DNA from: Planctomycetales bacterium
GTDB lineage: Bacteria > 4484-113 > JAFGCY01
Length of the DNA stretch: 32,000 nucleotides
Assembly (NCBI GenBank): GCA_022646745.1
Contig: CP060262.1
Span: 2,610,001-2,642,000 of the forward strand
Reading direction: 5' to 3'
In this document: piece after piece, positions 1 through 32,000 of the stretch
How the letters are laid out: every line of letters begins with the position of its first letter
Position numbering within the stretch: the stretch's first letter is position 1
Program-made: the position numbers and the translations under genes
The notes under the pieces: generated by a model
What the model was told of the DNA's origin: nothing
Database searches by the model: none
Seen by the model: only the letters and a program-made list of their open reading frames with translations

Positions 1-49
1 ACAGTGCCATGACACACCTTGGCTGCAGCTGGATTGCGGAGCTGTCGAT

Positions 50-1243
50 ATGAATAGAACGGTGTCATACATAAGACAGCCTGATTTCCGCGTACCACTT
101 GCAAAGGTGACGCCCGGCATGACACTCGGACGTAACCTCGAGATGAATGGCAGGTTGCTGCTGCGCCATGGAGCAGTGCTTGACCCTGAGCGGATCGGCA
201 AGCTCGGCAAGTTCGGTGTTGATTATGTGCACGTGGTCTTCGGCGATGAGGACCTGGACATCTACAAGGGCCTGCTGTGCTGCCAGGACAAGCCACCGGA
301 TTACCACCACCTGCAATGCACCATCCGCGACACTTTCCTTGAGCTGGTGCCTGCCTGGGCGCGTCCCGCCAACTGTGCACGGGATGAGAAGGTGATCAAG
401 CTCGTCAACACGACGATCGAGCACACCTTCGAAGTGATCTTCAGTTCGCGGCGCCTGTTCGAGCTCCTTCGCCTGTCCCGCATGTTCCAGCTGGAGCCAC
501 TCAAGCATTGCCCCGTGACCTGGATGTACTCCCTGTGCGTCGGTGCCGGACTGGGTTACAGCCTGCCGACACTGCTCGACCTCAGCCTGTCAGCCCTGTT
601 CTACGACATCGGGATGCTGAAGGTGCCGCAGGACATCCTCTCAAAGCCGGGTCGCCTGACCGAGCTCGAGTTCGCAGAGATCAAGAAGCATGTCTACTTC
701 GGGCGGCGCCTGCTGGAGGCAGTCAGCGACTTCGGCTTCAGCATGCCGCTGGTCTCCTTCGAGCACCATGAGCATTACTACGGTGGCGGTTACCCGAAGA
801 ACAAGCGCGGTGACTCGATCCATGAGTTCTCGCAGATCGTCGGACTGACAGACAAGTTCGCCGCCCTGATGACAACGCGCTTCCACCGCGACCGCTTCCA
901 GCCCTACCAGGCCTATGAAATGCTGCTGGCCCAGACCAAGACTGCAGTCAGCCCGCGGATCTTCGTGGCCTTCCTCAAGCATGTGCTGCTCTATCCGCGA
1001 GGCTCACGGTTCAGGTTGTCCACAGGTGAGATTGCGGTCCCGCTCGATGTGCCGATCAAGGCCCCGACCAGGCCGCGGGTGCTGATCACCCACAGTGCCA
1101 ACGGCCATGAGCTGCTCGGCCTGCAGCGCGAGCACAACCTGGCGGCGGATCCGGACCTGCGGATTGAGTCCTTTGCGATCATGGACCAGTATCCGTCCAA
1201 CATCTCACCTGAGGACATTGAAACGCTGTCGCTGCTAGACTAG
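50..1243 (+). CDS. HD-GYP domain protein (c-di-GMP phosphodiesterase family layout); the HD dyad reads YD
   Basis: 397-aa ORF with an ATG start and GC3-rich codons in this frame. The motif order is LKHCP ... FYDIGMLKVPQDILSKPGRLT ... HHEHYYGGGYP ... DKFAAL. This follows the HD-GYP pattern (H ... HDIGK ... HHE..GxGYP ... DxxDAL) except for H->Y and K->M in the HDIGK box. The N-terminal 60 aa resemble the region usually found upstream of HD-GYP domains. Confidence 0.8.
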   Translation: MNRTVSYIRQPDFRVPLAKVTPGMTLGRNLEMNGRLLLRHGAVLDPERIGKLGKFGVDYVHVVFGDEDLDIYKGLLCCQDKPPDYHHLQCTIRDTFLELVPAWARPANCARDEKVIKLVNTTIEHTFEVIFSSRRLFELLRLSRMFQLEPLKHCPVTWMYSLCVGAGLGYSLPTLLDLSLSALFYDIGMLKVPQDILSKPGRLTELEFAEIKKHVYFGRRLLEAVSDFGFSMPLVSFEHHEHYYGGGYPKNKRGDSIHEFSQIVGLTDKFAALMTTRFHRDRFQPYQAYEMLLAQTKTAVSPRIFVAFLKHVLLYPRGSRFRLSTGEIAVPLDVPIKAPTRPRVLITHSANGHELLGLQREHNLAADPDLRIESFAIMDQYPSNISPEDIETLSLLD

Positions 1244-1305
1244 TGCGGCATGCAGGCAGGTCCTGACCAACTGGTTACCTACAAATCTGCGGGGGACAAC
1301 ACCCA

Positions 1306-2364
1306 GTGAGCAAGCGTCGGCGCAACAACGGGCCGGTGATCGTGCATATCACCGGGCTGGAGCAACCCAAGAGCCCGAGACGCGGCTCAGGCCGCCTGTT
1401 CAGTGATGAGATTTCCTATTCCCTGTCCGCCCCCTTCGTGAATGACAATGATGCCCGCATCCTGCGCGAGCTGGTCTACTGGAACACCGGCAGCAGCAAG
1501 CGCCGGGTGCAGAGCCGGCTGATCCGCGGCAAGCAGGCCCGTTACGGGATCATCGCGGATCCGCGCGACCTGAGCCCGAACCTGCTGGAGCGGATGATGA
1601 TGCCTGGTGCGGACCGGGGCTTCGTCTCCGCCTGCAACATGCTGCTGCAGGGCAAGCCGCGCAAGGCCTTCGATGAACTCGTGCAACTGAAGAAGAATGC
1701 CGATGCTGAATTCCTGGCGGGCATGCTGGCACTCAAGCTGAACATGGAGGCACGTGCCGCCGAACTGCTCAGCCTGGCAATGGAACGCCCGGAGGACCTC
1801 GGTGACACATTTGCCCGGCATTCCGTGGCGGTGATGTTCGACCTGCCGATCACTCCGACGGCGATTGCGCATGTCGGCCCGACGCTGAATGGTGTCTACC
1901 TCGCGCTGGTGGAAGCCAAACAGCGCCTCAGGCACCACAACGACGCGATGTATGTGCTGCGCAAGCTGCAGCAGCGCCTGCCGCGTGACATAGTGGTGCT
2001 GCTTTCTCTCTGCGAGTACCTGCTGGATAACGATGCTTCGGATGCCGTGGCCTGCAACGAGATAGTTACCCTGACGGAATGGGTTGACAACGATACATAC
2101 ATTCATGCAGGCGTGATGCTGATGCGGGCGCGGGCCCTGCGCCGGATCGGTGAACTGGACGGTGCCAAGGACGTGCTGACTGCAGCGCTGCGCAAGACGG
2201 TGGACCGCACGGCCGGCATCCTGATTGCACTGAGGCTGGAGCGCTTCGAGCTGTTCATGGAGATGGACCTTGGCAGCCGGGCGGCGGATGACCTGCGCAA
2301 GCTGCGCGACCTGGATCCGGTACTGGCAACGCGTCTTGAGAAGAAGTATCAAGTGGGCTACTGA
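1306..2364 (+). CDS. hypothetical protein, largely alpha-helical (TPR-like)
   Basis: 352-aa ORF with a GTG start preceded by GGGGGA. Codon usage favours this frame over the antisense 1387..2427 ORF. I recognised no catalytic motif. Confidence 0.55.
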   Translation: MSKRRRNNGPVIVHITGLEQPKSPRRGSGRLFSDEISYSLSAPFVNDNDARILRELVYWNTGSSKRRVQSRLIRGKQARYGIIADPRDLSPNLLERMMMPGADRGFVSACNMLLQGKPRKAFDELVQLKKNADAEFLAGMLALKLNMEARAAELLSLAMERPEDLGDTFARHSVAVMFDLPITPTAIAHVGPTLNGVYLALVEAKQRLRHHNDAMYVLRKLQQRLPRDIVVLLSLCEYLLDNDASDAVACNEIVTLTEWVDNDTYIHAGVMLMRARALRRIGELDGAKDVLTAALRKTVDRTAGILIALRLERFELFMEMDLGSRAADDLRKLRDLDPVLATRLEKKYQVGY

Positions 2365-2457
2365 CACCCCATGCCGCCTGCGCGGAAGTGTGCATCCGAC
2401 AGCCATGATGCGCAGAAAGGGATACAATAAAGGGACTTCCTCAGGAGGAGAGAATCC

Positions 2458-4470
<2,013 letters not shown>

Positions 4471-4479
4471 GCCGGCAGG

Positions 4480-5532
4480 ATGACTGAATCAGGACGTTTG
4501 GGAACAGTCCCGCTTTCGGCGAGGCTGTTCCCGTTCATTGCACTGCTGCTGCTTGGCTTCTGCCTGGCGATCATCCTGATGCTGGATAGCATGCCTGATC
4601 CTCAGCTGCTGGCGAGTGCAGTGGCTGTTGACATCACCTTGACGCTCAGCCTGGCCTGGTTCCTGATGGTGGCCCGGCCGATGCGCCTGCCCCTTGTCAA
4701 CACACTTGTATTCTTCGTTGCCACAGTGCTTGTGGCGGAATCCCTGTTGCCGGCAGAGGGCCGGGGAGTGCTGGGCTGGATCTCATTGCTGGCAGTACCG
4801 GCGGAGCTGGCCCTCGTTTGGGCGGCGCTCAATTCTGTACGCGGGTTCCTTAAGGCCTTGAGATCGGGAAGGGAAGGGGATGCCAGGCGTCTCGATATGC
4901 TGATGGCATTCCATCAAAGCATGGAAGCGGTGGCAGGTCGCAGTGTGGTCTCCCGCATCCTCGCCAGTGAACTGGCAATGCTGTATTACGCATTCTCGCC
5001 CACCCTGAAGGATGAGGATCTCGTGCTTGGGGATGGGCGGTTCAGCTACAACCGGCTCAATGACTACCAGAGCCTGGTACTGAGCATTTCGATCCTGATG
5101 CTGTTTGAAATGGTGGGCGTGCACCTGCTCGTGCACCACTTCTGGGGAGCCTGGCCAGCCTGGATCATCACCGGACTGAGCTTCTACGGCTTCCTCTGGC
5201 TGCGGGCGGACAGCGTTGCCAGCATCCGCCGGCCGATTGAAGTGCGCGAGGAAGGACTGCTGCTACGTTGTGGCCTGCGCTGGACGGTCGAAGTCCCCTG
5301 GCAGCAGATTGCAGGGATAGAGTTCTTCGATCCGGAGCAGGCTGAACTACCTGCAGGGACACTGCGGATGCTGCTCAATGGAAAGGGCAACTGCCTGCTC
5401 AGGCTGGGCGACGCGGTGAATGTGGAGGGCAGTTACGGCATCCGGCGCCGGGCAAGTGTGCTCTACCTGTCAGTTGATGAGCTGCCCGCATTCTCCGAAT
5501 CCCTCAGCCGTGCCTGTGCAGAGCAGGCTTGA
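4480..5532 (+). CDS. integral membrane protein of unknown function (possible C-terminal bacterial PH-like domain)
   Basis: 350 aa, starting 9 nt after the acs stop. It has several hydrophobic helices at the N-terminus. A further helix pair (SISILMLFEMVGVHLLV / WIITGLSFYGFLWL) is followed by a soluble segment, as in YdbS/YdbT-type proteins. The function call is weak. Confidence 0.55.
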   Translation: MTESGRLGTVPLSARLFPFIALLLLGFCLAIILMLDSMPDPQLLASAVAVDITLTLSLAWFLMVARPMRLPLVNTLVFFVATVLVAESLLPAEGRGVLGWISLLAVPAELALVWAALNSVRGFLKALRSGREGDARRLDMLMAFHQSMEAVAGRSVVSRILASELAMLYYAFSPTLKDEDLVLGDGRFSYNRLNDYQSLVLSISILMLFEMVGVHLLVHHFWGAWPAWIITGLSFYGFLWLRADSVASIRRPIEVREEGLLLRCGLRWTVEVPWQQIAGIEFFDPEQAELPAGTLRMLLNGKGNCLLRLGDAVNVEGSYGIRRRASVLYLSVDELPAFSESLSRACAEQA

Positions 5533-5600
5533 TGCAGGATCGCCGCTGCTAGAATAGCCCCATTCCACCACGCCTGGCGTGGACTGTGACGGAGCAAAAC

Positions 5601-7625
5601 ATGGCAGCCAAGACCCGGCCAATCGGCAAGCAGGACCTCTACAAACTCAGGCAGCTCTACGAATGCCGCCTGTCACCCGATGGCAGCACGCTGGTCAGCA
5701 GCGTCGATTCCATTGATGCGAAGACCAACAAGAAGTACCGGCACCTGTTTGTGCGCCCCAGTGGCAACGGCAGCCTGAAGCAGTTCACCCGCGGTGATCA
5801 GAATGACTATAACCCGCAGTTCTCACCGGATGGCAAGCTGATTGCATTCCTCTCCAGCCGCAAGGGCCGTCCCGGCCTGTGGCTGATCCCGGTGGACGGC
5901 GGTGAAGCCTGGCAGCTGACGGAGCTCAAGGGCAGCATCGGCTCATTTGAATGGTCGCCGGATTCGAAGCAGATCCTGTTCAGCTTCAGCCCGACAGACC
6001 AGGAGCAGATCGAACTGGAGGAGAAGGCCGGCCCGGGTGGCAGGCCCGGCGCGCCGAAGTTCCGCCACATCACGAACTTCTTCTACCGGCTGGACGGCGC
6101 TGGCTGGCTGCCCAAGGGCAAGACCGAGATCCACGTGGTGACCGTTGCCAGCGGCAGCACCAGGAAAATCTTCTCAGACGAGTACCACAACCTGAATCCG
6201 AGCTGGAGCCCGGATGGCCAGCACATCGTGTTCTCCTCGAACAAGAGTGCCAACCCCGAGATCGAGACGGACCGCTCGGACATCTGGGTGCTGCGCGCCG
6301 ACGGCAAGGGCAAGCTGCGCCGCATCGAGACCTACAGCGGCCCCGCTGACAACCCGAGTGTCAGCCCCGACGGCAAGTGGATCGCATTCCGTGGCTGGCC
6401 GGACTGCAGCAAGTCCTGGAGCGAAGGCAACATCCGTATGTTCCTGGTGCCCTTCAAGGGCGGCAAGATCCGCGAACTGGGCGAGGGCCTGGACCGGCCG
6501 GTTGACAACCTGTCCATCAACGACACCTGGGGCCTGATGGGTTCGCGCAAGCCGCTGTGGTCTCCGGATGGCACTGCGATCTACAACGTGGTGACCACCG
6601 ATGCCAACACGGAGGTCTACCGCTTCGACATTGCCGACGGAACGGCCGCCCCGGTGTTCAGTGAGCCCGGTGTCGTGCTGGACTTCGACATCGACTTCAG
6701 CCGGGGCAAGCTCTATGCCGCCTTCAGTGAGATCGTCAACCCCGGGGACCTGATCAGTGCCAACCTCGGCGGTGGCAACATGAAGAGCCTGAGCAGCGTG
6801 AACTCCGCCTGGCTGAACCGCCGCGACATCGGCGAGATTACCGAGATGTGGGTCAAGGGCCGCGATGGCAACAGGGTGCATGGCTGGGTGCTGACCCCGC
6901 CGGACTACGACGGCCGCAAGAAGTATCCGGCGATCCTCTACATCCACGGTGGTCCGCATGTGGCCTTCGGGCGCAGCATCATGCATGAGTTCCATTACCT
7001 CAGCGGCCTTGGCTACGTGGTGTTCTTCTGCAACCCGCGCGGCAGCCATGGCTACGGTGAGGCGCATGTCAGTGCGATCTCGCGTGCCTGGGGTGACAAC
7101 GACTACAGCGACTGCATGAAGTTCACCGATGCCGTGCTCCGCAAGTTCACCAACATCGACAAGGAACGTGTCGGAGTGACCGGCGGCAGTTACGGCGGCT
7201 ACATGACCAACTGGATCATCGGCCATACCAAGCGATTCAAGGCCGCCGTGACCCAGCGTTGTGTTTCCAACTTCCTCAGCTTCCACGGCTCCAGCGATGT
7301 CGGCTTCCTGTTCCACCATGTGTTCGGTAAGGATGCCAAGACACCCTGGGAGGACAAGGAGCGCTTCCTGGCGATGAGCCCGATGACCTACATCCCGAAG
7401 GCGACAACACCGACGCTTGTGGTCCACAGCGAAAACGACCTGCGCTGCCCGATCGAGCAGGGTGAGCAGGTATATGTGCAGCTCAAGCTGCAGGGTGTGG
7501 AAACTGAGTTCGTGCGCTTCCCCGAGGAAAGCCATGGGCTGAGCCGCGGTGGACGCACGGATCGTCGTATAGAGCGCCTGGAGCGCATCAGCGGCTGGTT
7601 CGACCGTTACCTGAAGAAGGCCTGA
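5601..7625 (+). CDS. S9 family serine peptidase (prolyl oligopeptidase / acylaminoacyl-peptidase type) with an N-terminal beta-propeller
   Basis: The nucleophile elbow is GGSYGGYM, followed by ENDLRCP (Asp) and EESHGL (His). The propeller half has recurring [FWV]SPDG[KSQT] blades. I prefer the ATG at 5601 (GGAG 6 nt upstream) over the GTG at 5586 given in the ORF track. Confidence 0.9.
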   Translation: MAAKTRPIGKQDLYKLRQLYECRLSPDGSTLVSSVDSIDAKTNKKYRHLFVRPSGNGSLKQFTRGDQNDYNPQFSPDGKLIAFLSSRKGRPGLWLIPVDGGEAWQLTELKGSIGSFEWSPDSKQILFSFSPTDQEQIELEEKAGPGGRPGAPKFRHITNFFYRLDGAGWLPKGKTEIHVVTVASGSTRKIFSDEYHNLNPSWSPDGQHIVFSSNKSANPEIETDRSDIWVLRADGKGKLRRIETYSGPADNPSVSPDGKWIAFRGWPDCSKSWSEGNIRMFLVPFKGGKIRELGEGLDRPVDNLSINDTWGLMGSRKPLWSPDGTAIYNVVTTDANTEVYRFDIADGTAAPVFSEPGVVLDFDIDFSRGKLYAAFSEIVNPGDLISANLGGGNMKSLSSVNSAWLNRRDIGEITEMWVKGRDGNRVHGWVLTPPDYDGRKKYPAILYIHGGPHVAFGRSIMHEFHYLSGLGYVVFFCNPRGSHGYGEAHVSAISRAWGDNDYSDCMKFTDAVLRKFTNIDKERVGVTGGSYGGYMTNWIIGHTKRFKAAVTQRCVSNFLSFHGSSDVGFLFHHVFGKDAKTPWEDKERFLAMSPMTYIPKATTPTLVVHSENDLRCPIEQGEQVYVQLKLQGVETEFVRFPEESHGLSRGGRTDRRIERLERISGWFDRYLKKA

Positions 7626-7660
7626 CCTTGGATCAGATACACGGGAGGTATGATTCGCCC

Positions 7661-8032
7661 ATGAGCGATCTGCCTCCCGTGATTGATCCCCTTGAAAAGC
7701 AGCAGTACCTGCAGGGCGACTGGTATCCGGCCCTGCTTGGACAGGTGAATGACACTGCAATCAAGCTGGCGCGTATCCACGGGGAGTTTGTCTGGCATTC
7801 GCACGCCGAGGAGGATGAGCTGTTCCTCGTCGTCAAGGGGCGGATGCGACTGGAGTTCCGCAATGGGGTACGGGAGCTGGAGGCGGGACAGATGATCATC
7901 GTGCCGCGTGGCCTGGAGCACCGTCCGGTGTCTGAAGAGGAGTGCCTGATCCTGCTGGTTGAGCCTGTCAGCACCGTGAACACAGGTGACGCTGAAAGCG
8001 ATATGCGGCGGGAGCAGTTGCCAGAGCTGTGA
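7661..8032 (+). CDS. cupin domain protein
   Basis: A small beta-barrel pattern: FVWHSHAEEDELFLVVKGRMRLEF ... GQMIIVPRGLEHRP, which reads as cupin motifs 1 and 2. The ATG at 7661 lies downstream of GGGAGG. The ORF track's TTG at 7628 is an alternative start. Confidence 0.7.
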   Translation: MSDLPPVIDPLEKQQYLQGDWYPALLGQVNDTAIKLARIHGEFVWHSHAEEDELFLVVKGRMRLEFRNGVRELEAGQMIIVPRGLEHRPVSEEECLILLVEPVSTVNTGDAESDMRREQLPEL

Positions 8033-8096
8033 GTAAGTTACGAATTGAATACGTATGTAAAATCTAGATGAACTTTCTCAGGATTGGAAATGAGAA

Positions 8097-8125
8097 TTCA
8101 CCATCTACTTACATTTGTGTACAAT
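8097..8125 (+). promoter_or_regulatory. candidate sigma70-like promoter for the 8159 gene (TTCACC-17 nt-TACAAT)
   Basis: Hexamers at 8097-8102 and 8120-8125 have 17-nt spacing and sit in an AT-rich intergenic region about 35 nt upstream of the ATG. This is pattern matching only. Confidence 0.3.
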
Positions 8126-8158
8126 CGACTTGAATCTGCCCCCTGAATCAGGTGTGAA

Positions 8159-10687
8159 ATGACTAAAAATAGCAGGCTGCTCTCAGCTTTAATCATCCTT
8201 TTGATTGCAGGTGTAATCGGTTCCTGCGTGAATCGTGTCCCGGTACTTTCTACCCAGGAACAGCCAGCGACAGAGCAGCTTGATGAAACACAGTTTCCTG
8301 ATAATGCAGATCAAGAACCTCTGAGTCCTGTTGATAAGCTTGAGTTGCCCGGGATACCAGCTGGTCAGACTGAGCAGTCAAGCTCCAAGCGAAGCAGTGC
8401 CAGCACTATAACCCTTGATGGCAAAGCGCGGGTAAACGCTGCGGGCTCCAATAATCGTGTTTCAGGTAGCAGCTATGTGCTAGCAGCTGATGCTGAGCAG
8501 CAGACGGCCTGGGCCTGGTACACCCTTGGGGGTCTTTCGATTGACAGACCAGTGAACCTGAACGTCAACGTGGCTCCTGCAGCCATTTTACCCGGGGGCG
8601 AAGAACAGCCTGTTTCCTACTACGTCGGTGTAAGCAACTACAGCACTTACCGCTGGCAGTGGTTTGGTCCCTTCGATGCTTCAACGGAGATAGTGCTCAA
8701 TTCCGACGCTAACAGGGAGCGCTATGTCAGTGGAATCGACGTTCCACAGATGCATGCCGTGATCCTGAGCAGTTCCGAGGCCGGCACTGCCCTGCAGATT
8801 GATTCTCTGGAAGTGGAACTGAAGCAGGGATTTAAGTCGACAGGGTATCAAACTACACGTCCAATTAAGATGCAAGCACAAGCCAGCAATACATTGGGCG
8901 ACAAGTCTGCTTCTTCTCTATCAAAAGAACATTACATTACTCTCACGTGGAATTTTATTCCAGATCCTCTTGCACCGGAGAATGAAGCAACTACGGTAAG
9001 GGTAAATCGCCGGCTTGTCGGCGATTCAGTGTGGCAGCCGATAGGAGATGCTAAACTGGGACCAATTAGTGAGCAATATATTGATTTTGCGGATAATGCA
9101 CAGCCTTTTGAAGGCACAGCCGGGCGAACTTACGAATACTTCCTTGGCTTCTTTAATATTGGTGGTTATAATTCAAGCGGAATTATTAGTGAACAGATTC
9201 CCCTTCTACAGCCTCACAATCTTATCGCTACACCTAGTGGAAACCCACATCAGATAACACTAACTTGGGAAAAGTCATCCGACGCTACATCATACGAAAT
9301 TTTTCGTGATACTATTGGGCAACCTTACGCTGTAGTAGGTGATGTGGATTCATATGTGGATGAACAGTGCGGAAATATTCCGCACGAATACTGGGTGAAG
9401 TCCAAAAATGAGTGGAGCGAATCAGCTTTGGATATCTCTGCCATAGGAATTGCAGTTAATTTGAGCAACTATAACTTAAGTACGAACAATAGTTTGTGGC
9501 CACTCTCTTATAGGGTTCACCCTGATGGGAGTTTTGCAATCCTTGTGCAAAGTGATAATTACAGTATTTACAAATCGACCACAACAATACCAATAAGTGC
9601 TGAGGATTGGATTGAGATACCGATTATTCCTAATTCGCAAGGGGAAAACAGAATAGAACCTTTCAATTTTCAAATTGATGACAATGGAATATATCACATA
9701 TGTGCCGTAAAAACATACACAATGGTCCAGGAACCTCCATTGCCCAATCTTAACAAGTTCGAATTATATTATGGCAGATCAATCAACGACAATCCTCTAT
9801 CTGTCGAAGACTGGGAATTTACTGCGGTGGACATTAGTGATGAATTTGAGGAATCGTCGCTTAAAAACCAATTGTATCCAAGTATCACTTTTTGTTGTGG
9901 AGTTCCGCAAATCATGTATTATGAAATCACGCCAAGTTATGAAGCAGTTGATGTAGTTAGATATGCCATTTCTAATGTATATTATCCTCAAAATGAAGAA
10001 GATTGGTCTTTATTCGACTTGACGGAAGAATTTACCAGAGTTCGCCTCCCATTTAACATGGAGGATTTACTGGTTACTGCACTAGATAAGCCGGCTGCCG
10101 TAGTAACCGGATTAGATGCTAATGGTGATTGGAGATTTAGCTATCTGCGTGGTGCAAATCAGAATCCACAGGATCAGACAGAGTGGGAAATTGTGAAAGG
10201 TCCTGTAATGAAAGAAATTAACAATACATTTAGTATCGCAAACATTAATGGCAACGCTGTATGTTCAAGTGGGCAGGTGAGCTTACTGAATGAGAATCCT
10301 ACCGCGCTAATGGAGATAGCCATTGGATTCGACCAGATTAATAGCAGTTCCTGGTTTCACGAAGTGATCTATCCTGCACCAACTCAATCACCTTACGAGT
10401 TTTCACAATGGTTAAGTAAATGGACTGAATTGGATAATTATCAGATAACTAGTTTGATTACACGGACAAATGAGTTAACTCCAACATTCAGAAATAGATT
10501 AATCATCGGAAAGGACGTTACAACATCTGAATCTAGGTGGTGTCAGTCAAACGAGCTGCATACATCAGCTGTTAATGCTGCATTTTGTAAATCTATGACC
10601 CTTATAAACTCCGACGCTATATTAATAGTTACATATGAGTTTAACGATCCGATTCAGACATTAGTAAGTGTCATTGATCTCACTTGA
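8159..10687 (+). CDS. large predicted lipoprotein: shared N-terminal module, two Fn3-like domains, then a low-GC repeat-containing C-terminal half
   Basis: 842 aa with a signal peptide and lipobox (LIAGVIGS|C). Residues about 98-222 are homologous to the N-terminal module of the 19454 gene (YYVGVSNYSTYRWQW versus LYFGIANYATGRWEW). Fn3-like units are marked by ITLTWNF... and ITLTWEKSSDATSYEIFRD. The C-terminal part has foreign-looking AT-rich codon usage. Confidence 0.8.
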   Translation: MTKNSRLLSALIILLIAGVIGSCVNRVPVLSTQEQPATEQLDETQFPDNADQEPLSPVDKLELPGIPAGQTEQSSSKRSSASTITLDGKARVNAAGSNNRVSGSSYVLAADAEQQTAWAWYTLGGLSIDRPVNLNVNVAPAAILPGGEEQPVSYYVGVSNYSTYRWQWFGPFDASTEIVLNSDANRERYVSGIDVPQMHAVILSSSEAGTALQIDSLEVELKQGFKSTGYQTTRPIKMQAQASNTLGDKSASSLSKEHYITLTWNFIPDPLAPENEATTVRVNRRLVGDSVWQPIGDAKLGPISEQYIDFADNAQPFEGTAGRTYEYFLGFFNIGGYNSSGIISEQIPLLQPHNLIATPSGNPHQITLTWEKSSDATSYEIFRDTIGQPYAVVGDVDSYVDEQCGNIPHEYWVKSKNEWSESALDISAIGIAVNLSNYNLSTNNSLWPLSYRVHPDGSFAILVQSDNYSIYKSTTTIPISAEDWIEIPIIPNSQGENRIEPFNFQIDDNGIYHICAVKTYTMVQEPPLPNLNKFELYYGRSINDNPLSVEDWEFTAVDISDEFEESSLKNQLYPSITFCCGVPQIMYYEITPSYEAVDVVRYAISNVYYPQNEEDWSLFDLTEEFTRVRLPFNMEDLLVTALDKPAAVVTGLDANGDWRFSYLRGANQNPQDQTEWEIVKGPVMKEINNTFSIANINGNAVCSSGQVSLLNENPTALMEIAIGFDQINSSSWFHEVIYPAPTQSPYEFSQWLSKWTELDNYQITSLITRTNELTPTFRNRLIIGKDVTTSESRWCQSNELHTSAVNAAFCKSMTLINSDAILIVTYEFNDPIQTLVSVIDLT

Positions 10688-10756
10688 TTTAATGGAAATT
10701 ATCAATAATATAATTAGAATATTAAAATACAAATAAAATTTTCTAAAAGTAGTACT

Positions 10757-10785
10757 TTGCATTAGACCGCGATTCGTTGTACATT
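10757..10785 (+). promoter_or_regulatory. candidate sigma70-like promoter (TTGCAT-17 nt-TACATT) ahead of the cohesin-like/M6 operon
   Basis: Hexamers at 10757-10762 and 10780-10785 have 17-nt spacing and sit at the end of a very AT-rich spacer. This promoter would give a leader of about 160 nt containing two hairpins. Confidence 0.3.
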
Positions 10786-10953
10786 ACTAGTATCAACTAA
10801 TTGAACCCCTGTCTCACACACAGGGGATGGTCCTGAGTGGTAAGGCACCACTTTTGCAGGATCGGCTTCCGATTCCCCTGGTAATTTGCGCGGCGATCTG
10901 CCGCGGCTGGCCAGGGATCGGCGGTTGGGTAACAATCTGGCTTGAGGAGCAGC

Positions 10954-11487
10954 ATGAGGAGAACCGCGGAAGGCGGCTGGACACGCGTCCTTGCCCTTAT
11001 TCTGGCAGTGCTGGCACTGCAGCTTTGTGCTTCGTGCGGCGGTGGTGGCAAATCCGAAGGCGGATCTCAGGCCCAGGAGCAGCGAACTGTTCTTGAGCTC
11101 AGCCTGAACCCCGTCAGCCAGCCGGATGGCACCATCCATGTTGAACTCAGTGCAACAAATGCCGCAAGGCTCTATCAGCTGTCATCGAGGCTAAGCTTCG
11201 ACAGCGCAGCTGTCCGGCCGCTTGGGCCGGCTGTTCCGGGCAACCTTCCGGCACAGGATGCAATCTTCTACAGCAATGACCGGCAGTCCGGATACATCCC
11301 GGTGGCTTTCACCAACACCAAGGCAGCCGCAGTCGGCCAGCAATCCGGCATCCTTTATTCAGTTGAATTCGAGGTGCTGGACGCGGGGCTCGATCCGCGT
11401 TTTGCCCTGGTCACGGACCCGCAGTACCTGATTGCGCGCGACAATAGTGCATCTGACATTGAACTCTCCGTCGAGGTGCAGCGTTGA
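10954..11487 (+). CDS. small lipoprotein with a single cohesin-like beta-sandwich domain
   Basis: The ATG at 10954 has GAGGAG 4 nt upstream; the ORF track's TTG at 10942 is less likely. Signal peptide RVLALILAVLALQLCAS|CGGGG is followed by a Gly/Ser/Gln linker. After that comes about 140 aa with a cohesin-like pattern (GTIHVELSATNAARLYQLSSRLSFDSAAVRPLG ... GYIPVAFTN ... GILYSVEFEVL). The cohesin call rests on pattern resemblance only. Confidence 0.7.
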   Translation: MRRTAEGGWTRVLALILAVLALQLCASCGGGGKSEGGSQAQEQRTVLELSLNPVSQPDGTIHVELSATNAARLYQLSSRLSFDSAAVRPLGPAVPGNLPAQDAIFYSNDRQSGYIPVAFTNTKAAAVGQQSGILYSVEFEVLDAGLDPRFALVTDPQYLIARDNSASDIELSVEVQR

Positions 11488-14237
11488 TCCATTTGCGCAC
11501 CTCCGTTTCCCTGATCCTGCTGATGGCAGCCATGGCTGTGGTGCATTCCGTCGCCTTTGCCTTCACTACTCCCAGCAATGAGGAGTGGGCAGAACTTGAG
11601 CGGCAGGGAAAGGCTGAATCAACCAGGCAGTGGATGCGAGAGCTTAGCGATGAGGTCAGCACAGTCCCGCAACTGAGCATTGCCGAGAAGCTGCAGCTGA
11701 TTGATGAGGGTTACGGACTGCCGACGCAGATCTTCAGCCCGGGACAGGCGGCTGGTTCGATGCGTGTCAACTTTGACAGCAACGAAGTGATAGACGAGCG
11801 CGACATCCTCGGGATGGGATTCGACTTCACTGACAAGAACGCCTCCACCACCGTGCCGCACGGATCACCGAAGGGCCTGACGATCCTGCTCAAGTTCACG
11901 GACCAGGCACCGACCGACAAGACATTCAACAGCAGCGGTACGCTTGTCAATGATGTCAACCACGATGCGGCCTGGGCTGACAACAAGTGGTACGACCAGG
12001 CTGCCCCTCCGACGATCGAGGACTGCAGCGTTTCCAATTACTACGACGCCAACAGCGGTGGCCGGCTCACACTGGATGGCGATGTGTTCAACAACGGAGC
12101 AGTGTGTGACGCAGATGGCTGGATCACCTGCAATGTGACCCGGGCCAGCATCACGAACTCGACACAGGTGTACAACGCGATCGAGAATGCCCTGCAGCAG
12201 GCGGATCCGCATATCGATTACAGCAATTACGACTCGAACAATGACGGCTTCATTGACGGCCTGACGGTGATCTATGCCGGGGCCAGCAACAGCTCAACCA
12301 TCTTCTGGCACTTCCGCTTCGTTGCCATCTACATGACCGCCGATGGCGTAACGATAAACTCCGGAATCTTCACGGGCGAGCAGGCCCAGGTCCGCATCTG
12401 GTGCCATGAATTCGGACATGAGCTCGGGCTGCCTGATCTCTATGACACCGGCGGATCACCCGCCGTGGACGGTGTCGGCCAATATGGCCTGATGGCGGGC
12501 TGGTACACGGGTCAGGGTACACATCCGCAGTTCATGACAGGCTGGTCGCGGCTCAAGCTGCGTTTTGTTGACCCGGTCGACATTCCAACAACAACTTCGT
12601 TGACGGGATACACGCTGAGCAGGGTCACGCAGGACAATCCGGGTGACACATTGCTTAGAGTGTGGCGTAACGGTGCACCGGGACCGGAGTACTTCCTTGT
12701 CGAATACCGGGACGGCACCCACTCATGGGACTCAAGCCTGTTTGGCAACGGTGGCCTGTGCTACTGGCATATCGATGAAACACTGACATCCGCGATCAAC
12801 CGAGACAACGCATTTGATCCGCAGCGTGTGCACCTTGAATGTGCCGGCTCCAGCCAGGATCCGATGCAGAACGACGCATGCTGGTACGACGGCTTCAACG
12901 GCGCGGATGCCTTTGATTACTTTGCTGACAACACTACTCCGAATGCTCACGACAACGACGGCGATACCACCGAGGTAAGACTAGAGCCGACCAGTGGCCG
13001 CGGTGCCGCCACGATGACGCTCGACATCCGCAACAACAACGGGGCAACCATCCCGACCCTGTCCTTTGATTCTCCGGCAAACGGCGCAACCGTCAGCGGG
13101 GATGTCACCTTTGACGTCACGAGCAACGCAGCCAACCGTGTGGAGTATTTCGTGGATGGCTGCCTCAAGCATGTGGAGAATGGTCCCGGCCCGTACTCAG
13201 GATTCAGCTGGAACACACGCAGCGCACTTGATACATCGGTGGAGCTTCGTGCTGTCGCATACAACAGCAGTGGCAACGACCCCGTGCGCAGCCTGACCCG
13301 CACAGTGACTGTCAGCAACGGCCAGCAGGGCGGCGAGTCAATGATATTCACTGAGAATTTCAACGGCTATTCCAGTGTGACTGACAGCACCCTGCTGAAC
13401 CTCTGGAACCTGCACGATGACAACATGGGCATGGAGTTCCAGCTGCGCACTGACCCGGCCTACAACGACACCGGCAAGGCACTGGCATTCGCCCAGACCA
13501 GTTTCCCGACACCGAACAACGGCAGCACGCAGGACCCGAATGCCGGGGTGTACCAGGGCCAGGATGACGACTGGCTGATGACACCACGCATTGGACTGTT
13601 TGGTTACACTGATGTCAAGTTCAAGATGTCAACCGCATTCCGGATTGACGGAGCCTGGGGCGAAGCGATGCTCGTGCTGCAGGTGTCGGACGATGATGGC
13701 GCTACCTGGGACGACCTTCAGTCCTTCAACTGGTGGCAGGACAGCAACACCCAGTGGTACACGGGCTGGTGGCGAAACGACGGCGGCACCCAGGACTTCT
13801 GGGCGGACCGGACCGTCAACATCGACCCGTCCTACATCAACAAGGATGTCTACTTCCGGTTGCTGTTCATCGGTGGCCGGACCTACAACGTCGGCTTTGC
13901 CGTGGATGAGATCCAGGTGACCGGCACACCGCTTCCGCTTAGCCTGAGCAGCGTCAGCCCTGACCGGGCCAAGGTTGGTGACAGCGTCACCCTCACCGGC
14001 GCAGGTTTCGGTGATACGCAGGGCAGCGGAGAGGTTCGCTTCAGCGACGGAGCCGGTGGCCACGTGGTTGCCAGTATCACCTCCTGGACCAATACGCAGA
14101 TCGTCTGCACGGTGCCAGGTGGTGCAAAATCAGATGCGAACGGAGTCTGGGTCTACCAGAACTTCACAGAGACCAGCAAGCTGGCCTTCACGGTCATCCT
14201 TGCAGCGCCGAATCTCCAGGGATTGGACCAGATTTAG
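11484..14237 (+). CDS. secreted M6-family (immune inhibitor A-like) zinc metalloprotease with C-terminal Ig-like, MAM/choice-of-anchor-J-like and IPT/TIG modules
   Basis: 917 aa. The TTG start overlaps the upstream stop (TTGA), with GAGGTG 5 nt upstream. The signal peptide ends AFA. The zinc site HEFGHELGLPDLYD (12405 onward) is the M6 signature. The C-terminus carries an IPT unit (VSPDRAKVGDSVTLTGAGFG ... SWTNTQIVCTVP). Confidence 0.9.
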   Translation: MIHLRTSVSLILLMAAMAVVHSVAFAFTTPSNEEWAELERQGKAESTRQWMRELSDEVSTVPQLSIAEKLQLIDEGYGLPTQIFSPGQAAGSMRVNFDSNEVIDERDILGMGFDFTDKNASTTVPHGSPKGLTILLKFTDQAPTDKTFNSSGTLVNDVNHDAAWADNKWYDQAAPPTIEDCSVSNYYDANSGGRLTLDGDVFNNGAVCDADGWITCNVTRASITNSTQVYNAIENALQQADPHIDYSNYDSNNDGFIDGLTVIYAGASNSSTIFWHFRFVAIYMTADGVTINSGIFTGEQAQVRIWCHEFGHELGLPDLYDTGGSPAVDGVGQYGLMAGWYTGQGTHPQFMTGWSRLKLRFVDPVDIPTTTSLTGYTLSRVTQDNPGDTLLRVWRNGAPGPEYFLVEYRDGTHSWDSSLFGNGGLCYWHIDETLTSAINRDNAFDPQRVHLECAGSSQDPMQNDACWYDGFNGADAFDYFADNTTPNAHDNDGDTTEVRLEPTSGRGAATMTLDIRNNNGATIPTLSFDSPANGATVSGDVTFDVTSNAANRVEYFVDGCLKHVENGPGPYSGFSWNTRSALDTSVELRAVAYNSSGNDPVRSLTRTVTVSNGQQGGESMIFTENFNGYSSVTDSTLLNLWNLHDDNMGMEFQLRTDPAYNDTGKALAFAQTSFPTPNNGSTQDPNAGVYQGQDDDWLMTPRIGLFGYTDVKFKMSTAFRIDGAWGEAMLVLQVSDDDGATWDDLQSFNWWQDSNTQWYTGWWRNDGGTQDFWADRTVNIDPSYINKDVYFRLLFIGGRTYNVGFAVDEIQVTGTPLPLSLSSVSPDRAKVGDSVTLTGAGFGDTQGSGEVRFSDGAGGHVVASITSWTNTQIVCTVPGGAKSDANGVWVYQNFTETSKLAFTVILAAPNLQGLDQI

Positions 14238-14363
14238 GCGGATACGCTGATGGCAGCGTGCTGCCGTCAAGGGGTGGACAGGAGTGGATAGGATGGGGCT
14301 GGACCCGCCGGCAGGGAGGCAGGCAGGAGTGGCCCAGGTAAGTAAAGTAGGTAGGTGGTTGCT

Positions 14364-15944
14364 ATGAGGAAACTAGTCTTGGCGGTGCTGACCCTGCTGG
14401 TTCTCGCCGGCTGCGGTGGAGGCGGCGGTACGTCCGGCACCGAGATCGTGCAGGTGCCGGCGCAGGAGCAGGGGCTTCAGATAATCAACCAGCAGAGCAC
14501 GGACGGAAACCTGGTGCTCGGTGTGATCAAGGATGCCAGCGGTGTACCGATCGGCGTGCAGATCCAATGGACCCGTGTGGACGTCGCCGGTGTGATGGGA
14601 TACTACATCTATCGAGATACCGCGTCCCTCCCGGGTGGGAACCCGGCCGGACAGGAATCAAAACGCATCAATGGTGGCAGCATCATCGGCCAGAGTGGCA
14701 CAGGCACGCAGACCCTGACCTTTGATGACATCATGGCTCCCCCGCCGTCTATCAATGACCAGTTCTTCTATCGCATGACGGTCGTCAACTCCACGAGTGA
14801 TGAGAGCGACATGTCCAACGAACTGTCGATCACGATCGCACAGCACACGATCACGACTGTCACCCAGGGCGGCGGCAGCATCGGTGACAGCGTGACGATC
14901 AACGGTTCCAACTTCGGCAGCAGTCAGGAAGCAACGGACTTCGTCTACTTCACGAACTCCAGCGGTACTACGAACGTTGAAGCCAATGTGACCAGCTGGA
15001 CCCCGAGCCAGATCATCTGCGACATCCCGTACGGAGCAGCTGACGGCCTTGTCGGTGTCCAGATCAACGGCGTGCTTGTACTTGCCCCGACCGGACAGGA
15101 AATCGACTACAACGAACCGAGCGTCACCAATGTGGCCCCGACCCAGGACTGGGTGCAGAACCTGACCATCGTGATTGACGGTGTGGACTTCGGCCCGGAT
15201 CCGAACGGTGCAGGTACCAGCACAGACGTGCTGTTCGGCACCACTCCGATCCTGCTGACGGACATCGTCAGCTGGTCTGACACCGAGATCCAGTGCAAGG
15301 TGCCTGCGGCTGCAACGGGACTGACCGTCTCGCTGACTGTGGATGTTGCTGGCAACGTCAGCAATGGCACGAGCTTCCTGCTCCTGCCGCACATCGACTC
15401 GATCAGCCCGACCAGTGGCAACACAGGCGTGACCTTTGATGTCTCGGGAACGAACTTTGGCAGCGTACAGGGAACCGGTAGCGTCACCCTCGCGGGCGTG
15501 AACTGCTCCGTCAACAGCTGGGCAAACGGCACGGTCAACGTCACCGTCCCGGCTGCGGCAGTGGATGGCGCCGTGCTCCTCACCCGTGACGACACCCAGG
15601 CTTCATCCCTCTCCGGATTTGACGTCATTCCGGCCATCACCAACGTCTCGCCCAACCGTCGTGTCGAGGGTGAGCAGGTGACCATCACCGGCTCAGGCTT
15701 CGGTGCGACCCAGAACGGCAGCACCGTGACCTTCAACGGTGGTGGTGGAGTGGTGGCCACGAACATCATCAGCTGGGGCCCGACGACGATCGTCTGCGAG
15801 GTTCCGGCCGGTGCATCGACTGGTACCATTACCGTCCACATCAATGACGCCTCCGTCGGAAGTGACATTGATGACGCGACCAGCGGCTCGAACATCACTG
15901 TGATCCTTGCCGCTCCGAACCTGACTGGCGTCGGCCAGCTCTGA
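14364..15944 (+). CDS. lipoprotein: one Fn3-like domain plus four IPT/TIG repeats and a conserved C-terminal tail
   Basis: Lipobox LVLAG|CGGGGG. The Fn3-like unit reads IQWTRVDVAGVMGYYIYRD ... FFYRMTVVN. There are four units of the type P.I..V.P..G..G..VTI.G..FG ... SW....I.C.VP. I prefer the ATG at 14364; the GTG at 14355 is an alternative. Confidence 0.85.
   Translation: MRKLVLAVLTLLVLAGCGGGGGTSGTEIVQVPAQEQGLQIINQQSTDGNLVLGVIKDASGVPIGVQIQWTRVDVAGVMGYYIYRDTASLPGGNPAGQESKRINGGSIIGQSGTGTQTLTFDDIMAPPPSINDQFFYRMTVVNSTSDESDMSNELSITIAQHTITTVTQGGGSIGDSVTINGSNFGSSQEATDFVYFTNSSGTTNVEANVTSWTPSQIICDIPYGAADGLVGVQINGVLVLAPTGQEIDYNEPSVTNVAPTQDWVQNLTIVIDGVDFGPDPNGAGTSTDVLFGTTPILLTDIVSWSDTEIQCKVPAAATGLTVSLTVDVAGNVSNGTSFLLLPHIDSISPTSGNTGVTFDVSGTNFGSVQGTGSVTLAGVNCSVNSWANGTVNVTVPAAAVDGAVLLTRDDTQASSLSGFDVIPAITNVSPNRRVEGEQVTITGSGFGATQNGSTVTFNGGGGVVATNIISWGPTTIVCEVPAGASTGTITVHINDASVGSDIDDATSGSNITVILAAPNLTGVGQL
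14844..15908 (+). repeat. four tandem IPT/TIG-type coding repeats (about 81-92 codons each)
   Basis: Units begin at HTITTVTQ, PSVTNVAP, PHIDSISP and PAITNVSP. Each contains a G.[ND]FG motif and a SW...[IV].C/V.VP motif. Confidence 0.8.
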
Positions 15945-15975
15945 TCTGTAACTTGGACTAGACAGGAACTCTGAC

Positions 15976-17658
15976 ATGAATGGGATTCTCTTGAAGCTGA
16001 CAACTATGGCGATGGGCCTGATCCTGGCCGCATCCCTCAGTTCCTGCGGCGGCAGCCCTGCCGCCAGTGAACTGGCGACAGGGGAATCCCTGCAGTCACC
16101 GCAGCTCCTCGGAGTCGGTACGGGAGACCGTGCCGTCTCCGGGGCGCCTGCGGGAATCTTTGTGACCTGGAACCGCGTGGACGACCCGCGCGTGACGGGT
16201 TACTACCTTTACCGTGACACGGCATCCATTCCGGATCCGCCGGTGGACGGTGTGATCGACCCGGGCCTGCGCGTCAATGGTGGCGGACTGATCGCCAACC
16301 CTGACAGCGGTGCCACGGTGACATTCAATGACATCTTCTCCGTCGTGGTGGGTGAGACCTACTTCTACCGCCTGACGGTCGTCAACCTTGATGGCGATGA
16401 AAGCTATCCCAGCAATGAGCTGAGCTGGACCATCAGCCTGCATACCGCTGGCAATGTGACACCAGACAGTGCGTACTGGGGTAATGACGTAGTGGTGGAC
16501 GGGACGAACTTCCTCAGCTACAACGCGGCCACTGACTTCGTCGTGTTCCCGACATACGATGGTGGCACCATTGAGGGCGCAATCGTGGACTGGCAGGACA
16601 CCGCGATCACTGTCACTGTGCCGGAGCCGGCGGTCAGCGGTCCTCTGGGCGTGCTGATCGATGGTGTGGTTTCCTTCACTGACAACAGCCTGACCATTCT
16701 TAATCCCGTCATAGGGGATCTCGATCCGAATCCGGGTTTTGTCGGCCAGGCTGTCACGATCAATGGCGTCGGCTTCGGGGCCAGCCAGGATGTTGGTGAC
16801 GACCTGCTGTTCGGTGGTGCCAGCTTCACAGGTACGATCAGCAGCTGGTCTGACAGCGCAATTGAGATCGTGATTCCTGAAGATGCAGTTGCCTCGAGCG
16901 TGCAGGTGGTCAAGAATGCAGCCAACAGCAATGAGCTGCAGTTTATTCCCCGCGCGGAGATTCTCAGTGTTGACAACGATGGATTCCAGGAAGGTGAGGA
17001 AATCACCCTGACAGGCCGCCATTTCGGGGCCGTTGAGGGAACCGCCGCCCTTGATGATGCAACTGTACTGACCATCAGCAGCTGGACCGACACGGAAGTC
17101 ACCCTGTTGCTTGCCGGAAGCGCCGGTGCCCACGGCATCATCCTCACGTCAGATGCCAATGGCACAAGCAATACGTTTGACTACAACATCGGTGAGCCGC
17201 TCAGCGTGTCACTGGATGGATTCACGGCTGGCCAGGTCTATCGTCCTGGTGATGACCCGGTGGCCGGGGTGACAACGGCTGATGATGCTGAACTCGTCGA
17301 GCTGCTGCTCGGCGGCAATGTGGTAGCCAGCTCGGATACCGCACCTTTCGAGGGCATGACCCTTGTGATCGCTGACTACATCAATGGTGCCTATGACGTG
17401 GAACTGCGTGCCACACGTCGCAGCATTTCCGTCACGAGCGATCCGATCGGCATCCTGCTCTACTCGCTGGTTGGCGACGTAAACGCGGACGGCAGCGTGG
17501 ATGAACTGGATCGGGATGCCCTGCTGCCACTGATCGTGAACCCGCTGCCTCCGCTGGAGATCATGCCTTGGTGGGACACGGATGAGGATGGTACGGTGAC
17601 CGAGGCTGACCTCAGCCTGGTCGGTTACAACTTCGGCAACATCCTCAGCAGCGACTAA
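15976..17658 (+). CDS. lipoprotein paralogous to the preceding gene: Fn3-like domain, three IPT/TIG repeats, an Ig-like module and a C-terminal dockerin
   Basis: Lipobox LAASLSS|CGGS. The Fn3-like unit (VTWNRVDDPRVTGYYLYRD ... YFYRLTVVN) is collinear with the 14364 product. The IPT units are as in the upstream gene. The C-terminus carries two EF-hand-like dockerin segments. Confidence 0.85.
   Translation: MNGILLKLTTMAMGLILAASLSSCGGSPAASELATGESLQSPQLLGVGTGDRAVSGAPAGIFVTWNRVDDPRVTGYYLYRDTASIPDPPVDGVIDPGLRVNGGGLIANPDSGATVTFNDIFSVVVGETYFYRLTVVNLDGDESYPSNELSWTISLHTAGNVTPDSAYWGNDVVVDGTNFLSYNAATDFVVFPTYDGGTIEGAIVDWQDTAITVTVPEPAVSGPLGVLIDGVVSFTDNSLTILNPVIGDLDPNPGFVGQAVTINGVGFGASQDVGDDLLFGGASFTGTISSWSDSAIEIVIPEDAVASSVQVVKNAANSNELQFIPRAEILSVDNDGFQEGEEITLTGRHFGAVEGTAALDDATVLTISSWTDTEVTLLLAGSAGAHGIILTSDANGTSNTFDYNIGEPLSVSLDGFTAGQVYRPGDDPVAGVTTADDAELVELLLGGNVVASSDTAPFEGMTLVIADYINGAYDVELRATRRSISVTSDPIGILLYSLVGDVNADGSVDELDRDALLPLIVNPLPPLEIMPWWDTDEDGTVTEADLSLVGYNFGNILSSD
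16441..17193 (+). repeat. three tandem IPT/TIG-type coding repeats
   Basis: Units start near TAGNVTPD, NPVIGDLDP and PRAEILSVD. Each contains G..FG and SW[ST]D[ST].[IV] motifs. Confidence 0.75.
17473..17655 (+). other. dockerin module (two Ca-binding-loop repeats) at the C-terminus of the 15976 product
   Basis: GDVNADGSVDELDRDALLPLI ... WDTDEDGTVTEADLSLVGYNFG. Both segments fit the D.[ND].DG.[IV]...D dockerin repeat and have the usual spacing of about 30 aa. Confidence 0.7.
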
Positions 17659-17664
17659 CAGAGC

Positions 17665-19305
17665 TCACCACAGGCCGCTCTGCTCGATCAGGTCGTACTG
17701 GGCGCTGCGCTCGACCGTGCCTGCGGACATCGGCAGGTTGATCTGCATCAGCGCTTCCGTTTCGTCGTCGAACTGCGGCCAGTCCAGCAGGCCATCCGCG
17801 TTCGGGTTGCCGGACCTGGCGAAGTTGCAGAGGTAATCCCCGATCCGCTCGGAAAGCAGTTCGCTGCCCCGTCCATACGCAAGCTTGATCGGGAATGTGC
17901 CGAAGAAGTAGGGCAGTTCTGAGCCATGGAACGTGCCGACACCGGTCAGGCGGGCCGCCGGGCTTTCATAGTCAAAGCGGTACAGCCAGCTTTCAGCACC
18001 GATTGCCTGCATGCTGCCCACGATCTCCCGAGCCCCTGCGCCAAATCCGTCACTGATGAAGCTTGTCAGTTGTGACAATGCCAGCTCCGTATCAGTCGCG
18101 GGGTAAAGATTGACGGCAAGCGACGCATGGATGCCAAAGATGCCGGCCATCATGTTTTCATACTGGTTGAGGCTGCGGAAGCGAAGACCGAGGGTGAACA
18201 TTCCCCCTTCGTTACGCAGCGAGCCCGCCATGACGGGAATCCTGGCCTGCCTGCCCGCAGCAAATACTTCGGCCGGACTTTCCTGCAGCACATAGCCGTC
18301 AATGCAGATACTGTCGTCCATCGACATCATGTTCACAATGTCAAAGTCCGTTCGCATGGGAGACACGTTGCCAGAGCCCTGGATCTCTTTCCAGTCGACA
18401 CTGCGCAGTGCTGGAAAACCTTCCAGTCCAAGACGATCCAGGTTGCGACTGACCCAGTTCTCCCCAATCTCCTGCATGCTCTGCAGGCCGTTACGCGGAC
18501 TGTCCAGTAATCGCAGCCTGTCCGGGGCTCCTCCACTCATCACGATCGCCTTGTCGAACAGGCCCTCCGCCAGGGGACTGCTCATCAGTACACAGATGCT
18601 GACTGCCCCGGCGGACTCACCCATCAGGGTTACGTTCCCCGGATTACCACCAAATTGCCGGATGTTCTCTTCCACCCACTTAAGCGCTGCTATCTGGTCC
18701 AGCAGGCCATAGTTTCCGCTGCTGCCTGTGTCAGATTCATCGCTTAGCTCCGGATGCGCGAGGAAGCCGAGCACACCGAGCCTGTAATTAAAGGTAACCA
18801 CCACATTGCCCTTGGCCGCGAAGGCGCTGCCGTCATAAACGGACTGGCTGGCGCTGCCGTAGCGGAATGCCCCGCCATGTATGAACACGATTACCGGCAG
18901 GTCCCGCTGTTCCACATCCGGAGTCCAGACATTCAGGTAGAGGCAGTCCTCCGACTGCTCCCCCACATCGGCAAACAGCAGGTTGAAAGGCTGGGGGCAG
19001 GACGGGCCGAACTCCACTGCTGGGCGGATGTCGTCCCAGCCAGGAGCGGCCTGTGGAGCCTTCCAGCGTAAATCTCCAATTGGTGCCGCGGCATAGGGAA
19101 CACCGAGAAACAGTTGGCTGATTTCATTGCTTGTTCCCTGCAGCTTCCCCTGGGCAATCTCCACGACTGGACCGCTCGGTGTTTCATCTTCCTGCGCCAT
19201 GGCAGACAGTGGAAACAGCAGTAGGCAGGACAGGGCAAACAAAGCAAGCACGACGCGGTGGTTGCATTCAGGCTGACTTGACCGATTGGAACCGATGTTT
19301 AGCAT
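17665..19305 (-). CDS. secreted type-B carboxylesterase (para-nitrobenzyl esterase / lipase family)
   Basis: 546 aa with a signal peptide ending SAMA|QED. Both family signatures are present: EDCLYLNVWTP, and the serine site FGGNPGNVTLMGESAGA. Confidence 0.9.
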   Translation of the reverse strand: MLNIGSNRSSQPECNHRVVLALFALSCLLLFPLSAMAQEDETPSGPVVEIAQGKLQGTSNEISQLFLGVPYAAAPIGDLRWKAPQAAPGWDDIRPAVEFGPSCPQPFNLLFADVGEQSEDCLYLNVWTPDVEQRDLPVIVFIHGGAFRYGSASQSVYDGSAFAAKGNVVVTFNYRLGVLGFLAHPELSDESDTGSSGNYGLLDQIAALKWVEENIRQFGGNPGNVTLMGESAGAVSICVLMSSPLAEGLFDKAIVMSGGAPDRLRLLDSPRNGLQSMQEIGENWVSRNLDRLGLEGFPALRSVDWKEIQGSGNVSPMRTDFDIVNMMSMDDSICIDGYVLQESPAEVFAAGRQARIPVMAGSLRNEGGMFTLGLRFRSLNQYENMMAGIFGIHASLAVNLYPATDTELALSQLTSFISDGFGAGAREIVGSMQAIGAESWLYRFDYESPAARLTGVGTFHGSELPYFFGTFPIKLAYGRGSELLSERIGDYLCNFARSGNPNADGLLDWPQFDDETEALMQINLPMSAGTVERSAQYDLIEQSGLW

Positions 19306-19408
19306 ATCGTCACTCGCAGGACGCTACCTGCTTACAGTCTGACACTGGGTTCAGACGCTGCGTTCATGGGTTGGAGCCTGATTGTTTCTTACAGTCAGTT
19401 ACCTTAGA

Positions 19409-19417
19409 TGGTATATT
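19409..19417 (+). promoter_or_regulatory. candidate extended -10 element (TGgTATATT) for the 19454 gene
   Basis: TG-N-TATATT lies 37 nt upstream of the GTG start, and GGAG lies at 19444-19447. I found no convincing -35 element. Confidence 0.3.
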
Positions 19418-19453
19418 AACTCTGACTTCATCTTGTAAAGACCGGAGAAAATC

Positions 19454-21493
19454 GTGCTGCGTAAGCTCGCATTCGGACACATCACTTTTCTGATCATCAC
19501 AAGCCTGCTGCTACTGGGCATCAACAGCTGCGGATCAGGCCAGGGACAGCTTGAGGGCCAGATTGCAAGCCAGCCCGAAACCACAGACATTTCCCTTGCG
19601 GAATCCACCCAGTCAACCCCGCTGTTCAATATCGGCGGAATCGACGGACTTGACCGGCAGGTCAACTACACCGATGCCGATCGCCTGATTCCCGGCTCGG
19701 ATTTCGCCACGGCATTGCCCAACTCGCGTGTGGTTGCCAGTGGCACTTCAGCTGAGTTCGCTCCTGAATTCGCCCCTGACCTTGATCCGTCCCTGTTGAA
19801 TCCCGCATACTGCGTCTACGTGTTCAACCTGGGTGATTACGATCAGGAGATCCAGCTTGTGTTTGGCGTGTCCGATCCACCGGCGACGGAGGAGGACCTC
19901 TACTTCGGCATCGCCAACTATGCCACTGGCCGCTGGGAATGGCGACAGAGTGACGGCAGCCGCACGCTGTCCCTGACTGAGTACACGAACTACATCAGCC
20001 CCGCCGGCCACATCTTCTTCACCGTGGCTATGACCGGCATTGAGACCGGCAATGTGGATTTCGTCCGGATCGGTACAGGCTTCCCACCCTCGGGATCCCT
20101 GCTGGCGGATGTGACCATCGGCCCCTATCCGCTGACCGTCAACTTCACAGCCAACTTTGTTGATACCGATGGCTACTTCGCGGAGTACCAGTGGGATTTT
20201 GATAACAACGGCGTGATCGATGAGACGACGACCGAGCCGACCCTCGAGCATGTGTTTGAGGTGCCGGGCACTTACATCACACGAGTGCATGCGGTTGACA
20301 ATGACGGGATGGAGGGCACGAACTTCCGCACCATCAACGTCACCGGTGTGCTTCCCCCGAACCCCCCGGAGAATGTCCAGGCAAGCGATGGCACCTATGG
20401 TGGCATCGTGCACATCAGCTGGGATGACCCCAGCAGCGGCATCAACCCTAAGGGCTATGAGATCTTCCGTGCCGATACTGAAAACGGGAGCTATACCTCC
20501 ATCGGTGCGGTCAGCTTCGCCTTCAAGTCCTTTGATGACGATACCGTCTCCGACCAGACCGTCTACTGGTACTACGTCCGCTCCCTGCATGACACCGCCG
20601 GCAACAGCGTCCCGAGCGACTCCGATGACGGCTTCATGGGAATCCTCAACCCGCCCACCGACCTGATCTGCGGGCAGGGACTGCTGCCTGACAAGATCAG
20701 CATCAGTTGGACGCATCCCGTTGATGGCGCGACACCGGAAGGTTACGACATCTTCCGCAGCCAGACCGAAGGCGGCCTCAAGGTCTTCGTTGCCGGGGTT
20801 GACTTCGTCAACTTCTACCAGGACGACTCGGTTCCCGACGGCAAGACCTATTACTACTACATCCAGAGCCGCCGCACCAATTTCAGCAACAGTGACTTCA
20901 GCGAGCCGGCGACCGGATTCGTCTCGCAGCTCCAGACCCCGACAAATGTGGCGGCCAGCGATGATGCCAGCCCGACCATCGTCACCGTGACCTGGACCCA
21001 TAGCGGTGGTTCCCAGGTCCCGGCGGGTTACAACATCTACAAGGCGAATGCCGTTGACGGTTCCTATATCAAGGTCGGCACGGTTGGCTATGAGGAGACC
21101 TGGGATGACGTCGCTGCCACGGACGGGGCGGAGTACTTCTACAAGGTCAGTGCCTACAAGGCCGGCTGGGATGAGTCAGCCCTGAGTGATCCGGATGGTG
21201 GCTATGTCGGTCTCAGTGCACCTCAGTCACTCAACGCCTCGGACGACGAGATTTTCCAGGTGACAGTTACCTGGCTGCCTCCCACGATTGGTCCGGACCC
21301 GGATGACTATGAGATCTTCCGCGCGGACACGATTGATGGAACTTATGTTTCAATCGGTACAACGGTGGACACTGTCTATGTCGATTCCGCTGTCAATGGA
21401 AACCAGGGATACTTCTACTATGCCGTATCCAGGAAGACCGGCTATGTGAACAGCCCGGCATCCAATATTGATGAAGGGTATGCGGCAGACTGA
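19454..21493 (+). CDS. lipoprotein: shared N-terminal module, a PKD domain and four tandem Fn3-like domains
   Basis: GTG start with GGAG upstream; lipobox LLLGINS|CGSG. The N-terminal module is homologous to that of the 8159 product. The PKD unit spans about 20090-20344 (YQWDFDNNG ... GTYITRVHAVDNDG). It is followed by four units of about 95 aa. Confidence 0.85.
   Translation: MLRKLAFGHITFLIITSLLLLGINSCGSGQGQLEGQIASQPETTDISLAESTQSTPLFNIGGIDGLDRQVNYTDADRLIPGSDFATALPNSRVVASGTSAEFAPEFAPDLDPSLLNPAYCVYVFNLGDYDQEIQLVFGVSDPPATEEDLYFGIANYATGRWEWRQSDGSRTLSLTEYTNYISPAGHIFFTVAMTGIETGNVDFVRIGTGFPPSGSLLADVTIGPYPLTVNFTANFVDTDGYFAEYQWDFDNNGVIDETTTEPTLEHVFEVPGTYITRVHAVDNDGMEGTNFRTINVTGVLPPNPPENVQASDGTYGGIVHISWDDPSSGINPKGYEIFRADTENGSYTSIGAVSFAFKSFDDDTVSDQTVYWYYVRSLHDTAGNSVPSDSDDGFMGILNPPTDLICGQGLLPDKISISWTHPVDGATPEGYDIFRSQTEGGLKVFVAGVDFVNFYQDDSVPDGKTYYYYIQSRRTNFSNSDFSEPATGFVSQLQTPTNVAASDDASPTIVTVTWTHSGGSQVPAGYNIYKANAVDGSYIKVGTVGYEETWDDVAATDGAEYFYKVSAYKAGWDESALSDPDGGYVGLSAPQSLNASDDEIFQVTVTWLPPTIGPDPDDYEIFRADTIDGTYVSIGTTVDTVYVDSAVNGNQGYFYYAVSRKTGYVNSPASNIDEGYAAD
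20348..21490 (+). repeat. four tandem Fn3-like coding repeats of about 95 codons
   Basis: Each unit has P.[ND][VL].AS[D] ... [IV].[IV][ST]W ... GY[EDN]I[FY][RK] ... Y[FWY]YY[VI] ... S..D.G[FY]. The units are diverged at the DNA level, so this is not a recent duplication. Confidence 0.8.
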
Positions 21494-21513
21494 TCCTGGT
21501 CCAAGCTGAAGAG

Positions 21514-21540
21514 AAAAGGCCACCCGCGGGTGGCCTTTTT
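21514..21540. terminator. bidirectional rho-independent terminator between convergent genes
   Basis: AAAA GGCCACC CGCG GGTGGCC TTTTT. This is a 7-bp GC stem flanked by an A-run and a T-run, lying between the stops at 21493 (+) and 21567 (-). Confidence 0.8.
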
Positions 21541-21566
21541 GCTTTCTATTCAAAGAGTGCCCGGAA

Positions 21567-22049
21567 TCAGGCAGACTGGTTCAGGAACTTGCGCAGCCTG
21601 TCGTCCAGCACGCTCTGCCAGGTGGTGAGGATGGAATGCTTGCTTATCTCTGCATGCTCACCGCGCTTCAACCAGGATTCATGGCGCAGCTTAAGCATGC
21701 TGCTATCCTCGCTCGGACGGTCAATCGTAAAGCACACCTCGTGCGGGAACACACCGGCGCGTGGCCGCAGGATCCTGATCCGGATCAACCTCTCCGTGAC
21801 AACCTCCGTTACCAGTCCGAGCAGTGCGCCGTCCTCACCGCCACAGGATTCCATGAACCTGCCGCCCACGGTAGGCTCAAGCCTGACTTCGGTGGTGTCG
21901 CTCAGCAGGGTGTAGGGTGCTTTCCACCACTGGCCGATTTCTGTGGTCAGTGCCCGCCAGACGGCGGACGCGGGAACGTTGAATTCGAACTCGTCCTCGA
22001 GCAGGAACTCAAACAGTTCCACTTCGGTAGATTGAAAGCGATGTGGCAT
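21567..22049 (-). CDS. SRPBCC / AHSA1-like (START superfamily) protein
   Basis: The ORF track extends this to 22310, but the extension is low-complexity and would overrun the divergent promoter and the start of the next gene. The internal ATG at 22049 (MPHRFQS..) gives 160 aa, with FEFNVPASAVWRALTTEIGQWW typical of AHSA1-like SRPBCC proteins. Confidence 0.7.
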   Translation of the reverse strand: MPHRFQSTEVELFEFLLEDEFEFNVPASAVWRALTTEIGQWWKAPYTLLSDTTEVRLEPTVGGRFMESCGGEDGALLGLVTEVVTERLIRIRILRPRAGVFPHEVCFTIDRPSEDSSMLKLRHESWLKRGEHAEISKHSILTTWQSVLDDRLRKFLNQSA

Positions 22050-22239
22050 TGGTTCATCCGATCCCGGATCCCAGCTGGGAGTGCTGATTTTAGCATTCAG
22101 GCCAGATCCACCATTTGGCGGGACAGTATGATTCCTTCGCTGGATTGGTGCAATAAAATAACAGCGTATCGAAAATAAAGCTGATCTATAAAGGTAATTA
22201 AGTGAATCAGATACGCTTGGGACGGGAGTTGATATCAGG

Positions 22240-23523
22240 ATGATTGGACATAGAAGCGGGTTTGCAGCCGTCCTGCCCATGTTGCTGGTGGGATTCACAG
22301 TCGCATGCAATGGACCGCGCTACCAGAAGGCAGAGGAAATGGATACTGCACCTGCTGCGTTCGCGGTCCGGGTGGAGAATCCACGTGAATCAACGGAAGT
22401 TGATTTCCGCGCCCCACTGTCCGGGACAGTCAGCAGCAATGGCCAGGTCCAGCTGGCCTTCCAGCTCAGCGGGAAGGTCACTGAAGTGCTGGTGGAGGAA
22501 GGCGACCACGTGCGGAAAGGCCAGGTGCTGGCTCGACTGGATGACCGCGTCTACCAGGCCCAACGCAAGCAGGCCCTGGGAGCCACGCAGCAGGCAGCGG
22601 CCCAGCTGGAAATGCTCGAAAATGGCAACCGGCCTGAGGAGATAGCCGCAGCCCAGGCTTCCCTGGACAGTGCAAAGGCGGTGCTGGAAAGGACCGGAAA
22701 GGACCGTGATCGGATCCAGCTGCTGTTCAGTCAGGGTGTTGTCAGCAGGGCTGACCTCGACGCCGTTGAGATGAGCTGGAAGCAGGCTTCCGAGTCGGTC
22801 GATGCGGCAAGCCAGCAGCTGGCAATCGCGCGACAGGGCCCCCGTGCGGAGCAGATAGACCAGGCCCGTGCCGCCGTCACAGCCGGCAGTGGCTCAGTTG
22901 ACCTAGCATCAGTACAGCTTGAATACACTCTACTCAGGGCGCCGATGGCAGGTACGCTCGTTGCCAGGCAGCTGGAGCAGGGGCAGACCGTGATGGCCGG
23001 CAGTCCCGTGATGGAGATCGCCAACCTGGAGGTGCTTGAGATCATCACGGAGATCCCTGAGGGCGACCTGCTCAGTGCTGCCATCGGCGACCAGGCAAGG
23101 GTCAGCTTTCCGGCGCGTCCGGGGCTGGAAGCACTTGCCACCATCACAACAATTGCCCCGAAGGCCAGCATGCTGACCCGGGCCTTTCCAGTTACCCTGG
23201 CAATCGAACAGGTTCCGGAGGGCATCGTAACCGGGATGGTGGCACTGGTGTCATTGTCATTCAACGAGAAACCGGGCGGGGTGGTGGTACGTGAGAATGC
23301 AATTGTTGATGGCCACGTATTCGTGGTGCAAGAGGGCAGGGCGGTTAAGACGCCTGTGCAGGTTCTGGGAGACCGTGGTGGACTGGTGTTTGTCAGCGGA
23401 GTCACGTCAGCTGACCAGGTGATTGTCAACGGGCAGCACAGGGTGGCTGATGGTGATGTGGTGCAGGTGGTTGATGCCCTGGGCATCTCGGAAATCACAG
23501 GTCTGGACAGCGAAGGCAACTGA
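22240..23523 (+). CDS. efflux RND transporter periplasmic adaptor subunit (membrane fusion protein, HlyD family)
   Basis: Lipobox GFTVA|C. It has a lipoyl-like hairpin (GKVTEVLVEEGDHVRKGQVLARLDD ... RAPMAGTLVARQLEQGQTV) and a coiled-coil segment between the two halves. It is followed 2 nt later by the pump gene. Confidence 0.9.
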   Translation: MIGHRSGFAAVLPMLLVGFTVACNGPRYQKAEEMDTAPAAFAVRVENPRESTEVDFRAPLSGTVSSNGQVQLAFQLSGKVTEVLVEEGDHVRKGQVLARLDDRVYQAQRKQALGATQQAAAQLEMLENGNRPEEIAAAQASLDSAKAVLERTGKDRDRIQLLFSQGVVSRADLDAVEMSWKQASESVDAASQQLAIARQGPRAEQIDQARAAVTAGSGSVDLASVQLEYTLLRAPMAGTLVARQLEQGQTVMAGSPVMEIANLEVLEIITEIPEGDLLSAAIGDQARVSFPARPGLEALATITTIAPKASMLTRAFPVTLAIEQVPEGIVTGMVALVSLSFNEKPGGVVVRENAIVDGHVFVVQEGRAVKTPVQVLGDRGGLVFVSGVTSADQVIVNGQHRVADGDVVQVVDALGISEITGLDSEGN

Positions 23524-23525
23524 GC

Positions 23526-26500
23526 ATGCTGATAACAAGGATCGCCGTCCGTTTCCCGACACTGACCTTCATCGCCGTTGCGCTGCTGGTGATCTGGGGG
23601 CTCGGATACTTCTTCACGATGAGCCGGCGCGAGGACCCGGAGATCACGATCCGCACAGCCCGCGTGATCACTTACTTCCCGGGGGCCATGCCGGAGGACA
23701 TTGAGCAATACATAACCAAGCCGATCGAGGATGTTGCCGCTGAACTGTCAGAGGTGAGCAACATTGAGTCAATCTCACGGTTCTCGCTTTCACTGGTGAT
23801 TGTCGAACTTGACAGTGATACGCCGGTCGAGGATGTGGCCCAGATCTGGGACCGCCTGCGAACGAAGATATCAGCGATCCGGGGCACCCTCCCGGACGGC
23901 TCAACGGAACCGGTGGTTGACGACGAATTCTTTGAAACCGCCAGCCATATCATCGCCGTCAGCGGAGAGGACTACACGCCACGTGAACTGGCCGCATATG
24001 CGGAGCGCATCCGCAAACGCATCAGCCTGCTGCCCGCAGCGGGCCGGGTGCAGATCTTCGGAGAACAGGAGGAACGCATCTGGCTGGAGTTCGACCAGCT
24101 GCGCATGGCGCGTTACAACATCAACCTCGACAGTCTGCTGAACAGCGTGCAGGGCACGAATGTGCTGATGCCCGGCGGGGAAATTGAGAGTGAAGGCAGC
24201 CGTTGGACGATTGACTCAAGCGGAGAATTCAGATCGCTGGAGGATATCCGGCGCCTGCCTGTGACGGGTGCCGGGGGGGCCGGCCAGCTGCGCATCGGCG
24301 ACCTCGGGGATGTCTACTACGGCTACGAGGATCCTACCGACCACATCATCCGCGTTGATGGCAAGCCTGCCGTACTTGTCAGCGTGGTCATGAAGAGCGG
24401 CCGCAATGTGATGCAGCTCGGAGAGCAGATCAATGCCGAGCTGGATGCGATCCGGGACAGTATCCCGGGCGACCTTGAACTGACCGTTGTGCACGACCAG
24501 CCAGAGCAGGTCGAGATCCAGATCGGCAACTTCCTCTCGAACCTGTTCTCGGGGATCCTGTTGGTGGTCGTTATCGTGTTCCTGTTCATGGGACTGCGCA
24601 CGACCATCCCGGTCGGCCTGGCGATCCCGCTGGTGCTCGTTTCATGCTTTGCGGTGATGAGCCTGATTGGCACCACGCTCCAGCAGATGAGCATCGCCGG
24701 ACTGATCATTGCGATCGGCATGCTGGTGGACAATGCCATCGTCGTCAGCGACAACGTGATGCGCTACATGGAACAGGGCATCGAGCGGCGCGAGGCCGCC
24801 ATCCAGGCCACTTCCGAGCTGGCAATGCCGATGCTCAGCAGCACATTGACGACCCTGTTCGCCTTCCTGCCGCTGGCTGCGATGCGCGCGGAATCTGGCG
24901 AGTTCGTGCGGGACATCCCGGTGACGGTGAGCATTGCCATCCTGATGAGCTACTTCATCGCGTTGACTGTCACGCCTGCACTGTGCAGCATGCTGATCCG
25001 TCCGGGTGGCGGAGTGATGAACAGCCGGCCGCTCGGTCCACTGATGAACTGGCTTGAGGCGGTCTACCGCCCCGTGCTGGCCTGGACGCAGCGTAACAGG
25101 ATCGTCACCGGGGCAATCGTGACCGTGACCTTCATCGGCAGCCTGGCAATGTTCCCGCTGCTCGGAGTGCAGTTCTTCCCCTCCGCTGACCGCAACCAGT
25201 TCAGCATTGACCTGTACATGCCGGAAGGCACGCCGATCAGCGAAACCGAACAGGCCGTGAAGGCAATGGAGCGTGTGCTTGACCAGCACCCCGGTGTGAC
25301 GACCTACATGGCATCCATTGGCCGCGGTGGGCCGATGTACTACTACAACCGTGTGCCCGGCTCACTGGCGTCATGGTACGGCGAGTTCCTTGTCAACACC
25401 GTTGACCGCGCCGAGACCCGCAGCCTGGTGCCGGAGCTGCGCCGTGAGGCCCAGCAGCGTGTGCCGGGTGCAAATGTGATCATCCGTGCGCTGGAGCAGG
25501 GCCCGCCGGTAGGTTCCCCGATCCAGATCAAGGTCCGCGGCGAGAACCTGGAGGAGCTGCGCGGGATCGGCAACGAGATCCAGGATATCCTGGCGGACAC
25601 CCGGGATGTGATCGACATCCGTGACAGCTTCGGCGTTGCCAGCCGGCACCTTGAGCTGGTGGTTGATGAAAGCCAGCTGCGGGCGATCGGCATGACCAGG
25701 CGCGACATCAACCGGGTGACGCTGATCAACACCAGCGGCCTGGAGGTCACTGAATACCGAGCACCGAGCCGCACGATCCCGGTCGTGATGAGGGTCAAGG
25801 GAGAGCGGCGCGATTCCGCCACCGACCTCAACACCTTCTACCTGCATGCCGGCCCGGGATTCCAGCCCGTTCCACTCAGTTCCGTGGCACATTACGAATC
25901 CCGCCATGTGATCAGCGAGATCAGCCGCACGGACCGTGAACGGGAACTGACAGTCAGCGCGAACCTCGCCAACAGCAGGCTGGCCAGTGATGCCCTGAAG
26001 GACATCAAGCCCAGACTTGATGCGCTTGAGATGGCCCCTGGTTACAGGATTGTGATCAGCGGTGAGGCCGAGGAAAGCGGTGAGGCCTTCGCCGGGCTGG
26101 GCAGCGGCAGTGTGGTGGCACTGTTGCTGATCATCCTCGTGCTGGTAGCCCAGTTCCGCAGCATCCGCATCGCCATGGTGGTATTCATTGCAATACCCCT
26201 GTCCCTGATCGGGGCGATCCTCGGCCTGTATGTCAGTGGCTGGCCATTCGGCTTCACAGCCGGCCTCGGCCTGATTTCGCTGGCCGGCATCGTTGTCAAC
26301 AACAGCATCGTGCTGATGGACTTCATCATGGAACGGCTGCGACAGGGACAGGATATGGAGGAAGCGATAGTAAAGGCAGGTGAAAGGCGCCTGCGCCCGA
26401 TCATCCTTACCACTGCAACTACCATCGGTGGCCTGTTGCCACTGGGACTGTGGGGCGGCAGTATGTGGGCACCGATGGCCTGGGTGATCATTGGCGGACT

Positions 26501-26597
26501 GGTTGTCGGCACGGGATTGACCCTGATCGTGGTACCGATGATCTTCCGCACAATGGCCGGCAGCCGGGCACTCGAGATAGTTCAGCAAGACCGGTAA
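23526..26597 (+). CDS. efflux RND transporter permease subunit (AcrB/HAE family)
   Basis: 1023 aa. The architecture is two halves, each with six TM helices and a large periplasmic loop. Its position next to the adaptor gene supports the call. Confidence 0.93.
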   Translation: MLITRIAVRFPTLTFIAVALLVIWGLGYFFTMSRREDPEITIRTARVITYFPGAMPEDIEQYITKPIEDVAAELSEVSNIESISRFSLSLVIVELDSDTPVEDVAQIWDRLRTKISAIRGTLPDGSTEPVVDDEFFETASHIIAVSGEDYTPRELAAYAERIRKRISLLPAAGRVQIFGEQEERIWLEFDQLRMARYNINLDSLLNSVQGTNVLMPGGEIESEGSRWTIDSSGEFRSLEDIRRLPVTGAGGAGQLRIGDLGDVYYGYEDPTDHIIRVDGKPAVLVSVVMKSGRNVMQLGEQINAELDAIRDSIPGDLELTVVHDQPEQVEIQIGNFLSNLFSGILLVVVIVFLFMGLRTTIPVGLAIPLVLVSCFAVMSLIGTTLQQMSIAGLIIAIGMLVDNAIVVSDNVMRYMEQGIERREAAIQATSELAMPMLSSTLTTLFAFLPLAAMRAESGEFVRDIPVTVSIAILMSYFIALTVTPALCSMLIRPGGGVMNSRPLGPLMNWLEAVYRPVLAWTQRNRIVTGAIVTVTFIGSLAMFPLLGVQFFPSADRNQFSIDLYMPEGTPISETEQAVKAMERVLDQHPGVTTYMASIGRGGPMYYYNRVPGSLASWYGEFLVNTVDRAETRSLVPELRREAQQRVPGANVIIRALEQGPPVGSPIQIKVRGENLEELRGIGNEIQDILADTRDVIDIRDSFGVASRHLELVVDESQLRAIGMTRRDINRVTLINTSGLEVTEYRAPSRTIPVVMRVKGERRDSATDLNTFYLHAGPGFQPVPLSSVAHYESRHVISEISRTDRERELTVSANLANSRLASDALKDIKPRLDALEMAPGYRIVISGEAEESGEAFAGLGSGSVVALLLIILVLVAQFRSIRIAMVVFIAIPLSLIGAILGLYVSGWPFGFTAGLGLISLAGIVVNNSIVLMDFIMERLRQGQDMEEAIVKAGERRLRPIILTTATTIGGLLPLGLWGGSMWAPMAWVIIGGLVVGTGLTLIVVPMIFRTMAGSRALEIVQQDR

Positions 26598-26729
26598 TCC
26601 GCATAGGGTTGCGACTAGACCATGCAAGCAGGATCTGGTCTGCTAATCGGGTGACAATTCAGCCCATAACGTACAATCAGGCCATATGGCAAATAGCGGA
26701 TTTCGGATGGCTGGAATGCGGGGCGCTGC

Positions 26730-27257
26730 ATGACAGGCAGGAAGCGGCAAGCGGGCGTTGAACTGGATGCAGGTGAACTGCCAGTCGTAGGCTGGCGTGA
26801 ATGGGTGCGCCTGCCGGATCTGTGCCGCCCCTACATCAAGGCCAAGGTTGATACCGGAGCACGCACTTCTGCCCTGCATGCCCATGACTTGCGGATCTAC
26901 ACCGAAAATGGCGTGGAGATGGTGCGCTTCACCATCCATCCAAGGCAACGAAATGAGGAAAAGGCGATCACCATTTCGGCACCAGTGATAGATCACCGCC
27001 ATGTTCGCAGCAGCCACGGTAAAACCACATTCCGTCCGGTTATACTGACAACCCTTGAAATTCTGGGGCAGCGCCTGCCGATTGAGCTGACGCTTGTCGG
27101 TCGGCACAGCATGAAGTTCAGGATGTTGATCGGACGGCAGGCTTTGCGGGGCCGGTTCCTGGTCAACACAGGTGAATCCTACCTATCCGGTAGATTGCCT
27201 CGCCGGAGCCCTGCAGCAAGGGAACAAAGCATTACCACTATCGGGGAGGAATCCTGA
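26730..27257 (+). CDS. RimK-associated retropepsin-like aspartic endopeptidase (RimB/DUF785 type; formerly annotated as ATP-dependent zinc protease)
   Basis: [12 protein letters not shown] ... [15 protein letters not shown] (D-T-G motif) ... [16 protein letters not shown]. The stop overlaps the rimK start (TGATG). Confidence 0.8.
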
Positions 27258-28168
27258 TGAAAATTCTGATCCTGTCACGCAAGCCGTCGCTCTACTCGAC
27301 GCGCAGGCTGAAGGAAGCCGGTGAGGCCCGGGGACACGAGGTGCGCGTGGTTGATTACCTGCGCTGCTACATGGATATCACCTCGCATCGTCCCAAGGTG
27401 ATGTACCAGGGCCATCCGCTGACAGGAGATGCAGTGATTCCGCGAATCGGTGCGAGCTACACGTTCTACGGAACTGCGGTGGTGCGCCAGTTTGAAATGA
27501 TGAATACATTCAGCGTCAATGAAAGCCAGGCGATCTCACGTTCGCGTGACAAGCTGCGCAGCCTGCAGATCCTTGCCAGGGAAGGAATTGGCCTGCCGGT
27601 TACAGGTTTTGCACACAGCACGAAGGATGTCGATGGCCTGCTAAAGCTGGTCGGCGGAGCTCCGCTGGTTGTCAAGCTGATTGAGGGAACCCAGGGCATC
27701 GGTGTGGTGCTGGCTGAAACCAACCAGGCGGCCGGTTCCGTGATCGAGGCCTTCCGTGGCCTGAGTGCAAACATCCTCGTGCAGGAATTCATCAAGGAAG
27801 CGGGTGGCTCCGACATCCGTGCAATTGTGATCGGTGACAAGGTGGTCAGCGCGATGAAGCGTACTGCGCAGGCTGGTGAGTTTCGCTCAAACCTGCACCG
27901 CGGTGGCAGCGCCAGCAAGGTCAAGCTGACTCCAGAGGAAAGGATGACCGCCGTGCGCAGCGCAAAGAAGCTCGGTCTCGGCTTTGCCGGTGTGGACATG
28001 CTGCGCAGCAACCATGGCCCGGTCGTGATGGAAGTGAACAGCAGTCCCGGGCTGGAAGGCAGCGAGGGGGCCACCGGTATTGACATTGCCGGCAAGGTGA
28101 TCGAGCTGATCGAAAAGCGCCATGCGGATGCCACCATCCACAAGACGCGCAGCAATATCCGGCACTGA
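27257..28168 (+). CDS. rimK: ribosomal protein S6--L-glutamate ligase (ATP-grasp)
   Basis: MKILILSR ... [20 protein letters not shown] ... [19 protein letters not shown] ... [11 protein letters not shown] ... [24 protein letters not shown]. It is collinear with RimK over about 300 aa. Confidence 0.92.
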
Positions 28169-28230
28169 TTCACCCGATCCAACTACAGCTTATTGACTGA
28201 TCAGCAAAAGACTTTCGACGTCTCTGGCGC

Positions 28231-28236
28231 TATAAT
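28231..28236 (+). promoter_or_regulatory. perfect TATAAT -10 hexamer 12 nt upstream of the tRNA
   Basis: TATAAT at 28231-28236. The nearest good -35 (TTGACT at 28193) is 32 nt away, which is too far, so the -35 element is unresolved. Confidence 0.4.
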
Positions 28237-28248
28237 TAGCAGCCCTCA

Positions 28249-28335
28249 GGAGAGGTGACCGAGTGGTTTAAGGTGCTCGCCTGGAAAGCGGGTGTACGGT
28301 AATACGTACCGAGGGTTCGAATCCCTCCCTCTCCG
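28249..28335 (+). tRNA. tRNA-Ser (anticodon GGA), class II with a long variable arm; no encoded CCA
   Basis: Hand-folded. The acceptor stem is GGAGAGG/CCTCTCC with discriminator G. The anticodon stem is CTCGC/GCGGG with loop CTGGAAA. The variable arm is GTACG-GTAATA-CGTAC. The T arm is GAGGG-TTCGAAT-CCCTC. Confidence 0.9.
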
Positions 28336-28355
28336 TTTTGGATTTCCTCCGTCCC

Positions 28356-29036
28356 TCAGCCGCTGACCTTGATCCAGTACCACTCGTTTTCATGCATGCT
28401 GTGCAATGGCTCCATGCCCGCCGGCATTGGAAGCACTACCTTGTCCGCACTGATGTTCTTGAAGGCCCGGAACAGGGTGCCGATATCGCTTTCCTTGATG
28501 AAGTGATGTGGGATGCCGACTTCCAGGCCACTGCGCAGGACTACTGTCTGCTCATCAATGAAGTCAGCCTGGTGTTCAGCTGGAGCATTGCGGATGCCCG
28601 GCAGGCTGATGAGAGCGGTGCCGCTGATGGCCTTGATGCGCTTGATCTCGGCAATAGCCCGTTCCAGGTCGCGTTTCTTGCCGTGGTGGATCACGTCTAT
28701 TGCAAGGATCACGTGGAAGTAATTTCCACCGTAATTTAGCTTGCGGTAGTCCGCACTGAGGATATTGACCGTCTGCTCGAACCCCGCCAGGGTTTCACGG
28801 GACTGGACCAGAGCTTCATTGGACCAGTCGATGCCGGTGGCCCGCCAGCCGATCTCAGCCAGCTGCTTCAGGTGCCGTCCGTTTCCGCATCCGATATCCA
28901 GCGCGCGACGCGACTGCTGGGGCAGGTCCCCGATGTAGCTCAGTACCCGCGGATCAGGCGGCAGGCTGCGAAGAGCCTCATTGGCGTTGCGCCGGTCCCA
29001 GATTTCCTTTTGCTCGGGAACAGTAAGGTCTCTCAT
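28356..29036 (-). CDS. class I SAM-dependent methyltransferase
   Basis: 226 aa. Motif I is ALDIGCGNGRH, followed by a post-I acidic residue (GIDWS) and AIDVIHH. It starts 10 nt downstream of the rsmD stop on the same strand. The + strand ORF 28338..28739 is its shadow. Confidence 0.8.
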   Translation of the reverse strand: MRDLTVPEQKEIWDRRNANEALRSLPPDPRVLSYIGDLPQQSRRALDIGCGNGRHLKQLAEIGWRATGIDWSNEALVQSRETLAGFEQTVNILSADYRKLNYGGNYFHVILAIDVIHHGKKRDLERAIAEIKRIKAISGTALISLPGIRNAPAEHQADFIDEQTVVLRSGLEVGIPHHFIKESDIGTLFRAFKNISADKVVLPMPAGMEPLHSMHENEWYWIKVSG

Positions 29037-29046
29037 TTATGAGCCT

Positions 29047-29622
29047 TCAGCTTTCGCTGCCAGTCTTGGGCCTGAATACCCAGAGCGAGGCATTCCCGGC
29101 CTTTCGCCGTTCCAGCAGCTCAAGACCTGCATTTGACTCAGGAAGGGTATCCGGTGTTCGCATGATTATAAGCGCATCCGCTGACCAGATGTCCGGTGCC
29201 TGAGCCAGCCCCGGCAGCAGAGAGCGGGCCATGTCGGTGATGTAAGGCGGGTCGAGGAAACAGCACGAGACCTTCATACCTTCGGGCAGTTGCTTGGCTA
29301 CAACCCCCGTACACCTGCGTCCATCAACCTTCAGCACCCGTACCCGCTCCTCAATCCCGAAATCACGGGCCGAGGCGCGCAGGTCATCACAGGTGCGGCG
29401 GTCCACTTCAACACTGAACAACAGCGGTGCGCCTCGGGAAATGGCCTCAAGGCCGACGATCCCGCTGCCGGCGCAGATATCGAGGAAGGCCCCGGACTGC
29501 AGCCGATCAGGAGTGAACAGGTTCATTACCAGTTCACGGACGAATCCCGTGGCCGGCCGGGCCCGGCTGTTCTTCGCCAGCCTGATTTCCCGCCCCTTCA
29601 GTTCGCCGGAGGTGATCCGCAT
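29047..29622 (-). CDS. rsmD: 16S rRNA (guanine966-N2)-methyltransferase
   Basis: MRITSGELKGREI ... RPATGFVRELVMNLF ... FLDICAGSGIVGLEAISRGA ... FLDPPY. These are the RsmD family motifs. The ORF track's GTG at 29652 would add 10 aa and remains an alternative start. Confidence 0.85.
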   Translation of the reverse strand: MRITSGELKGREIRLAKNSRARPATGFVRELVMNLFTPDRLQSGAFLDICAGSGIVGLEAISRGAPLLFSVEVDRRTCDDLRASARDFGIEERVRVLKVDGRRCTGVVAKQLPEGMKVSCCFLDPPYITDMARSLLPGLAQAPDIWSADALIIMRTPDTLPESNAGLELLERRKAGNASLWVFRPKTGSES

Positions 29623-29672
29623 CCGGGGATTATAGTGCTGGCTCCCGGGCACTCTTTGTTTAACCCTTACTT

Positions 29673-29681
29673 TGCTATAAT
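29673..29681 (+). promoter_or_regulatory. candidate extended -10 promoter element (TGcTATAAT) for the SIR2-TPR gene
   Basis: TG-N-TATAAT lies in the 69-99 nt divergent spacer, 41 nt upstream of the ATG at 29722. Confidence 0.4.
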
Positions 29682-29721
29682 CTGAAGTCTCACCGTATTA
29701 CATTGCAAGGGGTAGTTTCCT

Positions 29722-32000
29722 ATGTCAATCCGTCGTCGCATCAAGGTGGAGCAGCGTGACCGCAAGGACGTGCTGAACGAGGCGATCATCTCCCAGGATG
29801 AGTTCCTCGAGAAGTTCTTCTCACGGCCCAGCAAGTTCCAGTTCTTCTTCGGTGCGGGCATGTCAGTCAGCGCGGGCATACCCCTGTCCAAGGACATCAT
29901 TGACGAGATCATCGTCAAGGTCTTCGAGAAGTCAAACCCGGCCAAGCGCGGCCAGTTGTCAGCGGACGAACTGTCCGACTGGGTCAGCCGCGAGAAGTGG
30001 TTCAACCCGAACTACGCCTACATCTCAGCGCTTGAAAAGGAATACCCCTCAGCCTACCTGCGCACTGACCTGTTCCGCCGCTACATGGAAGGCCGCTTCC
30101 CCAGCCCGGCGCAGCTCAACTTCGCCATTGGCGTCAAGGAAGGCAAGCTCAACAACCGTGTGTACACCACCAACTGGGACACGCTGACTGAGGATGCCTT
30201 CTACTGGCTGCGTGGCACCAACTGCACCACGATCAAGGGTCCCGACCAGCTTGTGGAAGTCAAGGACGAGGAGCACCGCTACGTCATCAAGATGCACGGT
30301 GACCTTGACCGCTACGATGTCCGATACCTGCGTGAGGGCATGGCCAAGCACAATGACGACCTACGTGACTTCCTCGTGAAGTCCATGAGCAATGTCGGCC
30401 TTGTGATCATGGGATACAGCGGCAGTGAGTACTCCGTGATGAACATGCTGATGGAAATCGTGCATGACCATCCGGACGTGCTGTCCGGCGGTCTCTACTG
30501 GGGCTACCAGGGCAACATGAAGCATGTGCCCGAGTCGATCACCGACCTGATGGCGATCGGACTGGACAAGGGCAAGGACTTCCGCATCTTCGAAACTGAC
30601 GACGCGGACTTCCTCTTCGAGAAGGTTGCCACCAAGCTCGGCTTCTCCAGCATCGAGAGCGAGCTGGACGTCGCCTTCTTCCGCTTCAACAAGATGACCT
30701 ACGGCGAGCTGCGTGAGCGTGAGGGCAGGGTGGTTGCCAACCTGACTGACCTCGTGCACCGTGACCTGCTTGACGAGGGCTTCCTTGTCCGCGACTACAA
30801 CCTGATCCACGAGGTCTGGAAGTCCGAGACCAGCGGCATGTTCAAGAAGAAGGAAGAGAAGGAACGTGCCGCCCGTGACGCGGAGCGCAAGCTGATCAAC
30901 CACTGCTTCAACGACCTCAAGCACCAGCAGTTCGCTGATGCGGAAGTGAAGCTGACCGACGTTGCCAAGCACTTCCCCGAGAACCCGCATGTCTACTGGG
31001 GTCTCGGCTGGGCCAACTACTGCATGGGCCGCTACCGCGAAGCGCTTGAGTTCTTCGACCGCTCGCTGGCTCTGGATCCCAAGAGCTGGGGCACCTACAT
31101 TGCGCGTGCGATGTGCCAGCACGACCTCGGCCAGTACGGCGAGGAGATGGCGAACTACGACAAGGTGCTCGAGCTGAAGGGCAACATTGACTACATCTGG
31201 TACAACCGCGGCCTTGCCGCCCACAAGCTCGGTGACCGCAATGCGGAGATCGAGTCCTACGAGAGCGCAGTCGCCGTCAATGGCGGTTACTACAAGGCCT
31301 GGTACAACCTCGGCCTGTGCTACTACGAGCAGGGCAACATCCTCACTTCGCTCAACTGCTTCAAGCGGGCTCGCGACATCAACGCCAAGTTCTTCAATGC
31401 GCGCTACAACTGCGGCATCCTGCTTGGCAAGATGGGCCAGGACGGCCAGTCGATCGCTGAGTTCGAGCACTGCATCGAGCTCAATGAAGACGATGACATG
31501 TCCTTCAAGCAGCGCGGCACGGCCGAGCTGATGATCTCCAAGTATGACAAGGCCCAGGAGAGCTTCGAGGAGTACACCCACACGCAGCCGGGCGATCCGG
31601 AGGCCTGGGCGAACCTCGGACTGTCATACTTCGGCACAGAGCATTACGACGAAGCGCTGGAGTATACGGACAAGTACCTTGACCGCTATCCCGAAGATGC
31701 GCGCATCTGGTACAACCGCGGCCTTGTGCTCGAGCAGCTCGGTGACCGTGAGAAGTCCATGCAGGCCTTTGACAAGTCCCTTGAGCTGAATAATGACAAC
31801 GACATGGTCTGGTACCGCAAGGCGCTGCTGCTTGGCAACATCGGCCAGTACGGCGGCCAGATCGAATTCCTCACGAAGTTCCTGAACCGCAACTCACAGG
31901 ACCTGCGAGGCTGGTTCGAACTCGGTGAGGCGAACCGCAAGCTCGGTGAGGCTGCCGAGTCCCGTGAGGAAGTGGTGCGCTACTACACCGCAGCTGTGCA
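29722..32000 (+). CDS. SIR2_2-like (sirtuin-fold NADase-type) domain fused to a long TPR array; 3'-truncated by the window
   Basis: This ORF is absent from the supplied track because it has no stop in the window. I translated it by hand: the ATG at 29722 is preceded by an in-frame TAG at 29713, and the frame is open for 759 codons with GC3-rich codons. The motifs are FFFGAGMSVSAGIP (29842 onward), VYTTNWDTL (30163 onward), KMHGDL (His codon at 30295) and LVIMGYSGSEY. From about 30988 there are at least 10 TPR-like units, for example YWGLGWANYCMGRYREALEFFDRSLALDP and AWYNLGLCYYEQGNILTSLNCFKRARDIN. Confidence 0.85.
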   Translation, partial: MSIRRRIKVEQRDRKDVLNEAIISQDEFLEKFFSRPSKFQFFFGAGMSVSAGIPLSKDIIDEIIVKVFEKSNPAKRGQLSADELSDWVSREKWFNPNYAYISALEKEYPSAYLRTDLFRRYMEGRFPSPAQLNFAIGVKEGKLNNRVYTTNWDTLTEDAFYWLRGTNCTTIKGPDQLVEVKDEEHRYVIKMHGDLDRYDVRYLREGMAKHNDDLRDFLVKSMSNVGLVIMGYSGSEYSVMNMLMEIVHDHPDVLSGGLYWGYQGNMKHVPESITDLMAIGLDKGKDFRIFETDDADFLFEKVATKLGFSSIESELDVAFFRFNKMTYGELREREGRVVANLTDLVHRDLLDEGFLVRDYNLIHEVWKSETSGMFKKKEEKERAARDAERKLINHCFNDLKHQQFADAEVKLTDVAKHFPENPHVYWGLGWANYCMGRYREALEFFDRSLALDPKSWGTYIARAMCQHDLGQYGEEMANYDKVLELKGNIDYIWYNRGLAAHKLGDRNAEIESYESAVAVNGGYYKAWYNLGLCYYEQGNILTSLNCFKRARDINAKFFNARYNCGILLGKMGQDGQSIAEFEHCIELNEDDDMSFKQRGTAELMISKYDKAQESFEEYTHTQPGDPEAWANLGLSYFGTEHYDEALEYTDKYLDRYPEDARIWYNRGLVLEQLGDREKSMQAFDKSLELNNDNDMVWYRKALLLGNIGQYGGQIEFLTKFLNRNSQDLRGWFELGEANRKLGEAAESREEVVRYYTAAV

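Follow-up and report, generated by a model that had tools for sequence, protein, structure and literature searches.

The AT-rich lipoprotein gene at 8159–10687 of the window (the whole stretch of 32 000 nucleotides analysed here) is, with moderate confidence, a species-specific single-gene islet: an accessory gene that arrived recently from within the lineage's own gene pool, out of a part of it that is AT-rich. From end to end its composition is foreign to the 61% GC genome, yet the domain families of its product (P0001) are all typical of the host phylum. This AT-rich DNA encodes families restricted to the phylum of the host, itself little known; the low GC is here no sign of a distant donor and suggests instead that the lineage contains an AT-rich reservoir or that the gene decayed towards AT within it. 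We infer that the event was a gain and not a loss and that an AT-rich reservoir was the source. The features of the locus are as follows.

8033–8158, + strand: upstream non-coding stretch, AT-rich (GC 0.365).
8097–8125, + strand: promoter-like site TTCACC-17-TACAAT, read from the sequence.
8150–8154, + strand: Shine–Dalgarno-like site AGGTG, read from the sequence.
8159–10687, + strand: lipoprotein gene (P0001), 842 amino acids, intact, the only gene of the islet.
8159–8425, + strand: signal peptide and lipobox followed by a Q/E/P/S-rich linker (residues 24–89), from the translation.
8426–8845, + strand: N-module (residues 90–229), a β-sandwich with the motif YYVGVSNYSTYRWQWFGP; GC 0.555, GC3 ∼0.6.
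8846–9448, + strand: linker and two Fn3-like domains (residues 230–430); GC3 0.27–0.43, 51–59% identity to the metagenomic protein P0005.
9449–10684, + strand: C-terminal DW repeat domain (residues 431–842), about six units of 56–68 residues with a motif of the P-x4-(D/E)-W type.
10688–10770, no strand: AT-rich spacer (GC 0.19); from ∼10735 native intergenic DNA common to G002.
10771–10792, + strand: 22-nt motif GATTCGTTGTACATTACTAGTA, conserved in G001 and G002, ahead of the cohesin-like/M6 protease operon.

The islet runs from about 8014/8160 to about 10735/10770, with a cupin gene to its left and the cohesin-like/M6 protease operon to its right. Its flanks align with those of the two other species of the genus (84–85% nucleotide identity to G001 and 71–74% to G002), and BLAST homology to G001 ends at 8013; the motif GATTCGTTGTACATTACTAGTA marks the native flank on the right. 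Between the conserved flanks there are 186 nt in G001, 270 nt in G002 and 2859 nt in the window. A preliminary description of this DNA had proposed comparing the presence of the segment in related genomes; it is the whole gene, head included, that is missing from both G001 and G002. The locus shares with small strain- or species-specific genomic islets an empty site between conserved flanks in sister genomes, and resembles them also in its low GC and codon usage and in its single cargo gene for a surface protein. It differs from them in that no mobility signature is present: there is no integrase or transposase in the neighbourhood, no tRNA target at the islet (the only tRNA is at 28249) and no flanking repeat beyond chance, as had already been remarked. 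TGTACA, considered as a shared promoter motif, is not enriched in non-coding DNA, and a search of this genome for H-NS or Lsr2 silencers of AT-rich DNA found none.

The preliminary description had reported a sharp fall in GC within one open reading frame, and the fall is real, from 0.54–0.56 to 0.39. By segment, GC is 0.54 at 8221–8820, 0.44 at 8821–9240 and 0.388 at 9241–10687, with 0.615 and 0.587 in the flanking genes. The 60-nt lines on which that report was based were counted exactly (0.283 at 9661, 0.317 at 10441, 0.30 at 10621 and 0.133 in the spacer at 10681–10740), but they were low ones, and the tail said to have about 30% GC has a mean of 39%. A maximum-likelihood changepoint in GC3 lies at nt 8846 (0.53 to 0.34, LLR 12.4, 2-lnL support 8786–8918); none of 5000 codon permutations reached this LLR, by which chance fluctuation is rejected. 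Amino-acid bias, which had been held out as an alternative, is rejected as the sole cause since the shift sits in GC3; the amino-acid-driven GC1 shifts later, at ∼nt 9389. The frame remains open across the transition, again as described: the AT-rich part has no stops in 613 codons, compared with 30–65 in the other five frames (the probability of an open frame by chance is ∼7e-19), and the frame is therefore under selection. What is observed is an abrupt change at synonymous sites inside an open frame, as in a mosaic gene.

Composition and codon usage deviate from those of the host on both sides of the changepoint. Segment GC3 values across the gene are 0.34–0.59, while the host (GC 0.61) has a median ORF GC3 of 0.79 and a 5th percentile of 0.59; 'near host GC' was thus an overstatement for the N-terminal third, in which codons 1–89 are themselves AT-rich (GC3 0.38–0.42) and a second compositional edge falls near codon 90. 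Codon-usage scores are −0.35 to −0.69 in three of the four segments (residues 1–89 and 230–842; residues 1–89 score −0.35, islet-like), and the N-module is intermediate at +0.03, compared with +0.57 ± 0.19 for host pieces. Because codons 1–89 are also AT-rich, the pattern is that of an intermediate-GC patch at ∼8426–8845 within an AT-rich islet.

Such a pattern could have trivial explanations, namely a chimeric join in the assembly, amino-acid composition by itself or chance; the genome is derived from a metagenome, and the ends of one further scaffold (L030) do not match it. L030 resembles G001 at its left end and carries the islet in its middle, and may be either a recombinant between species or a chimera. 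Against this, L030 is identical over 6816–11019, and L029 (window 6153–11022) and L031 (7672–10778), both from other samples, are 99.98–100% identical across the junctions that they cover; in all three the gene lies in the same context and its protein is identical to P0001. Sequence records containing the gene include run SRR7638773 and assemblies ERZ27309125 and ERZ28655859. Across the changepoint the gene stays in frame and colinear with P0005, and both the GC3 shift and the permutations argue against composition or chance. At the sequence level an assembly chimera is ruled out by the three other assemblies and the P0005 colinearity, and we give the trivial explanations as a group a negligible probability.

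The gene had been taken for a mosaic in which a native, vertically inherited lipoprotein N-terminus is fused in frame to a foreign C-terminal two thirds. The compositional switch at synonymous sites is borne out; the division into native head and foreign tail is not supported. The changepoint at nt 8846 coincides with the end of the N-module, a domain boundary, and the genome has many members of the N-module family (56 paralogues, or 57 copies with that of P0001). The higher-GC part does coincide with a module that has a paralogue in the window, as had been noticed: a profile built without P0001 matches residues 84–214 of the product of the gene at 19454 (E = 1e-16). There is also a parallel gene at 2002180–2004819, absent from G002, with a GC-rich head that has 86–87% nucleotide copies in G001 and an AT-rich tail that is unique. 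The head of P0001, however, is absent from the locus in both sister genomes and has no close copy elsewhere in them, it has, at 0.59, the lowest GC3 among the 57 modules (the paralogous modules range over 0.63–0.93) and codons 1–89 are AT-rich. On either side of the changepoint P0005 is colinear and matches equally well, and the tail belongs to a family found phylum-wide, with 22 matches in this genome, and is not alien to the lineage. The native head is already contradicted and the fusion as a whole is improbable. The alternative that had been offered, a foreign island partly homogenized, comes closer to the evidence than the native head does, but no donor tract was found for the homogenization.

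Under the preferred reading, an acquired AT-rich islet, the N-module remains the exception to be accounted for. Its GC3 is even over the patch (0.55–0.65, with no tracts at 0.8), and the ∼420-nt patch, which is exactly the N-module, is perhaps a tract of its own, brought in by recombination with a GC-richer homologue. A nucleotide-level search for the donor tract in this genome and its relatives gave only a 58-nt match of 79% at the conserved motif. Gene conversion from a paralogue within the genome was rejected, as identities there are at most ∼31% and this motif is the sole nucleotide match; a closer native donor inside the family was rejected as well, the best identity (40–45%) being lower than the 51% of P0005. 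A Tajima relative-rate test weakly favours a separate origin of the patch: in the N-module only, homologues from the same family lie closer to P0001 than to P0005 (χ2 4.3–4.6, a marginal value from very thin sampling), and in the Fn3 part the two proteins are equidistant from these homologues. An AlphaFold2 model of the N-module is a 10-strand β-sandwich (pLDDT 84.6, pTM 0.81). Foldseek relates it to sandwiches like those of carbohydrate-binding modules (TM 0.4–0.55, E = 2e-4), which the model would thus resemble; they include TmCBM61 (PDB entry 2xon) and the carbohydrate-binding module of a mannanase (PDB entry 1wky). The N-module differs from these two in its 9–16% sequence identity, its modest TM scores and its lack of any family match in a Pfam search.

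The lipobox LIAGVIGS-C23 (MTKNSRLLSALIILLIAGVIGS-C23), read directly from the translation, closes the N-terminal signal peptide; with the invariant cysteine, these are the marks of a signal peptidase II substrate, and P0001 is a predicted lipoprotein. The linker that follows is disordered, and beyond it come the β-sandwich N-module, two Fn3-like spacers and the DW repeat domain. P0001 appears to be a surface lipoprotein that is intact and kept by purifying selection; its role would be that of a non-enzymatic binding protein. For the Fn3-like part, a four-sequence profile matches the PDB Fn3-like chain 3mpc_A (E = 5.7e-5) and BLASTP aligns residues 308–430 to Fn3 repeats of P0002 and residues 322–422 to those of P0009; P0001 was not reported by the Pfam fn3 profile. 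In the DW domain, P-x4-[DE]W motifs start at residues 478, 546, 610 and 670, and the translation shows two further, degenerate W-containing units near residues 732 and 793. No sequence in Pfam or the PDB matched this domain, and word-index protein searches with the tail returned nothing beyond the query and Fn3 proteins. The full-length model is all-β with an unusable pLDDT of 36; the DW fold is probably a β-propeller.

A DW-domain profile has matches in 19 of the 22 genomes of the phylum. As the family of the AT-rich tail spans the phylum, the DNA is not from an unrelated lineage. The tail of P0001 is strongly diverged: its GC3 is 0.34, compared with 0.58–0.88 in the DW paralogues of this genome, and its amino-acid make-up is AT-shifted (FYMINK/GARP fractions of 0.31/0.17, compared with 0.19/0.25 in P0005). 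The DW tree places P0001 as the sister of P0005, on a branch of 3.63 compared with 1.89 for P0005; on this tree the tail of P0001 is orthologous to that of P0005 and fast-evolving. The AT effect is confined to synonymous sites in the Fn3 part and extends to amino acids in the DW domain. AT pressure within one gene scales with constraint, and the N-module is an unexplained exception.

P0005 (825 amino acids, from a metagenome) is the only close homologue among ∼5.8 and 1.8 billion proteins. It is colinear with P0001 and 51–59% identical to it over residues 90–430, a range that spans the GC3 changepoint, while its own GC3 is 0.64–0.77 throughout. Homology searches by segment, a check that had been proposed, gave P0005 as the nearest for every one of the three compositional segments, head included; because all three share this relative, the phylogeny does not demonstrate mosaicism. 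Mosaic genes formed by recombination of diverged homologues, such as those for polymorphic surface proteins and toxins, are matched here by the sharp synonymous breakpoint at a domain boundary, the preserved frame, the far more diverged C-terminal domain and the occurrence in this genome of other genes with GC-rich heads and AT-rich tails. They are not matched in that no donor tract and, in very thin sampling, no phylogenetic incongruence was detected, one nearest homologue serves all segments and the DW domain groups with that of P0005. Synonymous sites between P0001 and P0005 are saturated everywhere, so that the segments cannot be dated by them.

Among the same-family genomes searched there is no copy with more than 45% identity, and the closest proteins (34–45%) have no DW domain; scans of metagenomes and species genomes for closer homologues gave distant matches only. 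The sampled relatives all have 54–67% GC, with no AT-rich one among them, and a viral carrier was rejected as both scans of viral contigs were empty. Neither an identifiable donor nor a closer homologue outside the lineage, such as would mark a genomic islet, thus emerged from these searches.

The contig of P0005 has 63% GC and its genes resemble those of this genome at 43–58% amino-acid identity. The divergence between P0001 and P0005 is similar to that of these neighbouring, orthologue-like genes, and is therefore also compatible with old vertical descent. On such a view the gene would be ancestral at the locus and deleted in the other species, having become AT-rich in situ by escape from the force that keeps GC high (selection or GC-biased gene conversion) under a GC-to-AT mutation bias, with the N-module kept GC-richer by occasional recombination. 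Both a GC-to-AT bias of mutation and the hypothesis of gene conversion are well established (PMC2936529, PMC4450053), and the N-module and DW families are native to the phylum. In a local alignment the G001 spacer shares TGAAT.A.GGTGTGAAAT with window positions 8144–8160, 17 nt that reach the start codon; G001 perhaps still has the Shine–Dalgarno region as far as the ATG, as would be expected if the gene had been deleted there. This match is marginal, however (one in 300 shuffles scored as high), and loss would be required in both G001 and G002. The weak resemblance of the same-family homologues and the lack of a DW domain in the closest also count against an ancestral gene, as do the ∼30% identity of the in-genome paralogues, too diverged for homologous conversion, and the absence of conversion tracts. 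The 56 other N-modules and ∼21 DW matches of the genome, moreover, remain GC-rich. We consider descent from an ancestral gene at the locus unlikely, though it retains some weight. It is quite unlikely that the gene is lineage-native and not foreign, has slid to a mutational equilibrium of ∼35% GC and has one domain part-GC-rich through recombination with homologues; if this run-down from the force holding the genome at 61% GC were true, nature would have run, inside a single gene, an experiment on how bacteria maintain high GC.

In the acquisition that we favour, the gene would have been long resident in an AT-rich part of the lineage's flexible gene pool, an AT-rich relative and a mobile replicon being the candidates. 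Its synonymous sites would have equilibrated there at a GC3 of ∼0.3, with the least constrained domain (DW) shifting in amino acids as well. Recombination at an intergenic site may then have brought it into this species in recent times, with no mobility genes detected, and the N-module patch would have come separately, by recombination with a GC-richer homologue. Small genomic islets otherwise differ from this one in two respects: here the cargo families are restricted to the host's own phylum, and an internal patch of intermediate GC is exactly one protein domain. Many lipoproteins of the host are built from the N-module (57 copies) and the DW domain (found in 19 of 22 phylum genomes), both of them large families without a Pfam match. 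There are about 30 low-GC islets elsewhere in the genome, and the present one merely adds a further AT-rich accessory gene to a GC-rich background; in this respect it is ordinary.

The P0001 gene is an accessory lipoprotein gene built from lineage-typical families; it lies alone on an AT-rich islet between a cupin gene and the cohesin-like/M6 protease operon, with one intermediate-GC patch over one domain. A single ORF, 8159–10687 on the forward strand (842 residues), spans the GC drop. In 300-nt windows, GC is 0.55–0.65 in the flanking genes, 0.48–0.55 across 8101–9000, 0.37–0.44 across 9001–10500 and 0.32 at 10501–10800, returning to 0.60 from 10801. The best single GC3 changepoint is at nt 8846 (support 8786–8918; GC3 0.53 to 0.34, LLR 12.4), and this LLR was reached by none of 5000 permutations, confirming the drop inside one open frame that the preliminary description reported. 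Its GC counts for individual lines were exact on recount, but the tail that it put at about 30% GC has a mean of 0.39. The compositional change is at synonymous positions. GC1, which tracks amino-acid content, shifts later, near nt 9389, and the gene therefore has two distinct boundaries.

Segments of the P0001 gene (+ strand), with synonymous codon-usage score per codon (host genes scored against 25 pooled low-GC ORFs; host pieces +0.57 ± 0.19, islet pieces −0.63 ± 0.19)
Codons 1–89: signal peptide with lipobox (Cys23), then a Q/E/P/S-rich linker; −0.35
Codons 90–229 (8426–8845): N-module, a β-sandwich in the predicted model; +0.03
Codons 230–430: linker and two Fn3-like domains; −0.57
Codons 431–842: C-terminal DW domain, about six repeats of 56–68 residues each with P-x4-(D/E)-W; −0.69

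The genome (G000) is a single 4.11-Mb contig (C1) of 61% GC, with a median GC3 of 0.79 and a 5th percentile of 0.59 over 2066 long ORFs. Codons 90–229 score outside the host and islet reference distributions alike. The gene is thus AT-rich with a single patch of ∼420 nt of intermediate GC, and no part of it is host-like. GC3 is even within the patch (0.55–0.65), which coincides exactly with the N-module. This module has 56 more copies in G000, with GC3 values of 0.63–0.93; the P0001 copy is the lowest of the 57 at 0.59 and codons 1–89 score −0.35, so the native, host-like head proposed earlier is not supported.

About 30 low-GC stretches are found in G000, and several other ORFs have an internal GC3 change. 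An 879-residue lipoprotein gene at C1:2002180–2004819 (locus L027, 1681–4320) falls from a GC3 of 0.66 to 0.37 at codon 612. It is wholly absent from G002, one of the other two species of the genus, where the conserved flanks lie 185 nt apart. Copies of its GC-rich first 1.2 kb, at 86–87% nucleotide identity, occur at two other loci in the remaining species, G001; the AT-rich tail matches nothing. With the further ORFs, this gene shows that within-gene GC switches recur in G000 at synonymous sites, and amino-acid bias, suggested earlier as a possible cause of such a drop, is therefore not what the switch reflects. Near-twin proteins of ∼2170 residues (C1:3319303–3325863 and 3809502–3815990) fall to GC3 0.38–0.44 in their last ∼340 codons, an 882-residue lipoprotein (1355746–1358394) has GC3 0.34 in its first 266 codons and a 1120-residue ORF (1102938–1106300) has GC3 0.33 in its last ∼480; these patterns suggest swappable end modules.

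Among billions of proteins, searched both exhaustively and by index, a single close relative emerged, P0005 (825 residues), encoded on a 50-kb metagenomic contig of 63% GC whose neighbouring genes show 43–58% amino-acid identity to G000 genes. P0005 is colinear with P0001 and has a GC3 of 0.64–0.77 over its full length. Identity is 51% in the N-module, 59% in the first Fn3 domain and 51% in the second, and similarity is therefore steady across the GC3 changepoint; it collapses at the GC1 boundary, to 20–27% in the DW domain. Pairs of native paralogues conserve the DW domain at least as well as the N-module, so this collapse is specific to the P0001 gene. The two DW domains are sisters in the tree (SH-aLRT 91), although long-branch attraction is possible; the P0001 branch is 3.63 versus 1.89 for P0005, and the amino-acid make-up of P0001 is deviant (FYMINK/GARP fractions of 0.31/0.17, versus 0.19/0.25 in P0005). 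The pattern fits one gene under AT pressure, which would have altered silent sites alone in the constrained parts and the protein as well in the least constrained domain. On its contig (L013, region 4131–7950), the P0005 gene adjoins genes for an S8 peptidase and a 352-residue protein; their homologues are also adjacent in G000 (C1:1451442–1454876), where tblastn found no P0005-like gene nearby. The neighbourhood of the family member thus differs between the two organisms.

By composition the gene is a mosaic, with edges near codons 90 and 229; phylogeny does not confirm this. The separate relatives expected for head and tail were not found, P0005 being nearest for all segments. Synonymous sites are saturated everywhere between P0001 and P0005, and no donor tract for the patch was found in G000 or its relatives. 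One weak sign comes from the N-module alone, where the same-family homologues lie closer to P0001 than to P0005 (5–6 unique changes on the P0001 branch and 14–16 on that of P0005; χ2 4.3–4.6); over the Fn3 part they are equally far from both. Overall, the earlier interpretation is partly supported.

In the left flank, the genes for the S9 peptidase and the cupin align to both sister-species genomes at 84–85% and 74% nucleotide identity; in the right flank, the cohesin-like gene and the M6 protease operon do so at 71–74%. In place of 8014–10872, G001 has 186 nt and G002 270 nt; the whole gene is missing, including the head that had been taken as native against a foreign tail. Local alignment puts the right edge of native DNA at ∼10735 (versus G002) or at 10771 (versus G001), the start of a conserved 22-nt motif. 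On the left, a 17-nt match equalled by one in 300 shuffles hints at G001 homology up to 8160, at the start codon. The motif, GATTCGTTGTACATTAYTRGTA (10771–10792), lies upstream of the cohesin-like/M6 protease operon and is kept in all three species; in G002 another copy, degenerate, lies some 60 nt farther upstream. Genome-wide, non-coding DNA shows no enrichment of TTGTACA. Re-examination around the islet again gave no integrase, transposase or flanking repeats, and no tRNA. In G007, from another genus of the family, a different protease gene occupies the slot: a 1163-residue gene (L011, contig C13, 3657–7148), flanked by the S9 peptidase gene and the cohesin/M6 block, stands in place of the cupin and P0001-type lipoprotein genes, and its product reads as a putative tricorn/S41-like protease.

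We favour gain of the gene in this species, because both sister species lack it, because no homologue above 34–45% identity turned up in the same-family genomes searched (the closest lacking the DW domain) and because the four assemblies hardly vary. Had the gene been present since the species diverged, it would be expected to have ameliorated toward host GC, and by this general reasoning the lack of such drift also points to gain. The gene may instead have been lost in the sister species: a ribosome-binding region may persist in G001, and the P0001–P0005 distance is within the range of other gene pairs. No AT-rich source turned up: the sampled relatives all have 54–67% GC, and two scans of viral contigs found nothing P0001-like.

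The identical protein, again encoded downstream of the cupin gene, recurs on three additional contigs from other samples, one with a single-base difference across 6153–11022 and two identical across 7672–10778 and 6816–11019. The frame has no stops in 613 AT-rich codons, versus 30–65 in the other five frames; at the level of assembled sequence, this and the contigs together rule out an assembly artefact. The last of these contigs, scaffold L030 (ENA ERZ28655859 scaffold_8769), has ends that differ: its left 115 nt (1–115) are 96.8% like the S9 peptidase gene of G001 but match the window at only about 80%, and its right 90 nt (4321–4410) match nothing in G000–G002. It is either a strain that has the islet via inter-species recombination or a chimeric scaffold.

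The AlphaFold2 model of the N-module (33 in-genome paralogues as input; pLDDT 84.6) is a β-sandwich, and its top Foldseek matches are carbohydrate-binding-module-like sandwiches (E = 2e-4, TM 0.4–0.55), a likeness in fold only. A propeller is a guess for the DW domain, because sequence searches of Pfam and PDB gave nothing for it and the full-length model has a pLDDT of 36. A profile search found the DW domain in 19 of the 22 phylum genomes searched, with 22 matches in G000, where its paralogues have GC3 0.58–0.88 versus 0.34 in P0001. Given this and the N-module copies in G000, both ends of P0001 belong to lineage-typical families. The N-module (57 copies) and the DW domain form two large families without a Pfam match, and lipoproteins of ∼550 residues consist of these two alone, for example at C1:2362721–2364376, 2344344–2346008, 2489739–2491403 and 424676–426289.

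Follow-up and report, generated by a model that had tools for sequence, protein, structure and literature searches.

Cohesin-dockerin pairs from organisms other than cellulolytic bacteria have long been catalogued; most of them count as orphans whose partner and role are not known. The locus described here, a small and self-contained system in which the genes for partner, enzyme and anchor are neighbours in several uncultured lineages, raises the question of what such a pair does. We argue that, in this case, the cohesin-dockerin parts familiar from the complexes that degrade cellulose probably serve to keep a protease at the cell envelope. Within the window (the whole stretch of 32,000 nucleotides that was analysed), four ORFs follow one another on the + strand: g1 (10954-11487, 177 aa), g2 (11484-14237, 917 aa), g3 (14355-15944, 529 aa) and g4 (15976-17658, 560 aa). 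The original prediction had described four packed same-strand genes with spacings of -4, about 126 and 31 nt. The four ORFs and the first and last of these values were recovered, but the middle one was not: the g2-g3 gap is 117 nt when counted from the GTG start of g3 and 123 nt from an ATG two codons downstream. The -4 nt spacing between g1 and g2 corresponds to a stop/start overlap, in which the TTG start of g2 shares the sequence TTGA (11484..11487, + strand) with the TGA stop of g1, an arrangement indicative of translational coupling. Scans for transcription signals are uninformative for this uncultured phylum: terminators were not enriched (4 observed vs 4.6 expected) and promoter-like sites upstream of g1 were found only in a low-GC insert. 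A repeat search around this low-GC island did not find flanking repeats.

All four products had been proposed to be exported, and signals of the appropriate types can be read in each. Lipobox-like motifs ending in Cys are present in g1 (LCAS/C28-GGGG; signal peptide and lipobox at 10954..11037, + strand), g3 (VLAG/C20-GGGGG) and g4 (SLSS/C24-GGS). The g1 lipobox is atypical, with a Cys at -3; Cys28 is nevertheless the sole invariant column in the alignment of the 48-member g1 family (48/48). The g2 product has no lipobox and carries a signal-peptidase-I-type site, AFA/F. These assignments extend to the homologues: in each lineage examined, the counterparts of the cohesin, g3 and g4 have a lipobox-like motif (the regular expression missed two of these, which were read by eye), and none of the M6 orthologues examined has one. 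On the basis of these motifs, g1, g3 and g4 are predicted lipoproteins, and g2 alone lacks a lipid anchor.

The g1 product had been described as cohesin-like, and its identity was the least accessible by direct comparison. By itself, g1 matched no Pfam family at E<=0.1, the NCBIfam scan was also without a cohesin match, and phmmer against the PDB yielded only a match to cohesin 6kg8 at E=0.47. The predicted structure was more informative. The AF2 model of residues 45-177 (11086..11484, + strand) has the 9 strands of a cohesin fold with pLDDT >90 throughout, and all of the top 50 Foldseek matches in the PDB are cohesins, the best being 6kgc_A (3.5e-8, TMt 0.73); TM values (target) against PDB cohesins reach 0.76. 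A profile built from the 9 closest g1 homologues retrieved no cohesin from the PDB sequences, only signal-peptide noise, and a wider, 48-member profile was therefore needed. This profile, which includes g1, matches solved type I and type II cohesins (1.5e-9 to 1e-3). Among the 48 small g1 relatives, 38 match PF00963 (best 5.8e-13), some of them weakly, while 10 have no match at E<=0.01; the homologue from locus L019 scores 25.1 bits vs the cutoff of 24.1. When the g1 profile reached larger proteins, the matched regions were PF00963 domains (51-132 bits), and several of these proteins also carry a Dockerin_1 match in the same chain. The cohesin assignment is thus upheld by the fold and by the family profile, although g1 has no direct Pfam match. 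Taken together, these results indicate that g1 consists of a predicted lipid anchor, a flexible linker (16 residues, rich in Gly, Ser and Gln, joining the predicted lipidated Cys to the folded domain) and one type-I-like cohesin, for which a dockerin partner is predicted. They also delineate a family of small cohesin lipoproteins, part of which escapes Pfam.

A candidate for this partner lies at the end of the same block. The g4 product (15976..17658, + strand) is a predicted lipoprotein comprising an IPT array (TIG, 41.5 bits), an Ig-like module and a C-terminal dockerin (residues 500-555; 17473..17640, + strand); 31 homologues of it were found. The two predicted Ca loops, GDVNADGSVDELD (17476-17511) and DTDEDGTVTEAD (17575-17610), are DxNxDG-type, 12-residue motifs at the extreme C-terminus and start 33 residues apart, at nt 17476 and 17575. 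Both are invariant in the UBP7 orthologues, and the loop pair is kept in 20 orthologues. The dockerin aligns end-to-end with the solved type I dockerins 1daq, 2mte and 2ccl_B (E ~0.02), and in the AF2 model of residues 400-560 a helix follows each loop (positions 111-122 and 144-148 of the model), with pLDDT of 72-85 over the dockerin. The Foldseek search with this model did not recover a dockerin fold because the preceding Ig module dominated it, the top 50 matches (Ig/Fn3-like) aligning to that module only. The g4 C-terminus had been called a textbook two-segment dockerin: the tandem loop-helix pair agrees with this description, but the window sequence itself falls under the Dockerin_1 (PF00404) cutoff, with 21.1 bits against 22.9. 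Two orthologues exceed the cutoff (L001, 26.4 bits; L014, 27.2 bits) and the others score 18.7-20.9. We conclude that g4 ends in a two-loop dockerin that is predicted to bind Ca. The module that directly precedes it (residues 409-495; 17200..17460, + strand) is modelled as an Ig-like, X-module-like beta-sandwich with pLDDT of 92-97, and its best Foldseek match is the X1/Fn3-like module of C. thermocellum CbhA (3pdg, 2.6e-5).

The g3 product (14355..15944, + strand) is a predicted lipoprotein with four IPT/TIG domains (TIG, 119 bits). Matches to the Pfam IPT/TIG family number four in g3 (7e-35) and two in g4 (1e-10), and g2 has a single one at its C-terminus. Over ~400 aa, g3 and g4 share 30-33% identity, and g3 orthologues are 74-79% identical. 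The description of the two as paralogous Fn3+IPT lipoproteins is therefore retained for the paralogy and for the IPT domains but not for Fn3, since Pfam fn3 has no match at E<=0.1 in the N-terminal modules of either protein.

The only enzyme of the block is encoded by g2 (11484..14237, + strand), a predicted secreted zinc metalloprotease of the M6 (InhA-like) family. As anticipated in the original prediction, g2 passes both curated cutoffs (Peptidase_M6 PF05547, 45.9 bits, cutoff 22; TIGR03296, 134 bits, cutoff 110.8), and its zinc-binding and catalytic motif HEFGHELGLPDLYD (residues 308-321; 12405..12446, + strand) has the HExxHxxGxxD pattern, which is intact in 12/12 M6 homologues examined. 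Downstream lie a Big_7 Ig-like domain (residues 524-588; 13053..13247, + strand; 29.4 bits vs cutoff 24.1) and a C-terminal IPT/TIG domain (residues 820-898; 13941..14177, + strand; 28.9 bits), the latter being a paralogue of the final IPT domain in g3. Hence g2 is an M6 protease with an intact catalytic motif and predicted proteolytic activity.

Does the locus encode a small cellulosome-like, carbohydrate-degrading complex? A cohesin, a dockerin and an Ig module resembling CbhA X1 are classic cellulosome parts. However, Pfam and NCBIfam detected no significant GH or CBM family in the four products or in the neighbours at any examined locus, as the original prediction had noted for the block; cohesins occur singly, no multi-cohesin scaffoldin accompanies them, and the sole enzyme is a protease. 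As GH, CBM and multi-cohesin scaffoldin are all lacking, a carbohydrate-degrading role is effectively refuted, in line with the non-carbohydrate function proposed from the window.

We then considered how far the block is conserved. It recurs in about eight uncultured lineages and is kept at g4 identities of 73-81%, 41-51% and ~32%, that is, far beyond close relatives. Synteny among the close UBP7 relatives was discounted because their entire neighbourhood is collinear, and the argument rests on the distant loci. The genes next to the block encode S9 or S8 peptidases and an esterase. These data bear on the possibility that the four products are merely co-located exported proteins that form no complex, the cohesin and the dockerin pairing elsewhere and the synteny reflecting co-regulation of envelope genes. 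Such an explanation would fit the UBP7 relatives, where wholesale synteny makes the conservation of the block say little, and some uncultured lineages are rich in dockerins and cohesins (PMC8542988). We nevertheless consider it improbable, as (i) between distant lineages the block survives completely different flanking genes, (ii) in L022 it is intact despite an inverted cohesin-M6 pair, (iii) no dockerin loops other than GDVNADGSVDELD and DTDEDGTVTEAD turned up when the window and five related loci were translated in six frames, and (iv) in L019 a dockerin is fused to the very protein with which the cohesin is coupled. In L019 the system comprises just two genes, for a cohesin and an M6 protease, and lacks g3 and g4; the L019 protease ends in the C-terminal region otherwise found in g4, including the dockerin (28.5 bits vs 22.9).

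Comparison of the loci also revealed that the tightest conserved link is that of the cohesin to the protease, not of the cohesin to g4, a feature that had been missed from the window sequence. The cohesin stop overlaps the M6 start as [A/G/T]TGA at 18/19 cohesin-M6 junctions, usually with a purine-rich GAGG/GGGG-type stretch 8-9 nt upstream (GAGGTG in the window) that sits within conserved Glu-Val codons. The pair persists in distant members. All M6 paralogues, among them those of a and b type (24-28% identity to g2), have their own coupled cohesin: L023 has one such pair for each of its two paralogues, and L022 one for the b-type only, whose protease carries an InhA-like MAM domain. As each M6 paralogue has its own coupled cohesin while there is one dockerin protein per locus, these data hint that the primary partner of the cohesin may be the protease. 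In addition, g4 is itself a predicted lipoprotein, and binding to g1 would thus fix it at both ends, the benefit of which is not obvious.

One way to account for this link is that the cohesin lipoprotein acts directly on the co-translated M6 protease as an anchor, a chaperone or an inhibitor. The cohesin would bind the tail, the IPT module or the catalytic domain of the protease, and the g4 dockerin would bind elsewhere or at a second site. The status of the pair as the most conserved unit of the system is in keeping with such a direct action, as are the faster divergence of g1 (51-58% identity, compared with 73-81% for g2-g4) and the fact that the protease alone is unanchored. However, the coupled protease of L019 has a bona fide dockerin in place of its tail, as a conventional cohesin-dockerin contact predicts, and the dockerin is never missing: both cohesin and dockerin are present in 11/11 loci with enough sequence. 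Moreover, we know of no cohesin that binds a non-dockerin peptide or inhibits a protease. We regard direct action as unlikely.

A second feature that had been overlooked is a C-terminal tail shared by g2 and g3. The last residues of g2, AAPNLQGLDQI (14202..14234, + strand), correspond to an orphan first (A) strand of an IPT domain and are in register with the motif at the junctions between IPT domains; sequence comparison identified the same motif at the end of g3 (AAPNLTGVGQL; 15909..15941, + strand). It was found in 21 of 752 ORFs, every one of them an M6 or g3 homologue, and it is kept in all M6 homologues but that of L019. The protease may join the assembly by means of this tail. A more specific version, which we put forward as speculative and rather doubtful, is that the tail is an assembly device, a donor strand or peptide ligand that would plug into g4, into g3 or into a second face of the cohesin. 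If so, two different contacts, dockerin and tail, would allow a lipid-anchored mono-cohesin to organise a protease complex, and an enzyme would be recruited to a cohesin-based assembly without a dockerin. This would also explain why each M6 paralogue has its own cohesin.

The domain identities, the types of export signal read as motifs, the order and coupling of the genes, their co-occurrence across lineages and the M6-dockerin fusion lead us to favour, with moderate confidence, a conserved cohesin-dockerin module that is non-cellulosomal, belongs to the cell envelope and is built around a protease. In this model, the stop/start overlap would lead to the production of g1 in a fixed ratio with g2; the g1 cohesin would most likely bind the g4 dockerin in a Ca-dependent manner; the lipid-anchored g1-g4 assembly would keep the g2 protease at the envelope; and g2 would probably be recruited through the C-terminal IPT-plus-tail module that it has in common with g3. 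The cohesin-dockerin contact, the mode in which the protease joins, the membrane, and the side of it, that the assembly faces, and the substrate are elements that we infer. Envelope-tethered proteolysis would be one possible answer to the question of what non-cellulosomal cohesin-dockerin pairs do. The compactness of the locus and the existence of a natural two-gene version make this role testable with two or four recombinant proteins, and small orthogonal cohesin-dockerin pairs would be useful as protein-engineering parts.

Among known systems, single-cohesin surface anchoring proteins offer a close architectural parallel. C. thermocellum OlpA and OlpC (PDB 3ul4 and 4dh2, both found among the g1 fold matches) resemble g1 in displaying one type-I-like cohesin on an envelope anchor without a multi-cohesin scaffoldin. 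They hold an individual dockerin-bearing protein at the surface, as is predicted for g1. They differ from g1 in that (i) they are attached to a Gram-positive wall by SLH domains, whereas the g1 anchor is a predicted N-terminal lipid, (ii) their partners are glycoside hydrolases, whereas g1 is predicted to pair with an IPT lipoprotein, an M6 protease or both, and (iii) g1 shares an operon with a protease and is coupled to it in translation. The sequences are only 11-22% identical. The Archaeoglobus fulgidus cohesin 2xdh and the Clostridium perfringens cohesin-like module 2jh2 were also strong fold matches (ranks 6 and 19). Like g1, they are non-cellulosomal modules from organisms that do not degrade cellulose, but they differ from the g1 system in carrier proteins, lineage and anchoring. 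Non-cellulosomal cohesin-dockerin modules were reportedly covered by the survey of Peer et al. in 2009 (cited in PMC8542988). To our knowledge, no lipoprotein cohesin that is coupled to an M6 protease has been described among such modules. On the side of the enzyme, Bacillus thuringiensis InhA and Vibrio cholerae PrtV share with g2 the HExxHxxGxxD catalytic domain and Ig-like accessory domains. The characterised M6 peptidases that we know of are released or associated with spores or vesicles, and none has a cohesin partner. Unlike InhA and PrtV, g2 has a C-terminal IPT domain and tail (in L019, a dockerin instead) and comes with a lipoprotein cohesin to which it is obligately coupled.

The reuse of cohesin-dockerin pairs to organise enzymes other than cellulases has a precedent in the amylosome of Ruminococcus bromii (PMC4611034). 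That system differs from the one in the window in belonging to a Firmicute, in degrading starch and in using multi-cohesin scaffoldins (PMC4611034). A cellulosome-like complex with dockerin-bearing peptidases has been predicted from MAGs of Ca. Stygibacter (Cloacimonadota); it includes S8 and C25 peptidases as well as GHs, its genes are not in one operon, and its scaffoldin is a 3,755-aa, multi-cohesin, CBM-bearing protein with a T9SS-type C-terminal domain (PMC8542988). As here, the organism is uncultured, dockerins are found on peptidases, and a protein-degrading cohesin-dockerin assembly has been proposed in silico. However, whereas the Ca. Stygibacter complex has this large scaffoldin (PMC8542988), the system described here has one cohesin, no CBM, a predicted lipid anchor and an M6 protease, all encoded in a tight operon.

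The block consists of four same-strand ORFs, as had been proposed: g1 (10954-11487, 177 aa), g2 (11484-14237, 917 aa), g3 (14355-15944, 529 aa) and g4 (15976-17658, 560 aa). The outer spacings of -4 and 31 nt agree with the original prediction, whereas the middle one, put there at about 126 nt, is 117 nt. All four products are predicted to be exported, as previously read: g1, g3 and g4 have Cys-ending lipobox-like motifs followed by Gly-rich linkers, and g2 a signal-peptidase-I-type signal without lipobox. In each lineage examined, a lipobox-like motif is present in the cohesin, g3 and g4, and never in the M6 protease (those of L023_coh1 and L024_g3 were missed by the regex and picked out by eye). 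The protease, alone in lacking a lipobox, is therefore the only component whose retention at the envelope would depend on contact with another protein.

The expected M6 peptidase and TIG domains were recovered: g2 scored above curated cutoffs with Pfam PF05547 (45.9 bits, cutoff 22) and NCBIfam TIGR03296 (134 bits, cutoff 110.8) and carries a Big_7 Ig domain and a C-terminal IPT/TIG domain, and Pfam identified four IPT/TIG stretches in g3 and two in g4. As the HExxHxxGLPDxYD motif is kept in 12/12 M6 homologues, the protease is predicted to be active. In the MAG AC1.30 (L008, 10537-13310), the g2 orthologue is split into five ORFs next to intact g1, g3 and g4, either by a run of assembly frameshifts or as a pseudogene. 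Pfam and NCBIfam scans of the four products found no significant glycoside hydrolase or CBM family, in line with the initial reading. A carbohydrate-degrading cellulosome is effectively excluded. The earlier 'Fn3' label was not verifiable; this label aside, the ORF layout, export motifs and Pfam/NCBIfam results show that the sequence had been accurately described.

g1 alone matched no Pfam or NCBIfam family and gave a weak full-length alignment with the C. acetobutylicum cohesin 6kg8 (E=0.47); a profile built from eight close homologues retrieved no cohesin. An AlphaFold2 model built on the alignment of those homologues has nine strands and a pLDDT above 90 at residues 45-177, and every one of its top 50 Foldseek hits in the PDB is a cohesin, which bears out the claimed fold. 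These span types I and II, a non-cellulosomal A. fulgidus cohesin and a C. perfringens cohesin-like module, the best being 6kgc_A (E=3.5e-8, target TM 0.73, 22% identity). When 1.84 billion representative proteins were searched exhaustively by profile, 76 g1 relatives emerged, most of 165-210 aa and with the same layout. Among 48 aligned relatives, the lipobox Cys is the sole invariant column and 38 match Pfam Cohesin, so that the expected HMM assignment holds for the relatives but not for g1 itself; the 48-member profile, g1 included, matched solved cohesins with E=1.5e-9. In larger proteins matched by the g1 profile, the matched region coincides with PF00963 domains (51-132 bits), and several of these chains also have a Dockerin_1 match. 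The fold matches, the relatives' Pfam matches and the 48-member profile together indicate that g1 belongs, as a divergent member, to a family of small proteins with a lipid anchor and a single cohesin; it is nearer type I than type II. Twelve stretches of P0023, a 1,700-aa protein of the representative library encoded outside the window, match the g1-family profile; Pfam detects only Y_Y_Y and FlgD_ig in it and no Cohesin domain, and the protein could represent a giant scaffoldin with many cohesins that the Pfam model misses.

The two-segment dockerin claimed for the g4 C-terminus is supported by two 12-residue Ca-loop motifs, DVNADGSVDELD and DTDEDGTVTEAD, kept in 20 orthologues. Their starts lie 33 residues apart, the usual type I dockerin spacing, and the window and five related loci scanned contain no further such loops. 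By Pfam, Dockerin_1 on residues 500-549 (21.1 bits) falls just below the 22.9 cutoff in the window, whereas orthologues exceed it (L001, 26.4 bits; L014, 27.2 bits). Over its full length, a profile of this region aligns with the solved dockerins 1daq, 2mte and 2ccl_B (E ~0.02), and equally well with generic EF-hand pairs. An AlphaFold2 model of residues 400-560 (pLDDT 85.5, pTM 0.76) has an Ig-like sandwich and, behind it, two loop-helix units; as its Foldseek matches are confined to the Ig module (best, CbhA X1 module 3pdg), the dockerin fold stands as a prediction of the model. The Ig module packed against the dockerin resembles X-module-dockerin dyads.

The closest relatives are MAGs labelled UBP7, one of which, HKST-UBA01, is 94% identical to the window at the nucleotide level in shared parts. 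A saline activated-sludge study (PMC8495973) describes three UBP7 MAGs without using HKST names; linking it to the HKST MAGs is our guess. Identity to UBP7 relatives is 51-58% for g1 versus 73-81% for g2-g4, and the four genes are conserved, but so are the flanks, which makes this synteny uninformative. The predicted block is also kept in distant lineages: in L014 and L017, the complete four-gene set (41-51% identity) stands among different neighbours, and L024 retains it with g4 at ~32% and an S8 peptidase adjoining. On five short contigs (L011, L015, L016, L018, L021), an M6 gene begins after the cohesin, and cohesin and dockerin are both present in all 11 loci with enough sequence. In L022, the cohesin-M6 pair is inverted yet still adjacent to g3-g4; only the b-type pair is present, convergent with g3-g4. 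In L023 (GCA_016932385.1, JAFGCY010000033.1, 3983-14536), a single g3-g4 pair lies between two cohesin-M6 pairs, one a-type on the + strand and one b-type, with an M6 of 1,109 aa, on the - strand.

L019, on a 217-kb contig, has a two-gene variant. Its cohesin is above the Pfam cutoff (25.1 vs 24.1 bits) and overlaps a 1,049-aa M6 whose alignment with g2 covers residues 1-847; next comes a stretch homologous to g4 (residues 340-555), which ends in a dockerin above cutoff (28.5 vs 22.9 bits); no g3/g4 homologue lies within 10 kb. The dockerin is thus on the cohesin's own translationally coupled partner, and this fusion is the strongest indirect support for joint action of cohesin, dockerin and protease. 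Together with a linkage that tolerates inversion, it argues against mere co-location of genes without any complex, which we consider improbable. The best-supported model, and a reasonably probable one, is that the lipid-anchored cohesin would bind the dockerin in a Ca-dependent manner, the resulting assembly holding the M6 protease at the envelope. Because cohesin and M6 remain strictly coupled one to one, even where M6 is duplicated with one dockerin protein, the main alternative is that the cohesin might work directly on the protease coupled to it, anchoring it via the tail or serving as chaperone/inhibitor; this is rather unlikely, and the two readings are not mutually exclusive.

In 18/19 junctions, the cohesin stop and the M6 start share an [A/G/T]TGA overlap, with a purine-rich GAGG/GGGG-type stretch usually within conserved Glu-Val codons of the cohesin. 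In the window (11463-11487; equivalents in 18 other loci), the C-terminal Glu-Val codons read GAGGTG; the purine-rich stretch is Shine-Dalgarno-like and lies 8-9 nt before the overlapping M6 start. Conservation of Glu-Val in the cohesin family may partly reflect this translation signal.

g2 and g3 end in ...VILAAPNLQGLDQI and ...VILAAPNLTGVGQL, respectively. The motif P-x-[IL]-x-x-[LVA]-x-Q-[LI]-COOH ends 21 of 752 long ORFs from 12 loci, all 21 being M6 or g3 homologues. In most of the lineages examined, M6 and g3 have similar tails, with common cores NLxG (UBP7), [SV]IDDL (L014, L017) and NLGG (L024); the likeness is looser in L023 (SIDGL, VIDDL, DITDL), and the two tails differ in L022. The tail aligns in register with the junction P-x-[IVL]-x-x-[IV]-x-P at the opening of each g3/g4 IPT domain, and the chain ends immediately behind it; the tail is therefore an orphan first IPT strand. 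It may be (i) a structural cap, the similarity resulting from gene conversion between paralogous terminal modules, or (ii) a donor strand or ligand. A role as the protease's attachment device fits L019, in which IPT and tail are exactly the part exchanged for Ig and dockerin.

Immediately upstream of g1, a 40% GC island (8002-10751) in the ~60% GC window holds one gene (8159-10687) for an 842-aa putative lipoprotein without Pfam/NCBIfam match. The closest relative, L007 (94% nt identity), lacks it, other relatives carry a cupin gene at this position, and a search found no flanking repeats; the island looks like a recent strain-specific insertion. Other exported or serine peptidases are encoded a short way upstream of the module, in the window (UBP7; 5586-7625) an S9 prolyl-oligopeptidase-type protein with PD40 repeats and in L024 (1-3186) an S8 peptidase; they indicate a local proteolytic theme. 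Downstream, a secreted carboxylesterase gene (17665-19305, - strand; COesterase 2e-109) converges on g4 across 6 nt and is followed by a PKD/Fn3 putative lipoprotein gene (19454-21493, + strand); UBP7 relatives keep both, whereas distant lineages do not. An AcrB-type RND pump (1.5e-189) and an HlyD-type membrane-fusion protein encoded at 22240-26597 suggest a two-membrane (diderm) envelope, which bears on lipoprotein location: the assembly would face either the periplasm or the outside.

The literature searched contained no paper on 'immune inhibitor A' together with cohesin and dockerin, and P0001, a 97%-identical g1 homologue, is annotated by NCBI as a hypothetical protein. Ruminococcus flavefaciens is known to have peptidases with dockerins (PMC2930009), Cloacimonadota MAGs have been inferred to encode a cellulosome-like complex that includes S8 and C25 peptidases (PMC8542988), and amylosomes use cohesin-dockerin modules outside cellulolysis (PMC4611034). 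On these grounds, we rate the block as a variant of known modules: a minimal, operon-encoded, lipid-anchored cohesin-dockerin module around an M6 protease.

Follow-up and report, generated by a model that had tools for sequence, protein, structure and literature searches.

The window, a stretch of 32,000 nucleotides from a Planctomycetales bacterium (GCA_022646745.1 CP060262.1:2610001-2642000), contains a gene block in which an M6 metalloprotease and the lipoprotein encoded after it, here called the “stalk”, end in a common C-terminal tail. The features of the block are:

10942-11487, + strand: small cohesin-like lipoprotein, overlapping the start codon of the M6 gene (family profile against solved cohesins)
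11484-14237, + strand: M6 (immune-inhibitor-A-like) metalloprotease (Pfam Peptidase_M6, Big_7 and TIG; NCBIfam TIGR03296, E = 9e-39)
11769-11819, + strand: conserved dockerin/EF-hand-like loop in the N-terminal part of the M6 protease (N96 to G112, ...NFDSNEVIDERDILGMG)
13941-14198, + strand: IPT/TIG domain of the M6 protease that immediately precedes its tail (Pfam TIG, E = 1.1e-6, residues 820-898)
14199-14234, + strand: tail of the M6 protease, 12 residues (LAAPNLQGLDQI), with the stop codon next (14235-14237)
14355-15944, + strand: stalk lipoprotein, made up of a lipobox (LAGC), a Gly-rich linker, an Fn3 domain, four IPT domains and the tail
15630-15905, + strand: last of the four IPT/TIG domains of the stalk (Pfam TIG, AlphaFold strands)
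15906-15941, + strand: tail of the stalk, 12 residues (LAAPNLTGVGQL), with the stop codon next (15942-15944)
15976-17658, + strand: stalk paralogue with a dockerin at its end in place of the tail (TIG, E = 1.4e-10; Dockerin_1, E = 3.7e-4)

The M6 protease runs from an ordinary signal peptide through the dockerin-like loop, the catalytic domain, Big_7, a MAM-like domain and the IPT domain to its C terminus (...KLAFTVILAAPNLQGLDQI), and the stalk ends with ...SNITVILAAPNLTGVGQL. Both match the TIG profile (PF01833), scoring 28.9 bits for the protease and 119 bits over four stretches for the stalk (E = 7.4e-35) against a curated cut-off of 20.9, and a purpose-built profile of the IPT domain plus tail covers residues 819-917 of the former and 426-529 of the latter. 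A fold search with the stalk retrieves the IPT arrays of plexin and Met as well as Bacteroides SGBP-B lipoproteins. The database copy of the stalk (P0001) starts at the ATG at 14364. The place of the dockerin paralogue after the stalk gene is kept in two taxonomic families (f1 and f3).

Common to both ends is TVIL-AAPNL.G..Q[IL]-stop. The first-pass annotation had reported this shared ending at the correct coordinates (both of its ranges include the stop codon), and our recount of the two 16-residue ends gives 11 identical residues, the same seven of which (T, V, A, A, N, L, and G) are written with differing codons; these differences bear out its conclusion that the match is maintained in the protein and does not stem from recent copying of DNA. 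The tail proper is shorter than the shared stretch: it comprises 12 residues, starts at an invariant Leu and follows the pattern L-[PAG]-[PAS]-P-x-[LI]-[GTD]-[GD]-[LVI]-x-Q-[YLIF]-COOH. Because the Pfam TIG profile extends into “FTV” and the last strand of the AlphaFold model ends at I-T-V-I, the preceding “TVI” forms the G strand of the last IPT domain and is an integral part of it.

The tail itself aligns with the junctions of tandem IPT arrays. In other organisms' arrays, the corresponding positions of the profile match ...FTVTVPAPSITGLDP..., where the chain passes into the next domain, and up to positions 94-95 of 97 are matched within such arrays (e.g., FTVTVPAPSITGLDPTSG), placing the residues in the linker and first strand of the next unit. 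The correspondence to ...FTV-x-PxP-x-I-T-x-L/I-x-P... is position by position, and the domain preceding the tail is a bona fide TIG. Unlike in the arrays, nothing follows: the stop lies one residue past the position of the strand's closing Pro, itself replaced in the tail by an almost invariant Gln, and the stub is conserved phylum-wide and covaries between proteins. At the sequence level, this homology shows the tail to be what remains, linker plus A strand, of an otherwise lost IPT domain. The earlier description of an orphan first IPT strand thus holds for the origin of the tail, but the “TVI” that it included belongs to the protein's own last domain.

In the AlphaFold model of the stalk (mean pLDDT 89), the final strand stops directly ahead of the tail, which has no regular structure, and pLDDT by 10-residue block drops from 86 to 66; in that of the M6 protease, which is of low confidence overall, the tail is again without secondary structure (pLDDT falling from 59 to 41). 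The fairly high value of 86 for the block holding the first half of the stalk tail indicates that part of it may pack on its own domain.

We find the tail to be far from peculiar to two proteins, as it had first appeared. A profile of it matches 81 proteins in 21 of the 22 genomes of this uncultured phylum, always at the very C terminus, and gives no full-length match in 277 outgroup genomes. Its length is exactly 12 residues in 74/81, with one to three extra residues in the other seven. The carriers are mostly proteases, namely 30 M6, 24 S8, and 5 papain-type C1 enzymes, together with 16 Fn3-IPT stalks and 6 fragments or unclassified proteins; the tail is found on nearly all big tethered proteases of the phylum and on one stalk-like lipoprotein. 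A position-specific matrix made from orthologues and scanned over six frames of the 4.11-Mb genome gives five strong matches, all within 0-2 residues of a stop codon, and no internal ones; the strict regular expression of the first-pass annotation matches only the two window proteins within this genome. Each genome has 2-6 carriers, few for a general sorting system. The tail lies at the opposite end from that which anchors the carriers to the membrane: the stalk (LAGC) and most S8 carriers have a lipobox, and M6 carriers a signal peptide only. The stalk gene always adjoins a protease gene, and four genomes (G010, G012, G014, and G015) have tails with no stalk.

Conservation is concentrated in a few positions. 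No substitution of L, P, or Q in the tail occurs among 46 stalk orthologues, whose overall identity is only 43-79%, or across 13 M6 orthologues, all of which keep the tail; in the mixed-family alignment of the terminal module, only five columns are invariant, two of them in the tail. The last residue is Y, L, I, or F in 69/81, with K, R, Q, and N also occurring. The S8 protease of this genome has a degenerate tail followed by six more residues, which makes it doubtful that the tail or a free carboxylate is strictly required. Among known C-terminal signals, we rejected LPXTG, PEP-CTERM, GlyGly-CTERM, and PGF-CTERM, in which a hydrophobic helix and a basic cluster come after a motif: past the domain, the carriers have just 12 (rarely 13-15) residues, mostly polar, and no hydrophobic stretch. 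Nor does the region of the tail match Dockerin_1 (PF00404, a duplicated Ca-binding loop-helix), the only dockerin of the block being that of the tail-less paralogue.

Tails of unrelated proteins resemble each other most when they come from the same genome. Cross-family pairs share 7.27 of 12 residues within genomes and 5.66 between them (permutation p = 0.0003), or 7.27 against 6.42 when stratified by taxonomic family (p = 0.0003); among 11 neighboring protease-stalk pairs, the values are 7.55/12 within and 5.45/12 across genomes (p about 1e-4), all of these p-values overstating the evidence because related genomes are non-independent samples. The same comparison of the preceding 92-residue IPT core reveals no effect (38.3% vs. 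37.9% identity, p = 0.35-0.46), and the within-genome excess, nearly absent from the 12 residues upstream of the tail, is greatest at the last residue (+0.37), followed by position 7 (+0.27). Same-genome pairs use the same codon at only 20 of 53 identical residues, making recent gene conversion unlikely; ancient conversion of the tail alone would be compatible with these counts. The covariation across otherwise unrelated proteins points to a putative common binding partner, and favors a tag read by one coevolving partner, or binding between tails, over a passive cap.

Our leading reading, to which we give close to but short of an even chance, is tentatively that the tail serves as a C-terminal tag for recognition (docking or assembly) peculiar to this phylum. 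An exposed strand would be bound, probably by beta-strand addition, by one partner per genome or by the tails and terminal IPT modules of other carriers, gathering M6, S8, and C1 proteases and the IPT stalk into a single proteolytic assembly at the cell surface, and coevolution of partner and tag would give each genome its own tail “dialect”. The presence of the tail on three unrelated catalytic classes and one nonenzyme is what one would expect if they had a targeting or assembly module in common. Of the possibilities raised at the outset, a recognition peptide thus gains from the covariation, whereas a simple structural cap loses by it. Such a cap, an interdomain linker remnant that shields and stabilizes the last IPT domain at its exposed end with no partner in trans, is unlikely. 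It would fit the homology of the tail to ordinary IPT-IPT junctions, the location of the invariant Leu and Pro beside the G strand, where the block pLDDT is 86, the different Pro-rich tails of similar length on other IPT-terminal lipoproteins of this genome, and the tolerance of a degenerate tail on one S8 carrier; yet a cap should coevolve with its own domain, and it is the tails and not the IPT cores that match within a genome, most strongly at the residue furthest from the domain. The last six residues also have low predicted order, and IPT-terminal proteins of other phyla end 0-3 residues past the G strand. Reading of the terminal IPT domain and tail by machinery for secretion or surface exposure, or by a protease that processes C termini, is unlikely, although a strictly C-terminal, lineage-specific peptide of fixed length behind the Ig-like domain of secreted proteases, mostly with a hydrophobic or aromatic last residue, would suit it, and genome dialects would also fit a coevolving machine. 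Type IX secretion (T9SS) cargo carries an Ig-like C-terminal domain read by the type IX machinery, and such domains too end secreted proteases of certain lineages only. Here, however, the conserved part is the peptide past the domain rather than the domain, and the T9SS tail model TIGR04183 has only two marginal matches in the whole genome (1608522 and 2452789), none in carriers, in line with the earlier view that the tail is not of the PEP-CTERM, LPXTG, or T9SS type. For the T9SS core (SprA, GldK-N), SprA gives no match (a weak argument, as control genomes lack it too) and GldK only sub-threshold ones, far below the cut-off; a search for the Slam/T11SS barrel (PF04575) found none. The small number of cargo proteins per genome and the many other exported lipoproteins without a tail, including the neighboring dockerin paralogue, also stand against an export signal. 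PDZ ligands and the OMP beta-signal resemble the tail in a set distance to the free C terminus (one length in 74/81 tails), presumed strand addition and a mostly hydrophobic or aromatic last residue, but K, R, Q, or N can end the tail and some tails are extended; its residue pattern is not known to match either the PDZ classes or the OMP beta-signal.

It is quite unlikely that the orphan A strand inserts into the Ig-like domain of another subunit, joining stalk and proteases head to tail, for example after the neighboring protease has removed the acceptor's own first strand. In its favor, the tail is a domainless A strand and the stalk a lipoprotein always encoded beside a protease, and type V pili, built from lipoprotein precursors with C-terminal donor strands and protease-triggered exchange, use exactly this logic (PMC13655056). 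The likeness to the type V pilins FimA and Mfa1 extends to lipoprotein precursors (the stalk and most S8 carriers, not those of M6), to a short C-terminal strand whose very end starts binding, and to a protease as assembly partner (PMC13655056). However, the stalk model gives each of its four IPT domains an A strand of its own with high confidence, no acceptor domain lacking an A strand, acceptor groove or cleavage site was identified, and the four genomes named above have tails but no stalk. The stalk fold is not pilin-like: type V pilins have two transthyretin-like domains with a strand-accepting groove, whereas the model is an Fn3 domain followed by a rod of four complete IPT domains, and most carriers are enzymes, not structural subunits. 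Covariation offers weak leads to the first strand past the lipid anchor (residues 37-44) and to IPT1, with a signal that is diffuse and within noise. A long shot built on the same idea is that the tails are donor strands of a new assembly system, which would join proteases of three catalytic classes, tethered at their N termini, and the stalk, by mutual strand swapping or protease-triggered strand exchange, into a defined “proteolysome” on the cell surface; if so, this would be an Ig/IPT-fold counterpart of type V pilus assembly in an uncultured phylum and a protease analogue of the cellulosome. Dockerin and cohesin of the cellulosome offer a parallel to the tail itself, with a small C-terminal module on different hydrolases of one organism, partner specificity that drifts between species, and cohesin-like and dockerin modules within the same gene block. 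Unlike a dockerin, the tail has 12 residues and no Ca-binding repeats and its enzymes are proteases; the cohesin-like genes track M6 only, and the true dockerin is on the tail-less paralogue.

The cohesin-like lipoprotein had been proposed as a possible receptor, and we consider it very improbable that the tail is its ligand. It resembles cohesins at the profile level: an eight-member family profile matches cellulosomal cohesins (4uyp, 6kgc, 4ums, and others; E = 3.7e-5 to 5e-3), and Pfam Cohesin matches one orthologue at E = 2.5e-4, below the cut-off. The gene belongs to the same block as those of the two tail proteins, its overlap with the M6 gene suggests joint translation, and the four M6 paralogues of this genome each have a separate cohesin-like paralogue upstream and a tail variant of their own. 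Elsewhere in the phylum, however, a cohesin-like gene lies upstream of 24/24 M6 genes and of none of 40 genes for other carriers (0/23 S8, 0/4 C1, and 0/13 stalk), and one cassette (genome G017) has the S8 and stalk tails with no cohesin-like gene; being found only with M6 genes, the lipoprotein is improbable as the partner of the tail. The likelier and more orthodox ligand is predicted to be the dockerin-like loop of the M6 protease, whose paralogues have sub-threshold matches to Dockerin_1 (E = 0.027 and 0.06) and in which N96, D98, N100, V102, D104, E105, R106, D107, L109, and G112 are invariant in 13 orthologues.

The two proteins that share a C-terminal tail are encoded next to each other in the window, which spans positions 2,610,001-2,642,000 of a single-contig genome of 4.11 Mb and 61% G+C:

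11484-14237, M6 (immune-inhibitor-A-like) metalloprotease, 917 residues, C-terminus ...KLAFTVILAAPNLQGLDQI
14199-14234, tail proper of the M6 protease, L-A-A-P-N-L-x-G-x-x-Q-[IL]
14355-15944, lipoprotein comprising an Fn3 domain and four IPT/TIG domains (the "stalk"), C-terminus ...SNITVILAAPNLTGVGQL
15906-15941, tail proper of the stalk, L-A-A-P-N-L-x-G-x-x-Q-[IL]

Re-counting at both ORF ends confirmed the first-pass annotation in its description and coordinates of the shared tail: the 16-residue ends have 11 identical residues, 7 of them written with differing codons. The Pfam TIG profile extends into the "FTV" just before the tail, and the final strand of an AlphaFold model of the stalk (46 orthologues, mean pLDDT 89) stops at I-T-V-I, so "TVI" is the last IPT domain's integral G strand and lies outside the tail proper. 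The 12 residues of the stalk tail are modeled as lacking regular structure, with pLDDT per ten-residue block falling from 86 to 66, and no strand is modeled for the M6 tail (pLDDT 59 to 41), a point for which alone we use this poorer model (13 sequences, mean pLDDT 61).

We searched a profile of the terminal IPT domain plus tail against 1.84 billion representative proteins and found that it matches other organisms' tandem IPT arrays up to profile positions 94-95 of 97, where the "tail" columns cover the inter-domain junction and the opening strand of the domain that follows (e.g., ...VTFTVTVPAPSITGLDPTSG...). The tail is thus homologous to a linker and A strand whose domain is itself missing, in agreement with the earlier proposal of an orphan first IPT strand. 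Giant multi-IPT proteins swamped this search, whose value is restricted to homology with IPT junctions, and in none of the 150 proteins listed from it does the tail form the protein end.

Within this genome, a matrix scan in six frames identifies five carriers (proteins ending in the tail), each with the tail 0-2 residues from the stop codon, and no internal copy. Two are the window proteins, and three are M6 proteases outside the window (genome coordinates):

3006621-3010037, M6 protease
3010547-3013891, M6 protease
3922174-3925680, M6 protease

The strict pattern first put forward, AAPN[LI].G..Q[ILV]$, matches both window proteins and nothing else in this genome, and the looser matrix was required to reveal the rest of the family. 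A degenerate DNA pattern gave four matches in all representative genomes, one of them real; the motif is too variable at the DNA level for such a search. An S8 lipoprotein of the same genome (1451421-1455194, minus strand) ends ...RLLDPTELTGIGQFSLSDGI, a degenerate tail with a shifted Pro register followed by six extra residues, and is the only carrier seen with a nonterminal motif.

Tabulation over related genomes and protein families, also proposed in the first-pass annotation, extends the tail across the phylum: a 26-column profile recovers 81 tails in 21 of 22 species genomes (2-6 per genome) and, with all ORFs fetched, 81/81 lie at the extreme C terminus and 74/81 are exactly 12 residues long. 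The one genome lacking a match (G018) is too fragmented to tell how its proteases end. The columns read L (79/81), [PAG], [PAS], P (81/81), x, [LI] (80), [GTD], [GD], [LVI], [GEQD], Q (72), and [YLIF] (69). The tail is kept in 45/45 stalk orthologues, despite overall identities of 43-79%, and in 13/13 M6 orthologues. No full-length match occurs in 277 outgroup genomes searched with the tail profile. Three weak outgroup matches (loci L132, L133, and L134 of genomes G110, G083, and G289) were checked and rejected as true tails, the segment being internal and beside a GHA motif, which we take to be the HIGH-motif region of valyl-tRNA synthetase; the remaining weak matches look similar. This segment mimics the tail core almost exactly and is a chance look-alike that contaminates any motif-only search. 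No curated family matches the tail, and its range is limited to a single uncultured phylum.

Grouped by their catalytic domains, the 81 carriers comprise 30 M6, 24 S8, and 5 papain-type C1 proteases, 16 stalks, and 6 fragments or unknowns, and the proteases have a common C-terminal half, Big_7 - (MAM-like) - IPT - tail. Lipoboxes are present in stalks and most S8 proteases, ordinary signal peptides in M6 proteases, so all carriers are, or can be, tethered by the N-terminal side, with the tail at the opposite end. One ORF cut by a contig end (L026:109-2994, contig C22 of G005) places an S8 catalytic domain before an M6-type terminal IPT domain (VWVH...SNKLPFTVVL) and tail, in the usual place of the M6 gene, and looks like an exchange of the catalytic head with the C-terminal module kept constant. 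The orthologue of the window M6 gene in the sister genome G001 (L034:9096-11576, contig C2) is split into several short frames, the tail-bearing one of only 155 codons, owing either to pseudogene status or to an error in the assembly.

The order small lipoprotein, tailed M6 protease, tailed stalk, and tail-less dockerin paralogue recurs in two taxonomic families (f1 and f3), and as far as the stalk also in a third (f2). The small lipoprotein belongs to a cohesin-like family, whose profile matches solved cohesins with E = 3.7e-5 to 5e-3, and its gene overlaps the M6 gene it precedes. Each of the 4/4 M6 carriers of this genome has its own cohesin-like paralogue immediately upstream (listed together with the loop of the window M6 protease):

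window 10942-11487 (+), cohesin-like lipoprotein gene
window 11769-11819, single, invariant dockerin/EF-hand-like loop near the M6 N terminus
genome 3009916-3010524 (-), cohesin-like lipoprotein gene
genome 3013888-3014433 (-), cohesin-like lipoprotein gene
genome 3921660-3922292 (+), cohesin-like lipoprotein gene

Elsewhere in the phylum, such a gene lies upstream of 24/24 M6 carriers with upstream sequence available (this genome's four being counted separately) versus 0/40 other carriers (0/23 S8, 0/4 C1, and 0/13 stalks). We therefore reject the cohesin-like protein as the tail receptor, a role suggested for it at first, because it accompanies M6 genes only. The N-terminal loop of the M6 protease would be a more orthodox candidate ligand; loop and overlapping gene together resemble a cohesin-dockerin tether that serves each protease one-to-one.

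Tails resemble each other more within a genome than between genomes. In 11 neighbor pairs with protease and stalk encoded side by side (one "M6" partner, in G005, was later found to be S8), tail identity is 7.55/12 within versus 5.45/12 across genomes, attained in 2/20,000 permutations, and over every cross-family pair that the 75 classified carriers allow it is 7.27 versus 5.66 (p = 0.0003), or 7.27 versus 6.42 with permutation inside each taxonomic family (p = 0.0003), all of these p-values being optimistic because the genomes are related. For the same neighbor pairs, the 92-residue IPT core before the tail gives 38.3% versus 37.9% identity (p = 0.35-0.46), and the within-genome excess practically vanishes over the 12 residues preceding the tail (2.89 versus 2.61). 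It is highest at the last tail residue (+0.37), followed by position 7 (+0.27). Examples of genome dialects are IDDL[EGD]QL on each of the four G007 carriers, L[GT]G[LV]GQL in G003 and G006, and LGG[VL]xQY in G010 and G014, with terminal Tyr/Phe throughout f2 and Leu/Ile in f1. Recent gene conversion is an unlikely source of this likeness, given differing codons (20/53 identical residues share a codon in six same-genome tail pairs) and a flanking core that shows no matching similarity; the IPT cores are too diverged to seed it, and an ancient conversion of the tail alone is conceivable.

A passive structural cap, one of three roles considered at the outset, would co-evolve with its own domain, but the tails track those of other proteins and the IPT cores do not. 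These comparisons lead us to favor recognition, with the tail being read in trans as a tag. It could be read by a single partner that drifts in step with every tail of the genome or, alternatively, by the carriers' own terminal modules, and binding would probably be by beta-strand addition. As the tail is distal to the anchor and present on three unrelated protease classes and a rod-like lipoprotein, the most economical function would be to bring the proteases together in a cell-surface assembly. A sorting or export signal is possible; no matching machinery was found, and searches for T9SS and Slam/T11SS as export routes for carriers gave no support. Strand exchange as in type V pili (PMC13655056), with the tail as donor strand, would fit the pairing of lipoprotein and protease, but no acceptor was found, the stalk fold differs from that of the pilins, and the covariation leads are weak. 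Mutual information over the stalk alignment, scanned for columns co-varying with the tail, gives a diffuse signal, with weak peaks only at residues 37-44 and 237-243, which are leads rather than evidence.

Short C-terminal recognition or donor peptides are a known kind of element. In bacteria, the destination of secreted enzymes is fixed by short C-terminal tags, among them dockerins, T9SS domains, sortase signals, and pilin donor strands, and to our knowledge the recognition of each new one has made a pathway of secretion or assembly accessible. From a full-text literature search, we know of no described precedent for an orphan IPT strand on three protease classes with genome-specific dialects. 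With only 12 residues, clearly derived from an Ig-like strand, the tail marks essentially the whole large-protease set of an uncultured phylum. The dialects offer a direct handle on the partner through covariation or peptide pull-down; were the tails to bind other carriers, multienzyme surface complexes would here be built in a new way, and a tag this small could serve protein engineering.

Two further architectures were observed. A papain-type C1 protease with Big_7, three IPT domains, and tail (L032:6382-8349 in G010) has counterparts in G008, G012, G014, and G015; G010, G012, G014, and G015 have no stalk, as if the fusion replaced it, and G008 has both. In the genome of the window, two adjacent lipoproteins (3242706-3244304 and 3244390-3245724, plus strand) have a terminal IPT domain followed by different Pro-rich tails, ...NIIPGPPDNPGGQQT and ...NVIPATPGAPTGNTV, and may represent a second tail type on neighboring genes.

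Follow-up and report, generated by a model that had tools for sequence, protein, structure and literature searches.

Does a bacterial SIR2 domain fused to a long TPR array have to be an anti-phage protein? SIR2_2/SIRim domains are now read almost by default as anti-phage NAD-depleting effectors. A gene of this type lies at the end of the 32,000-nucleotide window, which is the whole stretch of DNA analysed here. The initial annotation described its product as a protein that may sense through the TPRs and execute through SIR2, and implied, by proposing a test for variable presence beside a tRNA, that the gene might belong to an island. We find that the nearest relatives of the protein are defence NADases, yet its genomics are those of a constrained core gene.

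Gene organization

The first 759 codons of the gene occupy positions 29722..32000 (+ strand) and translate without a stop. The frame is missing from the list of open reading frames as it continues past the end of the window; the initial annotation had nevertheless recognized it, with a length of at least 759 codons. The extension of the contig that it proposed gave the complete gene. Contig L001 overlaps the window, is identical to it over 29722-32000 and carries the gene at L001:7058-9931 (- strand), with the stop codon ~600 bp past the window end. The gene encodes 957 residues, organized as an N-terminal SIR2_2 domain, a linker and 16 TPR units. Its GC content of 0.58-0.60 equals that of the flanks, in line with the earlier remark that the composition matches the host.

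The upstream region was also described accurately. A putative extended -10 element, TGCTATAAT (29673-29681, + strand), is visible on direct inspection of the sequence, at a distance of 40 bp upstream from the ATG. It is absent from the output of the consensus promoter scan, because no -35 hexamer qualifies. A possible Shine-Dalgarno sequence, AAGGGG, is located at 29707-29712 (+ strand, direct reading). The divergent neighbour at 29047..29652 (- strand) encodes an RsmD-family methyltransferase (PF03602, Pfam E=1.4e-30) and is separated from the SIR2-TPR gene by a gap of 69 bp; it constitutes context and not a partner. The tRNA-Ser(GGA) detected by ARAGORN at 28249..28335 (+ strand) lies 1387 bp upstream of the gene, corresponding to the 1.4 kb given before.

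The SIR2 domain

Residues ~30-305 (29809..30636, + strand) form a predicted NAD-binding catalytic domain of the SIR2_2/SIRim type, as indicated by Pfam, PADLOC, a PDB match, the AF2 model and Foldseek. Two of the profile searches suggested in the initial annotation, PF13289 and PADLOC, identify the domain. PF13289 (SIR2_2) matches aa 146-252 with 37.8 bits (E=2.5e-9), above its gathering cut-off of 24.5, which is likewise exceeded by the orthologues P0007-P0009. The canonical SIR2 family PF02146 is not among the Pfam matches listed. The SIR2 profiles of PADLOC span aa 33-305, with E=6e-37 for the Aga_SIR2 profile.

AF2 models aa 10-310 with confidence (pLDDT 85-95) and predicts a Rossmann fold, in which aa 55-148 form a helical insert. 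Direct reading of the insert reveals no Cys residue, and a zinc ribbon is therefore absent. SIR2_2 proteins were described as lacking the zinc module needed for deacetylation (PMC12700824).

The complete SIR2_2 motif set that had been noted in the N-terminal region can be read from the sequence. The NAD-binding glycine-rich loop GAGMSVSAGIP (aa 44-54; 29851..29883, + strand) is kept as GAGxSxS(A/S)(G/E)xP in 20/20 orthologues. The TTNWD motif (aa 149-153; 30166..30180, + strand) contains the predicted catalytic residues Asn151 and Asp153, which are invariant in 20/20 orthologues and also in comparison with distant SIR2_2 proteins. It aligns to TTNFD of the SPARSA SIR2. The HGD motif (30295..30303, + strand), part of (KM)HGD at aa 190-194, provides the predicted catalytic His192. 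The equivalent residue is mutated in the DSR2(H171A) and KomBC(H146N) structures, according to the PDB titles. A GYSGSE motif follows at aa 231-236.

The SIR2 fold could be catalytically dead and retained on the TPR platform for NAD binding or for structural reasons alone. One orthologue, L025/P0008, fits such a scaffold, with HLYGF replacing KxHGD and Tyr at the position of His192. The histidine is kept in the remaining 19 of the 20 orthologues, while Asn151, Asp153 and the GAG loop are present in all of them. That they are kept among orthologues with overall identities down to 38% speaks for a preserved chemistry, and we regard a dead scaffold as very improbable.

Searches of known structures place the domain next to immune enzymes. 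The best sequence match in the PDB is to 8in8/8jkz (phmmer E=1.8e-14, aa 22-302). The best Foldseek match is 8y80_E (E=6.7e-13, TMq 0.62), and the best 50 are all defence NADases, namely SPARSA, DSR2, KomC and ThsA; they include no canonical sirtuin or SirTM. In both sequence and predicted fold, the SPARSA SIR2-APAZ protein is the closest, followed by DSR2, KomC and ThsA. The assignment of the domain to the immune-type (SIRim) NADase branch is thus supported by its sequence and its predicted fold.

The linker and the TPR array

A conserved linker (aa 306-387; 30637..30882, + strand) connects the SIR2 domain to the repeats. It includes the DLLDEGFLVRDYN segment and a KKKEEKER basic-acidic helix. 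The existence of a linker was correctly noted before, while its length is ~80 aa and not the ~100 aa proposed. At 0.59, its conservation is close to the 0.64 of the SIR2 domain, and it rises to 0.72 in two stretches, aa 341-360 and aa 381-400. The confidence of the AF2 model is low in this region, with aa 319-381 below pLDDT 50.

The initial annotation counted at least 10 TPR repeats up to the window end. Pfam TPR families and the helix pairs of the model place units 1-11 of 16 within the window (30883..32000, + strand), and the array of the complete protein spans aa 388-942. The families TPR_1, TPR_2 and TPR_8 match at E=1e-35 to 1e-38, and 11 helix-turn-helix pairs are modelled at aa 375-758. 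We also considered a relationship to MamA (NF040959). The score of 173.7 bits, over 4 TPR stretches, falls below the cut-off of 200 and reflects generic similarity.

The array is 544-555 aa long in 13/14 of the orthologues tabulated, and conservation is even along it. Among the non-nearest orthologues, the identity of the TPR region is 32-62%, compared to 43-82% in the SIR2 domain. The faster divergence of the TPRs would also fit a sensor that tracks a changing target. The AF2 model of the 759 residues inside the window has a pTM of 0.47 and leaves the inter-domain geometry unmodelled; autoinhibition of the SIR2 domain by the repeats is therefore proposed purely by analogy.

Genomic context

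In each of three subclades, the gene keeps one position, always among housekeeping genes. In clade 1, its neighbours are rsmD, CinA, RecX, the CCA enzyme and HisRS. They are Flavoprotein, BshC and PhoH in clade 2, and DegT, PTPS and a pyridine-nucleotide-disulphide oxidoreductase in clade 3. The window locus, as seen on L001, is flanked by rsmD, a coiled-coil membrane protein, a CinA-like protein and RecX. In most clade 2 loci, a gap of 1-3 bp separates the gene from the Flavoprotein (PF02441) gene, which is followed by BshC, while a CinA/COG1058-type gene is found 0.8 kb downstream of the SIR2-TPR gene in clade 1. None of these is a universal partner: cc272/CinA is restricted to clade 1, Flavoprotein/BshC to clade 2 and DegT/PTPS to clade 3.

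These neighbours bear on the possibility that the protein is a modifying enzyme, a lineage-specific regulator whose TPRs would recruit a cellular substrate for ADP-ribosylation (SirTM-like) or deacylation by SIR2. The earlier caveat that it could be a regulatory enzyme is apt. TPR arrays are generic protein-binding scaffolds, and the core-like conservation of the gene is compatible with such a role, as are its tight coupling to Flavoprotein and then BshC in clade 2 and the nearby CinA/COG1058-type gene in clade 1. However, the protein has no zinc-binding module, which is reported to be necessary for canonical sirtuin deacylation (PMC12700824), and its best 50 Foldseek matches are without canonical sirtuin or SirTM. 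No neighbour is common to all three clades, so the neighbourhood does not provide a substrate candidate. We consider a protein-modifying function unlikely.

The tRNA-Ser(GGA) is located upstream of the gene in 7/7 clade 1 loci scanned; in L009-L012 its orientation is reversed and the distance varies. No repeat of the tRNA-Ser of at least 12 nt was found in the 20.6 kb of L001 searched around the gene, ~7.6 kb of which lie beyond the window end, and no integrase is present among the neighbours on L001. Comparison of related genomes, which the initial annotation had recommended as a test for variable presence next to this tRNA, instead revealed one fixed slot per subclade, with the tRNA conserved as well in clade 1. 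We thus rejected the tRNA-linked island: no repeat of this length occurs in the 20.6 kb searched, and the tRNA belongs to the conserved surroundings of the gene in clade 1. The tRNA-Ser(GGA) is an ancestral syntenic neighbour and not an integration site.

The PADLOC search of the neighbours, also recommended, identified no defence partner. Neither a pAgo nor a TIR gene occurs among the neighbours examined with Pfam and PADLOC. A weak 'mad2' match of PADLOC to the methyltransferase gene at 28356-29036 reflects a SAM-methyltransferase domain only, and we rejected the gene as a defence component. No relatives of the SIR2-TPR protein were found in IMG/VR, and plasmids and phages carry only relatives of the SIR2 part, at <30% identity. 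The general features of defence genes, an island or a mobile element, are thus not seen at this locus, which is characterized by housekeeping synteny, co-divergence with its neighbours and no relatives in IMG/VR.

Family size and conservation

The family was found by an exhaustive search of representative proteins and a scan of genomes, while a word-indexed protein search gave fragments and few distant proteins. Among 1.84e9 (1.84 billion) representatives, 4 clusters score below 1e-30, all of them 957-1016 aa long and with the same SIR2_2-TPR architecture. One intact or near-intact copy is present in each of 21 species-representative MAGs; these loci were gathered through the SIR2-TPR gene itself, one per assembly. 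The lineage consists of uncultured MAGs labelled 'Planctomycetales' and includes L020, the MAG named 4484_113; from this name and a matching habitat, we tentatively assign the lineage to the GTDB phylum 4484-113.

The pairwise identities of the SIR2-TPR proteins correlate with those of neighbouring gene products (r=0.75-1.0 for families with at least 6 pairs). In nearly all pairs, the SIR2-TPR identity exceeds that of the neighbours, which include rsmD, CinA, the CCA enzyme and HisRS. A scan of metagenome contigs anchored on HisRS returned matches of 36-68% identity, mostly on contigs of 2-5 kb, none of which reached the slot. Within the reach of these comparisons, the gene is single-copy, vertically inherited and strongly constrained, and it behaves core-like within the sampled lineage. 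Syntenic, core-like conservation, named in the initial annotation as an observation that would count against its reading, is what the 21 MAGs of the three subclades display as far as can be tested.

Proposed function

The architecture could represent a single-gene abortive infection system that became fixed in the core genome. The TPRs would bind a conserved phage protein and release SIR2, leading to depletion of NAD+ and arrest of the cell. The closest SIR2 domains are those of SPARSA, DSR2, KomC and ThsA, and the catalytic residues are conserved. DSR2 has the same design at ~1000 aa (PMC11850899). Members of the same SIR2 clade have STAND, Macro, kinase-NUDIX and APAZ modules as fusion partners, which is typical of conflict systems, and a distant SIR2_2-TPR protein adjoins the integrase of a Haloferax provirus. 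The faster evolution of the TPR part compared to the SIR2 part is also consistent with this function. On the other hand, there is no defence island, mobile-element signature or partner gene, and no close relatives are found on viral contigs, plasmids or phages. The gene keeps a conserved syntenic slot, its divergence follows that of housekeeping genes in 21 species, its conservation surpasses that of HisRS, and the number of repeats is constant. Immune genes would be expected to turn over, and the reverse is seen here. An abortive infection system of this kind is possible, but we consider it doubtful.

The vertical, syntenic and constrained evolution of the gene therefore points to a domesticated or fixed immune-type NADase; we do not think that it is a mobile abortive-infection gene. 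The TPRs may bind a conserved, probably endogenous ligand, and the protein may act as a switch in stress, dormancy or NAD homeostasis. We favour this explanation tentatively, giving it slightly less than an even chance. Against it, all characterized close structural relatives are anti-phage NADases, and the SIRim clade is 12-fold enriched near defence systems (10.1101/2024.09.18.613514). The faster divergence of the TPR region and the Tyr that replaces the catalytic His in one orthologue also count against it.

As a domesticated or fixed NADase, the gene product would be a cytoplasmic, single-chain, NAD+-consuming enzyme. Homology suggests cleavage of the nicotinamide-ribose bond of NAD+ as the most likely reaction of the SIR2 domain, which would make it an NAD+ glycohydrolase or possibly an ADP-ribosyl transferase. 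The 16-TPR solenoid, together with the conserved linker, would constitute the regulatory and binding part. The TPRs and linker may hold SIR2 in check, with activation by a protein ligand or by self-assembly; switching on could resemble that by the C-terminal solenoid in DSR2 or by oligomerization in SPARSA. The physiological role as a stress, dormancy or NAD-homeostasis switch might be similar to that of vertebrate FAM118 and SARM1.

A DSR2-like sensor-effector design is a reasonable biochemical model by analogy, because the architecture, the immune-type SIR2 domain and the kept Asn and His residues agree with it and the nearest structures are defence NADases. The proposal of a TPR-sensing and SIR2-executing protein is thus retained in its architecture, domain type and catalytic residues, but not in its placement in a variable island by the tRNA.

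In its broadest form, the gene would encode a domesticated immune sirtuin that is an indispensable core component of the whole candidate phylum, its TPRs sensing an endogenous protein or metabolic state and controlling NAD+, dormancy or programmed death. We find this conceivable rather than probable. If true, the 4484-113-like lineage would possess a signature protein that corresponds, in prokaryotes, to SARM1 or FAM118. If the core status of the gene holds, bacteria can domesticate immune-type sirtuins, as was proposed for vertebrate FAM118, and a 'defence' label based on domains can mislead. The compact SIR2-TPR protein, which is without an NTPase, would also be a usable model for the gating of an NADase by a repeat array.

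Comparison with known systems

The SPARSA SIR2-APAZ protein (8in8, 8jkz, 8jl0, 8y80) is the nearest SIR2 protein by sequence and predicted fold, and the GAG, TTN.D and HGD motifs align. Major differences can be observed outside of the SIR2 domain, where the 16-TPR array takes the place of APAZ. The PADLOC Aga_SIR2-PNTD match covers profile positions 2-282 of 558 and ends at aa 305 of the protein. No APAZ (PNTD1/PNTD2) is matched, since the alignment stops at ~282 of 558. There is no adjacent short pAgo gene, and the SIR2-TPR gene is core-like and syntenic and not mobile.

DSR2/DSR1 share the overall design of a single chain of ~1000 aa with an N-terminal SIR2 domain and a C-terminal alpha-solenoid, which acts as the sensor in DSR2 (PMC11850899). 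DSR2 is the second-best structural neighbour (Foldseek E ~1e-8). The likeness beyond this design is confined to the SIR2 fold, at 15-19% identity, and the 16 PADLOC families that match at E<=0.1 do not include a DSR family. Unlike in DSR2/DSR1, the repeats are canonical TPRs and the gene has no defence-island context. Thoeris ThsA has the same SIR2_2 NADase fold, with weak matches (PADLOC E=1e-6; Foldseek E=4e-8); its profiles match aa 147-199 only, at E=1e-6. In contrast to ThsA, the protein lacks a SLOG or Macro domain, and no ThsB/TIR gene was seen among the neighbours examined. It differs from canonical sirtuin deacylases by the absence of the Zn-ribbon Cys4 module, the insert being free of Cys.

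SIR2-STAND-TPR proteins (Avs5; SAMD9-like architectures) likewise pair an effector of the SIR2 type with TPRs as the sensor, and a STAND NTPase is part of P0010, which belongs to the neighbouring SIR2 clade. Unlike in Avs5/STAND proteins, there is no NTPase, and an 82-aa linker alone separates SIR2 and the TPRs. The best 25 of the 32 Pfam families at E<=0.1 contain no NTPase, P-loop or NACHT. Shorter SIR2_2-TPR proteins (P0158, P0160-P0165 and HfxHg1_085 of the Haloferax virus Halfgib1) consist of the same two modules, but are only 555-732 aa long, with far fewer repeats and 21-28% identity in the SIR2 domain. P0160 is located among metabolic genes, while the Halfgib1 protein adjoins an integrase. 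TPR-fused SIR2_2 proteins appear in PMC12700824 as tree labels only, and the string 'SIR2-TPR' returned 0 papers in our literature search.

Vertebrate FAM118A/B (SIRanc) are eukaryotic, filament-forming proteins without a TPR array, and they resemble the SIR2-TPR protein in domain type. They likewise contain a SIR2_2/SIRim domain and were described as vertically inherited and clade-fixed (PMC12700824; 10.1101/2024.09.18.613514), with a context that is non-mobile as in the SIR2-TPR gene. By analogy, FAM118A/B represent the best precedent for the domestication that we propose.

The complete SIR2-TPR gene

The initial annotation described a long open frame running off the end of the window. Translation of 29722-32000 (+) gives 759 codons without a stop, and the frame is absent from the ORF list solely because it continues past the window end. 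An exact match to the neighbouring RsmD protein recovered a 344-kb metagenomic contig (L001), which is identical to the window over 29722-32000 and carries the complete gene, encoding 957 residues (L001:7058-9931(-)). The surroundings are as initially described: rsmD is divergent, with an intergenic gap of 69 bp, a putative extended -10 element (TGCTATAAT) is located at 29673-29681, tRNA-Ser(GGA) lies 1387 bp upstream, and the composition of the gene is host-like. An indel of ~11 bp between L001 and the window (~21500-22200) is inferred from the shifted coordinates of a gene for a 679-aa PKD-domain protein, indicating that the window derives from a closely related, non-identical assembly.

Elsewhere in the window, a low-GC patch (~8000-11000, GC 0.40-0.49 vs 0.58-0.63 elsewhere) is compositionally foreign. 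It contains an 842-aa ORF (8159-10687 (+)) with a lipoprotein-like signal (..LIAGVIGSC) and no match in Pfam or PADLOC, followed by M6-peptidase and IPT/TIG-domain surface proteins (11484-17658). The ORF possibly encodes a horizontally acquired surface protein.

The SIR2 domain is of the immune type

The N-terminal domain matches the SIR2_2 family in Pfam (PF13289, 37.8 bits vs a cut-off of 24.5), and all motifs named initially are found: GAGMSVSAGIP (aa 44-54), TTNWD (aa 149-153), HGD (aa 192-194) and GYSGSE (aa 231-236). The top PADLOC profiles are those of the SIR2 domains in SIR2-APAZ proteins that accompany short pAgo (E=6e-37, aa 33-305), while the ThsA match is much weaker (E=1e-6). A phmmer search of PDB sequences matched the 'Sir2 superfamily protein' of SPARSA, a short pAgo and SIR2-APAZ system (8in8, 8jkz, 8jl0; E=1.8e-14), pairing its TTNFD with TTNWD and also aligning HGD. 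AlphaFold2 modelled aa 1-404 with high confidence over aa 10-310 (pLDDT ~85-95). In a Foldseek comparison with PDB structures, SPARSA is the top match (E=6.7e-13, TMq 0.62), followed by DSR2, KomC and ThsA, with no canonical sirtuin among the best 50 matches. With no cysteine in its helical insert (aa 55-148), the domain lacks a zinc ribbon and can be assigned to the SIR2_2/'SIRim' subfamily. No APAZ, STAND, SLOG or Macro module was found in the protein with Pfam or PADLOC.

Characterised bacterial members of this subfamily are NADases (PMC12700824, 10.1101/2024.09.18.613514), and by homology the window protein would be expected to cleave NAD+. That it is instead a protein-modifying enzyme, recruited by its TPR array, appears improbable. 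Asn151 and Asp153 are retained in 20/20 orthologues and His192 in 19/20, a pattern that sits poorly with a dead scaffold, which we consider highly improbable. In one orthologue (L025, protein cluster P0008), HLYGF replaces KxHGD at window aa 190-194, changing the catalytic His to Tyr, with TTNFD and the GAG loop kept. Either catalysis is lost or altered in that sublineage, or the His is not strictly needed.

A rare family with a long TPR array

The proposed array of at least 10 TPR units is borne out by very strong Pfam TPR matches, with 11 units inside the window. In the complete protein, a linker (aa 306-387) leads to 16 units (aa 388-942), one of them with an 11-residue insertion. The array spans 544-555 aa in 13 of the 14 tabulated orthologues (586 aa in L025), and conservation is level along its length. 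The window protein and the 19 other orthologues share 43-94% identity in the SIR2 domain, 37-92% in the linker and 32-95% in the array. An AlphaFold2 model of the 759 residues inside the window reached a pTM of 0.47 and does not give the relative placement of the SIR2 and TPR domains.

An exhaustive phmmer search of 1.84 billion cluster representatives with aa 1-404 as query returned only four clusters below 1e-30 (94, 46, 43 and 40% identity, 957-1016 aa), all with the architecture SIR2_2 plus ~16 TPRs. Beyond these the score drops sharply to ~28% identity, where the same SIR2 clade is joined to STAND NTPase, Macro, kinase+NUDIX, HEAT/TPR or APAZ-sized C-termini.

Searching a single genome for each GTDB species, with the SIR2-TPR gene itself as query, retrieved 21 loci in 21 different assemblies. 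Every genome is a MAG of an uncultured organism (source labels: 'bacterium', 'UBP7' or 'Planctomycetales/Planctomycetia bacterium'). The set includes 'Planctomycetales bacterium 4484_113', name-giver of GTDB phylum 4484-113, and we infer that all of it belongs to this phylum, which is on record from activated sludge and comparable environments. The gene is full length in 19/21 loci and cut by a contig end in one. In the remaining locus (L011:10001-13026) a frameshift divides it into two ORFs that overlap (638 and 497 aa), reflecting either an assembly error or a pseudogene.

Synteny and co-divergence

The loci form three synteny groups. In clade 1 (L006-L012, L021), the gene occupies the same slot as in the window, in the order rsmD(-), SIR2-TPR(+), a 272-aa membrane coiled-coil gene(-), CinA/COG1058-like(+), RecX(-), CCA enzyme(+) and HisRS(-), and tRNA-Ser(GGA) is nearby in all seven loci scanned. 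The 272-aa ORF (L001:6232-7050(+)), convergent with the SIR2-TPR gene and 7 bp past its stop, encodes a protein with a transmembrane segment at its N-terminus and an extended coiled coil, without Pfam or PADLOC match; it is kept but fast-evolving (28-73% identity), in clade 1 only. The CinA/COG1058-type gene (MoCF_biosynth + FLAD1_M; L001:5524-6231(-)) lies outside the window, on the same strand ~0.8 kb past the SIR2-TPR gene end. Its proximity to the SIR2-TPR gene is conserved in clade 1 and absent from clades 2 and 3. ADP-ribose and NAD-related nucleotides are substrates of COG1058 enzymes, which makes a tie of this neighbour to NAD metabolism conceivable; cinA-recX is an ordinary housekeeping pair.

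In clade 2 (L013-L022 except L021, and L025), a Flavoprotein gene (PF02441; UbiX/CoaC-like, ~203 aa, e.g. L014:12881-13489) lies directly downstream, usually with BshC after it and PhoH farther along. The SIR2-TPR and Flavoprotein genes are separated by 1-3 bp in eight loci and by 17 bp in L025, and overlap by 4 bp in L020; this tight spacing suggests co-transcription with housekeeping genes. In clade 3 (L023, L024, L026), the gene is flanked by DegT aminotransferase and by PTPS plus a pyridine-nucleotide-disulphide oxidoreductase.

The gene is constrained and diverges together with its neighbours: its pairwise identities track theirs and are higher in nearly all pairs. Mean identities of SIR2-TPR vs neighbour are 81% vs 62% for rsmD (r 0.96), 76% vs 55% for CinA (r 0.88), 81% vs 59% for the CCA enzyme (r 0.92), 82% vs 78% for HisRS (r 1.00), 65% vs 46% for BshC (r 0.89) and 66% vs 54% for the Flavoprotein (r 0.75).

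No integrase, transposase or defence gene is present among the neighbours examined, and PADLOC on ten of them gave one generic methyltransferase-domain match and nothing else. No tRNA 3'-end repeat of at least 12 nt was found in the 20.6 kb of L001 surrounding the gene. IMG/VR yielded no relative, and plasmid and phage collections only SIR2 relatives, all below 30% identity. A defence gene since fixed in the lineage would accord with the immune-type SIR2 domain; in these surroundings it is possible, if rather doubtful.

Functional interpretation and comparison with known systems

The initial annotation proposed a candidate NAD-depleting sensor-effector, implying a defence gene of variable presence beside a tRNA. 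A SIR2 NADase under the control of a repeat array is plausible and shares its design with DSR2, but the variable defence gene does not fit: as far as loci found via the gene itself can tell, conservation is syntenic and core-like. Such conservation favours a fixed or domesticated immune-type NADase, in which the TPR array would gate the SIR2 domain and recognise a conserved, probably endogenous, ligand, a reading that we put forward tentatively.

SIR2_2-TPR fusions are already visible in databases, including shorter, distant ones, and appear as tree labels (PMC12700824). The string 'SIR2-TPR' was not found in the literature searched, and none of the fusions found is characterised. One, a 555-aa protein of Haloferax virus Halfgib1 (MW344766.1 12552-14219) annotated merely as 'tetratricopeptide repeat protein', lies near a XerC/D integrase and a Dcm methylase in a pleolipovirus provirus, and is a mobile, distant version (21% identity) of the two-module design. 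The family of the window protein differs from other such fusions in its long, fixed array of 16 TPRs, in having neither an NTPase nor a partner gene, and in its core-like evolution.
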